Source of the DNA: an uncultured virus (IMG/VR IMGVR_UViG_3300020156_000368)
Taxonomy: Duplodnaviria; Heunggongvirae; Uroviricota; Caudoviricetes
Length of the DNA stretch: 64,000 nucleotides
Direction: 5' to 3' (one strand)
IMG/VR virus record: IMGVR_UViG_3300020156_000368
Part shown: positions 1 to 64,000 of the stretch, piece by piece
Position numbering within the stretch: the stretch's first letter is position 1
Layout of the letters: each line of letters opens with the position of its first letter
Notes under the pieces: generated by a model
What the model was told of the DNA's origin: nothing
What the model saw: the letters and a program-made list of their open reading frames with translations, nothing else
The model's database searches: none
Program-made: the position numbers and the translations under genes

Positions 1-59
1 GTCTTTCAACGCCACGTGTAAGCGATAGGTCATCGGTTCGAAGCCGGTTTCCAGCACCA
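1..59 (+). tRNA. 3' part of tRNA-Thr(UGU), truncated by the window edge, possibly intron-interrupted
   Basis: TGT-AA-GCGAT anticodon 3' side, T-arm ATCGG-TTCGAAG-CCGGT, acceptor 3' strand TTCCAGC-A-CCA; bases 1-16 do not form a normal D or anticodon arm. Confidence 0.75.
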
Positions 60-62
60 TCT

Positions 63-94
63 ATGACCCATGGAGGATTATGGGTCATTTTTTT
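63..94 (+). terminator. Intrinsic terminator after the tRNA
   Basis: ATGACCCAT...ATGGGTCAT stem followed by a T run. Confidence 0.75.
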
Positions 95-160
95 ATTTAT
101 GCTACAATAGCATTTTGAAGCGTATACAAACCTTAAATTAAATTTAAGGTTTGGTTCAAC

Positions 161-838
161 ATGAAACAAAAGCTAAGTAAGGCAGACGCAGGGAGGCTAG
201 GAGCAGAGAAGTCTAAGATAACTGCACAAAAGAAAAAACAAGAACGGATTTCTTTTTATTGCGAAAAGCCCTCATTATGTAATTTTTGTCAAAATCCATT
301 AACATATGAAAAGCGAAATAATAAATTTTGTAATTCATCTTGTGCGGCTTCTTTTAATAACTTTGGATATGTTAAAAATCCCAACGGTGTAAATGGTTCT
401 GTCTATAAGGAAAAAATTACTACTGCTGAAAAGAAAATAAAGCGCACGATTCGTTATTGTTTAAATTGTAAGAATGAAATTCGGAGTAAAAAATACTGCT
501 CGATAAAATGCCAAAAAGACATTGAGTGGTCTAAAAGAAAGCAACAAATAGAAGATGCTCAATGCGCGGATTTTGGCACACACAGCAGAGCCGCAAAAAG
601 ATACATGTTAGAAGTATTTGGGCATAAGTGTTGCATATGCGAAATTGTTGAATGGATGAATAAACCAGTACCTTTAGTGCTAGATCATATAGATGGCAAT
701 TCCGATAACTGGATGCTATCAAACTTAAGACTAATATGCTGCAACTGTGACGCTCAGACTTCTACATACAAGTCCAAGAATACTGGCAACGGCAGAGCTT
801 GGCGGAGACAACGGTATGCAGAAGGAAAGAGTTATTGA
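161..838 (+). CDS. HNH endonuclease (free-standing, homing-type) with N-terminal Cys-rich Zn fingers
   Basis: CxxC...LDHIDGNSDN...NLRLICCNCD HNH motif; FCNSSC and YCSIKC fingers. Confidence 0.85.
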   Translation: MKQKLSKADAGRLGAEKSKITAQKKKQERISFYCEKPSLCNFCQNPLTYEKRNNKFCNSSCAASFNNFGYVKNPNGVNGSVYKEKITTAEKKIKRTIRYCLNCKNEIRSKKYCSIKCQKDIEWSKRKQQIEDAQCADFGTHSRAAKRYMLEVFGHKCCICEIVEWMNKPVPLVLDHIDGNSDNWMLSNLRLICCNCDAQTSTYKSKNTGNGRAWRRQRYAEGKSY

Positions 839-1476
839 TGGAATATGGTGTCCAATGTAGAGTAGAAGAAAAAAAGAAGTTAATATGTCAATTTTGCCGC
901 TGTGGATCAGTTTCTGATGAGTATAATTTCGACATCGGTGTTGATTGCAGGGGAAGATGGTATATTGCTAGGCATCAATGCCATCATTGTGACAAATTTA
1001 ATATCGTATATAGATTATATGATAAATCGGGAACAAATCAACACAATCTTTTTCCGTATGAAGGAAAGGTAAATATAAATAAAGTTCCTGATTATATTTT
1101 GTCCACATATTTAGAGGCTTGTGCTACATTATCTTTAAGTCCCAGCGCTTCAGCTACTCTTTCTAGAAAAGCTCTTCAAGCCATTTTGAGAGAACATGGT
1201 TATAATCAATATAAATTAATAGATCAGATAAAACAAGCTTCTGAGAACAATCTTTTTCCAAGCTATATATCAGAACTTATTGATCTAATTAGAGACATGG
1301 GGAACATGGGAGCGCATCCATGTGAAAACTATTTCATTGAACTTTCTTTAGAAGATGCTCAGTTAACTCTTGAAATTTTAGAAGACATAATAGAGTATCT
1401 CGACTATAAAAAGAAAGCTGTGGAGCGGAAAAAAGAATTTTCTGAAAAAAAAGAAGCTTCAAAGAAAAAGGAATGA
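838..1476 (+). CDS. DUF4145 (HEPN-like) domain protein with N-terminal Zn ribbon
   Basis: SRKALQAIL...LIDQI...IRDMGNMGAH motif; ATG at 838 overlaps the upstream TGA. Confidence 0.7.
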   Translation: MEYGVQCRVEEKKKLICQFCRCGSVSDEYNFDIGVDCRGRWYIARHQCHHCDKFNIVYRLYDKSGTNQHNLFPYEGKVNINKVPDYILSTYLEACATLSLSPSASATLSRKALQAILREHGYNQYKLIDQIKQASENNLFPSYISELIDLIRDMGNMGAHPCENYFIELSLEDAQLTLEILEDIIEYLDYKKKAVERKKEFSEKKEASKKKE

Positions 1477-1477
1477 A

Positions 1478-1678
1478 ATGGCTAATATAAAGCTAGTATT
1501 TGAAGTGTGGCGCGATAAGAGCGGGAAGGTTGGGCATCCACCTGACTATGTGGGAGATTTTCATTCTGGGAGCACCTTCGACGCAACAATAGAGATTGAT
1601 GAAGACAATGCAGAAGAGTTAAAAGAGTTTTTGCAGGCGGGAATTAAGCCTGTATTTTATGTTTCAAACGTAGAATAA
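1478..1678 (+). CDS. Hypothetical protein
   Basis: Tightly packed ORF with an AAGGA RBS. Confidence 0.6.
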   Translation: MANIKLVFEVWRDKSGKVGHPPDYVGDFHSGSTFDATIEIDEDNAEELKEFLQAGIKPVFYVSNVE

Positions 1679-1726
1679 ACAACAACCTCTATTGTACTGC
1701 AATTAGAACTTCTAGAAAGTATAAAG

Positions 1727-2194
1727 ATGCCCCCGAAACAAGTTATTGTAATGAGAAGATATTTTCCTGATGGGAAAGGCGGACGCTTTGAGATGCGTAA
1801 GGGCAAAATGATTGCTCAAGGCGCTCATGCTTCTCGTATGTTCTTAGTGCAGGCTATTAACCAAAATATACTTCATAACGAATATTTAAATAACATTGAT
1901 CCTACGGAACTAGAAACTTCTGATCCAAGACCCAAGGGGATAAAGTACTATTTCCCTAAAATTCAGCGCGACTGGATTAAGGAAAAATTTACAACTATCT
2001 GTTGTCAGGTTAATGACGAAGAAGAGCTTGATGACATCTTTAATCGCGCAAGAGAAGCTGGATTAACGGTTCACATGATCACCGATTCAGGGAAAACCGA
2101 GTTTAATGGCGTAAACACCAAAACTTGTTTGGCTATTGGTCCAGATGAGCCAGAGAAGATTGACAAAATAACTGGACATTTAAAGCTGTTGTAA
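1727..2194 (+). CDS. pth2: Peptidyl-tRNA hydrolase, Pth2 family
   Basis: KQVIVMR, MRKGK.IAQGAHAS, DSGKTEF, TCLAIGP, IDKITGHLKLL. Confidence 0.93.
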   Translation: MPPKQVIVMRRYFPDGKGGRFEMRKGKMIAQGAHASRMFLVQAINQNILHNEYLNNIDPTELETSDPRPKGIKYYFPKIQRDWIKEKFTTICCQVNDEEELDDIFNRAREAGLTVHMITDSGKTEFNGVNTKTCLAIGPDEPEKIDKITGHLKLL

Positions 2195-2208
2195 TCACTT
2201 ATAACGAA

Positions 2209-2463
2209 ATGGAGCATTGCAGAATGCCTACTTTAAGATTTACATATTCAGCAGGAAGATTAGTAGCGGGGGTGGTTGAATCTAACTTAAAAGAATATTG
2301 CTTCTTGCGCAATTACAAAGTGAAAATCAATAAACTTGGTGGAGATTGGTTGTCTTCAAAGTTTGGAGTCATTATTGAGACCAAAACTGATAAACAGTTA
2401 CAAGAAACAAAAGACGTAATTAAAGGCTGGATGAACAAGATGGAAAGAGCCACTTCGGAATAG
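2209..2463 (+). CDS. Hypothetical protein
   Basis: Packed ORF; start may be ATG 2224. Confidence 0.55.
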   Translation: MEHCRMPTLRFTYSAGRLVAGVVESNLKEYCFLRNYKVKINKLGGDWLSSKFGVIIETKTDKQLQETKDVIKGWMNKMERATSE

Positions 2464-2491
2464 GCATAATTCTTGCTCAATAGCAGATATT

Positions 2492-3448
2492 ATGAATAGT
2501 TATTTTCTTTACCAGCATGAATATGCCAGAGCTACAAAATACATGATAAAGAATGCCCTTGTGTCTCCCACTGAGTTGCAAGAGCTTAAAAGTATTTCTG
2601 GCGGGTTTATGGAAGAAGAAGTTAGAAAAGAAATAACCCGCTTTATGGTCACAAAACTTTGGGGTATTGATCAAGTTTCTTGTGACGTTTTATTTTATGA
2701 ATGGCTGCATCGCCGTAATGGTAATGCAGTCTATTTTATTGAAGATATGAGACTTTTGCATTTTATCGAGAGTGCAAAATTTACACTTAAGCCAGAATTA
2801 CTTGCAATGCCGAGAGATTCTATAACTGTTGCTGTCCCGACTAAGGCTGGGACATTAAGAGGCTTCTTGCTGGCAAGAATCAACCCTGTCACTCATATTG
2901 AGCTAATGAAAGATTGGTTTAAGTGGGCGGGACTTGATATAGAGCCAACTTCAGATTTCAGAAATAAGGAACATTTCGGCGTCTCTACTGTCAATCCGCT
3001 AGACAGTTCAAGATTACGTGGCGTAGTTCCTATTGATGAAATAGAAGAAGCCATAACTCCTGACTGGTTTGAGAACCATACAAGTGAAGGTTCTTTATTT
3101 CAGCCAGATAGCGAAGACTCTCGTCAGCTTGCGCGGGTTATGAGTATTTCACTCAGATTTTTAGCCTACATGAGCGCATTCCCTGATTTGGTTAAACCAG
3201 GAATTCCTGATGGAATGAAACAGCGCGATTCCAAACACTTCAAAAACGTGAAAAATGTCTTAACTATAAAAACCCATCCTCGCGTTCATGCGAGTCCAGA
3301 GGCTCATTTTAGAAGATTTCATTTCCGCCACCTATATCATCAAAAGTTCCATCGTGATCAAGATGGCAATGTAAGAGTTATTCCAGTTATGCCAGCCATT
3401 ATTGGAACTAAGGTTGATCCATATACTGCTGTCGCTCCAAAAAAATAG
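2492..3448 (+). CDS. Hypothetical phage protein
   Basis: 318-aa ORF with a C-terminal SPxAHFRRxHFR basic motif. Confidence 0.75.
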   Translation: MNSYFLYQHEYARATKYMIKNALVSPTELQELKSISGGFMEEEVRKEITRFMVTKLWGIDQVSCDVLFYEWLHRRNGNAVYFIEDMRLLHFIESAKFTLKPELLAMPRDSITVAVPTKAGTLRGFLLARINPVTHIELMKDWFKWAGLDIEPTSDFRNKEHFGVSTVNPLDSSRLRGVVPIDEIEEAITPDWFENHTSEGSLFQPDSEDSRQLARVMSISLRFLAYMSAFPDLVKPGIPDGMKQRDSKHFKNVKNVLTIKTHPRVHASPEAHFRRFHFRHLYHQKFHRDQDGNVRVIPVMPAIIGTKVDPYTAVAPKK

Positions 3449-3576
3449 TTTTAGAATATTCTAAAGGATGGTTTGTAACGTATATTGAAGAGTAAAAGAG
3501 ACAATCAGTTTAGATAAAAAGATAAAAGCTGATTAGTCTTAACATAAAATAGGGTAGATATTACAGGAGAAACCTT

Positions 3577-4512
3577 ATGAGAACTAAAGGAACAAACGCC
3601 GAAGTAGGCGTAATTGTTGGACGATTTCAAGTACCCAACTTACATGATGCTCATATTGAGCTAATTAAGAGTGTATGCGATAAACACTCTAGAGTTCTAG
3701 TCTTCCTAGGACTTTCGCAATGTCTCGTTACCAAGAATAACCCTCTTGATTTCGAAGCGCGTAAGCAGATGTTGCTTCAAAGCTTCCCTGATATTAATGT
3801 TTTATACATTAAGGATTGTCAGAGTGATGAAATCTGGAGTCGAAAATTGGACGAGCAGATTCGTGATCTAATCGGTCCCAATCAGAACGCCCTGCTTTAT
3901 GGAAGCAGAGATTGCTTTATCCAATACTACAGCGGCAACTTCCCAACTCAAGAGCTAGAATCTACCACATACATTTCGGGCACGGAAATTCGCAATAGTG
4001 TCGGTAATAAAGTCAAGGCATGTCCTGAATTCAGGGCTGGTGTTATTTGGGCAGCTTATAATCAATACCCAAAGGTGCACACCACAGTTGATGTTGCAAT
4101 CTTCAATGAAGATAAGAGCAAGCTTCTTCTAGCAAGAAAAGCTTATGAGCAAAAATATAGGTTCGTGGGCGGTTTTTCGGTCCCAACTACAACGTGCTTT
4201 GAAGCTGATGCACGTAGGGAGGTTCAGGAAGAGGCTGGAATCGCAATTACTGATCCTCTCTATATAAGTAGCGCTCTTGTTGATGATTGGCGCTACCGTC
4301 ATGAGGGAGATAAGATCAAAACTATCTTGTTCGCAGCAAAGATATTCAGTGGCAGACCGCAAGCTGGCGATGATGTTGCTGAAGTTCGTTGGTTCGCTTT
4401 TGATGGTGATGATAAGAAAAAAGCTCTCGAAGCATTGAAAGAAAATATTGTTGATGAACATAAGCCGTTAGTGGATATGCTAATTAAGAAGATTGATAGA
4501 ATAGTTTTATAA
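3577..4512 (+). CDS. nadM: Bifunctional NMN adenylyltransferase / ADP-ribose pyrophosphatase (NadM-Nudix)
   Basis: VGRFQ...LHDAH, KNNPL, SGTEIR nucleotidyltransferase motifs; Nudix box GG...ARREVQEEAG. Confidence 0.92.
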   Translation: MRTKGTNAEVGVIVGRFQVPNLHDAHIELIKSVCDKHSRVLVFLGLSQCLVTKNNPLDFEARKQMLLQSFPDINVLYIKDCQSDEIWSRKLDEQIRDLIGPNQNALLYGSRDCFIQYYSGNFPTQELESTTYISGTEIRNSVGNKVKACPEFRAGVIWAAYNQYPKVHTTVDVAIFNEDKSKLLLARKAYEQKYRFVGGFSVPTTTCFEADARREVQEEAGIAITDPLYISSALVDDWRYRHEGDKIKTILFAAKIFSGRPQAGDDVAEVRWFAFDGDDKKKALEALKENIVDEHKPLVDMLIKKIDRIVL

Positions 4513-4543
4513 GCAACACCCTTGATTCATCTAGATAAAGATA

Positions 4544-6013
4544 ATGATGGAGTCAAGGCAACAAAAATATGGAAAGATACAGGTGATTCCTATGACTACA
4601 GCAGTTGCAATACAAACAGCCAAAGGGCTGATGAACAATTATATTTTACGCACTGATGCGTACAAACAAACTCACTGGCTACAGTATCCAGATGGAGCAG
4701 AAAGAATTTTCAGCTATCTTGAAAGCCGTGGTGGAGAATACGACGAAACTGTATTCTTCGGACTTCAGTACTATTTAAAAGAGTACCTGCAAGGCGTCGT
4801 CGTCACGCAAGAGATGATTGATCAAGCAGAAGAGATAGTTAATAAAACTTTTATGGGTCAAGCCTTCTTCAACCGAAAAGGTTGGGAAAAGATCGTTAAC
4901 ACTTACGGCGGGAAACTGCCTATCCGCATTAGAGCGGTTGCTGAGGGAACTGTCGTTCCTGTATCGAACGTGTTAATGACCGTTGAAACAACTGTTGATG
5001 ATCCCGACATTATCTTCATTGTCGGCTTTGTTGAAACAATGCTAATGAAGCTTTGGTATCCAATTACAGTAGCTACGCAAAGCTATAAAATCAAAGAAAT
5101 TATTCGCCAGTATGCAAATCTTTGCGGAACCCAAGTAAATCCATTTGCTCTGAATGACTTTGGATATAGAGGCACTTCGAGTGAAGAGAGCGCAGCACTT
5201 GGCGGGGCAGCACACTTGGTAAATTTCGAAGGAACTGACACCACACGTGGCGTTCTTCTCGCAATGAGCTATTATGGTGCTGAAGTAAATGGCTTTTCGG
5301 TAATGGCGGCTGAACACAGCACTGTAACAAGCTATGGTAAAGAGAATGAAGCTAAAGCTTATGCAAAGTTTATGGATGCTTGTCCTACTGGATACCTGAG
5401 CATCGTGTCGGACAGTTACGATTACTACAATGCCGTTGAAAATATCTATGGCAAAGAGCTTAAAGAGAAAATCTTAGCTCGTGATGGCAAACTAGTTGTA
5501 CGTCCTGATAGCGGCTATCCACCTGAGGTCTGTCTAAAGACGCTAGAACTGCTTTGGGAAGCCTTTGGAGGCGAAATAAACGCCAAAGGGTACAAAGTCC
5601 TCAACCCGAAGGTTGGAGTGATCTACGGCGACGGAATCAACGCTCAGATGATTCGTGAAATTCTTGAGACGATCACAAAAGCTGGATTCTCGATTGATAA
5701 CGTAGTGTTTGGCATGGGCGGGGCGCTATTGCAGCAGGTTAATCGTGATACGTGTAGATTTGCTTTTAAGTGCAGCGCCATTAAAGTCGATGGCGAATGG
5801 CGCGATGTATTTAAGCAGCCAAAGACTGACGATGGTAAAAAGTCGAAGCGTGGCAAGTTAGACCTTTGCTGGAACCGATACGACGAAACGTATGTAACCA
5901 GAACTCCAGGAAAATTGGAAAATGGCGACATGCCAGTTATGGAAACCGTTTTTGAAAATGGTGAGATTCTAAAGAATTACACTTTTGATGAAATTCGGGA
6001 AAATACAAATTAA
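4544..6013 (+). CDS. nadV: Nicotinamide phosphoribosyltransferase
   Basis: TDAYKQTH, FFGLQY, DFGYRG, AAEHS, SIVSDSYD, VRPDSG, GDGI, FGMGG, NRDT..FAFK; true start may be 4592 or 4631. Confidence 0.95.
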   Translation: MMESRQQKYGKIQVIPMTTAVAIQTAKGLMNNYILRTDAYKQTHWLQYPDGAERIFSYLESRGGEYDETVFFGLQYYLKEYLQGVVVTQEMIDQAEEIVNKTFMGQAFFNRKGWEKIVNTYGGKLPIRIRAVAEGTVVPVSNVLMTVETTVDDPDIIFIVGFVETMLMKLWYPITVATQSYKIKEIIRQYANLCGTQVNPFALNDFGYRGTSSEESAALGGAAHLVNFEGTDTTRGVLLAMSYYGAEVNGFSVMAAEHSTVTSYGKENEAKAYAKFMDACPTGYLSIVSDSYDYYNAVENIYGKELKEKILARDGKLVVRPDSGYPPEVCLKTLELLWEAFGGEINAKGYKVLNPKVGVIYGDGINAQMIREILETITKAGFSIDNVVFGMGGALLQQVNRDTCRFAFKCSAIKVDGEWRDVFKQPKTDDGKKSKRGKLDLCWNRYDETYVTRTPGKLENGDMPVMETVFENGEILKNYTFDEIRENTN

Positions 6014-6018
6014 AGGCT

Positions 6019-6049
6019 AACCCCCGCTCTTTCGAGCGGGGGTTTTTTT
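6019..6049 (+). terminator. Intrinsic terminator of the NAD operon
   Basis: AACCCCCGCTC-TTTC-GAGCGGGGGTT plus T run. Confidence 0.9.
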
Positions 6050-6093
6050 GAATATATCATATATAAATTTACTATAGTAATAGAGGATGTGCA

Positions 6094-6390
6094 ATGACAC
6101 AAGATAAACTAAATTTTGGCTTAAGAGGACATGTAGAAACTATTAAAAAGTCCTTTTGGGGTGTTTCGCTTAAAAAATGCAAAGAGTGTGATATAAAGTC
6201 AGATTCTCACATGTTTAGAGTCGTTCATGCTATTGGCATCGGAAGAGTAGACTGGATGTATTGTCCCGATTGCGCTCCCACAATGGAAGTTGCTTGGAAG
6301 AAAACTTGTAAAATACTAATCCCATTCCTAAAGAGAGAAATTGAAGAGAAAGAAGCTAGCATTAAAGCAGGAGAAGAGCTTGAAGACTAA
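6094..6390 (+). CDS. Hypothetical Zn-finger protein
   Basis: CKEC...CPDC; GAGGA RBS. Confidence 0.65.
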   Translation: MTQDKLNFGLRGHVETIKKSFWGVSLKKCKECDIKSDSHMFRVVHAIGIGRVDWMYCPDCAPTMEVAWKKTCKILIPFLKREIEEKEASIKAGEELED

Positions 6391-6432
6391 ATAAAAAGGT
6401 TTCTCGCTTGTATCACAGGTAGTGATTCTATT

Positions 6433-7218
6433 ATGAGCGTAAATGCACTAAAAAGACAACCATACGGCAACAATCGTGTATTAAATCATGAAGGTACTTT
6501 GCTGTTCAAGTGTTCTTATAAGAAAATCAAATGGTATTTAGATAGAAATCTAGCTGAGATTGTGTCATTGGAGCCAATGACTATTCGCCTAAAGTTCGTT
6601 CCAGGCGGTAATGGTCATGTAGGTGATCCATACCATCTTTCCGACAAAGCAAATATATGCGTTGTGTGTGGCAAAGAGGATGATCTATCAATGCACCACA
6701 TAGTTCCTCATTGTTACCGTAGGCATTTTCCTTCCGATTGGAAGGAACATAACAGTCACGATGTTCTTCCACTATGTTCTCATTGTCACACTTCGTATGA
6801 AAAGCATGCTACCGAATTTAAAAGAACTTTGGCAAATGCTTATGATGCGCCATTGTCTGGTGAGGAATTTGAGGAAGTTCGTCGGATTGCTCGTGCTGGA
6901 GCATATGCTCGTGCCATATATCATTATGGTGACAGAATACCAGATGAGCGTCAAATTGAGATGCTTGATCAGATTACAGCTTTGCTTGGAACCAACGATT
7001 TTAGTATAGAGTCTGTAAAAGATTTTATTCCAGAAAAGCCCACCAGCTTGAAGGATTGGAATTTGCGCACCCATGGCGAAATCGTAGCAGAGAAACTTGA
7101 CGACTTGCAGAACTTTGTTAGAACTTGGAGGCTGCATTTTGTAGACATAATGGAGCCTAGACACATGCCTAAGGCATGGAGCGTAGACTATATTAAAATT
7201 AGACGAATCGATAATTAA
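6433..7218 (+). CDS. HNH protein resembling the EXD2 C-terminal HNH-like domain
   Basis: KKIKWYL..NLA, NICVVCG, HHIVPHCYRRHFP, HNSHDVLPLCSHCH. Confidence 0.75.
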   Translation: MSVNALKRQPYGNNRVLNHEGTLLFKCSYKKIKWYLDRNLAEIVSLEPMTIRLKFVPGGNGHVGDPYHLSDKANICVVCGKEDDLSMHHIVPHCYRRHFPSDWKEHNSHDVLPLCSHCHTSYEKHATEFKRTLANAYDAPLSGEEFEEVRRIARAGAYARAIYHYGDRIPDERQIEMLDQITALLGTNDFSIESVKDFIPEKPTSLKDWNLRTHGEIVAEKLDDLQNFVRTWRLHFVDIMEPRHMPKAWSVDYIKIRRIDN

Positions 7219-7275
7219 TTTTCGGTGATGAATAATATATACAAGAATTTGTTCTCTTATTGAGGTAAAGAATTA

Positions 7276-7656
7276 ATGGCAAAAAAGAATTTTGCAAATG
7301 GGCAAGAAGTGTACTTGCTTCATCCCGAAAGTGGAATGAAGTACAGGGGTAGTATTGTCGGCAAGCGAGAAATGGACAAAAGAGAGCATGATGTCTACAT
7401 CGTTCGTTTTGTTGATCGTCCTGTGCATTATAACGAATATCCGTGGGAATGTACTTTAATCTCAGAGAAGTATCTGACAGAAGTAGAAAATGTGCAGCAT
7501 GCAACTATTGCTCGTCGCAGAAGCTGGTATGAAGAGCTTGAAATCATGCAAAATGATTATGGCGTTGCAGGCAATGGAGTCGTAGGTGAAGAAATTGCCG
7601 AAGACCCTGCTTGGGGCGAAGCTGATGGTGACGGTCCTCAGTTCGCTGACGACTAA
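7276..7656 (+). CDS. Hypothetical protein with acidic C-terminus
   Basis: GAGGT RBS; followed by a terminator. Confidence 0.7.
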   Translation: MAKKNFANGQEVYLLHPESGMKYRGSIVGKREMDKREHDVYIVRFVDRPVHYNEYPWECTLISEKYLTEVENVQHATIARRRSWYEELEIMQNDYGVAGNGVVGEEIAEDPAWGEADGDGPQFADD

Positions 7657-7673
7657 AAATTATTAATTAAGTT

Positions 7674-7699
7674 AGCCAGTCTTCGGACTGGCTTTTTTT
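7674..7699 (+). terminator. Intrinsic terminator
   Basis: AGCCAGTC-TTCG-GACTGGCT plus T run. Confidence 0.9.
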
Positions 7700-7718
7700 A
7701 TTTGCAAGTATAATTCAA

Positions 7719-7744
7719 AAGGTTTTTAGGCTCAGACAAGAGAA
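7719..7744 (+). promoter_or_regulatory. Class II promoter motif AAGG-N19-GAA (representative of about 13 sites)
   Basis: Same spacing at 3464, 21949, 61686, minus 45199, 61671; variants at 56766 and minus 21377, 26532, 27370, 31445, 41071, 56777. Confidence 0.75.
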
Positions 7745-7776
7745 ATACTCTTATATCAATATATAAGAGGTAATCA

Positions 7777-10700
7777 ATGCGTATTGTCGGTTCTGATAGC
7801 CATGCTCAAAAATTCATTAATAATAGCGGCGGACAACTTCTAGTAGGTCATGTAGTATCAATTGATTCCTCAAACGCTGACTCCAGATATATAAAATTCC
7901 CCACAATTGAAGGTGAAAAATATGTGGTGGGTGTAGTCGCGAGAGTCAGCGAGAATGGTAGCACTGTGTATGTTATTCGCGTTGGATACGGGTTAGTATA
8001 TGTTGATAATACAAATGGTGCTATTGCTATTGGCGATAAACTAATTGCAAAAGGTAATAATGGTGGGCTTGCGGTACGCTGCAATGTAATTCCGCCTTCA
8101 GAAGAATACTCGATTGGTATCGCTTTAGAAGCATATGATAGTCCAACAGCAGGGCTTATTAAAGTTGACCTCACTTCTGTCACTTCAAGTACGGCTGGTC
8201 TTGCATCCGCTGGCGGATTAAGTGCAGTCACAAGTGTTAATAATCAAATTGGAGAAGTAGAGCTTGATTATACTCATGTAGGAGCCGCTGCGGAAACCCA
8301 TGATCATGGCATAAGCGATATTACTTCTTTGCAGACTATACTTGATGGTAAAGCATCAACTTCCCATACTCATTCTTTTTCTGAAATTACAGGAAGTCTT
8401 CTGCTTTCTCAAGGCGGAACAGGCGTAACCGCTGTAGGTGAACCTGGGCAAGTACTTGCTACTAATACTGCTGGGACTGGCACTGAATGGATTGACATGG
8501 GAAGCGGCAGTGGTGATGTAATTACTACTGCAAATAATGTATTTACTGGAACAAACACTTTTAGAAATATAAATCTTAACATGAGCGGTTCTACGTTGCT
8601 CGCGCCACGCGAATTGACATTTTCTAATTTTGGAGATGGCAATGGTTGGAGATTGATGGATATGCTTCAGGCTGGCTGGGCGCAAAGAAACCAAATTTAC
8701 AGCTATTGGGCACTAGAACTTTGCGGAAATCAAAGAGGTTCAATTCCAGAGTTTATCCCAGGTGTGTTATCAGATGCTGCTGTTCATGTTAAAAATGGAT
8801 ACGCCTCCTCTCCTGTTTTGGTTGTTAGCGGGGCGGCAAGCCAGTCTGGAAATCTTCAAGAATGGAGAAATAGCTCAGGGACGGTGCTTGCTAGTATTTC
8901 TTCGACTGGAGCGCTTTCTGCTACTGGACTATTGACCACTTCAGGGAATAATACTTTTACTGGAACAAATACATTTAATAATACAGTAACCATCAATGGA
9001 GTTAGGGCAACTACTGATTTAGATACATTTGCTCAATATCTAGAACTAAGATCAACAACTGCCAATAGAGATACGTCAATTAGACTTATTCCAAATGGCA
9101 ATGGAGACAGAGCATTCTATTCAGCTTTTAATACAGACTGGTCTGTAGATTCTACGAACTATCAGGTGGTTGATTTTGGTGTTCATTGGGATCAAGCCAC
9201 TGCTATTTTACAATCCTCTGCTGGCGGAACCTACTCTCGTCTCCCATTGGCATTAAGTGCCGATGGGACGTTAACTCAGCTAGTGCTAAATAATACTGGG
9301 TCAATTTCCTTTGGTGGAAATGTTATGGTAAGCGGAGACGGAAGCAGTCAAGCATCTCCTAGGCTATTTGAAGTTGATTTATCTAGCGGTGAGGCTCTAA
9401 GAGCATTTAACGCATTTCAGTTAGGGTGGGGAACTTCTCTTCAAATTACAAGTTATTGGGGTGTTGAGATACATGGAAATCGTCAGACAGGAGGAGTTCC
9501 TGCCTATCGAACGGGTGTTTCTTCAGATGCAAGCTTGCTGGTAGCTGGATATACAACTACTGCCCCTGTAGTTGTTGTTCAAGGTGCAGCAAGTCAGTCG
9601 GGGAATCTTCAAGAATGGAAAAACAGCACAGGCACTGTGCTCGCATCTGTTTCGGCAGCGGGTAGCTTTGTTGGTTCTGGTTCTGGATTAACTTCTATAC
9701 CAGATTCTGCTTTAACAACTAACATTGCTAAATTGAACGGAACTAATATCTTTACTGGAAGCAATTCCTTTAACGGCGGTACAAATACGCTTAACGTTGG
9801 TTCGGGAAATAATTATACAACGTATGATTATTTTAATGTACGAGCGGGTTCTGGAAATTCTGGTTCACTTGGACTATATGATGGTGCTGGTAACAGAGTC
9901 ATTATGCAATCAGCAGTAGCTTCTAGTATAACTAATGCGGGTGATGCAATATTTGCTGCTTTTGCATCGGGAAGTCGATTTAGAATACTTGTGAATGGAC
10001 AGACTGCTTCAAATGAGCAAGCCATGCATGTTAGTTCTAATGGTGTTGGAATTAACAAACGCTTGAGGGTTGGCTATAATGCAGAACCAACCCCTCCATC
10101 ATCTGGTGCTTATATACAAGTTTCTGCTTCCGAATCGGCATCTTCGGCAACTCTCACAGGTCAATCCGTTTCATGGACAGCAACGCACACAACAGGAACC
10201 ATGACTAATGCCTATGGCGTGCTTATAAATGCTCCAACAAAACCAGGAGCAGGCGTGATTACCAATGCATACGGATTATATGTTGCTGCTCCAACAGTTG
10301 CTACCAATAATTACTCTGCATATTTTGCAGGAACAACTCACTTTGCAGGAAGCATCACCTCATCTGCGAGCAATACATGGACTGGAACAAATACCTTTTC
10401 AAATAATGATGGGATAATAATAAAAGACGCAGGGGGTGGCGGACTGAAAATTTATCCTAACACCTTAGATGGACCACGGCGCGTTTGGAATTTCTATCAA
10501 CAAAGCGTAAACAATGGAATTACTTATGAGCTTGTTCCAAATGGAACTGCCAATTTCTCAAGATTCACTGCTAACGGCTCAGATGTTATGGCAGTGCCTG
10601 CAAATTTTAGAAAATTTGATTTAGGTTTTAATAACAGCGGGCAATTAGAAATTCATACGCGAGCAGGCGGAACTGGCGTAACAGACGACATAAGATTTAT

Positions 10701-11619
10701 GTGGAACAACAGCGAAAAGGCGCGGCTTTCCACATTAGGTTTTGAAGTTGGAAAGTTGTTTTCAAAGTCTGGAGATACGGCAACAGGTTACACGCAAGCG
10801 CAAATCCAATTAGGATATAATGGGAATACCTATCCTCATTTTATCCACTCTCGTCATAGTCCAACATCTGATCAAAATGCAATAGACTTTTATACCTGTG
10901 ATGGAACAAACGCTGGTGTGTATCCAACCAATGCTGTGCATAATATGACAATGCGTGGTGGCAAGATTGGTATTGGTGGAGTAACTTCTCCTACAACCGC
11001 CCTAGAAGTAAGTGGGACCGTTACAGCAACCGCGTTTGTAGGAGATGGTTCTGGTCTTACTGGAATAAGTGGAGGTTCGGGAGATTCTCCTATTGGATTA
11101 CATACAATATACTATCCCGCTAACGCTATGTTCCCAAGAACAGATAATGGAGCAGGCGCTCTTGTATACGTCCAAGTTAACTCAACTGGTCCAAACTTCC
11201 CAGCCCTTCTATTTAACGGAACAACAGATTCTTATGCTCAATTTACTGTAGCAATGCCAAAATCATGGGATGAGTCAACAGTTACGGTTCAGTTTATATG
11301 GTCTCATGCTTCTGGAGCAACAACATATAATGTTACATGGGCAGCAAAGGCAGTATGTATTGGGAATAGCGCGTCCATGAATACTAGCTACGGCACGGCA
11401 GTTACAGTTGCATCAAGTGGTGGAACGGCAGACACTTTATATACATCGGCTATTTCATCTTCACTAACAGTGGCAGGAACTCCTAATTCAGGCGGAGTTA
11501 CCTATATTAGCTTTGAGATAAATAGAGTCACTGCCGATGCATCGGATGATCTTGATGTAGATGCTAGACTTCACGCAATAGCTATCTTTTACTCAACAGA
11601 TGCTGCAACTGATGATTAA
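7777..11619 (+). CDS. Tail fibre / virion structural protein
   Basis: 1280 aa, Gly/Ser/Thr-rich; VTSVNN..GEV, HDHGISDITSL and HTHSFSEI tail repeats, NTFTGTNTF repeats, internal duplication. Confidence 0.8.
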   Translation: MRIVGSDSHAQKFINNSGGQLLVGHVVSIDSSNADSRYIKFPTIEGEKYVVGVVARVSENGSTVYVIRVGYGLVYVDNTNGAIAIGDKLIAKGNNGGLAVRCNVIPPSEEYSIGIALEAYDSPTAGLIKVDLTSVTSSTAGLASAGGLSAVTSVNNQIGEVELDYTHVGAAAETHDHGISDITSLQTILDGKASTSHTHSFSEITGSLLLSQGGTGVTAVGEPGQVLATNTAGTGTEWIDMGSGSGDVITTANNVFTGTNTFRNINLNMSGSTLLAPRELTFSNFGDGNGWRLMDMLQAGWAQRNQIYSYWALELCGNQRGSIPEFIPGVLSDAAVHVKNGYASSPVLVVSGAASQSGNLQEWRNSSGTVLASISSTGALSATGLLTTSGNNTFTGTNTFNNTVTINGVRATTDLDTFAQYLELRSTTANRDTSIRLIPNGNGDRAFYSAFNTDWSVDSTNYQVVDFGVHWDQATAILQSSAGGTYSRLPLALSADGTLTQLVLNNTGSISFGGNVMVSGDGSSQASPRLFEVDLSSGEALRAFNAFQLGWGTSLQITSYWGVEIHGNRQTGGVPAYRTGVSSDASLLVAGYTTTAPVVVVQGAASQSGNLQEWKNSTGTVLASVSAAGSFVGSGSGLTSIPDSALTTNIAKLNGTNIFTGSNSFNGGTNTLNVGSGNNYTTYDYFNVRAGSGNSGSLGLYDGAGNRVIMQSAVASSITNAGDAIFAAFASGSRFRILVNGQTASNEQAMHVSSNGVGINKRLRVGYNAEPTPPSSGAYIQVSASESASSATLTGQSVSWTATHTTGTMTNAYGVLINAPTKPGAGVITNAYGLYVAAPTVATNNYSAYFAGTTHFAGSITSSASNTWTGTNTFSNNDGIIIKDAGGGGLKIYPNTLDGPRRVWNFYQQSVNNGITYELVPNGTANFSRFTANGSDVMAVPANFRKFDLGFNNSGQLEIHTRAGGTGVTDDIRFMWNNSEKARLSTLGFEVGKLFSKSGDTATGYTQAQIQLGYNGNTYPHFIHSRHSPTSDQNAIDFYTCDGTNAGVYPTNAVHNMTMRGGKIGIGGVTSPTTALEVSGTVTATAFVGDGSGLTGISGGSGDSPIGLHTIYYPANAMFPRTDNGAGALVYVQVNSTGPNFPALLFNGTTDSYAQFTVAMPKSWDESTVTVQFIWSHASGATTYNVTWAAKAVCIGNSASMNTSYGTAVTVASSGGTADTLYTSAISSSLTVAGTPNSGGVTYISFEINRVTADASDDLDVDARLHAIAIFYSTDAATDD

Positions 11620-11681
11620 AATGAATAAATATTTCGAAATTCTCTATTAAAAGAGAATGTATAATAACTTTTTGGTTAACA

Positions 11682-12014
11682 ATGTTCCCCTTTTTTAAAT
11701 CCATTAAATACACGCAAATGACTATTGATCGTTTTGTGGCTGATCCCCTATGGCGTAATGTGTACCATGAATCAGCAGCCAAATGGTATAACACCAAAGT
11801 TATTGGCGGATATCTTGTTAAAGATGACGATTATACTCCACGTCACTTCAACATAGTAGTTGATCTAATCGCGCATATTTTCCGCAACGGCGAAGCGCTT
11901 GGAGAGCCAATGAACCAAATGATTAAAGATAGAGTCAGCAAAATCAATTGGAACAAAGTAGTAAATGCATTGGACGAACAATTCAAAAATGGCAAATTTA
12001 AAAAGAGAGAATAA
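11682..12014 (+). CDS. Hypothetical protein
   Basis: ORF downstream of a GAATAA-N14-TCTA motif. Confidence 0.6.
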   Translation: MFPFFKSIKYTQMTIDRFVADPLWRNVYHESAAKWYNTKVIGGYLVKDDDYTPRHFNIVVDLIAHIFRNGEALGEPMNQMIKDRVSKINWNKVVNALDEQFKNGKFKKRE

Positions 12015-12040
12015 AATTCCAGCTTAATGGTAACTAAGGC

Positions 12041-12361
12041 ATGGCTATAAGAGTCGAGAGACGTAAAATCATAGAAGCACTGCAAGAGCACGATGAAGTT
12101 GAAATTCGTGCTTGTGGTAATTCAATGACCCCAATAATTTATACAGGTGATTTGATAACGCTATCTTCAGATATTTCAAACATTGAGGTTGGCGATGCTG
12201 TATTTTGCAAAGTCAGAGGCAACAAATTCTGCCACAAGGTTACAGCAATAAGAGGCAATCAATATCAAATCTCAAACAACCACGGACATGTGAACGGCTG
12301 GATAACCAAAAATGCGATTTATGGAAAGATGGTCAAGGTGGAGAGAGGCAAGAAGGGTTAA
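12041..12361 (+). CDS. S24/S26 peptidase-like protein
   Basis: GNSMTPII..GD...GDAV...HKV motif. Confidence 0.7.
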   Translation: MAIRVERRKIIEALQEHDEVEIRACGNSMTPIIYTGDLITLSSDISNIEVGDAVFCKVRGNKFCHKVTAIRGNQYQISNNHGHVNGWITKNAIYGKMVKVERGKKG

Positions 12362-12422
12362 AAAAGCCTCTTCTCTTTCTGATATATGTAAGTTAAAAAA
12401 CCCAGTGATCCAATTTACTTAC

Positions 12423-12539
12423 ATGCATACTCGTGATCATTCATGTTATACATGTGGATATGAGTTTACTCATTATTTTCACATCCACGAATCCCAGCAT
12501 TGTCCTAACTGTAAATTATTTGAAAAGGAAACGTCTTAA
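12423..12539 (+). CDS. Small Zn-ribbon protein
   Basis: CYTCGYEF...CPNC; 3' part of the listed ORF 12312-12539. Confidence 0.4.
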   Translation: MHTRDHSCYTCGYEFTHYFHIHESQHCPNCKLFEKETS

Positions 12540-12545
12540 AAGTAA

Positions 12546-13019
12546 ATGATTAACACAACTTCAACTAAGAAAGATAGGTTGACAAGATCGCGTCAAGCTG
12601 GATGCTTGGGGTTGGTTCTTGCACTAATTGTAATATTTGTCGGTATTCAGTCTGCATGGGATACTCCCGATAAAGTTGTTCGTATTGATGATATAGCCGA
12701 AGTCTATTATGATAGTTTTGATAATTATAGATACCTAGTACGCCAGCATGATGGCTCTATGAAAATGGAATCAAGATCATATATGAGAGCCGATGTTCGT
12801 ATTTATGATGATACTCCAAGCGAAGATAAAATGTACGCACTTGAGTATCATAATGCAACATGGCTACATACTTATTCCGTAGATCGAGTTGAAATTCATA
12901 TCCACAAAACTTCGTCGCTAAAAGCTGGAGAAATTAGAAACTCTCATTCCTATAAACCCAAAGAAATAAAAAGGATTATCCATGAGCCTGGAAACAATTA
13001 TTCAAGAACTACGTACTGA
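12546..13019 (+). CDS. Membrane-anchored hypothetical protein
   Basis: One N-terminal hydrophobic helix. Confidence 0.65.
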   Translation: MINTTSTKKDRLTRSRQAGCLGLVLALIVIFVGIQSAWDTPDKVVRIDDIAEVYYDSFDNYRYLVRQHDGSMKMESRSYMRADVRIYDDTPSEDKMYALEYHNATWLHTYSVDRVEIHIHKTSSLKAGEIRNSHSYKPKEIKRIIHEPGNNYSRTTY

Positions 13020-13245
13020 AAATGAACGCGCCCATGCAATTTGGGGCGGACCAGAACATGATGATCAACATGATCAACATGATTGGACTAGATATATAAT
13101 GGTCTACTTAGGAAAGCTGTCAAAAGATAATGTGCCCGATGAATATTATCGGGAATGCATGCTAAAGATTGCTAACCTTGCAGTGGCATCAATAGAATCA
13201 CTTGATCGAAAGAATCCTGAAGCTAAAGGCATTATGTACGAGTGA
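12982..13245 (+). CDS. Hypothetical protein, possibly MazG-like helical fold
   Basis: WGG.EHDD...DW..YI...KIANLAVASIE. Confidence 0.6.
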   Translation: MSLETIIQELRTENERAHAIWGGPEHDDQHDQHDWTRYIMVYLGKLSKDNVPDEYYRECMLKIANLAVASIESLDRKNPEAKGIMYE

Positions 13246-13376
13246 AAAACAGCAAACCAAAGCCATTGAGCCGTGAATTTTTACTTAAGCGTGGCTTTTG
13301 TTGTAGATGCGGTTGTGTAAATTGCCCGTGGGATTTTAAAAAGATACAGGATAAAGAAGTAGATAAAGGAAAGTAA
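13242..13376 (+). CDS. Small Cys-rich DUF5522-like protein (absent from the ORF track)
   Basis: GTG start; MKNSKPKPLSREFLLKRGFCCRCGCVNCPW. Confidence 0.7.
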   Translation: MKNSKPKPLSREFLLKRGFCCRCGCVNCPWDFKKIQDKEVDKGK

Positions 13377-13434
13377 ACAGAATGGCTAAGACTCTCGATT
13401 TCCTCTAGGTAAATAAACCTAGAGGGAGTAAAAG

Positions 13435-13809
13435 ATGCACATATCAAACAAGTACGTCCCATTTGGAAGAGGGCGCAAAATTTGGGCATGCTGGAAGGCA
13501 CACCCAAAAACTCTGCGTGGAGAACAAGCGGAATGGTACACAAAGTACCTTGCATGGGGGTGGAAGCACTATTTAGCCTATGCACAGGAAGAACCACAGC
13601 CATGGGAGACTAACACCCAGTTCGGAGCATATCCTAAAGACAATGGGGCGTGGGCTGGAAACCGCTTTACCAGAGTAAAAGACGAGAAGCGTAGAAATAA
13701 TAAAATTCATCGCCAGAGAGAAAGATGCCTCACAGATCGTTACCTTAAAAAAGGTGACTACGAAGATGATATAGAGGGATTTTATATCTCTACTGGCTAT
13801 TGGGATTAA
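13435..13809 (+). CDS. Basic hypothetical protein
   Basis: GGGAG RBS inside a hairpin; Arg/Lys/Trp-rich. Confidence 0.7.
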   Translation: MHISNKYVPFGRGRKIWACWKAHPKTLRGEQAEWYTKYLAWGWKHYLAYAQEEPQPWETNTQFGAYPKDNGAWAGNRFTRVKDEKRRNNKIHRQRERCLTDRYLKKGDYEDDIEGFYISTGYWD

Positions 13810-13815
13810 TACTAT

Positions 13816-14094
13816 ACGGGCGTGGCAGAAACGGATATGCACTCTCCAAACAACCCGAATGGCTAAGAGAGCGCCCTTAAGTGGGCGGTTTGAGAGCTTT
13901 AAGAGTACGGTAAATATAGCAGCATTGCTGCGTTCCCCGAAATTGGGCTGTGACACGGGATTTACGAATGCACCAGAAGCGAGCCTTCATTAGAAATAAT
14001 GCGGGTTGGGGAACCTTAACCCTCGCAAGGGAAGCCAGTTACCTAGAAGTGTCAGTTCAAACATATGCGGGTTCAAATCCCGCCGCCTGTACCA
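13816..14094 (+). ncRNA. tRNA-like RNA with a ~200-nt structured insert (interrupted tRNA or tmRNA-like)
   Basis: Acceptor ACGGGCG/CGCCTGT-A-CCA, Leu-like D-arm GCAG-AAACGGAT-ATGC, T-arm GCGGG-TTCAAAT-CCCGC. Confidence 0.8.
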
Positions 14095-14100
14095 TTTTAT

Positions 14101-14124
14101 GAATAAAAATATACCTCTAGTGTA
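14101..14124 (+). promoter_or_regulatory. Class I promoter motif GAATAA-N14-TGTA (representative of more than 20 sites)
   Basis: Same spacing at 1673, 3454, 15303, 21915, 23822, 29024, 29891, 37172, 48081, 52530, 60511, 60561 and minus-strand 21907, 42894. Confidence 0.85.
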
Positions 14125-14157
14125 TTTCAAGTATCAAACACACTAGAGGGATATTTT

Positions 14158-15081
14158 ATGGGTAGCTGGAGCGCAACATGTGGTGTTACAAATTTACCAA
14201 TACACGAAGGTCATGAAGTAAGGGTATTCTTTATTAGAGAAGGAAAAACGCCTGACGGAAGTGACGCAAGCTATTCAAACGAATTATGGAGTCCTCTAAC
14301 ACACGGGCTAAAAGCAGAATATAACGATTATGGAACGTATGAGTTTACTGCGTCAGAAGTCGAAAAAGAACTAGCCCTTAATGTAATAAAGCAAAATCTT
14401 ATCGAGTTAGAAGTTGGGGAAAACAAATATCACGATATAGCAGTTAAGAAAGAAGGCTTTTCTCTAAATAAAGCTGTTGAAGCAACTCGTGAAGGGCGTT
14501 TAAAAATTAATTATCCGCGTACAGTGCGAATTAATGATGAAGTGCATGGCAGTATGTGGACTATGAAAAATATTCCTACTCGGCTTGGAATTTTCGTAGT
14601 GCATGAGTTTGCATATCAAGCAATGATGAATCGCGATCAAAGAGAGATGGCGGCTTATATTAAGCCTGTAGATAATTCATATATCGATAAATTTATTGAG
14701 CAACTTGTTGAAAATTGCAAGGAAACAACCGAATATAAAGCCATGGGACTCATGAATTGGATTAATTGTGATTTTTCAGCAACGCGCCATCCATTATGCG
14801 GGATTTTAAGCAGAACTTCGGGTATGCATCTCGCTGATCTTAGTTCTTATACAATTGAGTTTTTAAAATTAGCCAAGGCAGAAAAATTCGATGCCATTAG
14901 AGAAATATGTCTTGAACTAAATGGTTACGTGGACTTCTTGGACAATATGAATTTAATGAGAAAACAGTTTATTACTCAAATTGGAGCGGGTTCCCAATGC
15001 GAAGAATATGCTCTCCATAAGCTTCTTCTCCAAAAATCTCTTGAGCATATTGAGAAAGATATAACTGATAGAGATTTTTAA
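14158..15081 (+). CDS. Hypothetical phage protein
   Basis: 307-aa ORF, N-terminal MGSWSATCGVTNLPI and YNDYG motifs. Confidence 0.8.
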   Translation: MGSWSATCGVTNLPIHEGHEVRVFFIREGKTPDGSDASYSNELWSPLTHGLKAEYNDYGTYEFTASEVEKELALNVIKQNLIELEVGENKYHDIAVKKEGFSLNKAVEATREGRLKINYPRTVRINDEVHGSMWTMKNIPTRLGIFVVHEFAYQAMMNRDQREMAAYIKPVDNSYIDKFIEQLVENCKETTEYKAMGLMNWINCDFSATRHPLCGILSRTSGMHLADLSSYTIEFLKLAKAEKFDAIREICLELNGYVDFLDNMNLMRKQFITQIGAGSQCEEYALHKLLLQKSLEHIEKDITDRDF

Positions 15082-15134
15082 TCAAGCTATTTAGCGTATA
15101 CAATCCTCATAATCATTGATTGTGAGGATTTTTT

Positions 15135-15308
15135 ATGAAAAAGGGACATGTAGTACTCCCAAAAGGCACTGTTGTTAAATTCCATGGGCTTCCTGTAATG
15201 CTTGAGCATGACGCTGTTATATATACAGGAACAGATTTGGAAGTGTGGTGCAAAGATATTCCTGAAGTGTCAGAAGAAGTAAAAGCTTTCACAGTTATAC
15301 CTGAATAA
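15135..15308 (+). CDS. Small hypothetical protein (57 aa, absent from the ORF track)
   Basis: GAGGA RBS, MKKGHVVLPKGTVVKFHGLPV..., fills the gap. Confidence 0.65.
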   Translation: MKKGHVVLPKGTVVKFHGLPVMLEHDAVIYTGTDLEVWCKDIPEVSEEVKAFTVIPE

Positions 15309-15334
15309 TTATATACTCTGCCTGTATCTCAAGC

Positions 15335-15811
15335 ATGAGATATAAACAATTCATATGCATTGCGATGGCAGCAGTTTTCCTAACGGGTTGCGGTAGTGTT
15401 ATAGAACACAAACGGAATCAAAAAGAGAAGGCTGAAAAAGAGGCTCAGCAGATCGAAGAAAATTTCGTTTCTGATATCAGGAATAAACTCTTGATCAAAG
15501 AAATGGAGCGACTTTGCAAAATTCCATTGCTGGATAAATATGAAGTTTGGTCTGTGAATAATCCGACGAATTTTACTGTGATTGGGTACGAGACTTCGCC
15601 CACGCTTTTGCGCGGATATATCTATAATGATTTAGAAGAAGGCTATGAAGTCCGTCAATACGACGAGTGGAACACAGATGAAGGATATAAATGGAAAAAC
15701 GGAGACGATTTCCCTCCTATACCTGATTTTACTACGGGCAGATTAAAAAAATACAAAACCTACGAGGAAGAAGTAAGAGGTATTTCTTATGAAGAACAAA
15801 AAGCCTATTAA
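15335..15811 (+). CDS. Putative lipoprotein
   Basis: Signal peptide with LTGC lipobox. Confidence 0.7.
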   Translation: MRYKQFICIAMAAVFLTGCGSVIEHKRNQKEKAEKEAQQIEENFVSDIRNKLLIKEMERLCKIPLLDKYEVWSVNNPTNFTVIGYETSPTLLRGYIYNDLEEGYEVRQYDEWNTDEGYKWKNGDDFPPIPDFTTGRLKKYKTYEEEVRGISYEEQKAY

Positions 15812-16025
15812 GGGCAAAAAGGCTAACGCAAAGCACCTTGCGGCACGACGCGCACAAATGCAGCATCAGTTTAAGATTATGCGTAAGTACCCTAAGAAGC
15901 TTGCACGTTACGAGAAGCAGTTTTCTGATGCTGATCAGGCTAGCACTCTGACTGAAGAAATTTTAGATTCGATTGAACCAGTTCCTGAGGCTACTGAAGC
16001 GACAGATTTACCAGCGACTAGCTAA
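15789..16025 (+). CDS. Small basic hypothetical protein
   Basis: GAGGT RBS; basic N-terminus, acidic C-terminus. Confidence 0.6.
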   Translation: MKNKKPIKGKKANAKHLAARRAQMQHQFKIMRKYPKKLARYEKQFSDADQASTLTEEILDSIEPVPEATEATDLPATS

Positions 16026-16026
16026 T

Positions 16027-16284
16027 ATGGTTGAGATTTGCGAATGGTTTATGGCTAATCGCGACATGTTACACGACTATGACTATACAAGCATCCCTGT
16101 TTTTGGTCCTCAACTACCACCAGATCATGAAAAAAATATGAGAATAAATAAACGTTTCCGTGGTACATCATATGAGGAACCACCTGCGGTCAAGCTGAAG
16201 GAAGCGGTATTTAAAATCGTGGAGAATCAGCCCGACAATCAGAACATGGTTCCGTGTCTACCAAAACCACCACAGAAAGATTAA
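16027..16284 (+). CDS. Hypothetical protein
   Basis: ATG immediately after the upstream stop. Confidence 0.55.
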   Translation: MVEICEWFMANRDMLHDYDYTSIPVFGPQLPPDHEKNMRINKRFRGTSYEEPPAVKLKEAVFKIVENQPDNQNMVPCLPKPPQKD

Positions 16285-16291
16285 TAACCAC

Positions 16292-17221
16292 ATGAAGATT
16301 TTCTTTTGTAGTAATCCAATCAATAAGTCAAAAGTTGATGAAGTATACGAAGAAGAATATAAAGCTGCGTCCGCAGCAGGCTTTAGCGTGGGCATAATTG
16401 ATCTTGAGGAAGTGGAAGAAATTGCAGCCAAAGCCGCAAAGAAAACCAACAACCCAATGCCTCAATTGCTTCATAGAGATATTGGAGACAAAGGTTCAGC
16501 CTGCTATAGAGGCTGGATGATCAAGCCTAAGGACTATCCAGGCGTGTCAGGTTTCTTTAACAAAAATGGCTTTAGTTCAGTTACCACAACTGCGGCTTAT
16601 AAAAAGTGTCATCTTTTCCCTTTGAGCTATCCTCAGATTGAAAAACTGACAGCACGTAGCTGGTGGACTGACGTTAATCCAGAGCAGGGCATTAATATGA
16701 AAACTGTTCTAGAAACCATTAAGCCATTTGGAAGCAGTCCAGTTATACTGAAAGATTATGTAAAATCACGCAAACACGAATGGAACGATGCTTGTTTTAT
16801 TCCTGATGCTTCCAATCATGAGAACGTAGAAAGAGTTGTTAACAATTTCTATCAGCGGCAAGGTGAGAATTTTGAAGGCGGTCTTGTTTTTCGAGAATTT
16901 GTAGAATTGGAAAATATCGGAACGTACTCAAAGAGTGATTTACCTTTATCTCGTGAGTTTCGTATATTTTTCTACCGTGGAAGCGTAGTTGCTGTAGCTC
17001 CGTATTGGGATGAAGGCAAATACAACAACCGTGAGGAAGTTCCTCTGGACGACTTCGCCAACATTGCCAAAAATATTGGTAGCAAGTTCTTTGCAATGGA
17101 CGTTGCAAAGCGCAAAGACGGTAGTTGGATGATTGTTGAAGTGGGTGATGGTCAAGTATCAGACATTCCTCCAGGTCTTCCAGTGAAGGATTTTTATAAT
17201 AGATTAGCAAACTTTATGTAA
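16292..17221 (+). CDS. ATP-grasp domain protein (DUF4343/R2K-like)
   Basis: YRGWM, LKDYVKSRKHEW, GGLVFREF, EFRIFF, MDVA...IVEVGDGQVS. Confidence 0.85.
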   Translation: MKIFFCSNPINKSKVDEVYEEEYKAASAAGFSVGIIDLEEVEEIAAKAAKKTNNPMPQLLHRDIGDKGSACYRGWMIKPKDYPGVSGFFNKNGFSSVTTTAAYKKCHLFPLSYPQIEKLTARSWWTDVNPEQGINMKTVLETIKPFGSSPVILKDYVKSRKHEWNDACFIPDASNHENVERVVNNFYQRQGENFEGGLVFREFVELENIGTYSKSDLPLSREFRIFFYRGSVVAVAPYWDEGKYNNREEVPLDDFANIAKNIGSKFFAMDVAKRKDGSWMIVEVGDGQVSDIPPGLPVKDFYNRLANFM

Positions 17222-17261
17222 TAAGTGAATAATTCACTGACGAGTTTGCATGATATATGAT

Positions 17262-17340
17262 GCAAGTGTCGCATAGTGGTCCATTGCACCTGCCTTCCAA
17301 GCAGGAATGATCGTGGGTTCGAATCCCACCACTTGCTCCA
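17262..17340 (+). tRNA. tRNA-Gly(UCC)
   Basis: GCAAGTG/CACTTGC acceptor, CCTGC-CTTCCAA-GCAGG anticodon arm, GTGGG-TTCGAAT-CCCAC T-arm, U73, encoded CCA. Confidence 0.95.
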
Positions 17341-17359
17341 TTTTTTAAAGGCGGCAAAG

Positions 17360-17557
17360 ATGCCAAACTACGTAGTAACACTCAAGGATGATGCAACAGC
17401 GAACACGGTTTGCGTTAGCGATACCGTTGTTGTAAAAGATGATCTTAATGCTGTTGGCGTTGTTTTAATAGACTGCACTTCAGAAGATGCAGAACTCATT
17501 CGAAATCAACAGGAAGTAATTGCTGTTGAAGAAGAAGTAACTTACAAGGCGCTTTAA
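17360..17557 (+). CDS. Small protein resembling an I9/protease-propeptide domain
   Basis: YVVTLKD...V.AVEEE pattern; start moved to 17360 because the longer ORF overlaps the tRNA. Confidence 0.5.
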   Translation: MPNYVVTLKDDATANTVCVSDTVVVKDDLNAVGVVLIDCTSEDAELIRNQQEVIAVEEEVTYKAL

Positions 17558-17568
17558 AAGAGCATAAG

Positions 17569-17802
17569 ATGGAACAAACTTATATTGGAACAGCATCATT
17601 AGGCATGTTTGCCGCAGGTTCAAAATCGGAACATTTAGCTGTTTTCCTAAATACAGATAATAAGCGATATAAAATTCGTACTGTTGGCGGCAAGCCCTTT
17701 ACTGATGATAGTCTAAACAAGTATATAGGCAAAACAATTGCATGCACTGGATATATTGAAGATTACTTGTTGATAACAACCAAAATTGAAATAAAAGAAT
17801 AG
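17569..17802 (+). CDS. Hypothetical protein
   Basis: GSKSEH.AV...GGKPF motif; packed ORF. Confidence 0.65.
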   Translation: MEQTYIGTASLGMFAAGSKSEHLAVFLNTDNKRYKIRTVGGKPFTDDSLNKYIGKTIACTGYIEDYLLITTKIEIKE

Positions 17803-17806
17803 ATTA

Positions 17807-19195
17807 ATGAGAATAGCTATTGCCAAGTTGTCCGAGCACGTGGGCAAAGAAGTAAATATTGCTGGATGGGTAAACGTTCGCAGGGATCATGGGAAATTGA
17901 TTTTTGTCGAACTGCGTGATAGCACTGGACTAATTCAGTCAATTATTACCCCAGCTTCCGAGAAAGCCTATGAAATTGCAACTCAAGTTCGTAACGAATG
18001 GGTTGTGTCAGTTAAGGGAATCGTTAAAGATCGTCCTGCCAAGATGGTTAAGAGCGGTGTTATCAATGGTAGCATTGAGCTTGAAATCACTGATATTAAT
18101 ATCTTGAACGAAGCTATGGCTCCAGGAATCGACATCCATAATGACGGTTATGGCATCTTGGAAGAAGTTCGCATGGCTCAGAGACATCTTGATTTGCGTC
18201 GTTCTCGCATGCAAAGAAATCTTCGCAAACGTTCTCAGGTTAATTCGATTATTCGCAAATACTTGGGTGAGCGCCAGTTTATTGAAGTTGAAACTCCATT
18301 ACTCACTAAATCCACACCAGAGGGTGCAAGAGATTTTGTTGTTCCTAGTAGGCAGCAGTATTCTTCGTTTTATGCACTTCCTCAGTCTCCGCAGCAATAT
18401 AAGCAGCTACTAATGGCTTCTGGTGTTGAGAAATATTATCAAATAGCGCGTTGTTTTCGCGATGAAGGCTCTCGTGCTGATCGTCAGCCAGAATTTACAC
18501 AGCTTGATATGGAATTAGCTTTCACTGAAAGAGAAGAAATTCTGAGGTTAAACGAAAGCCTTTTAATTCAGGTTGTTCGCTCTGCTTTCCCTGAAAAAAA
18601 GATTCAATCAATTCCATTTCCGCGCCTCACCTATAAAGAGGCAATTGAGAAATATGGAACAGATTGTCCTGATTTGCGAGAAAACAAAAGTGACCCGAAT
18701 GAGTTGGCATTTTGCTGGATAGTGGACTATCCGTTTTTCAAAGTAGATAGAAAAACAGGTAATTTTACATTTACTCACAATCCCTTTTCTGCGCCAATTC
18801 CTGAGCATGAAGAGATGTTTGCGAAGCGCGAAAATATACTGGAAATTACAGCTAATCAATACGACATTGTATTAAATGGATTTGAAATTGGTGGCGGAAG
18901 TATTCGTAACCATCGACCTGAAAATCTTCAAGCTGTATTTGAAATCATGGGATATTCCAAAGAGCGCATAATGCAAAATTTTGGTCATATGTTAACAGCC
19001 CTTAGCTCAGGCGCTCCGCCACATGGCGGTATTGCGTGGGGGATTGACAGAGTAATGTCCATTCTTCTAAACGAACCTAGTATTAGAGAAGTTATTGCTT
19101 TTCCCAAAACAGGTGAAGGTTATGATTTATTCATGAGTGCTCCATCGCAAATAGATAAAACCCAGCTAAAAGAACTAGGCATTACATTTAAGTAG
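17807..19195 (+). CDS. aspS: Aspartyl-tRNA synthetase, bacterial type lacking the GAD insertion
   Basis: OB fold RRDHG..F..LRD; TPEGARDF, LPQSPQQYKQLLM, FRDE..RADRQPEFTQLDME, GGGSIR, PPHGGIAWGIDR. Confidence 0.95.
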   Translation: MRIAIAKLSEHVGKEVNIAGWVNVRRDHGKLIFVELRDSTGLIQSIITPASEKAYEIATQVRNEWVVSVKGIVKDRPAKMVKSGVINGSIELEITDINILNEAMAPGIDIHNDGYGILEEVRMAQRHLDLRRSRMQRNLRKRSQVNSIIRKYLGERQFIEVETPLLTKSTPEGARDFVVPSRQQYSSFYALPQSPQQYKQLLMASGVEKYYQIARCFRDEGSRADRQPEFTQLDMELAFTEREEILRLNESLLIQVVRSAFPEKKIQSIPFPRLTYKEAIEKYGTDCPDLRENKSDPNELAFCWIVDYPFFKVDRKTGNFTFTHNPFSAPIPEHEEMFAKRENILEITANQYDIVLNGFEIGGGSIRNHRPENLQAVFEIMGYSKERIMQNFGHMLTALSSGAPPHGGIAWGIDRVMSILLNEPSIREVIAFPKTGEGYDLFMSAPSQIDKTQLKELGITFK

Positions 19196-19211
19196 CCTTG
19201 ACAGATAATAG

Positions 19212-19246
19212 CAAATGGGCTGGAGAATATTGCTCCAGCCCATTTG
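19212..19246 (+). terminator. Hairpin after aspS overlapping a class I promoter motif
   Basis: CAAATGGGCTGGAG...CTCCAGCCCATTTG inverted repeat. Confidence 0.6.
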
Positions 19247-19282
19247 TAATAATAATAGAACGTATACAAAGGTTTAATAAAT

Positions 19283-19549
19283 ATGGAACAGGTTAATAAG
19301 AAAGATAAGGCTTTTATTCGTAAACGCTTTTTATCAACTTTAGCCAAAAGACGCTTGCATGATACAAAGCACCTTTTAGACGAATTTCTTCCACAAATAG
19401 ACGAAAGTATGGATATTATTTTACTTGGAAGTGTCTCTCCTGCGTTAACCAGTGAGTCCAAGGTAAAAATAGAAGCTTGTCAAAAGCTCCTAAAGGAAGC
19501 AATGGACAAGATTCAGTTATTGGAGTTGGTAGTTAAAAGTGAACGATGA
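19283..19549 (+). CDS. Hypothetical protein
   Basis: ORF overlapping the next gene. Confidence 0.6.
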   Translation: MEQVNKKDKAFIRKRFLSTLAKRRLHDTKHLLDEFLPQIDESMDIILLGSVSPALTSESKVKIEACQKLLKEAMDKIQLLELVVKSER

Positions 19550-20636
19550 AATTGTACTTACTAGCAGAATAATTCATGATGAGTATACGGCTGTAGCACA
19601 TGAAATGTTTGATTTGCCGTTAGCTGCTTTAAATCGCACAGTTATTAAAAATAATATTGAACTTCCAGAGACATGGAATATTGGATTAATTCATGGAAGT
19701 TCTGGCAGTGGTAAAACAACTATACTTAAGCAATTTGGAAATCTTAAGAAATCAGCTTGGGATGATAGACCCATTATATCGAATCTCAACAGAGTGGAGC
19801 CAAGAGTGGCTTCTGAAGTTCTATGGGGCGTTGGTCTGTCTAGTGTCCCATCATGGTTGCGACCATATTCAAGACTAAGTGCTGGAGAGCAATTTAGAGC
19901 AGACATAGCTAGAGCTATCATTGACTCCAATGATGAGCTTATTTTGATAGATGAATATACTAGCTTTGTAGATAGAAATGTAGCTAAGTCTCTTAGTCAT
20001 GCACTGCAAAAATATCTGCGCCGAAATAATAGCAAGATTATTTTGGCAACTTGTCATGAAGATATTATTCCATGGCTTAATCCAGATTGGTTATACAATC
20101 CCATTGAGGGTGCAACTAGGCATCCGAGGGGGTGTCTTCAGCGACCACCAGTTAAGCTCGAAATATGCCGTGTCAAATATGAGGCGTGGGAGCGCTTTAA
20201 ACACCATCACTATTTAACTCAGCAGCTTAATAAAGCAGCCAAGTGCTATGGGGTTTATGCAGATAATCAAATGGTAGCATTTACTGCCATCCTGCCGTTT
20301 CCTCACCCTCACCTTAAGAATGCTTGGAGAGAAAGCAGAACAGTAGTTTTGCCTGAATTCCAGGGCTTGGGAATTGGTGTTAGATTGGGAGATTACTTTG
20401 GAAGCTTAATTAAGGCTCAGGGCGGAAGATATTACAGCAAAACTATTCATCCAGCTTTGATAGCATATAGAAATAGCAAGAAAGACTTATGGCGTGGCTT
20501 CTTTAAGAGTTTGAATGATGTCCCTAGTGATAAGTCAAAGATGGGCGAATGGGATAGAACAAAAAGACGCTGTAAGTCTTTTGAATACATTGGACCAGCA
20601 GCGTCATTTGAAGATAGTAAATTGTTCTATAGTTAA
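19539..20636 (+). CDS. ABC-type ATPase fused to a GNAT acetyltransferase
   Basis: GSSGSGKT, LSAGE, LIDE, ATCH; SRTVVLPEFQGLGIG acetyl-CoA motif. Confidence 0.85.
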   Translation: MNDEIVLTSRIIHDEYTAVAHEMFDLPLAALNRTVIKNNIELPETWNIGLIHGSSGSGKTTILKQFGNLKKSAWDDRPIISNLNRVEPRVASEVLWGVGLSSVPSWLRPYSRLSAGEQFRADIARAIIDSNDELILIDEYTSFVDRNVAKSLSHALQKYLRRNNSKIILATCHEDIIPWLNPDWLYNPIEGATRHPRGCLQRPPVKLEICRVKYEAWERFKHHHYLTQQLNKAAKCYGVYADNQMVAFTAILPFPHPHLKNAWRESRTVVLPEFQGLGIGVRLGDYFGSLIKAQGGRYYSKTIHPALIAYRNSKKDLWRGFFKSLNDVPSDKSKMGEWDRTKRRCKSFEYIGPAASFEDSKLFYS

Positions 20637-21322
20637 TTGTAATATTTATTACTGTTCGGGATTTCTCCGATAAATCTATCGGTGGCAAGGTTTCGTGTCT
20701 CGTATTGCATGCGGGACACTTCTCCTAATTCAACTAAAACCCTTGTAATAGCTTCTATGTGCTGAGAATACAGCATCGAAACCTCTCTTAGTAATTGAAC
20801 CAAAGAAACCAACCCCGTAGCAGCCTGAGCTTCTGCTGGACTCATTGAAGCAGATTGTAGGTCTAGGAAGTTTTGGGCAGCAGAAACTTGCTCATAAGCT
20901 TTGTTGACGTTTGGTGTACTCTGCATCAATGAAGTTCTTGCGCGAGAAAGATATCCCTTAACCATCGGATTTGATAGTCTGGATTCTAAGCTATCAATTT
21001 TTTCTAAAGACTTGGCAAGCATTAGATCGGCTCTTATCTTTAGCTTAGCAACGGGCAATTTTTTAAAGTCGGCATCTGTAGCTAAAAACTTTTTAATAAA
21101 ATCATTAGCCAAAGGGGTTCCTAGAAATTTTTCATATTCTTGAGGAGCCATAGATGCTACCATATTCTTAAATGCATTCCAACCAAAGCTAGGATCGTGC
21201 AATTTTTGCTGAATATCGCTATCTTTTTGTCTCTTTTGAACCCAATAAAGAGGATTATTTAAATCTTTAACGGCAATTCTTCGTCCGCAATTTTTACGAA
21301 TGACTTCAGTCCACTTCTTCAT
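20633..21322 (-). CDS. Hypothetical helical protein (class II promoter)
   Basis: GAGGA RBS; MKKW... N-terminus. Confidence 0.7.
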   Translation of the reverse strand: MKKWTEVIRKNCGRRIAVKDLNNPLYWVQKRQKDSDIQQKLHDPSFGWNAFKNMVASMAPQEYEKFLGTPLANDFIKKFLATDADFKKLPVAKLKIRADLMLAKSLEKIDSLESRLSNPMVKGYLSRARTSLMQSTPNVNKAYEQVSAAQNFLDLQSASMSPAEAQAATGLVSLVQLLREVSMLYSQHIEAITRVLVELGEVSRMQYETRNLATDRFIGEIPNSNKYYN

Positions 21323-21354
21323 TAATTCCTCTATTAGCGTTTTCTATTAACTTG

Positions 21355-21873
21355 CTACGCTGACAGTATATATCCTTTAGAGTCCAATATGATTTTGCGC
21401 AAAAAATCGAAATCAATTTCACGGTATCGCGATAGCACATACGGGTTAATCATGCATGCAGATCGTTGGACAGAAATATGATCAAAAATGTTTTGACCAA
21501 ACGAGTCAAGGGAAACTTCAGCAACTGCCGAATTTTTATTGGACTCTGGCGTAAAACCAATAGCCCTAAGGTAGCACAGTACAACGAAGGGGCTTCTAGA
21601 AGCTCCCATGTGGCAATGGACCAACACTCTATGCCCAGCCTTCATTAAAGCTCCAAGCTGCAAGACAGCGGCGTATATGGCAGGAGTACTGATTTCCACT
21701 CCATCTATCAAGCCAACGTGAGTGGTGCAAATCTCATCGTCAAGAAAAGAAAAGCTATTTTTAAGCTCAAAAGCGACATTTAAGACTGCGGTAATACTGT
21801 GTTCTTTTAAAAGATCAATATTTTGAGCTTCGAAAACATTGCCAATGTAAATATTTTCAGTAATTCTGTCCAT
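21355..21873 (-). CDS. Dual-specificity protein phosphatase
   Basis: ITENIYIGN, ITAVLNVA, VLVHCHMGASRS (HCx5R). Confidence 0.9.
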   Translation of the reverse strand: MDRITENIYIGNVFEAQNIDLLKEHSITAVLNVAFELKNSFSFLDDEICTTHVGLIDGVEISTPAIYAAVLQLGALMKAGHRVLVHCHMGASRSPFVVLCYLRAIGFTPESNKNSAVAEVSLDSFGQNIFDHISVQRSACMINPYVLSRYREIDFDFLRKIILDSKGYILSA

Positions 21874-21984
21874 AATTTTTACCTACAGAACATATACGCT
21901 ATTATTCAGCTTTAGAATACAAGCGAAATGATTTTGTATAGCTAAATAAAGGTAAAAAACCGTTTCCCTGAGAAAAGGGAAATT

Positions 21985-22848
21985 ATGGAGATTTTGATGT
22001 TGTTAATCCATAAGATGATGTTAGCGTTATCTTTATTCAGTCAAGAACCATCTTATAACCAGCTTATTGCAGAGCAACCGTTAAAGGATCAGGTAATCGT
22101 AGTTGATCCAGGTCACGGAGGTCAAGATAGAGATTGTGATTGCTACGAAGATAAAGCTTACACTGGTGGAACTTTTGGGGCGTATACAAAACAGTCCGAA
22201 AGCGATGTAAATCTGCGAGTATCATACTATCTCAAGAACTATTTGGAAGCAATGGGAAGCAAAGTTATTTTGACCCGTACAACAAGATGCAGGATAACAA
22301 AATACGATTCTGCCGAAAGCGAACTAGGGTCAAGAGTTGAGATTGCGAACAGAGCTAATGCTGATCTATTTGTTAGCATTCATCATAATGATAGCAATAA
22401 ACCCAACGTTAACTATAGCTGCGTTTTTTATGATGCCCCGTTCGCAGACGAATCTTCCAAGTTGGCAAAACATGTTCTTTACAATATTTCAAGGGATTTG
22501 CGAGTCCCGATGCTTGGTGTAGCTCAGGGGAACTATCGTGTTTTAAAAGGCTTAGAGATGCCAGGATTGCTTGTAGAAGCGTCTTTTATGAGCAACCCTG
22601 AAGAAGATAGGCGTCTTGGTAGTTATTGCTGGAGTCCAGAACGAAATGCGTATTATTATGCCTATAACGACAGAGAAGCTTACGCTATTGCTAAAGGTAT
22701 TGCCATTGATAGCATGAGTGACGAATATAAAATTCTTACAGTTCCGCAAGTCAAGGATATTTCTGAAGCTTTTCGGAAGAATACAAAAAAGCCAGCTAAG
22801 AAGCCAGCTAAAAAAAGTACTTCCAAAAAGAGCAAAAAGAAAAAATGA
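21985..22848 (+). CDS. N-acetylmuramoyl-L-alanine amidase (Amidase_3)
   Basis: VDPGHGG, ESDVNL, FVSIHHN, LVEASFMSN; Lys-rich tail. Confidence 0.9.
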   Translation: MEILMLLIHKMMLALSLFSQEPSYNQLIAEQPLKDQVIVVDPGHGGQDRDCDCYEDKAYTGGTFGAYTKQSESDVNLRVSYYLKNYLEAMGSKVILTRTTRCRITKYDSAESELGSRVEIANRANADLFVSIHHNDSNKPNVNYSCVFYDAPFADESSKLAKHVLYNISRDLRVPMLGVAQGNYRVLKGLEMPGLLVEASFMSNPEEDRRLGSYCWSPERNAYYYAYNDREAYAIAKGIAIDSMSDEYKILTVPQVKDISEAFRKNTKKPAKKPAKKSTSKKSKKKK

Positions 22849-23273
22849 TCAATTTATGCAAGCTATCTGAAGACCAGTCATACATGCTAAAGTTAGCATA
22901 TGATGAATATGAAAAACTAACCAAAATGCATCCTCTTCATGTATGTGATTCGGATGAATATTATGGGAAGAATGAATTTACGTTCTTATTTAGATACAAT
23001 CCACAAATTGTAACCGACTTTAAACGAACATTTTTTGGACTTTGCATCTATGATAAAGCAAAAACCCGCTGGCATGTGCCAGCGGCTTGGTTTACTAAAG
23101 ACCGCGTGAGAAATTTTTGCAATAGGCATCGTATTATTACCACTGGCAGAGCCGAGTATGCACTTAATGATTTACCTAGCGAAATGCCTGAGAATGCAAA
23201 AGAGTATTCAAAGTGGTATATTATGACGCCAAGCGAATGGCGCAATCCATCTAAATCTCCTAAATCAACTTAA
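22845..23273 (+). CDS. Hypothetical protein
   Basis: ATGA overlap with the amidase. Confidence 0.65.
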   Translation: MINLCKLSEDQSYMLKLAYDEYEKLTKMHPLHVCDSDEYYGKNEFTFLFRYNPQIVTDFKRTFFGLCIYDKAKTRWHVPAAWFTKDRVRNFCNRHRIITTGRAEYALNDLPSEMPENAKEYSKWYIMTPSEWRNPSKSPKST

Positions 23274-23750
23274 GGTTTTCCACGCCGCTTGGATTTCTTC
23301 TCTGTGATCAAATGCAAGTTCTTCTCGCCCTTCAATGCAGTCTTTTACACTAGCCCATCTGTATTCTGCTGCATCATCCATTGCCTTAATATCCAGTTCT
23401 TCTGGATTTGGTACATGTAATGCATATCCAAACGAAATGGTTCTGTAGTCTCCATCTTCACGTTCTCTAGGATCGCGACCTGGAGCATCAAAAAAGCCAT
23501 AAAATTGGAGCTTTTCAGCAGAGCAATCGATATTGGTTTCTTCTTTTAATTCTCTGACAGCAGCCTCTATAACCGTTTCTTTTTTATAAAGGTCTACAAA
23601 CCCACCTGGAAGTGCCCAAGCGCCTTTAAAAGGCTCGTCTCCACGTTTGATGAGTAATACTTGCATCTCTATTTTATCATTATAGGTAAAGACAAATAAA
23701 TCTGCCGTTACCGAAGGTCGGGGATAGTAGGGTTCTTTTACTTGCGTCAT
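23265..23750 (-). CDS. Nudix hydrolase (ADP-ribose pyrophosphatase-like)
   Basis: WALPGGFV...AAVRELKEET, RDPR, DDA, LAFDH. Confidence 0.9.
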   Translation of the reverse strand: MTQVKEPYYPRPSVTADLFVFTYNDKIEMQVLLIKRGDEPFKGAWALPGGFVDLYKKETVIEAAVRELKEETNIDCSAEKLQFYGFFDAPGRDPREREDGDYRTISFGYALHVPNPEELDIKAMDDAAEYRWASVKDCIEGREELAFDHREEIQAAWKTLS

Positions 23751-23861
23751 CTTATCTTTCCTTTGCTTTTAAATATTGTCGAAGGTCAGTTTTATTCAGG
23801 ATATATTTTAAAATGTTTGGCGAATAATAAGAACTACTCTTTGTAGGCATACTTAGAGGCG

Positions 23862-25043
23862 ATGATGAGAAACAACCTTAAACAGTTTATAATTGGATGC
23901 GAAGAAGTTACTCCTATTCAGGAGCTTCAACTAAAGTTATCCACTCAAAACAGACTTCGCATAAAATACAGCTTGGATGTTCGGCATAATTCATTGCACC
24001 TTGGACATTTAGCTTGCCTACAAAAGCTTCGTCACCTACAAGAATTAGGGCATACGATTTTTATCGTCTTTGAAGATTATTTTGCCACAATTGCTGATCC
24101 AAAATATCGCAAAGGCACACGCTTTGGTGCAATTGGCAGACAGCAAGCTGCCTCTAACACTGCGGAACTGCAAAAACAAATCGATCTTTTTCTCGACAAA
24201 GCCAAGTATAAAATTTTTTATACTCGCAGCACATTTGATGGGATGGACGTTTCAAGGCTTTTAAATATTCTTGGAAATGTTACGGTTTCTCAGCTTTTGG
24301 AGCGCGATAACTTTTCTAAGCGTTTTAAAAGTCATACACCTATTGCAATGAATGAATTTCTAATTCCTCTGATGAAAGCTTATGACAGCTATAACGTTAA
24401 TGCAGATGTAGAACTTGGTGGCGCTGACCAAAGAGCAACGATGTTGCTTGGTAGAGAAATTCAACGCCACCATGATCATAATCCTCAAGTTGTTATGACA
24501 ATGCCTTTGCTTATTGGTACTGACGGAGCAAAAAAGATGCATAGGTCATTTAATAACCATATTGATATAAAGGATTCTCCAACTAATACGTTAGGGAAAA
24601 TAATGAGTATCCCCGACGATATGATTGAAAACTATATGCGGTATATTCTTGGCTTTAGTAATGATGATATTAATGACGTTACTAAAGAAGTTACGAATAT
24701 GCGCGATATCAAGATGGTTTTGGCTATGGGTATTGTTGCTTCGATCCATAATAAAAATGCAGCATTGATTGCACGTGACGAGTTCGAGGCAGTTTGTAAA
24801 ACTAAAACCTTTCCAGATAATCCTCAAAGAGTAAAGATTAACGGAGCGCGAGTCCATGGTCTTAGTGAGCTTTTGACTGCAATGGGGGTGTGTTATTCAA
24901 ATCGCGCTGCTCGTAAGCTAGTAAAAGAAAATGCGCTCCACTTCTATGAAAAACCAGAAAGAGCGACAGAATCTTTTGTCCCTAAAGGGAATTATAAATT
25001 TAGAGTTGGGAAGAAAAGATATTACGAAGTTGAAGTTTCGTAG
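23862..25043 (+). CDS. tyrS: Tyrosyl-tRNA synthetase-like protein with a degenerate active site
   Basis: LHLGH, TVSQLLERDNF, DVELGGADQ, GTDG.KKMHRS, GKIMSIPD, S4-like tail ending RVGKKRY. Confidence 0.85.
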   Translation: MMRNNLKQFIIGCEEVTPIQELQLKLSTQNRLRIKYSLDVRHNSLHLGHLACLQKLRHLQELGHTIFIVFEDYFATIADPKYRKGTRFGAIGRQQAASNTAELQKQIDLFLDKAKYKIFYTRSTFDGMDVSRLLNILGNVTVSQLLERDNFSKRFKSHTPIAMNEFLIPLMKAYDSYNVNADVELGGADQRATMLLGREIQRHHDHNPQVVMTMPLLIGTDGAKKMHRSFNNHIDIKDSPTNTLGKIMSIPDDMIENYMRYILGFSNDDINDVTKEVTNMRDIKMVLAMGIVASIHNKNAALIARDEFEAVCKTKTFPDNPQRVKINGARVHGLSELLTAMGVCYSNRAARKLVKENALHFYEKPERATESFVPKGNYKFRVGKKRYYEVEVS

Positions 25044-26463
25044 TATCTGATAACTTTTTGATACTCCAGCCACTCGCCATTGTTTGTGCGGGTGCTTTTT
25101 TTAATACTGAATATAATGGAAAGTATTTCGGATTGGAGCGAGCCATACTTTTAATTTCATCAAGAATTTGGCTTCTTATTAATGGTTCCGTAATCATTCC
25201 AAAGAAAGCTACAACTTCATCTTGAGAATATGAGTCAGGCATTAAAAGTTTTTTAAGCAGCGCATTCGCAATGTTCTCAATTCCAATCGTTTGAGAAATT
25301 TCTTTACGTTGAGAATATCCAGCAGATAAATTATTGCTAATATATATCAATTGATTTAAATCAAATCTGTTAAATTCGTGCTTCGCTAATTTCCAAGGAC
25401 ATGTGCGAGCTAAATCTGCGCAAGTCGCGATATAGGTATTAAACATTCTAAATGAATTTCTTACAATGAGAGAAATCATATCCTCAAAATTATCCGAGGG
25501 ATTTGCAGTCTGATCGTAAGCTTGTAAAATTTGATTTACAACTGGAACTACTTCATCAACGTTTCCCCAGTCATACAGCAGTAGATCATGGAGATTTTTA
25601 GGAATGTAAAATACAATATCTTTATCTGCATCCTTTCCGCCGCTATAGGTATCGCTATGAAGAGAGCCGCGCCTTCTATACTGTCCAATCGGCAATACAG
25701 GCTGATGCTTATTAACCCAGTTTTGAATTTGATCAATGAAGCCTTCAGGTGCGTTTCCATAAGTTGAAGATGTTTCTGGCGCAGCCCACAGCTTACCATC
25801 CTGGGTCTCTAAAGCGCGAATCCAAACGCGAGATAGAGCACGATCAAGATTATTAACATCCTGTTTGCGCACCAAATATGCAACAAATCCACCTTCTTTA
25901 ATTTCAGGAAATAATTCTTTCCAACACTGCCCTCTTTCTGCTTCCATGCAGCTAGTCCAATTCTTATTTGTACTCATGTGGAAAACATCATGGGGATTTT
26001 GGCTGAAAACAATTACTAAGTCGCCAGCAAAAACAGATGTTCGTTGGGAGTCGTGCATAAATTGTTTATATAGACCCTCTAGCTTTGCTTCACTAAAATC
26101 AGGGTCTCCCGCTGGCTGTGCTAATATTTTTTTCTTTATTTTTTGGAAAGCAGTAGAGATTCTTTCTTCTCGATTATATTGAGTATTTAAACAGTAGCCT
26201 TTTTCATAATCGGTAATTTCATAACCATATTTACTAAATAGTGCAACAATACTTGCGGGGGCTTCTGTTTTCTTTTCGGTACGATTAAATGGAATAACCA
26301 GACGATCTTTGCCGCCAAACCATTGATTAAACGGTTTAGGATTTTGTGCGTACAGTTGTTCTACTTGTTGTCTATATTTAGCATCGTACTCTTCTGGTGA
26401 TAACGCTGCCCAGCTAAAAAGCAAGCCGATCTTTTGATGTAGTCCAATAGATAGTAGGTTCAT
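25000..26463 (-). CDS. Paralog family A protein (PH..MS..W.SC..GG..AYL..RVWIR domain)
   Basis: SQNPHDVFHMS...WTSCM...GGFVAYL...SRVWIR...HSDTY; start moved to ATG 26463 downstream of the class II motif. Confidence 0.8.
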   Translation of the reverse strand: MNLLSIGLHQKIGLLFSWAALSPEEYDAKYRQQVEQLYAQNPKPFNQWFGGKDRLVIPFNRTEKKTEAPASIVALFSKYGYEITDYEKGYCLNTQYNREERISTAFQKIKKKILAQPAGDPDFSEAKLEGLYKQFMHDSQRTSVFAGDLVIVFSQNPHDVFHMSTNKNWTSCMEAERGQCWKELFPEIKEGGFVAYLVRKQDVNNLDRALSRVWIRALETQDGKLWAAPETSSTYGNAPEGFIDQIQNWVNKHQPVLPIGQYRRRGSLHSDTYSGGKDADKDIVFYIPKNLHDLLLYDWGNVDEVVPVVNQILQAYDQTANPSDNFEDMISLIVRNSFRMFNTYIATCADLARTCPWKLAKHEFNRFDLNQLIYISNNLSAGYSQRKEISQTIGIENIANALLKKLLMPDSYSQDEVVAFFGMITEPLIRSQILDEIKSMARSNPKYFPLYSVLKKAPAQTMASGWSIKKLSDTTKLQLRNIFSSQL

Positions 26464-26558
26464 TGTTTGACTCTGATTAGTTTTTGGTTTGATGTGTATA
26501 AATTTATTGCTATTATCATGCAATAAATCCTTGCTACGCATGTATACAAGATATCAAC

Positions 26559-26948
26559 ATGAAAGGTTGGTATAAGAAATTGCCAAACGAGTCAGAAAAT
26601 CCAGAAGACAAAGACAAACAGCAAGATTTTTTTGGAGAACAACCAGATAATGATTCCAGTTTTGCCAAGATGCTAGAAGAAAAGCTTAAAAAGCAAGCTG
26701 AGAAGGCGGAAGAGTTAACTAGCGATTTATCCATTTCGGATTTTGTAGATCAGCTTCTTGAACAAGTGGAATCGGAAACAGGCGCAGATTCGCCAGAAGT
26801 TGAGCAGCTACGTGCTATGATGCCATTTATCGAAAGAGAAGAAGCGAAACAGGCAGCACGTGACAAGAAATTTAACGAAGCATTAGGTCTGCTGAGAGTT
26901 ATTGCAGATAATACCACCGAGATTGCTAAAGCTCTTAAAAATAACTAA
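26559..26948 (+). CDS. Hypothetical acidic helical protein
   Basis: ORF after CAATAA-N14-TGTA. Confidence 0.65.
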   Translation: MKGWYKKLPNESENPEDKDKQQDFFGEQPDNDSSFAKMLEEKLKKQAEKAEELTSDLSISDFVDQLLEQVESETGADSPEVEQLRAMMPFIEREEAKQAARDKKFNEALGLLRVIADNTTEIAKALKNN

Positions 26949-27331
26949 AACTTTTTAAAATGCTGTTTAAATTCGTCAAACTGATCTAGTTCACGCTCTA
27001 GTGCTCTTAAATCATAGAGAAGTCCTTCGTAGCCAGAAGTGGTAGCTTGCTGGTACATGGGGTGATTTTCCATCTTCTCGAATTCGTTGGAAGAAATTTC
27101 TCTTAATTCATCAACGTCATAGTATCGCATGAGATAGCAGAGAGCGTCATTGTGATTTGTAGCTTTTACAAGAATGCATTGCTCATAGTCTTTACTTTGA
27201 GGCTTATCATCTCTAACTATAGCCAAAAAGCACATAGTCTCATCTAGATTCGTCAGACAGTCTGCCTTTTTTACAAGCAAGTCCTGGTATTGACTAAACT
27301 TCTTTTGTATGAATGTATCTTTCCATGACAT
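26945..27331 (-). CDS. Small protein with an MSWKD N-terminal motif
   Basis: MSWKDTFIQKKFS matches the starts at 45142 and 61613. Confidence 0.7.
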   Translation of the reverse strand: MSWKDTFIQKKFSQYQDLLVKKADCLTNLDETMCFLAIVRDDKPQSKDYEQCILVKATNHNDALCYLMRYYDVDELREISSNEFEKMENHPMYQQATTSGYEGLLYDLRALERELDQFDEFKQHFKKF

Positions 27332-27465
27332 AGTGCTATATTTATACATCTTTAGCTTTCGTTATCCCTGTATGTAATTGATAAATACGCATTTATTGCA
27401 TGTATTTATGAGAATAATCTGTTATGTAGTTAGTATTCAAAGAAAGCATTGCAAAAGGTTTGCAG

Positions 27466-28197
27466 ATGAACAAATTGAAAAAATTACTCGCTAGTGCGAC
27501 TGCTGATGTTATTGAAGAAGCAGAAGGTTTAGCGGATAAGATTAAAGATGCCTTAAAAAAGGCTCAGGCACCTGCGGAGTCAGGTGATAAAAAGAAATAT
27601 CCAGAAGCAAAGCTAATTGATCTTGGATTTAAGTTCCCTCTCGATATGGACATCCCAGTATATTGGCAACCTCTACCTAAGGGTGTATTTGGTTATTATA
27701 TCCCTGAAAAGTACACTCAAAGAGGCGTTGCGGGTCCAGCTATTTTAATCTGCAAAAGCCACTACAAGAAGTTAAAAGAGAATAAATGTGATGCGTCATC
27801 TTTGACCACCATTTTTCACGAGTTAGGACACCATTGGCAAGATACTCAGTATGACGTAATGGGAACAATGAATCTCAATGAGAAAGATTTAGTTAAGCGT
27901 TACATTAATTATACTTCCAAAGAGCGAGTAATTAACCAGCATGCCAAGATGATTGTTCAGCAATTCTTCAGTGATAGATGTTGGGCAAAAGACGTTATCG
28001 CTAAGCTAGATAAGGCAATCAAGAGAAAGCACTTCGAATACAGGTGCAAGGATAAAGTTATCGCAGTTCACAAGACCAACCTTGGATTTCTTGGTAAAGA
28101 GATTGACGTTAACGATGTAAAAAGTGCCGTTGCAGCATCATTTGCGGAAGATTTTGCAAATAAAGAGATGGGCACCGACGACGAAGATTTGGGTTAA
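27466..28197 (+). CDS. HExxH zinc metallopeptidase-like protein
   Basis: FGYY...TTIFHELGHHWQ...E. Confidence 0.65.
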   Translation: MNKLKKLLASATADVIEEAEGLADKIKDALKKAQAPAESGDKKKYPEAKLIDLGFKFPLDMDIPVYWQPLPKGVFGYYIPEKYTQRGVAGPAILICKSHYKKLKENKCDASSLTTIFHELGHHWQDTQYDVMGTMNLNEKDLVKRYINYTSKERVINQHAKMIVQQFFSDRCWAKDVIAKLDKAIKRKHFEYRCKDKVIAVHKTNLGFLGKEIDVNDVKSAVAASFAEDFANKEMGTDDEDLG

Positions 28198-28332
28198 TTA
28201 ATAAGGTAAGTTGTTTATTTTCAGCGATATTTAAAATTTATAACTTATCACAAGAATTGGCACAATATTGGCTTAGGAACGTTAACATAACTAAACTGAT
28301 CACACGATCAGAAAAAGGAAAGGTTAACCACC

Positions 28333-28965
28333 ATGAGCATTCAAGACAATCAGGGTCGTGGGACTCAGAGAAGTGAATCATCTGAGGCTAGCAATCGAAA
28401 TAGTTCACGACTGCTTCAAGAGTTTGATTCTATGCCATTAGGTGCACAGGATTCACTCTTGAAAGAGATGGTTCGTCGCCATGCAGTAAACATGCAGCGC
28501 CAGTCCACAAACTCTATCGTTGAAGTATTCCAAAAGAGTCTTCAAGACACTCTAGGAATAGAGGCAGAGGAAGAGATTGTGTACGGCATGCCTAAGCCTG
28601 CAAGTCATGGAAAGAGACGCGGAAGACCACGTGGCTCAACAAATAAACAAAATTCACAGGGTCGGCAACAAACACGTGCTCGTAAGCATCCAATTCGTAC
28701 ACGCCCAGGCGTTTTTGAAGGCGGAACTACATGGCAGGACGTAATTGAAGGCATCGTACAGCGCCATCCAGAAGGTCTTCATGTGGATGAAATTACAAGT
28801 GAAGTGAAACAAAGCGCAAACTTACCGTCAGGTTCACGTGATGTAAAGGCGGTAATTCGCAACAATTTATCAAAGATGAACAAAGCTCGTCGCGTGAGGA
28901 AGCTTGGTCGCGGACGCTATGCTCCTGTAGGCGCTGGCTCTGCCTCTAACGGCGGAAACCAATAA
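28333..28965 (+). CDS. Putative DNA-binding protein (AT-hook plus winged-helix-like C-terminus)
   Basis: KRRGRPRG; GLHVDEI...IRNNLS...GRGRY. Confidence 0.65.
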   Translation: MSIQDNQGRGTQRSESSEASNRNSSRLLQEFDSMPLGAQDSLLKEMVRRHAVNMQRQSTNSIVEVFQKSLQDTLGIEAEEEIVYGMPKPASHGKRRGRPRGSTNKQNSQGRQQTRARKHPIRTRPGVFEGGTTWQDVIEGIVQRHPEGLHVDEITSEVKQSANLPSGSRDVKAVIRNNLSKMNKARRVRKLGRGRYAPVGAGSASNGGNQ

Positions 28966-28987
28966 ACGAACTTTGTTTATCGGAGAG

Positions 28988-29021
28988 AGGGGCACTACTT
29001 TCGGGTAGCTGCCCCTTTTTT
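28988..29021 (+). terminator. Intrinsic terminator
   Basis: AGGGGCA-CTAC...GTAG-C-TGCCCCT plus T run. Confidence 0.8.
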
Positions 29022-29056
29022 ATGAATAATAACTCCTTTAGATTGTACACAAGATA

Positions 29057-29896
29057 ATGTTCACACTCTTTAAAAATAAGCCAAAAAATCGTCTGGTAGA
29101 AAAGCTTTCAATCAATCGGCAATCCGTATGCATTTACGAGCCTAGTTGCTCATACAGCAAATGGGAAGAGTCTCCCTATGTGGACATTTGCGGAGAGCGG
29201 CTTGATATTGATTCGATAGTTGATCTGATCCTGCTTACAGTTCGTTGTTCGAAGGAAAATAAGCCAATAACAATTACTTCTAGTCTGCTGGCTATTCATT
29301 TGGTTCAACTGGGGTTTTGGGATGGATCGCATCCAAGCTATCGCATGGGAAAGAATTTTCCAATTGTCAGTGACTTTATTATGCTTTACGTTCAGAAGCT
29401 GATTGATCTTGGAGTATGGGATAGAATGTTTTCTGAGCGCATTGGTCCGTATCGATTCCATCACACTGACCCTTCTTCCCAGCGCCTTAAATCCAGCGTT
29501 GCTGGAGCGATTATGGAAAATGAAATGATACATGGGCAGCGTAAGCCACATCAGCCTAAAACAAGTATTAGGAAAGGTTACGTAAACATATCTGCCGAAC
29601 GCGCCCAGGAATACCTAGATTCCTATATTAGACGCCACTTGTCTCGCAATCCACGCTTAGCGATGAAGTTGCGCAAGTATTCATTACGAAATAAATTCAT
29701 AAAGCTTACAAACTCAGAAGAGATAAATATCGCAGAAGTAGCTTACTCTTACGCTCGACACCTAAGGGAAAATTACTTCATACCAAATAAGAATCTAACA
29801 GCAATAGCTTTGGCTGAGATATTGCATTACGTTGATCCTGAGCGAAATCTCGATGAATTGATTGATATGGTTATGAGTCAAGTCCACGACGAATAA
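29057..29896 (+). CDS. Hypothetical protein
   Basis: 279-aa ORF with a class I promoter. Confidence 0.7.
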   Translation: MFTLFKNKPKNRLVEKLSINRQSVCIYEPSCSYSKWEESPYVDICGERLDIDSIVDLILLTVRCSKENKPITITSSLLAIHLVQLGFWDGSHPSYRMGKNFPIVSDFIMLYVQKLIDLGVWDRMFSERIGPYRFHHTDPSSQRLKSSVAGAIMENEMIHGQRKPHQPKTSIRKGYVNISAERAQEYLDSYIRRHLSRNPRLAMKLRKYSLRNKFIKLTNSEEINIAEVAYSYARHLRENYFIPNKNLTAIALAEILHYVDPERNLDELIDMVMSQVHDE

Positions 29897-29933
29897 GACC
29901 GCCTAATTATTGTATATAAATTGGAGAAACACA

Positions 29934-30233
29934 ATGACAAAAAAATCCCAGTCAATTAATGTTCAGGACAAAGAGCTTGCTGCAAAAAAAGCAAAGCACA
30001 TAGAGTCTCTATATAAAAATGTTGGCGGCATTCACGCTGTTGATGTAAGTGATCCTGACAAGAAAGACAAAACCAAACCTATTGCTATAACTGTGAAATT
30101 TAAGCAAAAGCCTGACTTTGACTATGGTGCAATCTTCGCAAGTATTGAAGAGGAAATTTTTCCGTTTGAGCTTATTGCACTTGAGAAAGATAAAAATAAG
30201 GTCTACGATAATTACGGCTATGGGATGCTTTAA
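29934..30233 (+). CDS. Hypothetical protein
   Basis: GGAGA RBS before ATG 29934; class I promoter. Confidence 0.65.
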   Translation: MTKKSQSINVQDKELAAKKAKHIESLYKNVGGIHAVDVSDPDKKDKTKPIAITVKFKQKPDFDYGAIFASIEEEIFPFELIALEKDKNKVYDNYGYGML

Positions 30234-31388
30234 TTACCAGCGTTTAGAGTCTCTAGCAATTTTTTCATAAACTCTTAGAGAGCATTGATTATAGCTTTTA
30301 AGTGCCCTGCTACCTTCCATCAGCCATGCATCTTTTTCTTCGCATGTGGCATTTAAAAACTGATCCATTTTGGCTTGTATATCTTCCAAAGAATCAGGCT
30401 GAGCTTGCCAGCTTTTTGGGGTCCATGCAACAGCGGGACTTGTAACTATCAGTACACCTTGACTTAGGAAATCGCAAGTTACGATATTAAAAGATTCTGT
30501 ATATGAAACCTGCATTCCAATATCCATTCTTTTGCATAGTTCAAGAAAATCCTTATGATTTAGCCATGGATGTTGAATCAGTCTGTATTTTTCAGGATCA
30601 ACAGCATTAAAAATGTCTTCCAGATTCTTAATTACAACATCACCACCCATCTCTTTTCTTCCGCTTAAGACATGCAATTCTAACTCTAATCCGCGATCAT
30701 GAGCGTAATTGATTGCAGCCATTACTTGAGAGATAACATTTTTTAATGGGCGAATCGCGCAAAAAATACCAACTCTAACTACAGTACCAATGAACATTTC
30801 AGAAGCCTGTCCATCTTGATGAGGCATGACGTTAGGAAGATATAGTACGTCAACGCCAAAAGCTTTAGAGAATGAAGAGGCAGTTTCTTCGTTGTTAGCA
30901 GCAGCACGAATATTAGCATATCGCTTGCTAAGATCAATAACTTCGGCAAGTCTGGCAAAGCCATTTTTTTCTTGAGCGAGAAAAGTAGGCTTTGAGTGGC
31001 AACATACAATAAACTGGCAAGACGGATAACGTTTCGCCAACTGCTCCAGCTTTAGAGCGCGTACCCAATAAGCTTTGATGATAACGTGAGTAGGACGCTC
31101 TTTGAAAATTACTCTATCAATCTGATTGTCGTCTGTAACTCCAACGCTTTCGGCTTTAAATCCAGCTTCTTGAAGCGCCTGAACAGTGAGGTCTGAAGAA
31201 ACATTAAGCCCCACATATCCCTGTTCCGTGCAATGGTTTACACGAATTTTGTAAACATGCAGAAAGTACGAATCGCCAGGATCATAAGGCTTTGGCTCAC
31301 AAACGGCAACTTTTGGGTCGTTGCAGCCGCAAAGATCATTTAGTAGTTCAGACAGATAGTGAAATATTTTTTTGAAGAAGTTTTTCAT
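30234..31388 (-). CDS. GT-B glycosyltransferase (GT4-like)
   Basis: YLPN, AIRPLKN, SYTESFNIVTCD..SQG..IVTS (Ex7E/D motif). Confidence 0.8.
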   Translation of the reverse strand: MKNFFKKIFHYLSELLNDLCGCNDPKVAVCEPKPYDPGDSYFLHVYKIRVNHCTEQGYVGLNVSSDLTVQALQEAGFKAESVGVTDDNQIDRVIFKERPTHVIIKAYWVRALKLEQLAKRYPSCQFIVCCHSKPTFLAQEKNGFARLAEVIDLSKRYANIRAAANNEETASSFSKAFGVDVLYLPNVMPHQDGQASEMFIGTVVRVGIFCAIRPLKNVISQVMAAINYAHDRGLELELHVLSGRKEMGGDVVIKNLEDIFNAVDPEKYRLIQHPWLNHKDFLELCKRMDIGMQVSYTESFNIVTCDFLSQGVLIVTSPAVAWTPKSWQAQPDSLEDIQAKMDQFLNATCEEKDAWLMEGSRALKSYNQCSLRVYEKIARDSKRW

Positions 31389-31456
31389 GTAAAGCCCCTT
31401 AGAGAGTTATCACTCTACCATTCAGGACTTTTGAAGAATAACCTTCCCCATAAAAA

Positions 31457-31489
31457 AACAAAACCCCCTCAAATTGAGGGGGTTTTGTT
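31457..31489. terminator. Terminator hairpin (T run on the minus strand)
   Basis: AACAAAACCCCCTC-AAATT-GAGGGGGTTTTGTT. Confidence 0.85.
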
Positions 31490-31496
31490 CTACTTC

Positions 31497-32375
31497 TTAC
31501 AAGTTGAAGATTGTCTCGAAGTGAGAAATGTCGATGTCGTTTTCTTTTATGTAGCGTTTGACAGTCTTGTAGTTATTTTGACCCTCTAGCCCCAAATGAC
31601 GAAGAATGTCTTTAATTGAGACAGAGCGTTTCACGGCTTCCACAAATTCATCGTGGGTCCATGATGTTTTTCTAAAGTGAGAGGTGTCGATTCCCAAGTC
31701 ATCAAGAAGCCGCTTAGCATGATCAATGCTCTCTCGTCCTGGCGTGAATCCGCACTTGCGCATAAACTCATACCAATTAAGGCTGGCTTGAGCGATGTTG
31801 TCTACTACGGCTCGTGAAAATTGCTGAGCGTCCATGCGATGAGGCACCCTATTTATATTAAAATGAGAAATGTCAATTCCCCAGCGTTCAATGTACTTCT
31901 TAATTCGAAGCCCATTGGTGATAGAGTAGCCAAGAAGCTGTGCTACTTCAGTGTAGGTGCGAGAAGCCTTGACTGCCTCTTCCATTTGTTCACGGGTAAA
32001 CGATAAGGAACGTTCATTGGGTGGCTTTTTCATTCTTGCCTGTTCAGCTTCAGCGGGATCAACTTTTTTGAAGTCTTTTTTCGTGATGTTGTATTGATTC
32101 ATTAGTCGCTTTAGTTTCGGATAGCTGACTTTCAGAACTTCTTGCGCTTGACTAAGCGTTCTGACCTGACTCACTACATTAAGTAGCTCTTCGCGACTAA
32201 TATCGTTACTGGTTGTGGCGATTGATCTTAGATCAATGTCCATGTCTTTGGCGTGACGCTGAAGAGTGTAATCAGATACACCAAGGGTGCGTGCAGCTTC
32301 GTGAAGCGAACGTGAACTTGAAACTACTTGCTGTAGCTGTTCTTTTGTGAATGATGGTGGTGCTGAGTTTAGCAT
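31497..32375 (-). CDS. Repeat HTH-like protein (about 5 repeats), no nuclease domain
   Basis: Repeats of T.E....AV..S.S..E....LG...GIDISHF. Confidence 0.75.
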   Translation of the reverse strand: MLNSAPPSFTKEQLQQVVSSSRSLHEAARTLGVSDYTLQRHAKDMDIDLRSIATTSNDISREELLNVVSQVRTLSQAQEVLKVSYPKLKRLMNQYNITKKDFKKVDPAEAEQARMKKPPNERSLSFTREQMEEAVKASRTYTEVAQLLGYSITNGLRIKKYIERWGIDISHFNINRVPHRMDAQQFSRAVVDNIAQASLNWYEFMRKCGFTPGRESIDHAKRLLDDLGIDTSHFRKTSWTHDEFVEAVKRSVSIKDILRHLGLEGQNNYKTVKRYIKENDIDISHFETIFNL

Positions 32376-32569
32376 AATGCATTACCTCTTTATTAATATA
32401 GGCATGAGTACAACTCAGTCTCAGCGATATTCATGCCTACTCACACGTGCCACAGTTCCACCTTTTACTAGTACTACCAGTCGAGACTTGAACTTATTCA
32501 CGAAAAATTATTTTTGAACAAAAATTTGTTTTGCGTGTAAGAGAAAGTAAACATTTCAGGTGAGGTATT

Positions 32570-33022
32570 GTGTTAAAAGCACTAACAGGTAGTATATCGT
32601 TTCGAGGACGTGATAATTTCTCAATTGAAAACTTTCTTGATGGGGTTTATTCCTTCGATCAGTCCACGACAAAGAAAATTCTTGAGTTTCCTAGATATGA
32701 ATATGAGGACAACACGCAAACACAGCCAGAAGTAATGGGTTATCATCCTGCTCCAGCTTATCCTCAGCCAGTTGCTGCTGATCCATTTGTCCGCCGCCCT
32801 GCTGTTACGGCTGTATCAGCATCCAGAGGCAAAGCAACAATGGCTTTTCAGGAAAACATTGTTTTGCATGAAACAGAGAAAAAGAACACCATTTTAGAAT
32901 TTCAAAACCAATTCTATCTAATAGAAGAAGAAGAAGTGATTAACTTGCTTCTTGCATATAATCTAGATTGTGAATTACGAAATATGTATGCAGTTTCCCA
33001 TTACGATCACAAGATTAAGTAA
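32570..33022 (+). CDS. Hypothetical protein
   Basis: GAGGT RBS, GTG start. Confidence 0.65.
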   Translation: MLKALTGSISFRGRDNFSIENFLDGVYSFDQSTTKKILEFPRYEYEDNTQTQPEVMGYHPAPAYPQPVAADPFVRRPAVTAVSASRGKATMAFQENIVLHETEKKNTILEFQNQFYLIEEEEVINLLLAYNLDCELRNMYAVSHYDHKIK

Positions 33023-33039
33023 ATCTTAGAGGGACAATA

Positions 33040-33261
33040 ATGGCTAAGGCTCCAGATTACGCAGAACATAAGCGTGACTACATCACTAAAGCCTATCTTG
33101 GCAAATTCGGTATTCATACGATTGGTATAGTTAATAATGCTATTCACATTGGATATACTGCCGTAGATCAAATTAATTATAATAGCATTCTAAAGGAAAT
33201 TGAATTGGATATCTCCCCCTTAAAATTAGTTGTTCATGAGGATAGTAATGATACTATATAA
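33040..33261 (+). CDS. Hypothetical protein
   Basis: GAGGG RBS. Confidence 0.6.
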   Translation: MAKAPDYAEHKRDYITKAYLGKFGIHTIGIVNNAIHIGYTAVDQINYNSILKEIELDISPLKLVVHEDSNDTI

Positions 33262-33574
33262 CAATCGTTATTACGAAGTTGAAGCTGTTGTCGAAGAATT
33301 GCCAGATGGCACAGAAGAAGTCGTACTGGATTTAACTCCAGCAGAAAATTCTTATTACAATGTTAGTTCTCATGAATTGGCATTTGAAGATATTGATTTG
33401 GCAATTAAATTTATCGAAGATTCAATTGTTGTCCCTATTGTAACAACTGCTGAGATAGGTGCTTCAGAATTGCAAAATGTAGCTTCGACTGAAAAAGAAA
33501 GATTACAAATCTTCCGCGAAATTTGCGACGAATATGTAAGTCCATTTCGTGGATATGATTATTACTGGGATTAA
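33248..33574 (+). CDS. Hypothetical acidic protein
   Basis: GAGGA RBS before ATG 33248. Confidence 0.6.
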   Translation: MILYNNRYYEVEAVVEELPDGTEEVVLDLTPAENSYYNVSSHELAFEDIDLAIKFIEDSIVVPIVTTAEIGASELQNVASTEKERLQIFREICDEYVSPFRGYDYYWD

Positions 33575-33576
33575 CA

Positions 33577-34026
33577 ATGAACGTGGCAACAGAATATGAA
33601 AAGATGCAGTTGGTTAAATTTAGAATAGCTGCGTCTATGACTGCTGGCGAAGACACTACATTGTTTAGTGATCTATACCAGAAGCACAAAAGCACCCATC
33701 CGCTTGCGCTTCATGGTGATGCAGTTGCATATTCATTATGGAGACGATGGGGTGGACGTATTTGTATTGGCGAAATTACACTGGACAACAGAAGAATTAC
33801 CCATGCGTGGAACGAGCTTCCAACTGGGTTAATAGTTGATCTGGTTAGTGATTTCTTTGGCGGCGATGGCTATGCTCCCTTTATAGAGGCGAAACAGCAC
33901 ATAAGATACAAAAGACCCCCAAAGCCTCTTGTTCGGTTCTATGACAGATTTCTAACAAATCTTTTTGAGTTAGAAGTTGAAAAAATGATGGAAGTCTTAA
34001 ATGAACGCTACAAGATTAATGAATAA
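33577..34026 (+). CDS. Hypothetical protein
   Basis: HAWNE...IVDL motif, transglutaminase-like but with no catalytic Cys evident. Confidence 0.6.
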   Translation: MNVATEYEKMQLVKFRIAASMTAGEDTTLFSDLYQKHKSTHPLALHGDAVAYSLWRRWGGRICIGEITLDNRRITHAWNELPTGLIVDLVSDFFGGDGYAPFIEAKQHIRYKRPPKPLVRFYDRFLTNLFELEVEKMMEVLNERYKINE

Positions 34027-34079
34027 AAAAATACCTTGATGGTAACAATAGTATTATAGAGAAAGAATCCTAATAAAAC

Positions 34080-35672
34080 ATGTTGTTTGTTGATGAATTG
34101 ACCGAAATTATTGATAGAGCGATCCATGATAGTGGATACTTTAACGATAGTGCCGATCTTATTCAATGCCAAAATGATACAGCATTTGGCGAATACAAAA
34201 CCAACGTGGCAATTAGGATTGCCAGCAAAGAGCAACTAAATCCTGTTTCGCTTGCGGTACAAATAGCTCAAAACATTGAACTGTTTGAAATAGGTTCGGC
34301 TACTGTTCTTGATGGATTGATTTATATCAAGCTAAATCCAGGGTATATTGAGAGAAAGCTGGCGCTGGCATGTCATACTCCCAAACCCAACAAAAGGCAA
34401 CGTATCATCGTTGATTATTCTGGTCCAAACACTGCATATCCGATGCGTGCAGAGTCGTTGCGTTCATCATGTGTTGGCGATGTTATCGCTAATATCCTAG
34501 AACATCAAGGGCATGAAGTAAAAAGGCAAAACCATCTAAAAGATTTCAGCATTCAACTTGGAATGCTGATGCAGCAATTAAATTTCTCTACTGACTTTGA
34601 TGCTAAAGAGTTAGAAAAAGAATACACCATTGCTGTTGAACGCTTTAGAAAAGATAAAGAATTTCAAAAAGAAGCGCATAAACGCTTGCTTTATCTTCAA
34701 AACGGCGGAAAGCGTGAACTTCATCTTTGGTCTGCTATTATGGATGTTTATTTGCCGCAGTTTAACAATCTATACAAGCGGCTAGGCATTAGGCTTAATC
34801 AAAAAGATGAGAAGAGTCAAAGTCAGTATGCACCCTATTGCGGCATGATCGTAACGGAATTGATTACCAAACAGATTGCCGTTGGGAGCTACGGGGCAGT
34901 GGTTTGTCTTACGAAAGACAAAACCCCCATTGTCATTAGAAATGAAGATGGAACGTACACTCCTGCAACCTTTGATCTTGCTGCGATGTTTTATCGTAGT
35001 AAGAACTTAGGCGCTGATAGAATTATTTATGTAAGAGATAAAGAGCAGGTCAAATTCTACAATCAATTATTTCAGATTGCAACGAGCGCAGGATGGTTTT
35101 CAGGCACTAAACCTTCCATTGTTCCAGTGGGCATCATGCTTGGGAAAACTCAGATTAAATTATCAGAATTTGTAGAAGAAGCAATATCATCAGGCGCTCT
35201 TTATTCCAAAAAACTACCTGCTCATGTAGGCATTGGAGCTATTAAATATTCTGCTCTGGCTCATGAATATGGAGATTTTGTTTTCAATTGGGATAAAGCG
35301 CTTTCCAACCAAAGCAACTCTTCACTTTATATTCAAAGTGTTTATGCTAGTATTTGTCACTTATTAAAAGAAAATCTCAGTAGCGACAAGCCGACAAAGG
35401 CAGGTCCAATGAATTTGGAAAAGGTTGCCGAAATGCGACTTGCTTTAAAGTTATTGAGATTCCCTGAAGCAGTTTCAAAAACAGCAAGTGAATTAAATAC
35501 CCAGCACCTTTGTACTTACTTATATGAAGTTGCTCAGGCTTATAATAACATGAGATATCGTTATGAAATTTTAGGGCATGCAGGACGTTTAAAACTTGCA
35601 GCACATACGCTTGATGTACTAGCAGAAGGAACTTATATTTTGGGAATTACCACACCAGAGGCAATGGTATGA
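34080..35672 (+). CDS. argS: Arginyl-tRNA synthetase-like protein with HIGH motif lost
   Basis: FGEYKTNVA N-domain, VDYSGPN..LRS..GD..ANIL, DLAA..YR, VGIGAIKY, FNWD, Y.Q..YA.I, LCTYLYEVA, LGI..PE.M. Confidence 0.88.
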   Translation: MLFVDELTEIIDRAIHDSGYFNDSADLIQCQNDTAFGEYKTNVAIRIASKEQLNPVSLAVQIAQNIELFEIGSATVLDGLIYIKLNPGYIERKLALACHTPKPNKRQRIIVDYSGPNTAYPMRAESLRSSCVGDVIANILEHQGHEVKRQNHLKDFSIQLGMLMQQLNFSTDFDAKELEKEYTIAVERFRKDKEFQKEAHKRLLYLQNGGKRELHLWSAIMDVYLPQFNNLYKRLGIRLNQKDEKSQSQYAPYCGMIVTELITKQIAVGSYGAVVCLTKDKTPIVIRNEDGTYTPATFDLAAMFYRSKNLGADRIIYVRDKEQVKFYNQLFQIATSAGWFSGTKPSIVPVGIMLGKTQIKLSEFVEEAISSGALYSKKLPAHVGIGAIKYSALAHEYGDFVFNWDKALSNQSNSSLYIQSVYASICHLLKENLSSDKPTKAGPMNLEKVAEMRLALKLLRFPEAVSKTASELNTQHLCTYLYEVAQAYNNMRYRYEILGHAGRLKLAAHTLDVLAEGTYILGITTPEAMV

Positions 35673-36232
35673 CAACAGCCTTAGAACCACGTACAATCGA
35701 TTATCTAAAAGCCTTACGCAGTACACTTGGTTATGGCTATGTGTTTGACGAAGAGACATCTTTGATTGTTTATACGGCAGCAGGTTTTTTCTCGGCTGAA
35801 GAGAATAAGCTTCTCTTGGCATTCAGAATATCGCGTTTTGATGATGAAATGATCTGCACTCCAATAATGGTTGTCGAGCACGACAAAACATATGTCCCAT
35901 ATCAGACAGAATTATTGCCGCAAGCAAATGAGGAAGTAGCTCTTTGGATATTAGTAAACAGGCGCGGGTTTCTATTTGATTACAGGCGACTAGGAACTGC
36001 TGTAAGTGGAATAAATAGAATGGTACTAAACTTCTGTCTTACGGTACGCAAATCTAAAAAACGCAGAGCGGTTGAAAATAAGATTATTGACTTCCTTTGC
36101 TCTCTAAATGTTATTGATTGTGATCAGGCAATGTTGCCGTTTAAGCGTGGCGATGGCGCGACTGTAACCAGCACTCGCACCTATATTGAAGAACTGGCTC
36201 AAGAATTTGAAGACAGTAGAAAAATTTGGTGA
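35669..36232 (+). CDS. Hypothetical protein
   Basis: ATGA overlap with the argS-like gene. Confidence 0.7.
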   Translation: MTTALEPRTIDYLKALRSTLGYGYVFDEETSLIVYTAAGFFSAEENKLLLAFRISRFDDEMICTPIMVVEHDKTYVPYQTELLPQANEEVALWILVNRRGFLFDYRRLGTAVSGINRMVLNFCLTVRKSKKRRAVENKIIDFLCSLNVIDCDQAMLPFKRGDGATVTSTRTYIEELAQEFEDSRKIW

Positions 36233-36268
36233 ATATAGATCGTGCTTACTGGTAATCAACATGAGGGA

Positions 36269-36748
36269 ATGAGTATGGCGCGACTAAAGCAGGCTGCAAA
36301 ATGGGTTAAGAAACAAATTGACACCATTAAAGATGCTAGTTACTACGAATACGACACAAAGAGAAATGACATGAGTAAAAACAAGAAAGAAAAAAAGGAA
36401 GAAGCCAAAAAAGAACGCTGGATTCATGTAGGTGAATACTACAGACATCCGAACGGTGATATATACCATGTCGTGGATGTTCCGTATAATCCAGAAGACA
36501 AAAAGTGCTGGGTTCAATATATGAAACTTGGTTCCAACACTACGCTTATTCGGAATCCTGATTCTTTCTTGGGTAAAGCTTGGATTGATGGAAAGCATGT
36601 TCCAAGATTTGAGCGTGTTATTCCAACGAAATATCAGACACAGACTGATGAAAATGGGATTGAAAGAGAAGTTCCTATAGAGTTTGGTTCAGCAGATGAA
36701 GTAAAGCCTGCTGGTAAACGTATGGTCGATTCGAAAGTGACCGTCTAA
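36269..36748 (+). CDS. DUF1653-like protein
   Basis: GEYYRH..G..YHV...VQY..L...R...F...PRF. Confidence 0.65.
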   Translation: MSMARLKQAAKWVKKQIDTIKDASYYEYDTKRNDMSKNKKEKKEEAKKERWIHVGEYYRHPNGDIYHVVDVPYNPEDKKCWVQYMKLGSNTTLIRNPDSFLGKAWIDGKHVPRFERVIPTKYQTQTDENGIEREVPIEFGSADEVKPAGKRMVDSKVTV

Positions 36749-37170
36749 TGATATATGATCTTGAAGATTTTCCCGCTTTAAATTTCGTCTTTAAGAAGTT
36801 AAAACTCATAGATCAGCGAACAGACTTGCTTTGCCTAGATGAATTACCAATCAGAGGCATTATGGTCGATACTGTCCGCAAGGTAGACTCTGCGGGAAGA
36901 CTGTCAAAAAAAATAGATGGACTTGGTATATATTTTGCCAGAACATCTATTGAGCCTCATGTAGATGGATGCGTATATGGTGAACAGATGTTCTGTTGGA
37001 ACAACCAAAGTGGAGATATTGCTCTAATCGATAAAATCGATTGTACATATATAATGAAAACCAGAGTAAAAAATACTCTTTCATTAGAATCAAAGAAGCA
37101 GTTAAAGGTTGTCTATCAATCTGAAAATCTTAAAAAAGTCTTACTAGAAGCGGTGAACAAATTATCCTAG
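36748..37170 (+). CDS. Hypothetical protein
   Basis: TAATG overlap. Confidence 0.65.
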   Translation: MIYDLEDFPALNFVFKKLKLIDQRTDLLCLDELPIRGIMVDTVRKVDSAGRLSKKIDGLGIYFARTSIEPHVDGCVYGEQMFCWNNQSGDIALIDKIDCTYIMKTRVKNTLSLESKKQLKVVYQSENLKKVLLEAVNKLS

Positions 37171-37260
37171 TGAATATTTAAAACGCTTCTTTGTAGGACA
37201 TATTAGATGTATAATAAAAAACAACGACTCCCCCATGGGAGAACAGAAAGAGGTAGGTAA

Positions 37261-37692
37261 GTGAACCTTCCAAAAATCGGACGGGTCTACCGTAACCAAC
37301 AGACCGATAAGTTGTACAAGATTCTCGAAGTGGGCTATGATCCCAACGTTGCACCAGACGACGAGAATCCAGCAGTAGGTCGTGTAGTAATCTACACACG
37401 CTACGGAAGCAATGGAAAAAAGTTGTTCATTCGTTCCATTGAGGACTTTTTCGCTCGTGTTGAAAAGGGCGGAGATGGAGAAGAGGCTGGAAGAGAAGTT
37501 CAGCGCTTCATTCAGGTTGTTCCTAAGACTTTCCGTAGTGTTGAAACTCAGTACGGCGTACTTAAAGTGCCTGAGTCTTGGCGTATTGCGCGTAAGAATC
37601 GCGCACTTGGCGTAGCAGTAGCATCTGAAGATGTTGGAACTGATGGCGAAAGTATCGAATCTGACACAAGCGAATCAGAGACAGAAGCTTAA
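37261..37692 (+). CDS. DUF1653-like protein (second copy)
   Basis: GRVYR...YKIL...VVIY...FIRSIEDF...QRF. Confidence 0.6.
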   Translation: MNLPKIGRVYRNQQTDKLYKILEVGYDPNVAPDDENPAVGRVVIYTRYGSNGKKLFIRSIEDFFARVEKGGDGEEAGREVQRFIQVVPKTFRSVETQYGVLKVPESWRIARKNRALGVAVASEDVGTDGESIESDTSESETEA

Positions 37693-37722
37693 AAAGAGCG
37701 GCTTTCGAGCCGCTCTTTTTTT
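37691..37722. terminator. Bidirectional terminator between convergent genes
   Basis: AAAAAGAGCGGC-TTTCGA-GCCGCTCTTTTT. Confidence 0.9.
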
Positions 37723-40700
37723 ACATCATCTTCTTAAGCTTCAAATATTCGGCACATGCAAGCCTTGCTATATTTGTGTAGCTAGCCATAGCAAAACCAT
37801 TTTGATCTTGCTGCGTAGCTGCTGGAGCACCCAATCCCTTTTGCGTCATTTCTGCCTGAAAATCAGGCGGACCCAATTCTATAAGAAAGTTAGCTAATTC
37901 TTGGGTTTTTGCATCTTGGAAGGATCGGAGTAGTTTTAGTTTTGGCTCAATGTAGAATAACCACTTTCCATTGCCTACATTTAGCTGCTTAAATATTTGT
38001 TTCAGTGATTCAACCGCAACTTCATCATAGCCCAATTGATTTAATCTTTCTTGGCTAATCATATTTTTTACAGTCATGTATTTATTAAGGTGATCAAGTG
38101 CACGACTTATCGAAATTCGATATTTAGCTGCGTAATTATAGTCATTTTGGAAATTATTTAAATGAATTTCTATATTTTGTCCTATTTTGGGAGCGGCTAG
38201 TGGAGTATCGGATAGTAGAAGAAAGTCACCCAAATCAAGATGTCCGTAAAGCTCTTCATCACCCAAATAGCGATTAAAGAAGCTTTCCTTGGTGTTTTGA
38301 TCTACTGATGTAGTATCAATCATATTCGTCAATTCTTTTAACGCGCCCGAATTCCGATGCATTATTACTCCAGTGTAGTCTGCACCTTCGCCATTTGCAT
38401 ACATATTCATAAATTCAACAAGAGATTGCTGAACTTCTGGAATATAGAATAAATCTCTCATAATCGGGTTGCTTTCAAAAAAGGAAATGAGCATAACAAA
38501 TATCCCAGGATTTTGTTGAGCCATTTGGATAAAATTTGGCTTCAGTGCTTCAACGAAATCGCCGCCAATCTTCCTATAAAGATCAACAAACGTCTGTAGC
38601 ATTTCACTCATAGTGCTTGCTATTCCGCCAGCTTTAAATGACGTAATGCTTTTTTGGAAATTATTACCAATGCCAGCAATTACTTGAGAAGCAAGCCCAT
38701 GAACTCCCTGCTCAACATATTGGGCAAAGTTTGGGTCTTGCTGCATTTTTTCTTTTAATAGTGGATAAACTTTTTTATGATTTAATCCTTCTAGTAGCAA
38801 TGGGCTTGATTGCTGATTTTTATAAAATTCATCAAAATCTTTCATAAAATAAGCAAGCAACTGTTCTTCCATAAAATCCCTTGTTATTAGCATGTTGCTG
38901 TTAGCTCTTTCAATTACATTAAAGCTATAATTTAAAGAGTTGCGCTGGATCAAATCAGGCAAGATTGTCACAAGAAACTTATTTTGCAACGCACTTCGAA
39001 ATTTATTGGCTGATGGACTTGAAGATGCGACAGCAAAAGCATAACTTCCAGTATCTAATAGGCGATTAAAAGATTCCCAATCTCTTGCTTGTTCATTAAT
39101 TATTTGCACAATACGGTTTTCCTGAAGATTCATAATTTCCTGAGGAAGCATATCTTGATATTGTTTATAAGTAATGCCATACATACTAAAGGTTTCTTTC
39201 GCGTCTCCAGGTGGAAGATTTAAAATCACCTCAGAAAGCCTATCTTTGAATATTTGAAGTTGCTCTTCGTTTAGTGCTGGCAATATGACGTTTGGAAGCA
39301 TGCGAGTAGCACCATTGTTATTTATGTATAATAGGAAATTTCGATCATCTGAAGTGAGAATTGTATTAACTAATATTTCAAACGTAGTCTGAACAGACTG
39401 CTTAACATCTTCGTATACATCTAAATTGTAATATTTCTTTAATAATACTTTTGCTTCACTGCGATCTTCTTCATATTTCTGTCTTTCAAATCCAAGATGT
39501 GAGAAGAATCTTACAGCGTGCTTGTGCACGTCTATCTCTGTGAATAGTTGGATATCTTTGCGAATCTTTTCATATGAAGGCGGATGACTTTTAAAAAGAT
39601 TTATTACGTTCTTATTATATATTGGACTCTCATTAAAAGTAAAGCTAATTTCATTGCCTTTAATTTTGTAAGATACCCGATTCGCAAAATTCGCAATATC
39701 TTCTGCGGTAAATCTTGCATTTAATGCTGGATAATGGAATTGAAATTTCCTAAGCGCATTAAATTTCTTATCAATATCATCAGTAGTCGTATGCATTGGC
39801 AAAGCATCTTGTATAAAATATCTTTTAAATTTAGAAACTTCTTTATCTAGCACTTCGATATTTTGTGCAAAGTAAGCCTTAGCTTGAGGAGTAAAAAACT
39901 GATCTAAATAATTGGTCACATAATCATTAAAATTTTCGGTAAGTGCAGAAAAATCATCAACAAGTATATTATGAGTAGAGCCTAGAGAATCACTGTAATG
40001 TCCGCCACTTTTATTATAGGTGCTTTGAGGGATTTCAGGTTGTTTTTCAGCCAGATAACTCTTTATAGTCGTCAATACATCATCTTTTAGAAATTGAAGA
40101 GCCTTAATACCGTATAATCTATCCTCAGGGATAAGAGTGTAGTGAGTAGGGTCGGCGGGATGCGTAAATAATCTAATCCATACTCTGCCAAGTGGTTTGC
40201 TTAATGTTTCGGTATCATCTTTAGTAGTTAAATAAGCAGCACATCCGCCTTGCTCAACTTCATCAAAGAGGTCTTCGTGGTGCATTCCTACGCCCAGCGT
40301 CATACAAGAGTTTTGATCGCACTCCATGGTGCCTCTTAGCGGATTGCCTTCGTAATATTTGCTCCAATAACGGTCATAGCTCATTTTGGCAATCTGATGA
40401 GGGTCTTGAGTTAGAACAATTACAAGATCATTAATATCAATCCCAAAAGCTTCCAAGTTTTTATATTCTTTGCCATAGCTTCCTTTTAGGTTAGCGACGG
40501 AATCGAACATAGATTGATACATTCCTTCGCGTTCCTTAATCATCGTAGCAATTTCTTGGATTTTGTTTAGCTTATCATCTTTGGAAATATTTTTATCTTG
40601 TTCAGTTTGACTGCGTTCTTGTTTTAATCTCTTGATTTCTGAATCATTTAAAATAGCCTTTTTTAGCGCAGAAGACCATGGAATAACTCTTCCGTATTGA

Positions 40701-41014
40701 TCCTGTACGGTCATTGCTTTAGGGTCGATGTTGGAGAAGCCCAAACCACTTAAGGTTGTGACAATTTCGCTTTGAGTTTTTGTCTGAAGAGGCAAAACGA
40801 TATTAGCTTTTATTTGCTGAACGTTGTGGTATAGATTTCTATCAAGATCAGTTTTTGATTCTGGGAACCACGGATCAAGCATGTTTTTGCGCCTCATATA
40901 CAAGTTGTTAACTCGTGTGCGCCATTGTTCATCATATTCCTGATCAGAAGCAAAAGTGTGCAAAAGACTCAAGTGCGTGTTGTTTGTAATTTTCTTGAGA
41001 TTTAAAAAAGGCAT
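37721..41014 (-). CDS. Paralog family A protein, 1097 aa
   Basis: TQDPHQIAKMS...W...NSCMT..G...GGCAAYL...GRVWIR...YSDS; long helical C-terminus. Confidence 0.85.
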   Translation of the reverse strand: MPFLNLKKITNNTHLSLLHTFASDQEYDEQWRTRVNNLYMRRKNMLDPWFPESKTDLDRNLYHNVQQIKANIVLPLQTKTQSEIVTTLSGLGFSNIDPKAMTVQDQYGRVIPWSSALKKAILNDSEIKRLKQERSQTEQDKNISKDDKLNKIQEIATMIKEREGMYQSMFDSVANLKGSYGKEYKNLEAFGIDINDLVIVLTQDPHQIAKMSYDRYWSKYYEGNPLRGTMECDQNSCMTLGVGMHHEDLFDEVEQGGCAAYLTTKDDTETLSKPLGRVWIRLFTHPADPTHYTLIPEDRLYGIKALQFLKDDVLTTIKSYLAEKQPEIPQSTYNKSGGHYSDSLGSTHNILVDDFSALTENFNDYVTNYLDQFFTPQAKAYFAQNIEVLDKEVSKFKRYFIQDALPMHTTTDDIDKKFNALRKFQFHYPALNARFTAEDIANFANRVSYKIKGNEISFTFNESPIYNKNVINLFKSHPPSYEKIRKDIQLFTEIDVHKHAVRFFSHLGFERQKYEEDRSEAKVLLKKYYNLDVYEDVKQSVQTTFEILVNTILTSDDRNFLLYINNNGATRMLPNVILPALNEEQLQIFKDRLSEVILNLPPGDAKETFSMYGITYKQYQDMLPQEIMNLQENRIVQIINEQARDWESFNRLLDTGSYAFAVASSSPSANKFRSALQNKFLVTILPDLIQRNSLNYSFNVIERANSNMLITRDFMEEQLLAYFMKDFDEFYKNQQSSPLLLEGLNHKKVYPLLKEKMQQDPNFAQYVEQGVHGLASQVIAGIGNNFQKSITSFKAGGIASTMSEMLQTFVDLYRKIGGDFVEALKPNFIQMAQQNPGIFVMLISFFESNPIMRDLFYIPEVQQSLVEFMNMYANGEGADYTGVIMHRNSGALKELTNMIDTTSVDQNTKESFFNRYLGDEELYGHLDLGDFLLLSDTPLAAPKIGQNIEIHLNNFQNDYNYAAKYRISISRALDHLNKYMTVKNMISQERLNQLGYDEVAVESLKQIFKQLNVGNGKWLFYIEPKLKLLRSFQDAKTQELANFLIELGPPDFQAEMTQKGLGAPAATQQDQNGFAMASYTNIARLACAEYLKLKKMM

Positions 41015-41083
41015 CCCCAGTCTCCAATATAGTTATTCTATTTTATTGGAGACTGGGGATCATTTTCCCTTTAATCTTAAAGC

Positions 41084-42829
41084 TTATTGAGCTACTGCAA
41101 CTGCTCCAAGACGCTTCTTCTTTGTCTTTTGCTTAACACCCAGCATAACTCGCTCAAATTTAATTGCGTACACATCCCACAGTCTGTTTAATATACTATC
41201 AAACTGTTCATCATGAACACCTGGAATACAGGATTTGACCGCTGTTTGACCGATTTCTCGAACTTGCTGCATAAGCATTGGTGACATAATGATATTATCG
41301 CTTATATCACCATTCCAAAGAACAGAACCATTGCTAGCCAACTGTTTTATATAATAGCTAGCGTCATACCCATATGGGCGATTGGATTTTGAGCCGCCAA
41401 TACCTGAAGAGACCTGTTGCAACAATAGGCTTATACCATAGGAATAATCAAAATGGAATTCCAGCTTCGAATAGACGTTTTTTAATTTCTCAATATACTT
41501 AAAGAAGTTCTCTACCTGGTTAGCTCCCATATAACCAACGTTAGGCTGCTGAAAATACCACTCTGCCCACTGGTAAATATTGGCTTTGAACGCTTCTGCA
41601 TACTCTGCATTGTCCTGAATGCCGTTTGAAATTGCAGGACGAAGAAAATCACGTGGAAGAATGCCACCAGTATTTTGATAATACCCGCCATAATTACCGA
41701 ACAAGTTATATCCGCTTGCGCGTAGGATAGCACAAGCATTCTTTGAGATATAGTCGTAATCATCATGGCGAATAAATTTCATTATTTCGCCATAACTATC
41801 ACTATATGCCGCGCCACATCTTTTGTAATTGCCGCTCACATATTCTGGCTGATGAGCTTCAATGTATTCCTTGATCTTGTCTGCAACTTCAGCTTTTAGA
41901 TTGGTCACGATTTGTGCGCAATAAAAGCCATTCTCCACAACAAGTTTGGGGATGTCGTTTTCTTCATGTCTAAATAATCTTATCCAAACACGTGCGAGTG
42001 GACGATGAAGCTCTACATCATCGCCTGTTGTAAGATATGCGACACATCCACCGTTGCGAAGTTCAGAAAATACGTTGCGATATATGCCGCGATTATCGCC
42101 AAGCGTTAAACAGGATTTTTGAGGTGATTCCAAAGCGTCTTTAAGTGGATTGTCACAATTTGATCCCCAGTATCGATCAAAACTCATGCATGCCATCTGA
42201 TGAGGGTCTTGAGTTAGAACAATAATTAGATCATCTAAGTCGCGATCAGTATCACTGCGTCGTTTAGCAGACGCTGCGTTTGCAAAGCGGGAGAAATCAT
42301 CCAGTACTGTTTTAAATTTAGCGTCAATTGCTTTAATATTTTCACGGACTTTGTTTATTAAGACAGTACGTTCATCCAAAGAGAGAGATTTATCAATCTG
42401 AATCTTTTCAATCTCTTCTTTTAGAGGCTTCTGTTCAGTATGTTTAATTTTAGTGATGATGGTTGCGAATTTATAGGTGTTTGTATCGCCAGCTTTGCGA
42501 AGTATACAATTTCTATGGTCGGCAATCCAACCGTTTTCTACTGAGTAGCCATGCTTTGTAAAAAATCCGACAACTTTATCCTTGTGCTTACTCTTAAATG
42601 GGATAATTACATCTGCCCGCATTCTCATGGGCTTTTTGCCATAAAGTCGTGGCTCATATTTTTCAACTTCTTGAGGAAACCAAGGATCGAGAAAATATTC
42701 TCTTTTACCGTAAGCTTTAAGTACCTTTGGTACATATCTGGCTAAATAACGCTTTTGCGAATTAGTCATTTGATGATATGTAATTCCAGCAGGAACGGGT
42801 TTAACTTCAGAAGAAGTTTTAGTTGTCAT
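41084..42829 (-). CDS. Paralog family A protein, 581 aa
   Basis: TQDPHQMACMS...KSCLT..G...GGCVAYL...ARVWIR...YSDSY; shares LDPWFP with its neighbour. Confidence 0.85.
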   Translation of the reverse strand: MTTKTSSEVKPVPAGITYHQMTNSQKRYLARYVPKVLKAYGKREYFLDPWFPQEVEKYEPRLYGKKPMRMRADVIIPFKSKHKDKVVGFFTKHGYSVENGWIADHRNCILRKAGDTNTYKFATIITKIKHTEQKPLKEEIEKIQIDKSLSLDERTVLINKVRENIKAIDAKFKTVLDDFSRFANAASAKRRSDTDRDLDDLIIVLTQDPHQMACMSFDRYWGSNCDNPLKDALESPQKSCLTLGDNRGIYRNVFSELRNGGCVAYLTTGDDVELHRPLARVWIRLFRHEENDIPKLVVENGFYCAQIVTNLKAEVADKIKEYIEAHQPEYVSGNYKRCGAAYSDSYGEIMKFIRHDDYDYISKNACAILRASGYNLFGNYGGYYQNTGGILPRDFLRPAISNGIQDNAEYAEAFKANIYQWAEWYFQQPNVGYMGANQVENFFKYIEKLKNVYSKLEFHFDYSYGISLLLQQVSSGIGGSKSNRPYGYDASYYIKQLASNGSVLWNGDISDNIIMSPMLMQQVREIGQTAVKSCIPGVHDEQFDSILNRLWDVYAIKFERVMLGVKQKTKKKRLGAVAVAQ

Positions 42830-42979
42830 AATTATATTGCCTTAAAATCTAAAAAACCATCTGTTATGTATACAATCTGTATATGATCATATTCTAGCCT
42901 TGTGATGCAGACATAAATTTTAAAGTTTTATGAATAATTAATCAGGTGCAGGGTATGACACTTAGAGGGAAGCTATACA

Positions 42980-43726
42980 ATGAGAAAAAAGATTAAATTT
43001 GATCAGGTTCGTCAACTTTTTGATATAGAGAAGATTCGGGAATATTGCACTAGTCCAAGTGAGTTTTTCTTTGATCAAGGGAAGGTAAAGAAAATCTCAG
43101 CAGACGAATACTCTCATAGAGAAAGATTTCTTATCCATAAAGATAACGATTCTCCCATTCTTGCAGTTGCCCATCTAGATACGGTGGCTATGTATCGCCC
43201 TGAAGAGCTTGATTTTAATCTATTTAGGGTTGAGCAAGATCAAGGATTTTCAACAATCGTGCAGTCTCCCAACATGGATGATCGCATGGGGGCTTACATT
43301 TTATTGGAAATACTGCCTAAGCTCGGTATTAATGCAGATATTTTACTGTGTGACACCGAAGAAATTGGTATGTCTACAGCCGCAGATTTCTATACTAAAA
43401 AGCAGTATAATTGGCTTTTTGAATTTGATCGTGCTGGAACCGATGTTGTTATGTATCAGTATGAGGATGATACAACTCGGAAACTTCTGGAAGATAACAA
43501 CTTTATAGTTGCGCAAGGTGCCTTTTCAGATATTTGTGAGCTTGAGCGTCTTGGTGTAAAGGCTTTCAATTTTGGCACAGGCTACTATCGCGCTCACACT
43601 AATGAATGCTTTGCTAATCTTGATGATTGCGCGTTCATGGTAAGTCAGTTTGCGAACTTCTATCATAAGCTCAAAGACATCAAGCTTCCGCATCAGATAA
43701 AGCGTTCTGAACCGCTCGATTACTAA
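42980..43726 (+). CDS. M20/M28-like zinc peptidase
   Basis: AHLDTV, DDRMG, EEIG, EFDR.G, FSDI, GYY.AHT..E-like metal ligands. Confidence 0.8.
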   Translation: MRKKIKFDQVRQLFDIEKIREYCTSPSEFFFDQGKVKKISADEYSHRERFLIHKDNDSPILAVAHLDTVAMYRPEELDFNLFRVEQDQGFSTIVQSPNMDDRMGAYILLEILPKLGINADILLCDTEEIGMSTAADFYTKKQYNWLFEFDRAGTDVVMYQYEDDTTRKLLEDNNFIVAQGAFSDICELERLGVKAFNFGTGYYRAHTNECFANLDDCAFMVSQFANFYHKLKDIKLPHQIKRSEPLDY

Positions 43727-43822
43727 GAAAAATAGCAATAAAAGCGAATTGTAACGATTAATTGGAATAGAAATGGCTCGTAAGTGGTAAGTTGCATAAT
43801 CAATGGTCCGAAGGGAACAAAA

Positions 43823-44305
43823 ATGAAAACTTTACAAGAGCCAACTTCTACGAAAGCCATCGTAGATTTAGTATTAGAGGAAGAAGCAGAAGGCTTGGGT
43901 TTGACCAAGAACGAGATAATGCAGCGATGGAAGTCTTCTCCAGAGACTGATCCACGCGAACTAATTGAGGCATTCGAGCCAGTTCCAGCAGGGAAAAAGG
44001 GTTCTCGCTTTGGTGAGTGTGGGATTCGAGTAGACGGAACATTGCGCCATATCTTCGCTGTATTAGGGCGTTTAAAACCGTACATTTTGCTTGACAATAC
44101 AGATACGCGGTTGGAAATCGGAATTATGCCGATCAAGGAACGCACTAAAACAGGTGAAAACACCGTTAATTTTGGTGACTTTACTGGCAGATATTCATGC
44201 TATATTCGCTTTTCTGAACGTACCGATAATGGAAAACGTTATGCGAGAAGCAGAGAAGACTTGCTCGAACATTCTGACGAGCTAGACACAATACTAGACC
44301 GATAA
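43823..44305 (+). CDS. Hypothetical protein
   Basis: AAGGGA RBS before ATG 43823. Confidence 0.65.
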   Translation: MKTLQEPTSTKAIVDLVLEEEAEGLGLTKNEIMQRWKSSPETDPRELIEAFEPVPAGKKGSRFGECGIRVDGTLRHIFAVLGRLKPYILLDNTDTRLEIGIMPIKERTKTGENTVNFGDFTGRYSCYIRFSERTDNGKRYARSREDLLEHSDELDTILDR

Positions 44306-44324
44306 AAAGCAAGAAAGGGCAAGG

Positions 44325-44738
44325 ATGCTTAGAATCTACGTAACAAACTCTGGAGTATGTGTTTCGTCCCTTCAAACGGACCAGCATCATTCGCGGACAC
44401 AGTTCACTGTTCGCACGTATAAGAAAAAGCCTGCTTATTTTGTAGGCGCATTTGATCGAAGTCAGATAGGTCGAAAAGCTATGCGTGAAGCAGCAAGAGA
44501 TGTGCTTCGTAAGCACCTGGGCGAAAAGATTCCCCAATTACGTTATACTAAGCTTCTACCTAAGAGAAAACGCAATTTCAAAGCTGATCGAAATGCGATT
44601 AGAGAGACTAATATAGTTTCTGCTTCCAAAAATGGGAACGGTCTGGCTTCTTCAAACAGCGCATTAAATCATGCAATAAAAGCCGCTGCTGATCTTCCAA
44701 ACAAACCTAAAGCCATGATCTTTTGGCAAATTAAGTAA
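44325..44738 (+). CDS. Basic hypothetical protein
   Basis: Packed ORF, Arg/Lys-rich. Confidence 0.6.
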   Translation: MLRIYVTNSGVCVSSLQTDQHHSRTQFTVRTYKKKPAYFVGAFDRSQIGRKAMREAARDVLRKHLGEKIPQLRYTKLLPKRKRNFKADRNAIRETNIVSASKNGNGLASSNSALNHAIKAAADLPNKPKAMIFWQIK

Positions 44739-44758
44739 CGCTTTCCCCTCTCAAGGAA

Positions 44759-44789
44759 AAGGGGCAGCTTCAATTTGAAGCTGCCCCTT
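44759..44789. terminator. Bidirectional terminator
   Basis: AAGGGGCAGCTTC-AATTT-GAAGCTGCCCCTT. Confidence 0.85.
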
Positions 44790-45142
44790 TATTTTTGTAT
44801 ACGCACCCAACCTCTATGCATTTTATTGGCAACATTGGGGTTATAGTAGCCAAAATCAGAGTCGTTAAAGATTCTGATGGCGGTCCTGTATCCTTGAAGA
44901 ATTTCTTTCCAGTTTGGAGAGGCTTTTAACTCTAAAAATGAGGGGTTTAAATCGTTGTGGTCAGAAAAATAGCTTTTGACGTAATCGAGAGCCTGATCAA
45001 GCCTTTTAAATAGCTCATTATCTGTAGGCTCTTGCGGAGCGTTCTGCAATTCATCATAGTTATATCTGATCGTCATCAGTGCTTGCCCGATACTATTCCA
45101 ATCTTCAGCAGCAGTTTTTACAAATCTATCTTTCCAATCCAT
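44789..45142 (-). CDS. Small protein with an MDWKD N-terminal motif
   Basis: MDWKDRFVKTAA; GGAGG RBS; class II promoter. Confidence 0.75.
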   Translation of the reverse strand: MDWKDRFVKTAAEDWNSIGQALMTIRYNYDELQNAPQEPTDNELFKRLDQALDYVKSYFSDHNDLNPSFLELKASPNWKEILQGYRTAIRIFNDSDFGYYNPNVANKMHRGWVRIQK

Positions 45143-45235
45143 TGCAAAACCTCCAAAATTCCTGCTGTATCTTTTCCTTTTTTCAAACAGACAATCCTTC
45201 CTGAATAAAATACGCGCTCAATGGCTATACATGGT

Positions 45236-45505
45236 ATGGCGCATATTTACAACATAGCACTTGATGATAATGATTTCTGCGTGATAGGTCCGCAAGGACT
45301 TAACTACAAAGGAAAGGTTGCTTGTGAGTGGCATATAGTTCCTAAAGGAAATTTTGCCAGCCCCAACGTTGATGTGACGCTGGGAGCGATTTTTAAACAC
45401 GGTTTAAGACATGATTACTATGCAATTTCAATGAAATTTAACGACGACGAAAAGCGAAACGTTATTGGAATTAATTCTATAGTAGAAACTCATATTCCAG
45501 AGTAA
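45236..45505 (+). CDS. Hypothetical protein
   Basis: First ORF of a packed + strand run (start 45221 or 45236). Confidence 0.55.
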   Translation: MAHIYNIALDDNDFCVIGPQGLNYKGKVACEWHIVPKGNFASPNVDVTLGAIFKHGLRHDYYAISMKFNDDEKRNVIGINSIVETHIPE

Positions 45506-45508
45506 AAT

Positions 45509-45889
45509 ATGTCGAATACAATTACATTAAAAATTGACGAGTATCACGACCTTCAAATTGAAGAAATGGGATGGAGTACTTCTGCATGTATTCTGTTTGA
45601 AGGAAAGCGTCTTATGGAGTCTAGTTTTTTGCGACCAATCTCGAAAAACATTTCAGGAAGGCAGTTTCTATTTCCAGTGTTCTTGCCTGAGTGGTTGCAT
45701 GAGCCTTTTGAGATGCAAAGCACACATCACTTTTCCGCCTCCACAATAGATGAATGGATTAACTATATATTTTGCTACGGTAAAGTGATGGCTAGAAAAC
45801 GCCGCAATAGATTTATTTCTGAGTATCAGCCACCTTGTTTTTTTAAACGGCTAGCGAACAAATTTGGCTTAGGTGTGTATTACTATTAA
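45509..45889 (+). CDS. Hypothetical protein
   Basis: Packed ORF. Confidence 0.6.
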   Translation: MSNTITLKIDEYHDLQIEEMGWSTSACILFEGKRLMESSFLRPISKNISGRQFLFPVFLPEWLHEPFEMQSTHHFSASTIDEWINYIFCYGKVMARKRRNRFISEYQPPCFFKRLANKFGLGVYYY

Positions 45890-45895
45890 GAGGCA

Positions 45896-46657
45896 ATGAT
45901 GCATAAGTATGTGACAGGAACTGCTTTAAAGAGGGAGATATACGCTGACGTAGAATTTTTTTGTTCTCGAAGCTCAGATTCCCAAATAGAAGATTTATAT
46001 CACGATAATCCCGACTTTACTCTGAATATTGAGGCAGTTACAGATATCAAAGGGCGATTTTTCGGGCATGTTTGGTCTGTCTATGACAAGGATAGAGATA
46101 GAATTGTTAGGCGCGGCATTAATCGCCCTGATGAAGAACTCTCCTATACACCGTCAATTCATAACTCTCGAACTGAAGCAGCAGAAGCTGCGGCAGAAGA
46201 TATGAAGAGACGACTTATATATTCTAAAAGAATACCCAAAAATACTACTCCAGAAGTTGTTATCGAGAATGATTTTATTAAAGTCGGATCATATACACTT
46301 ATGCGTACAACCTACGGTATGCTAAGCGAGGACTATGAAACCAAAGTAGGTAGATTTTGTGGCAGAATTAGCGCAGAAATTACCAAAGATAGCGACGGAA
46401 TATATAGTGTAACGGGATTTAATTGGGATATTAGATTTGCCGATGCCGATACAGTGCTAGAGGCTGGGTATGTTCCTTCTACGAATTCTGATGGAGCAAT
46501 ACTGGCTTCAAGAAAAGCAACTATAGAAAGAGCAGCGCTTAAACTGTCATATCAGCTAGGACTTCTGTCTGCCGTGTGTGGTGACACACGGACAAATCCT
46601 TTTTTTAAAATCTTAGCAGACATGAATTTAGATGAAGATTTTGAAGAAGAACTATAA
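45896..46657 (+). CDS. Hypothetical protein
   Basis: 253-aa ORF, GAGG RBS. Confidence 0.7.
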   Translation: MMHKYVTGTALKREIYADVEFFCSRSSDSQIEDLYHDNPDFTLNIEAVTDIKGRFFGHVWSVYDKDRDRIVRRGINRPDEELSYTPSIHNSRTEAAEAAAEDMKRRLIYSKRIPKNTTPEVVIENDFIKVGSYTLMRTTYGMLSEDYETKVGRFCGRISAEITKDSDGIYSVTGFNWDIRFADADTVLEAGYVPSTNSDGAILASRKATIERAALKLSYQLGLLSAVCGDTRTNPFFKILADMNLDEDFEEEL

Positions 46658-46679
46658 AATATATTAGTACGAGTTGTAA

Positions 46680-46934
46680 ATGAGATTAGTAACGGTACGC
46701 AGAAAACTTAAGAATTCTGGCTTTTCAGAAGCAAGTATACATAGTGTGTATGAATATATGCTTGGAACACCAGATAACACTCTTGACAAGCCTCTGACGC
46801 AAAGGCGTTGGCTGATTGCTTGTCAAAGAGCATTAGCAATGGAAGGGGCGGAAAAGAAGCCTCTTTCCGATAAGCAAGTACAGATTATATTAAATCAAAG
46901 AACGAGTGAAAAATGGAAGACAAATCAGAATTAA
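46680..46934 (+). CDS. Hypothetical protein
   Basis: Packed ORF. Confidence 0.55.
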   Translation: MRLVTVRRKLKNSGFSEASIHSVYEYMLGTPDNTLDKPLTQRRWLIACQRALAMEGAEKKPLSDKQVQIILNQRTSEKWKTNQN

Positions 46935-47230
46935 GCTTGGAAGAATTTACTGAGTATGTTGCCAACGGCGCAACTGTCGTTGACTTTTTTGCAACGTGGT
47001 GTTCTCCGTGCAAACTAATAGCACCGATTCTATCTGAGTTATCAGAAGAAAAGACAGATTATAAATTTGTCAAGATTGATATTGAGAAATCTCCCGATGT
47101 AACTGCTCATTTTGGAATTACATCAGTCCCTTCCATCTTAATGTTTAAAGATGGTGAGTTAAAGCAAAGAATTGCTGGAGCTTTGCCTAAAAAGCGCATG
47201 GAAGAAGAGATTGATGGAGCGCTTGGGTGA
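46913..47230 (+). CDS. trxA: Thioredoxin
   Basis: VVDFFATWCSPCK, GITSVPS, FKDG. Confidence 0.93.
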   Translation: MEDKSELSLEEFTEYVANGATVVDFFATWCSPCKLIAPILSELSEEKTDYKFVKIDIEKSPDVTAHFGITSVPSILMFKDGELKQRIAGALPKKRMEEEIDGALG

Positions 47231-47432
47231 TCTTCCAGAAGTTGGATTGGTCGTATTTAGATACATATCATCCTCTGGCAAAGAAATAGAAGATGTAATA
47301 AGAACATTTGATGCGAGAGCAGATATATACTTAGGTTACGTATATAAAGTATATGTTGAAAAAGAGAAAATAGGAGCTTTAAAGTTGTGTTTGGAAGCTT
47401 TAGACTCAGTTAGAGACTGCAAGACAAGATAA
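47214..47432 (+). CDS. Hypothetical protein
   Basis: Fills the gap to the terminator; start uncertain. Confidence 0.5.
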   Translation: MERLGDLPEVGLVVFRYISSSGKEIEDVIRTFDARADIYLGYVYKVYVEKEKIGALKLCLEALDSVRDCKTR

Positions 47433-47457
47433 AAGGCGCTCATTTGAGCGCCTTTTT
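47431..47457. terminator. Bidirectional terminator
   Basis: AAAAGGCGCTC-ATTT-GAGCGCCTTTT. Confidence 0.85.
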
Positions 47458-47460
47458 AAT

Positions 47461-48021
47461 TTATATGATGTTTTGAGTTTTAGACCTGTCAGCCCTAGAC
47501 ATTAGCAGTTCAGTAACACTATCGCGAACATCCATCATTTGTTCCATTATTTCAAGCTTCTTTTCTGAGTCTTTTTCTTCTAGAACAATGATCCCTTGAA
47601 CACTCTTAAAGCGCTTTTGCGGGGCATCTGCACGAAGAGAGCGAAGCAAAGCACTATCTGATTGATCAATGTCATCGCCCCAGGATTTAATAAAATTATC
47701 GTATAGACGAACATCACCAAACCAGCAAAGTCCCATGATGCATAGATCAATTATATCGCCTTTAATGTAGGCTAATATACGGTCATAAGATTCTTTGTCA
47801 TTATTTTTAATGGCTCTTCGCAGTGGATATTGCGCAGAAGCAAACTGTTGACGAACACTCGAAAACCTTCTGTCCATCTGATCAAGTCGCTTTTTTTCAT
47901 TAAGAGCTTCGAGTTCTTTTTCTTCCATAAATAATTTGCCTGCACGGTCCTTCGGAATAAGTTTATCTACAATTTGATCACTCAAATCTGTATCTTCTGT
48001 ATTATCGTGTTTATTTTCCAT
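47461..48021 (-). CDS. Hypothetical helical protein
   Basis: GGAG RBS before ATG 48021. Confidence 0.7.
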   Translation of the reverse strand: MENKHDNTEDTDLSDQIVDKLIPKDRAGKLFMEEKELEALNEKKRLDQMDRRFSSVRQQFASAQYPLRRAIKNNDKESYDRILAYIKGDIIDLCIMGLCWFGDVRLYDNFIKSWGDDIDQSDSALLRSLRADAPQKRFKSVQGIIVLEEKDSEKKLEIMEQMMDVRDSVTELLMSRADRSKTQNII

Positions 48022-48115
48022 AATTAACTCCAATTTTATATACATTTAACTTGCTCCCAAATTCTAAGTAAAATAGATGTGAATAACATAATGACCAACT
48101 TGTACTTAAAATATT

Positions 48116-48802
48116 ATGAACGCCATCATATCTAAATATCCAAGAACTCCGCATCTGTTTAGAGACAGATCAGATGCTAGAAGCATGGACATAGAACAGT
48201 CTTTGGCTTTTATCAATAACCCTAACTTGGTTGTTGAAGAGAAGCTAGACGGAACGTGCATTGCGATTATGTTTGAAGATGGCAAGTTGACCTTTTACAA
48301 CAGAGGAAGCCAGATTTCAGATCATCCACAATACGACTTGTTCAAAACGTGGGCGTTCTCAAAGAGAGACGATTTTTGGGACATTCTTGGTAATGATTTT
48401 ATAATGTATGCAGAGTGGTTATACTGTAAGCACACGATACATTATACTAAACTACCTCACTACTTTATGGAATTTGATGTGTGTGATAAGGATGATGGAT
48501 TTTTTCTATCTACCAAATATAGGCGAGAAGCCTTATGTGGAGCCTTATTTTCAGTTCCTGTTCTCCATTACGGAGCAATAGAAGATGAACAAACACTGAA
48601 TCTTTTGATGGGGCGTTCTCTTTTTGGGAATACTTTATCTGAAGGATTGTATTTAAAAATTGAAGAGGAAGGGGAAGTCATTGCGCGTGCTAAGTACGTT
48701 CGCCCTGACTTTATCAAGACTGCTTCCGAATCAAAGCACTGGCAGCACAAACCTTTAGAGTATAATGGATTGCGTGACGGAGTAAATATATGGAAACCTT
48801 AA
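48116..48802 (+). CDS. ATP-dependent RNA ligase family protein
   Basis: KYPRTPHL, motif I EEKLDG, YAEW...H.I.Y, EFDV, EGLYLK, AKYVR. Confidence 0.88.
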   Translation: MNAIISKYPRTPHLFRDRSDARSMDIEQSLAFINNPNLVVEEKLDGTCIAIMFEDGKLTFYNRGSQISDHPQYDLFKTWAFSKRDDFWDILGNDFIMYAEWLYCKHTIHYTKLPHYFMEFDVCDKDDGFFLSTKYRREALCGALFSVPVLHYGAIEDEQTLNLLMGRSLFGNTLSEGLYLKIEEEGEVIARAKYVRPDFIKTASESKHWQHKPLEYNGLRDGVNIWKP

Positions 48803-49929
48803 ATACATCATTTCATGACAAACTGCGTGAAATGTCCGATTCCATTATCAATCCGATTAACAGCAACGCTCTTCTGGCATGGGCGGAAAGATTGCCGTGG
48901 GCTGTAAAAATGGCTTCTACAGAGCAAGACTCTTATTACCATCAGGAAGGTGATGTATGGTTGCATACTAAAATGGTCTGTCGAGCCTTAGAAGGCGATC
49001 CAGAGTGGTTTGAACTAGACCGTAGAACCCGTACCACACTATATTGGGCTGCTGTTTTACATGATGTGGGCAAGCCAGCTACGACCAAAGAGGAAGATGG
49101 AAGAATCGTATCTCCAAAACATGCCAAAGTTGGAGAAAAAATAGCACGTAATATTCTAAGAGAAATTGGCATTGAGTTTAATCAAAGAGAGCAAGTATGT
49201 GCTTTAATTAGACAACATACCAAACCCCCGCATGCTTGGGATAAAGACATTGATATTGAAGATCAGATCGTCAACCTTAGTTGGCAGTGCAATATTGGTC
49301 TGTTGCATTCTTTAGTTAAGGCTGATCTTCGCGGTAGAAAATGTGACGATTCTAGAAATCTACTAGACAACTTACGACTTTGGAGAATGTATACCAAAGA
49401 AATGCTTGAGAATGATGAGCCATTTGCTTTTGCAAATAATCATTCGAGATTCTTATGGTTTCGTAACGAACTATCTCATCGCGTTTACGCTGCTTTTGAA
49501 AAGTATCGTTGCACAGTGACTATGCTTAGTGGATTGCCAGGAAGCGGCAAAGATACGTGGGCACAGAATAATTTTGATGGTCCCATCGTTTCTCTTGATC
49601 GCTTTAGAAGAGAAGGTGCTGGCAATCAATCTATCCAGCTTGCTAAAGAAGAAGCAAAAGATTATTTGCGCAAAAGACAGAATTTTTGTTTTAACGCAAC
49701 CAACCTAACTCAATCGTTACGAAATAAGTGGATAAGCACTTTTGCCTCTTATGGAGCCAAGGTGAAAATTGTTTATATCGAGCCTGAACTTTCAATTTTG
49801 TTTAATCAAAACGAAAATAGGGAATTTTCAGTTCCGCGCAATGCCATGGAAAAAATGCTTGCTTCGCTGGAGGTTCCAACTTTGGCAGAATGCCATGAAA
49901 TTGAATATATCACAGGGAATAAAAAATGA
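48790..49929 (+). CDS. HD phosphohydrolase fused to an AAA_33 P-loop kinase (PNKP-like)
   Basis: HQEGDVWLHT, LHDVGK, AD..GR; GLPGSGKDT, NATN, VYIE. Confidence 0.88.
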   Translation: METLNTSFHDKLREMSDSIINPINSNALLAWAERLPWAVKMASTEQDSYYHQEGDVWLHTKMVCRALEGDPEWFELDRRTRTTLYWAAVLHDVGKPATTKEEDGRIVSPKHAKVGEKIARNILREIGIEFNQREQVCALIRQHTKPPHAWDKDIDIEDQIVNLSWQCNIGLLHSLVKADLRGRKCDDSRNLLDNLRLWRMYTKEMLENDEPFAFANNHSRFLWFRNELSHRVYAAFEKYRCTVTMLSGLPGSGKDTWAQNNFDGPIVSLDRFRREGAGNQSIQLAKEEAKDYLRKRQNFCFNATNLTQSLRNKWISTFASYGAKVKIVYIEPELSILFNQNENREFSVPRNAMEKMLASLEVPTLAECHEIEYITGNKK

Positions 49930-50186
49930 CCAATCAGCAAAAAAATATAATTGGGAGAATTTTGCGATTATTCGTATTGCCAACGTTAGTATTGGCTTGC
50001 TTGCTTATCTTTGGTGTGATACTGGAAAGCCCTGAAATCCGAAAGGCAGCAAAAACTTATTCTATAACGGTCTTTTCAATTATGTCGTTTCATGCGCTAT
50101 TTATTGCGGCTAAATTTGCAATAGAGGCAGAAAAAGCATTCAGTAGACCTATGAGGAAGTACGTTTTTCGTCCATTGAACTACTAA
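49926..50186 (+). CDS. Two-TM membrane protein
   Basis: Two hydrophobic segments; ATGA overlap. Confidence 0.6.
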   Translation: MTNQQKNIIGRILRLFVLPTLVLACLLIFGVILESPEIRKAAKTYSITVFSIMSFHALFIAAKFAIEAEKAFSRPMRKYVFRPLNY

Positions 50187-50389
50187 ATAAACCTTACTTG
50201 ACCACGTGTTTTAATATCCCATCCGTGAGCTACACAATGATGCTCCATTTCTCCAATATATACTACAAACCGTGTCAGCCCTTCTTCTGAAGGCATGAGT
50301 CGATCAATTTCATCACCAGCTTTAACAACAAAAGGCTCGCCATTCGAAAGAAGGCGAGCCGTAAATGTATGTGTTACTTTATGTCCCAT
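50183..50389 (-). CDS. Hypothetical protein
   Basis: Last ORF of the minus-strand coa run. Confidence 0.55.
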   Translation of the reverse strand: MGHKVTHTFTARLLSNGEPFVVKAGDEIDRLMPSEEGLTRFVVYIGEMEHHCVAHGWDIKTRGQVRFI

Positions 50390-50397
50390 AATAAAAT

Positions 50398-51036
50398 TTA
50401 TACGCTGTCAACCCAATTAACAAGCCATTTTGCAATTTCTTTCTTGCCATCCACATCGGCTACTTCTCCATTTGGAGAAACGATATGTGCGATATGACTC
50501 TTAGCTTTATTCATCTCTTCTTTATCATTAGTTACAACGATATCACAACCATTGCGTTCAATACTTTCAAGAGCTAGCTGAGTGAGTTCTTCAACAGATT
50601 TGCCCACTTCAAATTTAAAACCTACAAGCCTTATATTGGGATTCCATTTCTTAACGTAAGAAATGATCTTTGGATTGATTACGATATTGTCACGCAGATA
50701 ATCAACAAAAGCCTGTGGGTCATTGCTCTTTAATTTAACTGCCCCATCACGCTTAAAACCGAAATCAGAGACAGCCATTGCATGAATTAAAACATCTGCT
50801 TTTGGAACAATATCTTCCAATACGCGCATCACGCTAGCTACATCAGTAACCTCATGCATAAAACGGCTAGAATGGGGTGTAGCAGCCCCTTTAGCATACA
50901 CATAGTCAACATCATGCGGAGTACTTGAAAAAGCGTCTGCAACGGCTTTACCAAGCTTCCCAGAGCTTATATTCGTAAGAACTCGCACATCATCAATGTA
51001 TTCTCTCGTGCCACCTGAAGTAATTATAACTCTCAT
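50398..51036 (-). CDS. coaB: Phosphopantothenoylcysteine synthetase (stand-alone CoaB)
   Basis: ITSGGTREYIDDVRVLTNISSGKLG, AMAVSDF, PKII, VGFKFE, VVTND. Confidence 0.92.
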   Translation of the reverse strand: MRVIITSGGTREYIDDVRVLTNISSGKLGKAVADAFSSTPHDVDYVYAKGAATPHSSRFMHEVTDVASVMRVLEDIVPKADVLIHAMAVSDFGFKRDGAVKLKSNDPQAFVDYLRDNIVINPKIISYVKKWNPNIRLVGFKFEVGKSVEELTQLALESIERNGCDIVVTNDKEEMNKAKSHIAHIVSPNGEVADVDGKKEIAKWLVNWVDSV

Positions 51037-51086
51037 GTGTGTAGCCTCCAATTTAGAGTACTACACACACAATTTATTATTCATTT

Positions 51087-51329
51087 CTATTCTTCATCTT
51101 CATCCGCTACAATATAATTAAATCGAGTCCCAGGCACGCGCTGCATTACCGTAGGCTGCATGTAAAGACCAACAGCTACAGAACCAGATATAACTAAAAA
51201 GTCTACATCGGGAGCATCAAACAGCATATAGATTCCATCAGGAGTTCTGATGTATGTGTCGTAGTCCCAGTCAAGGTATAAGTGAGGTAGTTTTCCCATA
51301 TCAATATGTTCTTGGTGGCGGTACTTCAT
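51087..51329 (-). CDS. Hypothetical protein
   Basis: Packed ORF. Confidence 0.55.
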   Translation of the reverse strand: MKYRHQEHIDMGKLPHLYLDWDYDTYIRTPDGIYMLFDAPDVDFLVISGSVAVGLYMQPTVMQRVPGTRFNYIVADEDEE

Positions 51330-51939
51330 TGGTTCCGTCGCAAAAAGATTTTAGTAGGTATGGAGTTGGGTCTAGCAAGCCCCGTGGCATTTTTTTTGTA
51401 GCCTTTTCCCATTGACCAGTTTGTTTTACGTTATGTTCATGTAACTCAAGATGTAGCATTGATGCAGGGCGGTCATTAATAGCCAGCGGAAGCTTTTCAG
51501 GCGTACTCTTCAGCACTCTTTTGACCCAGCCTAAAGTATCGCCTCTTTCTACAGAATCACCGACGCGCAAATGATATTCAGGATGAAGCTCAGCATAAAC
51601 GATCAATCCTGTGGCTCCAACAACACTAATTGCATGTGTATCTTCCCACCATGGATAGCCAGCAATCAATCCGGTAAAAGGTCGAATATGCACAACAATT
51701 CCAGACTCGGCGGCAATTACAGGAGTACCTTCAGGGCAATATAAATCCACGCCCTTATGAACATCATGGGTCCGCTGCGCACCAAATGCTCCATAGTGAT
51801 GCTGTCTTCCTTTGTCGTCAAACTTCTGCACCAGCACTGGAATTTCACATTCGCGCAGCCAATTTATTTTTTGAAAACTCATTGAATCCGAAGTTGCGCC
51901 AAGCTTTCGCATATTCGCAAGTGGAAATAACCAGTTCAT
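51301..51939 (-). CDS. M23 family peptidase
   Basis: HKGVDL...GTPVIAAESG, VGDSV..G, MLHLEL, LLDPTPYL. Confidence 0.85.
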   Translation of the reverse strand: MNWLFPLANMRKLGATSDSMSFQKINWLRECEIPVLVQKFDDKGRQHHYGAFGAQRTHDVHKGVDLYCPEGTPVIAAESGIVVHIRPFTGLIAGYPWWEDTHAISVVGATGLIVYAELHPEYHLRVGDSVERGDTLGWVKRVLKSTPEKLPLAINDRPASMLHLELHEHNVKQTGQWEKATKKMPRGLLDPTPYLLKSFCDGTNEVPPPRTY

Positions 51940-52481
51940 TTTCGCGTTTCTTTCTTTGAGTTGATTATATTAATGATATCTTCTGTTTTAAGTAGCAGAC
52001 CTTTGCCTATTTCGCGGCATGCTAAGCGACCACTTCTGGTATCTTCAACTATTACGTTGTCGTCCATTAAGGTACTTAAATTGCGCTGTACAGCTCTTGA
52101 ATCAAGCATAATATGATTCATAGCAGGGAAAACCATCTTTGGAATTTCTGGTGGAATAGCAAGATATATAGTGCTAAAGGCATCATCGGCAATTCCGTTC
52201 GCCATTTTAGCAACTGCATTTGCGCTGGCAGGACATACAATGAACAATTCAGCCCAACGCTGGGCTAGGGCAATATGTGTAACTTCCCCTTCTTTTTCTG
52301 TCCACAGCGTTGTGATTACTGGTCTTCCAGACATTGTTGATAAGGACATCTCAGTAACAAAATTTTCAGCACCTTTAGTCAAAATCACTTGAACATGATG
52401 ACCTTGCTGAGTTAGTGCATTCACAATGTCTGGCGCTTTGTAGGCAGAAATGCTGGCTGTAACTGCCATTAAGATGTTCAT
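51936..52481 (-). CDS. coaC: Phosphopantothenoylcysteine decarboxylase (stand-alone CoaC, HFCD flavoprotein)
   Basis: VTASISAYK, HIALA, PASANAVAKMANGIADD, PAMN..M, GRLAC...GKG. Confidence 0.92.
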   Translation of the reverse strand: MNILMAVTASISAYKAPDIVNALTQQGHHVQVILTKGAENFVTEMSLSTMSGRPVITTLWTEKEGEVTHIALAQRWAELFIVCPASANAVAKMANGIADDAFSTIYLAIPPEIPKMVFPAMNHIMLDSRAVQRNLSTLMDDNVIVEDTRSGRLACREIGKGLLLKTEDIINIINSKKETRK

Positions 52482-52562
52482 TTTTAATCCTCTGTCTTCT
52501 AGTACCAATAACTATAGCGTATATTCTATGAATAAAGTTAATTGCCTAGTGTATTCAAGGAC

Positions 52563-52925
52563 ATGGGATACAAGGAAAAATTACAAAAGCTCCAAGCTGA
52601 GAATCGGCACCTCAAGAGTGAGAATCGGAGACTTCAGGCTGAGAATCGAAGGATTCTTGACAAAGCATCGTGGAGTATGGTTAATTATAACAATGCTCCA
52701 CCATACGATCCTGACTTCGGTGATCACAAAGTCTGTGGGTGTGGGCACGAATATCACCGTCACTTCGATAGCTACGAAGACATGAACCCTGTCGGTTGTA
52801 AATATTGCGACTGCGATATATTTGCTGCTGCTGCAAAGGTCATGACTCCAAGTGAGTTCTCGTCCAGATTGGACGACGATATCGACTACTTTTATGATGC
52901 CACAGATTTGAAGTGGGGTGAATAA
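52563..52925 (+). CDS. Coiled-coil plus Cys/His motif hypothetical protein
   Basis: Heptad repeats LQAENR; CGCGH.Y.RHFD...GCKYC.C. Confidence 0.7.
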   Translation: MGYKEKLQKLQAENRHLKSENRRLQAENRRILDKASWSMVNYNNAPPYDPDFGDHKVCGCGHEYHRHFDSYEDMNPVGCKYCDCDIFAAAAKVMTPSEFSSRLDDDIDYFYDATDLKWGE

Positions 52926-52956
52926 CAAAATAAATAAACGCTCCTAAAGGATAGAT

Positions 52957-53559
52957 ATGATCAGTAAAGACCAATGGAAATGGTGCCAACTTTGTGAAAC
53001 AGCTTATGTTGTTTGTGAGGCATGCCAGAATTCAAGTTGCAACTGCGGCGGATGCGATGAATGTAAAGAGCTTTGGGAAGAAGTCAGTAGAATTAAAGAC
53101 TTAGACGAAGACCCAAAGATTGAGGATTTCCCACGAGAAGATGTGACTCCATTTTATCTGTATAAAGATGATTTTACTGAAGAAGAGCAATTGTGGATTG
53201 ATATCTTTGGCGGAAAAGATGCCCTCATTGAAAAATTTGAATCTAGATTTGAAGACACTCTTAAAAAGAAGAACAAATTTGTTCAAAAACTTTCTGTCTC
53301 AACAGGTGAAGAAAGAAAGATCAATGCGCATAAAGCTGCAATTTTTGAAATGAGATTAGCTAATTTCCATATCATTAAATCCAAGCCTGAAGCTGCTGCT
53401 ATTAATTTAGCCAGCGCTGGCGAGTGTTTTGCAGTTGCAGAAGATGTTCCAAATGCAATTAATACATTAGAGAGAGCAATTGCGCTCACAAAAAAGAAAT
53501 TTTACAAAATAGCTCTTGCAAATAGAATCAAATATATCAGAACAAGTCCAAAGGAATGA
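52957..53559 (+). CDS. Cys-rich hypothetical protein with a TPR-like C-terminus
   Basis: CQLC...CEAC.NSSCNCGGCDEC. Confidence 0.65.
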   Translation: MISKDQWKWCQLCETAYVVCEACQNSSCNCGGCDECKELWEEVSRIKDLDEDPKIEDFPREDVTPFYLYKDDFTEEEQLWIDIFGGKDALIEKFESRFEDTLKKKNKFVQKLSVSTGEERKINAHKAAIFEMRLANFHIIKSKPEAAAINLASAGECFAVAEDVPNAINTLERAIALTKKKFYKIALANRIKYIRTSPKE

Positions 53560-53563
53560 GAAA

Positions 53564-54007
53564 ATGTTTAGCAAAAAAGAGCGCCTATATCTTGAAACTG
53601 TTTTAAAGCAACTTCAAGAAACAGAAGCACGAAGCGGGGCGGGATATCGGGTTAAATTATCCTCGAAAGCCTATGACGAGCTATTGACCTTTATTCGGTT
53701 TAAAATGCAAAGCGGCGTTGAAGACCTTGTAGTTGATACGTCAAAAGATACAGACACTCGCTTTACGCTTGATCGCGCTTCGCTCTTAGAGGCATTGCCA
53801 GAGTGGGATTGGGGAAGTCCAGGTGATGCTCAGGCGCGTATTAATACATGGCTTAATCGATATGAGGAAGTTCGTACTTTTATCCACGATTTTGGGCATA
53901 TGCCATCTAGTAGGTCTAATGACCCAACAGAAGCAAGATTAGCTGATTGGTGCAAGACCCAAAGGCAGTTTTATTGGTACGAGCTTGCTCATAAAAAAGA
54001 TAAATAA
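53564..54007 (+). CDS. Protein with a C-terminal helicase-associated (HA)-like domain
   Basis: W.W...W..RYEEV..F...GHMP...E.RLADW...QR. Confidence 0.65.
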   Translation: MFSKKERLYLETVLKQLQETEARSGAGYRVKLSSKAYDELLTFIRFKMQSGVEDLVVDTSKDTDTRFTLDRASLLEALPEWDWGSPGDAQARINTWLNRYEEVRTFIHDFGHMPSSRSNDPTEARLADWCKTQRQFYWYELAHKKDK

Positions 54008-54054
54008 AAGCATTTTTGGATTGTATACACAGTATAATCTTAAGGAATATAAGA

Positions 54055-54336
54055 GTGAAGAAACCCAATCTCAAAAAGATATTTGAAAACGAAACGCACG
54101 AACTTCATAAGTTAGACAAAATCTGCACCTATTTTGTTCTTATGGCATTGATTACAATTTTATATGGAGTTATGCGTAGGAATATCCTATTTTTATTGAC
54201 TGGATTGGTGGTTGGCGGAATATTTTACTCTGTACCTATCATTGCCGCCTTGTGCCTCGCTAAGAAAAAATATAATAAGCGACTGGCTCGATATGAGGCG
54301 TTTATAGAAGAAAATGAACCAGAAGCTTTGAATTAA
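54055..54336 (+). CDS. Two-TM membrane protein
   Basis: Two hydrophobic helices; start uncertain. Confidence 0.6.
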   Translation: MKKPNLKKIFENETHELHKLDKICTYFVLMALITILYGVMRRNILFLLTGLVVGGIFYSVPIIAALCLAKKKYNKRLARYEAFIEENEPEALN

Positions 54337-54338
54337 CA

Positions 54339-54500
54339 ATGTTTAAAGAGTATCTTAAATGTGTCCTGACACTCGTCTATTGCTTGGTGTTTGTCGCATC
54401 TTTCGCAGGCACACTTGCGTTTACTTTCTTTGGAAATCCACTAATGGCATTTTTCTGCTTTACGATACTATTCATAAGCTCAGTTTTATTATTTGATTAA
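54339..54500 (+). CDS. Small two-TM protein (53 aa, absent from the ORF track)
   Basis: MFKEYLKCVLTLVYCLVFVASFAG...; exactly fills the gap. Confidence 0.55.
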   Translation: MFKEYLKCVLTLVYCLVFVASFAGTLAFTFFGNPLMAFFCFTILFISSVLLFD

Positions 54501-56725
54501 CCCCATCTGCGAGTTCTAATAGCTTGCATTCTTTCTGGTGTTTCAATCATTAATTTACGTTCTGAGATATTTTTAACAACATTTCTGAGATTATTCATCG
54601 TCACATCTGGATTGGCGTTTTCTTTAATTGCATTTGCCAAAGCTTGAGCCTTCTCTTGAATAAGTTGAGGTAAATCTTCTGCTTCATAAGCAATAGGAAA
54701 TTTCCATAATAGTGAAGCGATATTATTAATCCATAAGTAAGCCTGCCTCATTTGTTCTCCAGTACCCGTATATGGTTGACCTGGATTCCAATCTTGTAGG
54801 ATCATATCTCTAAATATAGAATTTAGTTTTATACTAATGAAGTTTCTATTACTAAACAATTCGGTAAGTCTTTCAAATGGAAAGTCATAAAACAAACCTA
54901 CGAACTTTCCAGGATCATTGATGTATCTACTAAAGCCTTCACTAATATACTTATCTAGGCTTGCTTCGGCAGCAGCGGCTAATTCGCTTTCATACTGAGA
55001 TTTCAATCCTTGATCTTGCATAGACTCAACTAAGTACTTGCAGAACTTAATAGCATTTACGAAGTAGAAACTACTTGTATCTGCCACCTTCTTAAGTGCT
55101 TCTTTAAAAGTTAACGATTTAATGTTATCAAATTCAGGGAAAGCATAGACTTCGCTTCGAATGGCTTTGTAGTCTGTGTTTGATGAATGATTTGTTCTAT
55201 CCAGCCAATCAAGCCATTTTCTCGTAATCTTATGCGAAGCCCATCTGAATTCTGGTGTCTTTAATATTGGCTGAAGCGCCTCGGCTCCAAATTCGCTAGC
55301 AACACTTGCAAAACCAGAGGTGTCTGCTGAACCTTTTAATCTAGCAAGCAGATCATTAATGGCTTTATTAAGAAGCATGCTTCGTACTGACTGAACACCA
55401 CTGCCAAGAAGTGTAGTTGACATTTCATCATCTAATTTTCTGTTTAAATTAATTATTTCTTGAAGAGATATATTTTCAATATATGTAGCCCTAAGAAACG
55501 CTTTTGAAAGTCCATCTTGTAAGCGATTATATGATTCTTGGGCTGGCTTTGTATAGTTTGGAAGTTCGGTATCTAATTGATCCAAGGCAAGATTAAATTT
55601 ATCTGATAATCCTTCCCATACATAACTGTCGAGAAGTTTTAAAGGGTCTTTTTTTATGATACCAACAAGACTCTTAAGATCATTGCTTGGTATTTCAGTT
55701 TCAAAATCTTTATTACTTGTCATAGCGCCATATTGGTCGCCTTCTTTTTCATAAGCGCTAGGGTCATTGCCCTCTGGGTCTTTTAAAGAATAAGTGTCGG
55801 AATACGGCGCTCCATAAAATTGATAGTTACCAATGGGTAGTCCACCCTGTTTTTGTTTAATCCAAAGTGTGACCAGCTTATGGAAATGATTATTATCGGG
55901 AGATTGTCCATAAACCCGTTCTTCAGGCATTGCCCATTCATTGCCTCTGCTGTCTTCAACTCGCCTTATCCAAACTCTAGCAATGGCTTTGCTTAAATCT
56001 TGTTGATCATCTTGTTTAACTAGATAGGCTACAAAGCCACCTTCCTCTAATTCCTGCCACATTTTTTTACAATTTTTCCCACGTCCTAGCGTGAAGCAAC
56101 TAGACCAGGATTTATTATAGCTCATCTGCGCGATATCATGTGGATCACGGGAAATAACAATAACTGCACCCGTAGTTGCAAGTGATCTACTATTTCTCGC
56201 TGGATCATTGTTGAATATATTTTTGCGCTGTTGCCAAATCTTATCAAGCTCAGTTTCTTTAGCTCGAAGCAGTATTTCTAAGTTTTCCCGCTCATACTCA
56301 TCTGGTTCACTCTTCATTTTATCGGTAAACTCTTTACGAGTTTCTTTTGCTTCCATTTGATGAAGTTTATTTAGTACTGCACCAATGTTTTCACACTGTT
56401 CGATAGGAAGCTTGCCCGATTGTACAAGAGGGTATTTAATTTGTCTACAGCACTTCCCAGCACCGTAATCAACTACAACATAACCTGCAAGTTCAAGTGT
56501 TAAACCTACCTCTTCTGGAACTTGATAGCTCTGATGTCGCGGCAATGTATACGGAATTACAACGCGATCTTGATCGCCAAATAGATTAGGAAAATGTCGT
56601 CTTCTGTAGTTTTCTACTTTTTCACGATACATCACATCATACTCAATAGGCGAACCCACTCTATCGGCTGTCCATATTCTATGTAACACATTGGCGCTAA
56701 GGCACGAAAATCTTAACAGATTCAT
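54497..56725 (-). CDS. Paralog family A protein (~742 aa)
   Basis: SRDPHDIAQMS..KSWSSCFT..G...GGFVAYL...ARVWIR...YSDTY; GGAGG RBS before ATG 56725. Confidence 0.85.
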   Translation of the reverse strand: MNLLRFSCLSANVLHRIWTADRVGSPIEYDVMYREKVENYRRRHFPNLFGDQDRVVIPYTLPRHQSYQVPEEVGLTLELAGYVVVDYGAGKCCRQIKYPLVQSGKLPIEQCENIGAVLNKLHQMEAKETRKEFTDKMKSEPDEYERENLEILLRAKETELDKIWQQRKNIFNNDPARNSRSLATTGAVIVISRDPHDIAQMSYNKSWSSCFTLGRGKNCKKMWQELEEGGFVAYLVKQDDQQDLSKAIARVWIRRVEDSRGNEWAMPEERVYGQSPDNNHFHKLVTLWIKQKQGGLPIGNYQFYGAPYSDTYSLKDPEGNDPSAYEKEGDQYGAMTSNKDFETEIPSNDLKSLVGIIKKDPLKLLDSYVWEGLSDKFNLALDQLDTELPNYTKPAQESYNRLQDGLSKAFLRATYIENISLQEIINLNRKLDDEMSTTLLGSGVQSVRSMLLNKAINDLLARLKGSADTSGFASVASEFGAEALQPILKTPEFRWASHKITRKWLDWLDRTNHSSNTDYKAIRSEVYAFPEFDNIKSLTFKEALKKVADTSSFYFVNAIKFCKYLVESMQDQGLKSQYESELAAAAEASLDKYISEGFSRYINDPGKFVGLFYDFPFERLTELFSNRNFISIKLNSIFRDMILQDWNPGQPYTGTGEQMRQAYLWINNIASLLWKFPIAYEAEDLPQLIQEKAQALANAIKENANPDVTMNNLRNVVKNISERKLMIETPERMQAIRTRRWG

Positions 56726-56803
56726 ATAATCCTCCATCTGGTAGGGTTAAATTCCCTTGTTGGGAAAGGATTTCCTGCTTTAATAAAAGTATATATCAGA
56801 GTC

Positions 56804-58519
56804 ATGACAACACTTGCGAACTTATTACATATAGCCGCTATTGAACGCCCTCAGACTATCTATCAAGCCATGTGTATTCTTTTTGATTGGCTTCATCAGA
56901 TAGGTATTGAAATAGACAATACAGAAATAGCCAAAGCCCTTCCAGATGGATATGGCGGCGGTATTGTACAGGATAATGATGACTATAAGCATCTTTACTT
57001 AAATAGCATTATAGGCAATCGATATAAAGAAAGAATTAATGATCCAAATTTAGGTCTTGATAGCTATGCAATAGAACTCTGTAATCAAATGGGCAAAAAT
57101 TTATCCAGGAAGATTTTTGGTCATGAATTTGCCGCGCATAAATTTTTAGGCAATGCAATCCAGATGATTTATCAATTTGGATACTTGCCAGATATTAAGC
57201 AAATGGCTCAAGACTTATTGGGTACTCCCGATGTTAAGTTCCTTAGAAATTTAATTAAATGGTCTAAAGAGAATACTAACCAAGTAAGTGTAAGATCAGG
57301 AAGTTTGCCGAGTTTACTGCAATCACGGTTTTTTGATCCAAGCATATGTGCTAACATACGCACTTTGTCTAGATACTATGGAATCGATAAAATAGTTAAC
57401 TTGGGGAAAACAAGACCTGATGATCTATTTTTAGTCGCAACACAAATGGACGATATCGAAAGCGAATCTCAAAGAGAATCCTTTGGCGTTCTAATTAAAA
57501 ATAATGCTGATATCGATACTGTAATTGGCTTTGCAAGGCAGTGTAAAAAGATTCAGGATTTTACAATTCCCCCAGACCCTAAAGCAACCAATAATCCTAA
57601 TTACACTTGGGATGAAGCATATGCCTATTCGGAGAAAGTTAAACAGGAATTTGCGGCGGAATTTAGAATTTCTGCCGAAGAATATGAAGAACGTTATCAA
57701 GATTCTAGTACATCGCATCTAAGGGAAGACGCGCTGGATAGGCTTGAGATGGTTGTTAAAGACACTCAGCTTATGTTGCGTTCAGTAACTCATCCGAGTG
57801 GAGAGATTGCAAAGTTAGCTGCTGATCTTGAGGCTAATATTTATCCTGACGTTCCTGATGAAATAAAAAAGAAGTTCTTTGAATACAGAAACAGAATTCT
57901 AAAAATAAAACTACCTAAGTTATCTCTCAACTTTGATTCAATGCTAAAACTTCACGACGAAGTTTCCAGATATCAAAGAGAAGTATTTTATTGCAAGAAG
58001 ATAATTTTAAAAGAACCTATATTAAAATTCCCTCCTCCATTGATTTCTCCGCTTCCACCAATGATTACTTATATTGATAACGAAGATGATTTAATGTTTG
58101 AAGGGGAATCAATGCGACACTGCGTTAGCTCATATGGAGAGGCATGTGCTAGTGGTTATGCGTATATATATCATTATGAAAATGGGAACTCCAAAGGAAC
58201 AATAGAACTTTCTCCAGATGGCGCTATAAAGCAGTTTTACGGATACCATAATGCTACCATGGGGAAAAAAGACTGGGAGATTGTTGAAAACTGGGTCCAG
58301 ATGAATCTTGATAATAAAAACAATCATCAACCAAATTATGAATCCGTTGATTATGCTGGAAATGAAGAATTTTATGCTAATGATGAAAATTATTTAGACG
58401 ACGACCCTTTTGGCGAAATCCAAGTAGATGATCCAAGAAGAGCATCACTAATAAATATTCTTCGGTTAAGTAGTAGGGAATGGTTTGGAATATCAGATAT
58501 TTTTGAGGATGCAAAATGA
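56804..58519 (+). CDS. PcfJ-like domain protein (family B, copy 1)
   Basis: HD...L..EG..MRHCVSSY...G...IY...GTIE...QFYG..N. Confidence 0.8.
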   Translation: MTTLANLLHIAAIERPQTIYQAMCILFDWLHQIGIEIDNTEIAKALPDGYGGGIVQDNDDYKHLYLNSIIGNRYKERINDPNLGLDSYAIELCNQMGKNLSRKIFGHEFAAHKFLGNAIQMIYQFGYLPDIKQMAQDLLGTPDVKFLRNLIKWSKENTNQVSVRSGSLPSLLQSRFFDPSICANIRTLSRYYGIDKIVNLGKTRPDDLFLVATQMDDIESESQRESFGVLIKNNADIDTVIGFARQCKKIQDFTIPPDPKATNNPNYTWDEAYAYSEKVKQEFAAEFRISAEEYEERYQDSSTSHLREDALDRLEMVVKDTQLMLRSVTHPSGEIAKLAADLEANIYPDVPDEIKKKFFEYRNRILKIKLPKLSLNFDSMLKLHDEVSRYQREVFYCKKIILKEPILKFPPPLISPLPPMITYIDNEDDLMFEGESMRHCVSSYGEACASGYAYIYHYENGNSKGTIELSPDGAIKQFYGYHNATMGKKDWEIVENWVQMNLDNKNNHQPNYESVDYAGNEEFYANDENYLDDDPFGEIQVDDPRRASLINILRLSSREWFGISDIFEDAK

Positions 58520-60159
58520 ATTATCTATCACATGTATTAGCAGCTATCGCGAAGCCAGAAACTCTTGAGCAAGCAGCTACGATTTTACTTGATTGGCTTA
58601 ATCAAATTGGCGTTAATATTTATTGGTCAGATAATCCTAAAGTTAAAGAAATCGAAGCAGAAGAAGGCACAACATATCGAGATTATACAATTAACAAAAT
58701 CATCGACGATGCACATCGCTGGCATGGACAAGATTTACTTCTGGAAGGGCTTGCTTCTAGGATTTGTGAAAAATTAACGTATAGTATGCGTCCGTTTGTT
58801 GAAGAAGCTATATCTAATATTTATAATTATGGTTATCTGCCAGACATTAAAAAATTCTCGCAAGCTCTTATAGGCGATCCTGATATCAATCTTTTAAAGC
58901 AAATTCTTAACTATAGCAAGGAGCTTGCATACGGTGTAGTTACAGATAGGTATGATGATAGCTTCAGGGATTTTGACCATAAAAAAAGTGTTAACGATGA
59001 ATTAGTAAAAGGTGTGTTCGCCTTTATGGAAACTTACGGGAGAGATTTTACTATTAATTATTCCCGAAAGAATCCTGATGGTTTCCTATCAATCATTGGC
59101 GAATATAACTCTTATTCTAAAAGTGATCTTTTTAAAATGATGTCAGAAGGCGCTGACTTTAAGTTAATTGAAAGCGTAACTAGAGAGAATCAAAATATTG
59201 AATCTCACCGACCTGACGAAGATGATGATGATGATTATGGAGATGAGGACTATTATCTCATGGAAAATCTAGCCGTGGAATACGGTCTTGAAAATGAACT
59301 TGAGGGCGAAGATTATACCACATTGCCAGACCTAAGACAATCAGCTAAACAGAGAGTATTAATGTATACAAAAGATACATTTGAAATGCTTAAAACAACA
59401 GACTTTGATGAAGTGTATCAAAGACTCATAAATCATGATCAATCACTAGTCCAAGATTTAGCTGCTCAGAAAAACTTTTTGTTCTATTATAATAAAATAC
59501 TTAAAACTAATTTCAAATCGTTTAAAGACTTTAGTCATTTAAAGCAGATTCATGACGATACAGCCAGATTTTTAATGCAACTAAGGCACGCGAAACGAAC
59601 ACTTCTTAATGAAGAGTTGAGCAAAAATCCTGATTTCCCACCACCCATAATTCAGCCTATTCCGCCAATTATTACATATATTAATAACGAATACGATCTA
59701 GAACTCGAAGGAACCATAATGGATCATTGTGTTGGCTCATTTACTGAGAGATGCCGCAATGGTGAATCATTTATATATAGATATGAAAACAGCTATGCCA
59801 GAGGAACAATTGAAATTGAATCTGATGGCACGCTTGGTCAATTTTATGGTCCGAGAAATAGACCAATGCATGAAGATGATGAAGAACTTGTTAACGACTG
59901 GATAAATGGCACACTGGATTTAAGTAACCCGAATCTTAAAATTGACACGCCATATAAAGGCACTGACTCAATGGGCAATCAATACAAAGTTGATGATCTA
60001 TTTGATAATCAGGAAGGCTACGAATACAAGCCTTCAATATCTGATTTAGGATATAGCGAAGATCAATCTGATCCAAACCAGCCAAAAAATGCTAATATCA
60101 AAAATCTACTTAGAATCAGTAGCCGTGAGTGGTTTAGACTTACTGATCTTTTCGGGTAA
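58516..60159 (+). CDS. PcfJ-like domain protein (family B, copy 2)
   Basis: HD...L..EG..MDHCVGSF...G...IY...GTIE...QFYG..N; ATGA overlap. Confidence 0.8.
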   Translation: MNYLSHVLAAIAKPETLEQAATILLDWLNQIGVNIYWSDNPKVKEIEAEEGTTYRDYTINKIIDDAHRWHGQDLLLEGLASRICEKLTYSMRPFVEEAISNIYNYGYLPDIKKFSQALIGDPDINLLKQILNYSKELAYGVVTDRYDDSFRDFDHKKSVNDELVKGVFAFMETYGRDFTINYSRKNPDGFLSIIGEYNSYSKSDLFKMMSEGADFKLIESVTRENQNIESHRPDEDDDDDYGDEDYYLMENLAVEYGLENELEGEDYTTLPDLRQSAKQRVLMYTKDTFEMLKTTDFDEVYQRLINHDQSLVQDLAAQKNFLFYYNKILKTNFKSFKDFSHLKQIHDDTARFLMQLRHAKRTLLNEELSKNPDFPPPIIQPIPPIITYINNEYDLELEGTIMDHCVGSFTERCRNGESFIYRYENSYARGTIEIESDGTLGQFYGPRNRPMHEDDEELVNDWINGTLDLSNPNLKIDTPYKGTDSMGNQYKVDDLFDNQEGYEYKPSISDLGYSEDQSDPNQPKNANIKNLLRISSREWFRLTDLFG

Positions 60160-60465
60160 AAACTTTTGAGGAACATCCTTGCGACGAACCTTCTTTACTT
60201 GGTCCGTTAGTTCGTGAAAAGCATCCATAGCCATATTGATATTCCCATGTCTTGCATATTGCTCCAAAGCCTTCTCTGCACACCAGCCGATATAAACAAG
60301 CAAAAGGTACTTCTTTATATCGCCTTGTGCCAACAGAGAAGTCAGAAGATCATGGCTATAATTGATGCGATAGATGGCAAGTAAATTTGCGACCTTATGC
60401 ACATCAGCACCAGTTTCCTGTTTCCGTGCATCATTGATTATGAATAGTTTAGGTATTGGCAGCAT
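60106..60465 (-). CDS. Hypothetical protein
   Basis: ORF with a class I promoter on the minus strand. Confidence 0.6.
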   Translation of the reverse strand: MLPIPKLFIINDARKQETGADVHKVANLLAIYRINYSHDLLTSLLAQGDIKKYLLLVYIGWCAEKALEQYARHGNINMAMDAFHELTDQVKKVRRKDVPQKFLPEKISKSKPLTATDSK

Positions 60466-60592
60466 AAGTATTTCTCGAACCCATATACCAAAGGGGGAAC
60501 ACTTTATTCAGAATAACATAAAAAATCAATTGTACCACGCACGAATTTAAACAACCTTCTGAATAAGAGATAGCCTTGTCTGTATCACAAGT

Positions 60593-60943
60593 ATGTTCGA
60601 CTTCATTACATGGAATCTCGTAAAGCGAGTTTATATTTGGAAAGGATGGAATAACGTCATTACTTTTCTAATTGTGGGTAGTATTATTGCGTTTTTTGGC
60701 AGTATGTTATATGTATTGAAGATCGAAGTGGCTGGACTTCCAGAATCCAATAGGCAAAAACTTCCTGCATTTGTTTTTAGTTCTGATAAGGAAACCAAAA
60801 AACACTTCATTAACTTTCGTTTACCAACAGAAAAAGAAGATACTCAATTGCCAATATCTGAAAAAGCCTTTGCCGATCTAAACACAACTCATACTCATGT
60901 AATTTGGGATAAGAGCAAGAATAGTCTTGAAGTTATCAAATGA
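60593..60943 (+). CDS. Single-TM membrane protein
   Basis: Hydrophobic helix; class I promoter. Confidence 0.65.
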   Translation: MFDFITWNLVKRVYIWKGWNNVITFLIVGSIIAFFGSMLYVLKIEVAGLPESNRQKLPAFVFSSDKETKKHFINFRLPTEKEDTQLPISEKAFADLNTTHTHVIWDKSKNSLEVIK

Positions 60944-61233
60944 ATAAACAGACCCAATATATATCAAGGATGCTAAATGAATGTATCCCTGAACGTTTGC
61001 TGCCAGAATATAATGGCAGATTTGCAGAAGAAATGGATTTAGCAGTACAGTTACCACTCATTTTTGACCGAATGCTAGAGATTAAGCAAAGAGGATTCGT
61101 TGGGGATGCAAATCACGTTAATAGTTATCTGGCTTGGGTTATAGGAATAACGGACGAACCACCTGACTTTTCAAAGCCCTTTGATATGTTTGGAAAGCCA
61201 AAGCCTATTCGAAAACCACTTGTGGAATTTTAA
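60940..61233 (+). CDS. Small protein resembling a fragment of DNA polymerase III alpha
   Basis: Y..RF.EEM...NSYLAWVIGITD.PP resembles DnaE RL..EL...GSLVAY.LGIT.VDP. Confidence 0.4.
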   Translation: MNKQTQYISRMLNECIPERLLPEYNGRFAEEMDLAVQLPLIFDRMLEIKQRGFVGDANHVNSYLAWVIGITDEPPDFSKPFDMFGKPKPIRKPLVEF

Positions 61234-61613
61234 CGAATTTGGTGTGCATTAATCAAAAATAGACAATATGGGTGCTTAGCGTTCCAATTCCATTGAACTG
61301 TCAATGGAACACTGGTTTCGGTTGCTCTATCTAATACATTAAAGATGGTTTGCATCTTAGGGGCAGTATTAAGCTTCTCTTGAAGCACCTGAAGGTCTGT
61401 TCCATTGGACATGAAACCAAAGTTTTCCAAATCTTGAGTAAGCATTTGTATTGCTTCCTCTTGACTATGAGCCATCATATTTTCTTTGTTGAAATCATTT
61501 ACTCTGCGCTCTAAATCTTTTTGAGCGATACTTGAATCATAATCATCATTAAATAATTCGTCATCAAACTGATCCCACGCAAATTTCTTGATAAAATCAT
61601 CCTTCCAACTCAT
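61230..61613 (-). CDS. Small protein with an MSWKD N-terminal motif
   Basis: MSWKDDFIKKFA; class II promoter. Confidence 0.75.
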   Translation of the reverse strand: MSWKDDFIKKFAWDQFDDELFNDDYDSSIAQKDLERRVNDFNKENMMAHSQEEAIQMLTQDLENFGFMSNGTDLQVLQEKLNTAPKMQTIFNVLDRATETSVPLTVQWNWNAKHPYCLFLINAHQIR

Positions 61614-61740
61614 GTTATAACCCCTGTATTAGTAATGCAGTAATATTCTATAAGTTGTTTAGCTTTCCCTTCTTTGCAAAATGAAAAGGTACTGCCATCC
61701 CCACCGCTGAATATATAGATATTTGCAGTGGGGGTTTTCT

Positions 61741-62343
61741 ATGTTTAAGAAAATTATGGCAACATTATTTATAACCTTCCTACTTTGTTCATCAGCTTTT
61801 GCGCAAACCATCCTCAAGGTAGGAAATGGAACAGGCTTCTTTGTAAGCCCTAACGAAATAGTCACAGCGCACCACGCTATTGATACGTGGATGACTACTC
61901 CGCTTGGGGTTGAATATAATGGTAAAACTTACGGTGCGCTTGTCTATAAGTATAACGAACATTTAGACGTAGCTTATTTAAGGATTGTGGGACACAGTAA
62001 AGTTTGCGATTCGCCATTGATTATCTCAGAAGCTTCGCTTTATGAAGGAATGCCATACACTCTTTATGGTTATCCAGCAAAGAAAAATCGTGAATTTACT
62101 TCTGTTTCTGGCGTTATAAAAGATACTTATTATAAGATGTTTAGTGATACAGGCAGACGCAACTGGAGAAGGGAGTTTGTACAGGGTAGTTCTGGCGCTT
62201 CATCAGGATATTCAGGCGGTCCAATACTGGATTCTAAGGGGTATGCGATTGGCGTATTGTGTAATGGCAGCAGATGGAATGCTTATTTTACTTCATTCCA
62301 TATGCTAAAAAACCATCCTGACTGGAAAAGCATTAATTTCTAG
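61741..62343 (+). CDS. Secreted trypsin-like serine protease
   Basis: Signal peptide ending AFA; GTGFFV..IVTAHH, DVA, GYSGGP catalytic triad. Confidence 0.88.
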   Translation: MFKKIMATLFITFLLCSSAFAQTILKVGNGTGFFVSPNEIVTAHHAIDTWMTTPLGVEYNGKTYGALVYKYNEHLDVAYLRIVGHSKVCDSPLIISEASLYEGMPYTLYGYPAKKNREFTSVSGVIKDTYYKMFSDTGRRNWRREFVQGSSGASSGYSGGPILDSKGYAIGVLCNGSRWNAYFTSFHMLKNHPDWKSINF

Positions 62344-62377
62344 CAGTTGGAATGATTTTTGCATAAGGTCTACTATT

Positions 62378-63064
62378 ATGGACCTTAAAAGTATTCGCTT
62401 ATTTCACGGGACTTCCAGCAAGTATTTAAATCACATTCTCAAGCACGGAATTTCGCCTGCGTCAGTTACAGGAAACAAAGGCAATTGGGAGCATACGATT
62501 ACGGCTCATCAAGATGCCGTTTATTTATCAACCTCTTATGCGCCTTATTTTGCTATGTGTTCAATCAAGAATGAACGCAAAGAGAAGGCTTTAATAATTG
62601 AGGTTGACCCTTCTCAGCTACAAGAAGAATTTTTATATCCAGATGAAGACGTTCTTCCTCATATTATAAAGATAGAGGATAGCGAATCCTTAGACATAAA
62701 CATAATCACCCAATATTTTCGTGATAATATCAAAGATTATCAGCAATACTGGGAAGCTAGTCTGGCTCTTCTCGGAAACTGCGCCTATCACCAGATCATT
62801 CCGCCAAAAGCTTTTAAAACGGTAGCTTTATTTGATCAAATGAAAAATAAGTCAGCATGGATGAAAAGCGTTGATCCTTCAATTATTCCTATCAACTATC
62901 AGATATTAGGGCATAATTACTTCGCGTTGACGCGCTGGATGATCGGGGAGAAAGTCACGCCTCAGGAAGTCAGCCATACCTATGGGCATTTTCCTGAGTT
63001 TGATCGTGGGCTGGAAGAAATGCTTGAGAATCAGCCTGTGGAGATAATTTATAAATCTGATTAA
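62378..63064 (+). CDS. ADP-ribosyltransferase-fold protein (HGT motif)
   Basis: LFHGTS...I.K.GI.P, VYLS...A..FA, IIEVD, PDED. Confidence 0.6.
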   Translation: MDLKSIRLFHGTSSKYLNHILKHGISPASVTGNKGNWEHTITAHQDAVYLSTSYAPYFAMCSIKNERKEKALIIEVDPSQLQEEFLYPDEDVLPHIIKIEDSESLDINIITQYFRDNIKDYQQYWEASLALLGNCAYHQIIPPKAFKTVALFDQMKNKSAWMKSVDPSIIPINYQILGHNYFALTRWMIGEKVTPQEVSHTYGHFPEFDRGLEEMLENQPVEIIYKSD

Positions 63065-63078
63065 TTAAATTAAAATGA

Positions 63079-63102
63079 TGTTTCCGTGTGTGTTTCCGTG
63101 TG
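63079..63102. repeat. Tandem 12-bp direct repeat
   Basis: TGTTTCCGTGTG x2. Confidence 0.85.
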
Positions 63103-63255
63103 TTGAAACTGCGATTGAAGCGTTGGGCGGCTTCCGCTTCTAACCGATTGGCTTCTATGCTGGTGATGAAGTCTGCCCGTTGCTTTTACGGGCGGACTGA
63201 AGAGGCAGGGCGAAGCCCTGCTCCGCGCCAATTTTTTTCGCGATTTTTTTATTTT

Positions 63256-63570
63256 TTACTCGCGTATCCACTGTTTTATCATGTGTCTACGCTCATCGCC
63301 CACCCAAGGAAGCGAAGCGCCCCACTTTTCTGTGATACTCTCGTCTTCCAAGCGCATGATAAATTCCCACTCATCATGTTCTAAATTGAAGAAAACTTCA
63401 GTGTCTTCGCGCTGCTTTACTTTGCGCTGATCTGCGGATAACAATAGCTGAAAGTCCGTGGAGCCATCGCGATTATTATCATCTTCTATAATAACATCGA
63501 TGAATTGCCCCGCTTGGAAAGATACCTCATCTTTAACTACGTTTTTAACAATAGCTATGGTCGCCCACAT
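63256..63570 (-). CDS. Hypothetical protein
   Basis: AAGGA RBS. Confidence 0.65.
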   Translation of the reverse strand: MWATIAIVKNVVKDEVSFQAGQFIDVIIEDDNNRDGSTDFQLLLSADQRKVKQREDTEVFFNLEHDEWEFIMRLEDESITEKWGASLPWVGDERRHMIKQWIRE

Positions 63571-63702
63571 AATTTATCCTTTGTATACACGTGTAAAACC
63601 AACCCCGCCCCGCTTGAAGTGCTGGGACAATGGGAACGCTGGGATGAATTACGGGAGAGGCAAGTGAGCGGCTACGCGAACTTGTCCTTACTCCCGTTTC
63701 AA

Positions 63703-63972
63703 TTAGTTAAACTTGGCTGGCTTTTCCAAGGCAATTCCGTCTACCTTAGTTAAAAATGCGTTTAGGTCTGCATCAATCTCAAAGGTCAATCCAACTTCAT
63801 AGGTAAGCCTAGCAAGACCCCTGGATTCAATCTGTTTATCCGTCAGACCAGCTTTTCTAAGCTTCTCAAAGGCGTCCATATCGTCGCCGTAAGCGTAAAG
63901 CGTCACCGTCTTAGGCTGCTTTGCTGCTTCTGCCGCTGCTGCTTCACGACGCCTTAGCTCTTGCTCTAGCAT
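63703..63972 (-). CDS. Hypothetical protein (may extend past the window edge)
   Basis: Open frame to near the window end. Confidence 0.55.
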   Translation of the reverse strand: MLEQELRRREAAAAEAAKQPKTVTLYAYGDDMDAFEKLRKAGLTDKQIESRGLARLTYEVGLTFEIDADLNAFLTKVDGIALEKPAKFN

Positions 63973-64000
63973 CTCCCTAGGAAACTGTGTTAAATCTGTC

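Follow-up and report, generated by a model that had tools for sequence, protein, structure and literature searches.

The tyrosyl-tRNA synthetase (TyrRS)-like gene found in the window, which is the whole stretch of 64,000 nucleotides of uncultured-virus DNA that we analysed, has its tyrosine-holding residues replaced and its tRNA-gripping residues kept, and this points to tRNA binding rather than charging. The explanation that we prefer, although we would put it at a little under an even chance, is that the gene encodes a non-charging TyrRS-like dimer that binds tRNA-Tyr and shields or withholds it during infection.

Regarding the identity of the gene, the protein scored 157 bits against Pfam tRNA-synt_1b and 221 bits against TIGR00234 tyrS over residues 15-392, where the NCBIfam cut-off is 113.8. 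Its nearest solved structures, from Acinetobacter, Helicobacter and Thermus, belong to the TyrZ type, and profile and fold together indicate a class Ic fold and, in addition, an anticodon-binding domain and an S4-like one. The sequence-only reading had claimed that both of these domains are retained. This holds for the anticodon-binding domain, and for the S4-like domain by profile and fold, without a Pfam S4 match; actually, Pfam S4 matches neither this protein nor its intact sister P0004. The codon use is like that of the other genes of the window. At its 3'-end the gene overlaps a convergent gene by 44 bases (25000-25048 region), and its stop codon lies within a hairpin of 14 pairs (25017-25048).

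We also considered whether the changes could be artefacts. A Logan contig from one soil metagenome run, with a depth of 15.5, is identical to the gene in every letter, and on this ground an assembly error was rejected as the cause of the changes, although that run, the only one in which the DNA was found, is probably the source sample and hence gives no independent confirmation. At position 31460 (intergenic, between 31388 and 31497) this contig lacks one letter of the window. Codon reassignment was rejected too, because the changed residues draw on 14 different codons at 15 sites, the window makes use of each of the three stops and the aspartyl-tRNA synthetase (AspRS) gene reads normally.

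Table 1. Positions in the window of the TyrRS-like gene, its motifs and domains, and the other genes related to tRNA charging.
Feature	Positions	Strand	Basis or remark
TyrZ-type TyrRS-like gene, full length, 393 aa, pseudo-TyrRS candidate	23862..25043	+	ORF, profiles, fold
GxDPT changed to SLDVR (G36S, P39V, T40R; D38 kept)	23970..23984	+	alignment
HIGH motif intact as HLGH, residues 46-49	23997..24008	+	alignment
Pocket-lining G70 and T73 changed to bulky E71 and F74	24072..24083	+	alignment; S. aureus residue list
CP1 region (residues 125-171), predicted to form the homodimer interface	24234..24374	+	1/8 conserved CP1 columns changed
Y169/Q173/D176 helix: I168 and K172 replace amino-group ligands; phenol-OH ligand D175 kept	24363..24386	+	
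GGADQRAT: GGxDQ kept, R191 = T. thermophilus R198; F192A, N193T	24417..24440	+	
KMHRS in place of the KMSKS loop; first Lys retained, Arg for the second	24534..24548	+	
Helical anticodon-binding domain	24582..24806	+	D252 = T. thermophilus D259, kept
S4-like C-terminal domain, divergent yet folded, 49% identical to sister P0004	24807..25040	+	
tRNA-Gly(TCC), sole tRNA in the window	17262..17340	+	
Short AspRS, intact class II motifs, internal control	17807..19195	+	
ArgRS-like gene, 530 aa, open frame, changes in all domains	34080..35672	+	
ArgRS-like HVGH changed to RAES	34446-34457	+	

Residues were numbered by alignment to the B. stearothermophilus TyrRS (2ts1), and the T. thermophilus equivalents were taken from a separate alignment. 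The numbering that the sequence-only reading had made by eye was in agreement with the 2ts1 alignment: S37 corresponds to G36, R41 to T40, I168 to Y169 and K172 to Q173. The same reading had described three motif changes, and all of them were confirmed: GFDPT into SLDVR by the 2ts1 alignment and by the comparison with homologues, the loss of Tyr169 and Gln173 as amino-group ligands by I168 and K172 being found in 0/358 homologues, and KMSKS into KMHRS at residues 225-229. Mutations of T40, Y169 and Q173 have large effects in the B. stearothermophilus enzyme. Furthermore, we found several changes that had not been listed before, namely E71 (G70), F74 (T73), A78, Y82, T121 (N123), T124, A192 and T193 (N198). 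Eleven residues (S37, V40, R41, E71, F74, T121, I168, K172, T193, H227 and R228) are each found in none of the 358 homologues, and all eleven sit in or around the catalytic cleft. These substitutions are thus absent from the cellular TyrRS compared. Y169 is invariant in 358/358 homologues and Lys at the Q173 position occurs in none of them, whereas the KMSKS loop is variable in some representatives (KMGK, KMSQ), so that KMHRS alone would say little. In total, 8 of 19 core positions are changed in the TyrRS-like protein, and at most 4 in any other of the 149 representatives. In three of the sequence features that define the active family, namely KMSKS, the alpha-amino ligands and GxDPT/S with T40, the protein thus departs from the norm.

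Nevertheless, a considerable part of the cleft is kept. D39 (D38), H46 and H49 (H45 and H48), D79 (D78), R83 (K82), R87 (R86), D175 (D176) and Q190 (Q195) are in place, and the equivalents of D194 and K230 are kept as well. The phenol-OH ligands are retained as K35 and D175, the Lys at the Y34 position being the family state, and among the alpha-amino ligands D79 is retained and Y169 and Q173 are lost. The ATP site had been described as rewired; it is partly altered, but HLGH, GGxDQ and the K230 equivalent are still there. The assignment of Y169, Q173 and D78 as amino-group ligands follows the description in PMC1934993, and the membership of the altered positions in the pocket follows the residue list of S. 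aureus TyrRS given in a docking paper (PMC9105953). Regarding the tRNA, R198 of the T. thermophilus enzyme reads A73 and D259 reads G34, as PMC1934993 describes them, and both readers are kept here, as R191 and D252. At the level of the alignment, then, ligand loss goes together with the retention of the tRNA readers.

The closest relative is the sister P0004, encoded on a contig of 1.7 kb, which is 49% identical and scores 399 bits (the next match scores 264 bits). Both proteins form one clade with a support of 0.999. P0004 keeps DPS, HLGH, Y169, Q173, D176 and KMSKS and, since the sister is intact, the altered site arose on the branch of the window lineage, out of an intact clade that is phage-like. 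This branch has a length of 0.74, versus 0.42 for the sister. The nearest cellular TyrRS are only 35-40% identical to the TyrRS-like protein.

We searched extensively for a second altered member. Two protein searches, each with 8000 candidates scored, found P0004 as the sole clade member and no third, nor did a third member come out when the 50% representatives were searched exhaustively with a profile. Among viral contigs, one scan found TyrRS in 0/63 loci and another in 2/9 loci, both ordinary TyrRS. A pattern scan of metagenomes gave ordinary TyrRS in 6/9 loci, none above 35% identity, and a pattern scan of GTDB gave 0 matches for the altered TyrRS; the coverage of these DNA scans is limited, as they did not return the window's own motif. 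In the ESM Atlas we found ordinary TyrRS and ArgRS clusters only. The altered TyrRS is therefore a singleton, present on one contig, and the altered state was not seen in any further genome searched.

As for the phages themselves, four TyrRS of cultured jumbo phages, out of 36 records hit, were aligned, and this survey, of the kind which the sequence-only reading had called for, showed that the substitutions are absent from them. The TyrRS of Serratia BF, Yersinia fHe-Yen9-03, Cronobacter GAP32 and Xanthomonas XbC2 belong to another bacterial TyrRS type with HIGS at the HIGH motif and, unlike the window protein, keep GFDPT, Y169, Q173, D176 and KFGKS. An uncultured huge phage (record G002, of 532,729 bases, with 59 tRNA matches) encodes a TyrRS of a different lineage, 27% identical to ours and seen at L068:1363-2535 (-), the same as L087:3001-4170; it has Val at the Y169 position, keeps DPT, HLGH, Q173, D176 and KMSKS, and had no relative in the viral contigs. 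Loci L096, L097, L098, L101 and L103 (records G002 and G004) hold short Leu-, Val-, Met- and Arg-like enzymes, named by eye, in open frames of 432-602 aa and with intact HIGH-like and KMSKS-like motifs. In two uncultured huge phages, seven class I synthetases other than TyrRS have such motifs, as judged by eye.

In order to describe the pattern of change, we used an alignment with 144 of the 267 homologues, in which long fusions, partial matches and near-duplicates were left out. In the columns that are at least 90% conserved, residues foreign to the family occupy 17/64 positions of the TyrRS-like protein versus 2/64 of the sister, and in the less conserved classes the two proteins have 3 versus 4 (of 44), 11 versus 8 (of 89) and 22 versus 23 (of 191). 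Foreign residues are found at 10/27 positions of the active-site class versus 10/81 of the other conserved columns (Fisher p=0.007), an optimistic value because the class was fixed after the alignment had been viewed. All 12 listed positions that face the tRNA or lie nearby, R191 and D252 among them, are compatible with the family (0/12 foreign). When the changes were polarised, we found 18/64 in the Rossmann halves and 3/28 in CP1, anticodon and S4 domains together (class test p=0.053). Changes seen only in the window protein versus only in the sister were 32 versus 16 in the Rossmann halves (p=0.03) and 9 versus 4 and 15 versus 11 elsewhere; however, the domain contrast in this relative-rate count was not significant (p=0.66). 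The polarised share of changed sites over the conservation classes (0.27, 0.16, 0.35, 0.38 and 0.35) was fairly flat.

Regarding selection, in a neutral simulation the frame of the TyrRS-like gene stayed open in only 2 to 9 of 1000 runs (P 0.002-0.009); the simulation included substitutions only, and indels would lower this share further. Since an open frame is improbable under neutral decay, the gene must be under some purifying selection, and the retained positions suggest that this selection acts on tRNA binding. At least two nucleotide changes are needed for 11/18 of the key changes, versus 7-9% expected, which suggests that the altered state may be old.

The AlphaFold2 model of the protein had a pLDDT of 94 and a pTM of 0.87, and its best Foldseek matches were Thermus TyrRS-tRNA complexes (TMq 0.81-0.83). 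The predicted homodimer of residues 1-315 scored 0.58 versus 0.01 for the best control, although a resemblance to solved TyrRS dimers may be the source of this score. The contact agreement was at least 69% and the pLDDT at least 82, and in the benchmark the homodimer mark was attained by 20/30 solved pairs and 1/23 single chains. The tRNA-Tyr binds across the TyrRS dimer, as described in PMC11758952.

With these models in hand, the reading that we prefer can be put as follows. The TyrRS-like protein is predicted to fold and to form a canonical dimer. K172 and F74 would occupy the places of the substrate ammonium and ring, respectively, and owing to them tyrosyl-adenylate would not be formed; from the residue list of PMC9105953 we infer that E71, F74 and K172 plug the tyrosine pocket. 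The dimer would then clamp tRNA-Tyr across both subunits, and the clamped tRNA may be shielded from nucleases or else withheld from the host TyrRS in order to tune translation during infection. The loss of activity, the binding of tRNA and the role in infection are likewise what we infer. Against a non-charging protein, an enzyme that lost its activity long ago would not have needed to keep the equivalents of all of HLGH, D38, D78, R86, D176, D194, Q195 and K230, and the singleton status, the non-significant domain contrast, the absence of a tRNA-Tyr gene from the 64-kb window and the tyrosine codons, which are not avoided there (4.45% of 15,099 codons), also count against it.

The window holds a second altered class I synthetase, the ArgRS-like gene, which had been called degenerate, and rightly so, as its HIGH motif and its KMSKS loop are absent: besides the change of HVGH, GDWG has become KDFS and a deletion has removed the loop equivalent to KMSKS. 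The protein keeps 71/118 conserved columns, versus 95-118 in full-length homologues, with 17/43 conserved columns changed in the anticodon domain and 4/7 in the N-terminal domain. Foreign residues amount to 26/89, 17/89 and 35/146 in three conservation classes, and the frame stayed open in 0/1000 neutral-decay runs. The closest matches are 34% identical, and no relatives were found in viral contigs or among the true phage records listed. The claim that both genes represent a recurring strategy was not supported, because we found no second such TyrRS, the nearest relative of the first has an unaltered site, and in the ArgRS-like protein the erosion extends to the domains that bind tRNA. As this erosion reaches every domain, its selective pattern is unlike that of the TyrRS-like gene, and a shared strategy would be hypothetical. 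The broader idea that class I synthetases have turned into non-canonical tRNA handlers here, the TyrRS-like protein as a protecting tRNA-Tyr clamp or rerouter, perhaps in a heterodimer with the host TyrRS, or as a non-amino-acid ligase, and the HIGH-less ArgRS as the second case, is one that we hold only tentatively, at about one chance in three.

An intact AspRS was said to lie nearby and it does, with its class II motifs kept; on these grounds a generally fast evolution of the window enzymes was rejected for AspRS. This AspRS lacks the large insertion typical of bacterial AspRS. It shares 55% of its residues with an AspRS from cell-like DNA that we take to be CPR-like; with two huge-phage AspRS the identity is 44-46%. 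The promoter scans of the window stayed at chance level, and among the 20 repeat families listed there was no upstream repeat shared by the synthetase genes.

Several other explanations have to be weighed against the clamp. Both class I synthetases could have lost charging after a horizontal acquisition and be drifting under weak selection, which would remove only truncating or misfolding changes, so that there would be no selected tRNA-binding function. We regard this as rather unlikely, although the longer branch of the window protein compared with its sister, the flat share of changed sites, the non-significant domain contrast, the erosion of the ArgRS-like gene everywhere and the fact that both genes are singletons are all in line with it. 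It fits badly with the open frames, which are improbable under neutrality for both genes, with the retained tRNA readers and CP1, and with the multi-nucleotide changes, which suggest an old altered state. Alternatively, the ATP chemistry may have been kept and the protein may load tRNA-Tyr, or some other acceptor, with a carboxylic acid that has no free alpha-amino group. A hydroxy acid or keto acid of the 4-hydroxyphenyl kind would be an example, and K172 would stand in for the ammonium charge. The alpha-amino ligands are gone, yet K35, D175, HLGH, GGxDQ, D79, R87 and K225 are kept, and T40R and K233R could presumably still bind phosphate. An evolved hydroxy-acid TyrRS of M. jannaschii reportedly carried a Gln to Arg change at the position equivalent to Q173. 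There is an engineered precedent (PMC13577130, PMC11441406): once five active-site residues had been randomised, an evolved M. jannaschii TyrRS accepted p-hydroxy-L-phenyllactic acid (PMC13577130). However, G70E, T73F, G36S and N123T at pocket positions should crowd out the aromatic ring, no substrate or acceptor gene was recognised beside the TyrRS-like gene, and we found no conserved family with this pocket. Thus, a rewired ligase of this kind appears distinctly unlikely to us.

We give little credence to a weakly active or promiscuous TyrRS, in which compensating changes would preserve tyrosylation at a level useful to the phage. The score above the tyrS cut-off and the intact HIGH motif would agree with such an enzyme, and the Val of the huge-phage TyrRS (L068/L087) indicates that the Y169 position can vary in phages; nevertheless, among the 358 homologues Y169 is invariant and the Q173 position never holds Lys, and the number of core changes is at least twice that of any other representative. 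Even less probable, in our opinion, is a dead subunit that pairs with the host TyrRS. It might poison the host enzyme, or it might contribute its own anticodon and S4 domains, in which case the host active site would charge a different (phage) tRNA. The interface is predicted to be kept, the tRNA reaches over both subunits and in a linked dimer one mutant subunit can be dominant-negative, as described in PMC11758952, and the trypanosomatid TyrRS is a natural pseudo-dimer of an active and an inactive half according to PMC9437257. Against this pairing stand the low identity to the nearest cellular TyrRS and the lack of a phage tRNA-Tyr in the window.

Concerning the genomic context, the window encodes NAMPT, NadM-NUDIX, PTH2, R2K ATP-grasp, RNA ligase, HD-kinase, HNH and PcfJ, and several such kinds of genes are discussed for jumbo phages in PMC7824862. 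No ribosomal genes were found among the 53-58 ORFs scanned, and neither a capsid nor a terminase gene was recognised in the window. The gene convergent to the TyrRS-like gene (25000-26541, -) matched 28 phage records; the 10 of them that are listed have lengths of 253-636 kb. Judged by this gene content, the window appears to be jumbo phage DNA. The same convergent gene, whose matches include the jumbo phages Dickeya JA29 and Pseudomonas Lu11, shares a common core with two paralogues (37721-41014 and 41084-42829, all on the minus strand; pairwise E 5e-18 and 2e-51), and the trio had no Pfam, PHROG or NCBIfam match. Other genes of the window are a NAD salvage pair of NadM-NUDIX and nicotinamide phosphoribosyltransferase (3577-6013, +), an RNA repair pair of RNA ligase and HD-kinase (48116-49929, +) that lies 23 kb from the TyrRS-like gene, and a PTH2 peptidyl-tRNA hydrolase (1727-2194, +), which is another tRNA-related function. 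Split CoaB-like (DFP) and CoaC-like flavoprotein genes lie on either side of an M23 peptidase gene (50398-51051 and 51936-52508, -) and could possibly represent phage coenzyme A biosynthesis. A tail-fibre-like protein of 1280 aa (7777-11619, +) has internal repeats of 35-89 nt.

When compared with known systems, the protein resembles the TyrZ-type TyrRS (PDB 1h3e/6byq/6bqy; Thermus, Helicobacter, Acinetobacter) in architecture and fold, with a TMq of up to 0.83, and shares with them Lys at Y34, HIGH, D176, Q195 and the A73 and G34 readers; its predicted dimer would likewise run through CP1. However, it differs from them in the replaced equivalents of Y169, Q173, T40, G36, G70, T73, N123, N198 and S232/K233. 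The presence of synthetase genes in a jumbo-phage setting is shared with other jumbo and huge phages; Al-Shayeb et al. (PMC7162821) describe up to 15 aminoacyl-tRNA synthetases per huge-phage genome, which are proposed to charge phage tRNAs and presumed active. A full-length class I body is also found in halobacterial LeuRS2, Sulfolobaceae LeuRS-I and the inactive half of the trypanosomatid TyrRS, for which PMC9437257 describes lost or reduced charging, kept tRNA affinity and an unresolved function. If the preferred reading holds, the TyrRS-like protein would work like LeuRS2 or the trypanosomatid dead half, and the trait of LeuRS2, catalytic residues lost and tRNA-facing ones kept, is seen here as 10/27 versus 0/12 foreign residues. 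Nevertheless, those proteins are conserved in cells, as paralogues that accompany an active copy, whereas the TyrRS-like gene is viral, stand-alone and on one contig.

A connection with the retron Ec78 PtuAB had been mentioned as well. PtuAB does degrade tRNA-Tyr, as described in PMC11555353, but nothing in the window ties the TyrRS-like gene to it. The counter-defence against PtuAB of retron-Eco7 (Ec78) and the protein considered here might have tRNA-Tyr as a common target (PMC11555353), but that counter-defence is an over-expressed tRNA, unlike a protein shield, and there is no retron link in the window. A search at the level of titles and abstracts found no paper on inactive phage synthetases, and the supplementary tables of PMC7162821, in which huge-phage synthetases are listed, could hold similar cases.

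In annotations and in the literature, phage aminoacyl-tRNA synthetases are treated as functional enzymes for the charging of phage tRNAs. The TyrRS-like gene passes the curated tyrS cut-off without residues that are invariant in the family, and therefore such annotations can hide pseudo-enzymes. The intact sister P0004, at 49% identity, is a ready matched control. If tRNA-Tyr is bound without being charged, a phage would here be using a protein to guard or regulate a host tRNA, beside the known routes of tRNA supplement and RNA repair; and if a non-amino acid is activated, the enzyme would be a natural counterpart to the engineered synthetases that change the backbone.

Follow-up and report, generated by a model that had tools for sequence, protein, structure and literature searches.

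Proteins that derive from aminoacyl-tRNA synthetases and no longer act as enzymes are already known. HisZ, a paralogue of HisRS, has no adenylation activity and mediates inhibition by histidine, according to PMC9437257, which also counts SLIMP and halobacterial LeuRS2 as synthetase-derived non-enzymes. In these two proteins and in DALRD3 (PMC7237682), aminoacylation is described as wholly or largely lost and binding of the cognate tRNA as kept. Huge phages carry up to 15 synthetases, which have been read as charging phage tRNAs (PMC7162821). A literature search, which covered titles and the starts of abstracts of the matches listed and had most subscription journals outside its coverage, returned no case of a dead or decoy synthetase in a phage.

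Here we describe a gene for an arginyl-tRNA synthetase (ArgRS)-like protein, called pseudo-ArgRS below, on DNA of an uncultured virus (IMG/VR IMGVR_UViG_3300020156_000368). The window, by which we mean the whole stretch of 64,000 nucleotides that was analysed, is part of a 71.6-kb contig on which most ORFs have no family. Pseudo-ArgRS resembles bacterial ArgRS (TIGR00456; E. coli 4OBY, 5B63, and 5YYM; Neisseria 6AO8) in its three domains and fold and is about 30% identical to it, but HIGH and the upstream lysine are missing, the KMSKS-equivalent loop is deleted, GDWG and GES are broken, and its length falls short by about 40 residues. Large viral contigs also carry canonical ArgRS genes, represented here by 22 ORFs from 26 IMG/VR loci of large phages and giant viruses; some of these have long branches, but they keep 83-100% of the invariant columns, compared with 65% (31 of 48) in pseudo-ArgRS; this viral set was fetched with canonical motifs and says nothing about how frequent dead copies are.

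The comparison with described non-enzymes is likewise one of partial similarity. Pseudo-ArgRS shares with HisZ a synthetase fold without the means of adenylation and, as we propose below, regulatory binding of an amino acid; HisZ, as described, is a widespread class II protein with the partner HisG, whereas pseudo-ArgRS is of class I and a singleton in our searches. Unlike DALRD3, SLIMP, and LeuRS2 as they have been described, it is viral and has lost most tRNA-identity residues; with DALRD3- and SLIMP-like proteins it shares the loss of catalytic motifs but not the retention of cognate tRNA recognition residues. NrtL (NF045898), an ArgS-related anticodon-binding protein that is also ArgRS-derived, matched weakly over the DALR domain. 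Membership was rejected at 42.5 bits against a cut-off of 340; the NrtL model is 327 amino acids long, and pseudo-ArgRS retains the whole catalytic domain. Although synthetase-derived non-enzymes are not new, the viral setting and a parallel case in a tyrosyl-tRNA synthetase (TyrRS) on the same contig add interest to the ArgRS case.

Gene frame and catalytic site

The original prediction of an intact ArgRS frame was borne out. The ORF runs from ATG to TGA with no internal stops (Table 1), and three ArgRS Pfam domains scored above their cut-offs (Arg_tRNA_synt_N, 31.9 bits; tRNA-synt_1d, 165.6 bits; DALR_1, 65.5 bits). Alignment with E. coli ArgRS covered the full length of the protein (E 3e-61), which narrowly passed the NCBIfam argS cut-off (264.4 against 261.65). 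The architecture and fold of Add1, Rossmann catalytic, and DALR domains are all present, and the sequence shows descent from a bacterial-type ArgRS.

Table 1. Features of pseudo-ArgRS and of the surrounding window.
Feature	Position	Strand	Remarks
Pseudo-ArgRS, 530 aa	34080..35672	+	Complete ArgRS fold; no ATP site or tRNA-identity readout left; arginine pocket mostly kept
TGAATAA, recurrent promoter-like heptamer	34020..34026	+	60 nt ahead of the ATG; shares bases with the final codon and stop of the preceding ORF
N-terminal Add1 domain, ~residues 6-85	34095..34334	+	F36 kept; equivalents of Q40, F82, and N84 are K40, L80, and Y82
Former HIGH region, residues 111-129	34410..34466	+	D112 and N117 kept; K, H, G, H replaced by Y120, R123, E125, S126
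Arginine side-chain/main-chain recognition segment, residues 290-323	34947..35048	+	D299, R306, and Q323 kept; Y313 replaced by P295
Shortened KMSKS-equivalent loop, residues 351-361	35130..35162	+	~10 residues deleted; KFKTR or MSTR type absent
DALR anticodon-binding domain, ~residues 377-530	35208..35669	+	Helical core kept; one residue added after the terminal Met
187-aa ORF	35669..36232	+	No known family; ATG overlaps the pseudo-ArgRS stop (ATGA)
PTH2-type peptidyl-tRNA hydrolase	1727-2194	+	
NadM-Nudix and nicotinamide phosphoribosyltransferase	3577-6013	+	NAD salvage pair
tRNA-Gly(TCC)	17262-17340	+	One such gene
AspRS, 462 aa	17807-19195	+	No bacterial insertion domain; class II motifs intact-looking
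TyrRS-like second altered synthetase, 393 aa	23862-25043	+	I168 and K172 replace tyrosine-pocket Tyr and Gln; KMHRS for KMSKS
Four paralogues of a jumbo-phage family without Pfam name	25000-26541, 37721-41014, 41084-42829, 54497-56737	- (all)	Conserved domain in common
RNA ligase, then HD + AAA_33 kinase protein	48116-49929	+	
Separate DFP and flavoprotein genes	50398-51051, 51936-52508	-	Like CoaBC halves; M23 peptidase gene between
Two tandem PcfJ-like proteins	56804-60159	+	

The sequence of the gene appears reliable. A contig from the single run that carries the gene (X1; soil metagenome, depth 15.5) had zero differing letters across 22500-38500, was identical over the gene, and showed no variants in it. 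No RNA run was listed among the carriers of the gene. There is no obvious assembly error behind the changes in pseudo-ArgRS, with the reservation that X1 may be the source sample and hence not independent. The X1 contig has a 1-base gap at 31460, outside pseudo-ArgRS and between the ORFs at 30234-31388 and 31497-32375. The codon adaptation of pseudo-ArgRS (0.732, compared with a range of 0.638-0.779 in 38 long genes of the contig), its GC3 (0.32), and its codon use all match the other genes.

The predicted changes in the catalytic motifs are real. The HIGH region reads PNTAYPMRAES (residues 116-126), the equivalent of GDWGTQ reads KDFSIQ (154-159), and the KMSKS-equivalent region reads GIMLGKTQIKLSE (351-363). 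In an alignment of 273 rows (251 database proteins and 22 ORFs from the 26 IMG/VR viral loci), Y120, R123, E125, S126, K154, S157, Q247, P295, F326, and I347 of pseudo-ArgRS each occurred in 0 of the 270-273 homologues aligned at that position. In canonical ArgRS, these positions hold the K, H, G, and H of the HIGH region, both GDWG glycines, the GES glutamate, Y313 (E. coli numbering), and another two histidines. Judged from this alignment, the motif changes lie far outside normal homologue variation.

None of the HIGH/ATP-site set, in which the upstream lysine and a fifth residue are included for their usual functions, is kept (0/5, in E. coli numbering through pairwise alignment). Of the 273 homologues, 267 have 20-21 residues in the KMSKS-equivalent stretch, where pseudo-ArgRS has 11. 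Because the HIGH/ATP residues are gone and the KFKTR loop is deleted, pseudo-ArgRS very probably cannot aminoacylate, which supports the predicted catalytic death; judged by HIGH with its upstream lysine, by the loop, and by the A20 pocket, the protein does not belong to the working ArgRS family. The losses are not, however, concentrated in catalytic residues as had been claimed. The N-terminal domain keeps 3/6 of its conserved columns, the catalytic domain 38/60, and the anticodon domain 19/27 (Fisher p = 0.82); with the latter and the N-terminal domain pooled, the comparison is 38/60 with 22/33 (p = 0.82). Across conservation classes from 0.6 upward, retention is evenly spread as well (0.53-0.77).

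Arginine pocket and tRNA-reading residues

Five of the seven arginine-pocket residues (E. coli D118, N123, H132, Y313, D317, R324, and Q341) are kept, both essential aspartates included: D112, N117, D299, R306, and Q323 of pseudo-ArgRS correspond to D118, N123, D317, R324, and Q341, respectively. Y313 is lost, as is H132, a residue that binds arginine by its main chain. The roles of this segment in arginine recognition are taken from PMC3956977, which reports for E. coli ArgRS that arginine binds without tRNA and that, in isothermal titration calorimetry (ITC), D118A and D317A abolish arginine binding and Y313A costs about two-fold. Retention in the pocket did not differ significantly from that of other conserved polar columns (5/7 compared with 16/28, p = 0.41), and buried pocket residues may persist for stability alone. 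The original prediction had missed this largely kept pocket.

Both tRNA-binding domains are present as folds, as had been predicted, but several tRNA-reading residues have changed. One of the five residues of the A20 pocket (E. coli F36, Q40, A78, F82, and N84; PMC8975779) is kept, with the A78 position adjoining an alignment gap; PMC9976931 describes A20 as the nucleotide on which arginine identity chiefly depends in E. coli. With the Omega-loop of E. coli ArgRS taken from PMC3956977, the equivalents of G454, Y462, and R466 are all serine, and 1/4 of the Omega-loop/anticodon-helix set is kept. Among homologues these three positions are conserved in 267, 246, and 271 of 273, respectively. In the yeast ArgRS-tRNA complex, the equivalents of Y462 and R466 contact the tRNA. 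Conserved basic columns are still basic in 12 of 27 cases, compared with a homologue median of 22 (lowest 11-14). F36, K50, K389, Y390, Y417, and M529 are kept, and the net charge is +8 in the catalytic domain, at about the 95th percentile of homologues, and -5 in the N-terminal domain. No tRNA-Arg gene was found in the window.

Selection, relatives, and genomic context

Since our searches found no sister genes of the ArgRS, we simulated neutral decay in place of estimating dN/dS. Intact ArgRS genes of virus records were mutated at random until their loss of invariant residues equalled that of pseudo-ArgRS; the runs thus start from genes other than the true ancestor and follow a simple mutation model. 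Four genes with 300 runs each gave means of 5.7-11.5 stops (P(no stop) ≤ 0.01), and six long-branch genes with 500 runs each gave 6.6-10.3 (P(no stop) ≤ 0.004). Of 133 hydrophobic-class columns, 94% are still hydrophobic in pseudo-ArgRS, a level reached by 0 of 2400 and 0 of 3000 simulated runs; stops were forbidden in half of the 2400-run set, and the core eroded below the observed level in all 1200 of these. Because neutral runs give more stops and a more eroded core, the open frame and hydrophobic core look selected under this model, beyond what neutral decay would leave. The original prediction had named neutral decay as its refutation; simulated decay predicts 6-11 stops and a weaker core, and the gene does not resemble a neutrally decaying pseudogene. 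We consider a selected non-catalytic role of some kind likely. In-frame deletions were discarded as evidence of selection, as the 14 deletion runs fall within the homologue range (95th percentile 15).

The AlphaFold2 model built with 149 homologues reached pLDDT 95.7 and matched the ArgRS structures of E. coli, Neisseria, and human at TM 0.87-0.91; it leans on the canonical homologues and is no independent proof of folding, and without an alignment the pLDDT was 36. Atlas's own model had pTM 0.87 and TM 0.93 to ArgRS clusters.

The gene had been assigned its own promoter at 34021. No sigma-70 consensus precedes pseudo-ArgRS, and with 18 sites against 16.1 expected in 32300-37800 a sigma-70 promoter was rejected; what stands is the recurrent TGAATAA at 34020, with a putative promoter function. 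The window has 29 copies of this heptamer, of which 14, against an expectation of 1.5, precede one of 66 hand-listed starts by at most 100 nt; it is probably a phage-specific promoter element. Copies are found 19-60 nt upstream of gene starts, for example at 7229, 11622, 14100, 29023, 34020, 42931, and 48080. The ORF at 35669 is probably co-transcribed and translationally coupled with pseudo-ArgRS, of which it is a putative partner; Atlas assigned it no family (best score 0.81). When the ORFs nearby were examined for a tRNA-modifying partner enzyme, they gave no match to any enzyme family in Pfam or PHROG, and no tRNA nucleotidyltransferase was found beside the gene.

Searches for a sister ArgRS with the same losses returned none. 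A word-index search gave 103 matches among 8000 scored candidates, the best at 34% identity, and a 50%-representative library gave 6516, with identities of 29-38% among the 149 listed besides the query. There were 0 hits among 901 candidates in proteins shorter than 291 amino acids, no sister in viral or metagenome contigs, and two distant matches, neither a sister, in genome contigs. Eight records of annotated phages matched at 24-31% identity, none with the same losses. ArgRS was found in 0/7 distantly related phage records (control G008 positive; only 2/7 at least 90% complete) and in 0/4 AspRS-linked records. Across these searches, pseudo-ArgRS is a singleton. In a FastTree tree of 107 rows its branch (1.64) is long, like those of L013 and L014, and groups with no viral ArgRS. 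The Phycisphaerae-like top matches were not accepted as donor because no clade's diagnostic residues are enriched, and the tree gives no donor lineage. In a 1.02-Mb IMG/VR record (L030:6064-7385), the ArgRS match is spread over ORFs of 74 and 310 aa, which may represent a gene that has been split or disrupted.

Gene content suggests that the window belongs to a jumbo-phage genome, probably that of a giant soil phage. Matches to the four-copy protein family were found in 28 phage records (all 15 of those listed measure 253-642 kb) and in 8 IMG/VR loci at 25-32% identity. Pfam found a phage-tail repeat on the contig and recognised no capsid or terminase in the 74 ORFs scanned. The RNA ligase and HD/AAA_33 kinase look like an RNA end-healing and sealing pair, and PTH2 and RNA ligases are described as jumbo-phage tRNA-repair genes in PMC7824862.

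Two other synthetases are encoded on the contig. The altered TyrRS, absent from the original prediction, has replaced the Tyr and Gln that in the TyrRS pocket bind the substrate's amino group (PMC1934993). It keeps HLGH, R191, and D252, the latter two corresponding, by counting in the alignment, to T. thermophilus R198 (an A73 contact) and D259 (a G34 contact). Its sister P0105, on a 1.7-kb contig, is 49% identical, has canonical motifs, and retains the lost tyrosine-pocket residues; no further sister locus was closer than 34% identity. Among columns at least 90% conserved in 118 TyrRS, the window's copy alone has lost 23 and P0105 alone 8 (p = 0.011), compared with 28 and 20, respectively, in more variable columns (p = 0.31), although the difference in excess between conserved and variable columns was not significant (p = 0.23). 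The AspRS looks intact and thus serves as an internal control: not every synthetase on the contig has eroded. The His in its RRDHG motif presumably indicates the non-discriminating type. Its best match in the viral collection, 55% identical, is on L047, whose neighbours look chromosomal.

Candidate roles of pseudo-ArgRS

The likelihoods we attach to all readings are judgements and were not computed. Because the arginine pocket is the one old ligand site that is largely kept, our best guess, a tentative one, is that pseudo-ArgRS may be a non-catalytic arginine-binding module that acts through a partner in the manner of HisZ. Its expression would start from the promoter-like TGAATAA and include the coupled downstream ORF, and the protein would bind free arginine, or an arginine-bearing molecule, without turnover. 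The bound state would then be passed on to the partner protein, as HisZ does with histidine, for nutrient sensing or for mopping up the ligand during infection.

Several other roles have to be set against an arginine-binding module. The ArgRS shape could be a protein-level mimic or scaffold that has neither a small molecule nor tRNA as its ligand and instead binds a protein, be it a phage partner or a host factor, toxin, or defence sensor that ordinarily interacts with ArgRS. We regard this as somewhat doubtful. In its favour, the substrate-specific residue sets are eroded or at background level while the fold appears selected, the next ORF is probably translationally coupled, and the contig is rich in jumbo-phage host-conflict genes (PTH2, RNA ligase, HD/kinase, and NAD salvage). 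HipA-type kinases modify the KMSKS-like loop in other synthetases, but this loop is deleted here, hence pseudo-ArgRS would be no decoy for them. It is rather doubtful that the gene is a functionless remnant under weak indirect selection, in which an open frame avoids polar effects on coupled genes and foldability avoids aggregation. Such a remnant fits a singleton with losses spread evenly over domains and conservation classes, the ATGA junction with the next ORF, and the absence of ArgRS from the seven distantly related phage records, few of them near complete. It does not explain why the hydrophobic core is better preserved than under neutral change with stops forbidden, or why 530 of about 570 residues persist when a large in-frame deletion would remove the cost, and the TyrRS has lost catalytic residues in parallel relative to an intact sister.

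The remaining readings keep tRNA or catalysis at the centre. A relaxed-specificity binder, which would clamp tRNA-shaped RNA without arginine identity for tRNA repair or shielding, is a little more doubtful still. The folds of both tRNA-binding domains, the six kept residues listed above, the positive catalytic domain, the tRNA-repair genes on the contig, and the report that yeast ArgRS binds tRNA without A20 readout (PMC8975779) are consistent with it, but with 15 of the 27 conserved basic columns no longer basic, pseudo-ArgRS ranks with the lowest of the homologues, and the N-terminal domain is negatively charged. The original prediction had favoured a specific tRNA-Arg binder that shields the tRNA from anticodon nucleases, sequesters it, or acts as a decoy. 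This draws on the presence of both tRNA-binding domains, on tRNA-cleaving defences and phage countermeasures that are real (PMC12475279), and on DALRD3, an ArgRS-derived protein reported to bind tRNA-Arg without catalysis (PMC7237682). We now find it improbable because the A20 pocket (Q40, F82, and N84 replaced) and the Omega-loop/anticodon-helix residues have changed, with A20 being the main determinant in E. coli (PMC9976931), three serines in place of G454, Y462, and R466, and no tRNA-Arg gene in the window. A still-active synthetase with a rewired active site is the least credible, at most a slim chance. The argS cut-off is narrowly passed, the arginine pocket is mostly kept, and many ArgRS are reported to lack a canonical KMSK (PMC3956977), but both HIGH histidines, the glycine, the upstream lysine, and the loop are gone together, the change from glycine to glutamate should block the adenine seat, and the replacing residues are common to no homologue.

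The tRNA-shield idea would fit the TyrRS copy better than the ArgRS copy because retron Ec78 has been reported to degrade tRNA-Tyr (PMC12475279). More speculatively, this phage lineage may have turned captured class I synthetases into non-catalytic binders, in which the TyrRS copy would shield or hold tRNA-Tyr and the ArgRS copy would sense or soak up arginine or an arginine-containing immune signal.

Both altered genes pass the NCBIfam cut-offs for argS and tyrS, respectively, so annotation pipelines will count both as working enzymes. If two of the three synthetases on this contig are selected pseudo-enzymes, synthetase counts overstate the translational autonomy of phages, and a possible class of phage binding proteins would be hidden by such counts. 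The TyrRS copy, with an intact sister at 49% identity, makes the pseudo-enzyme idea directly testable. Should the captured synthetases indeed form a set of binders, annotated phage synthetases would include counter-defence or regulatory pseudo-enzymes that are now filed as working enzymes.
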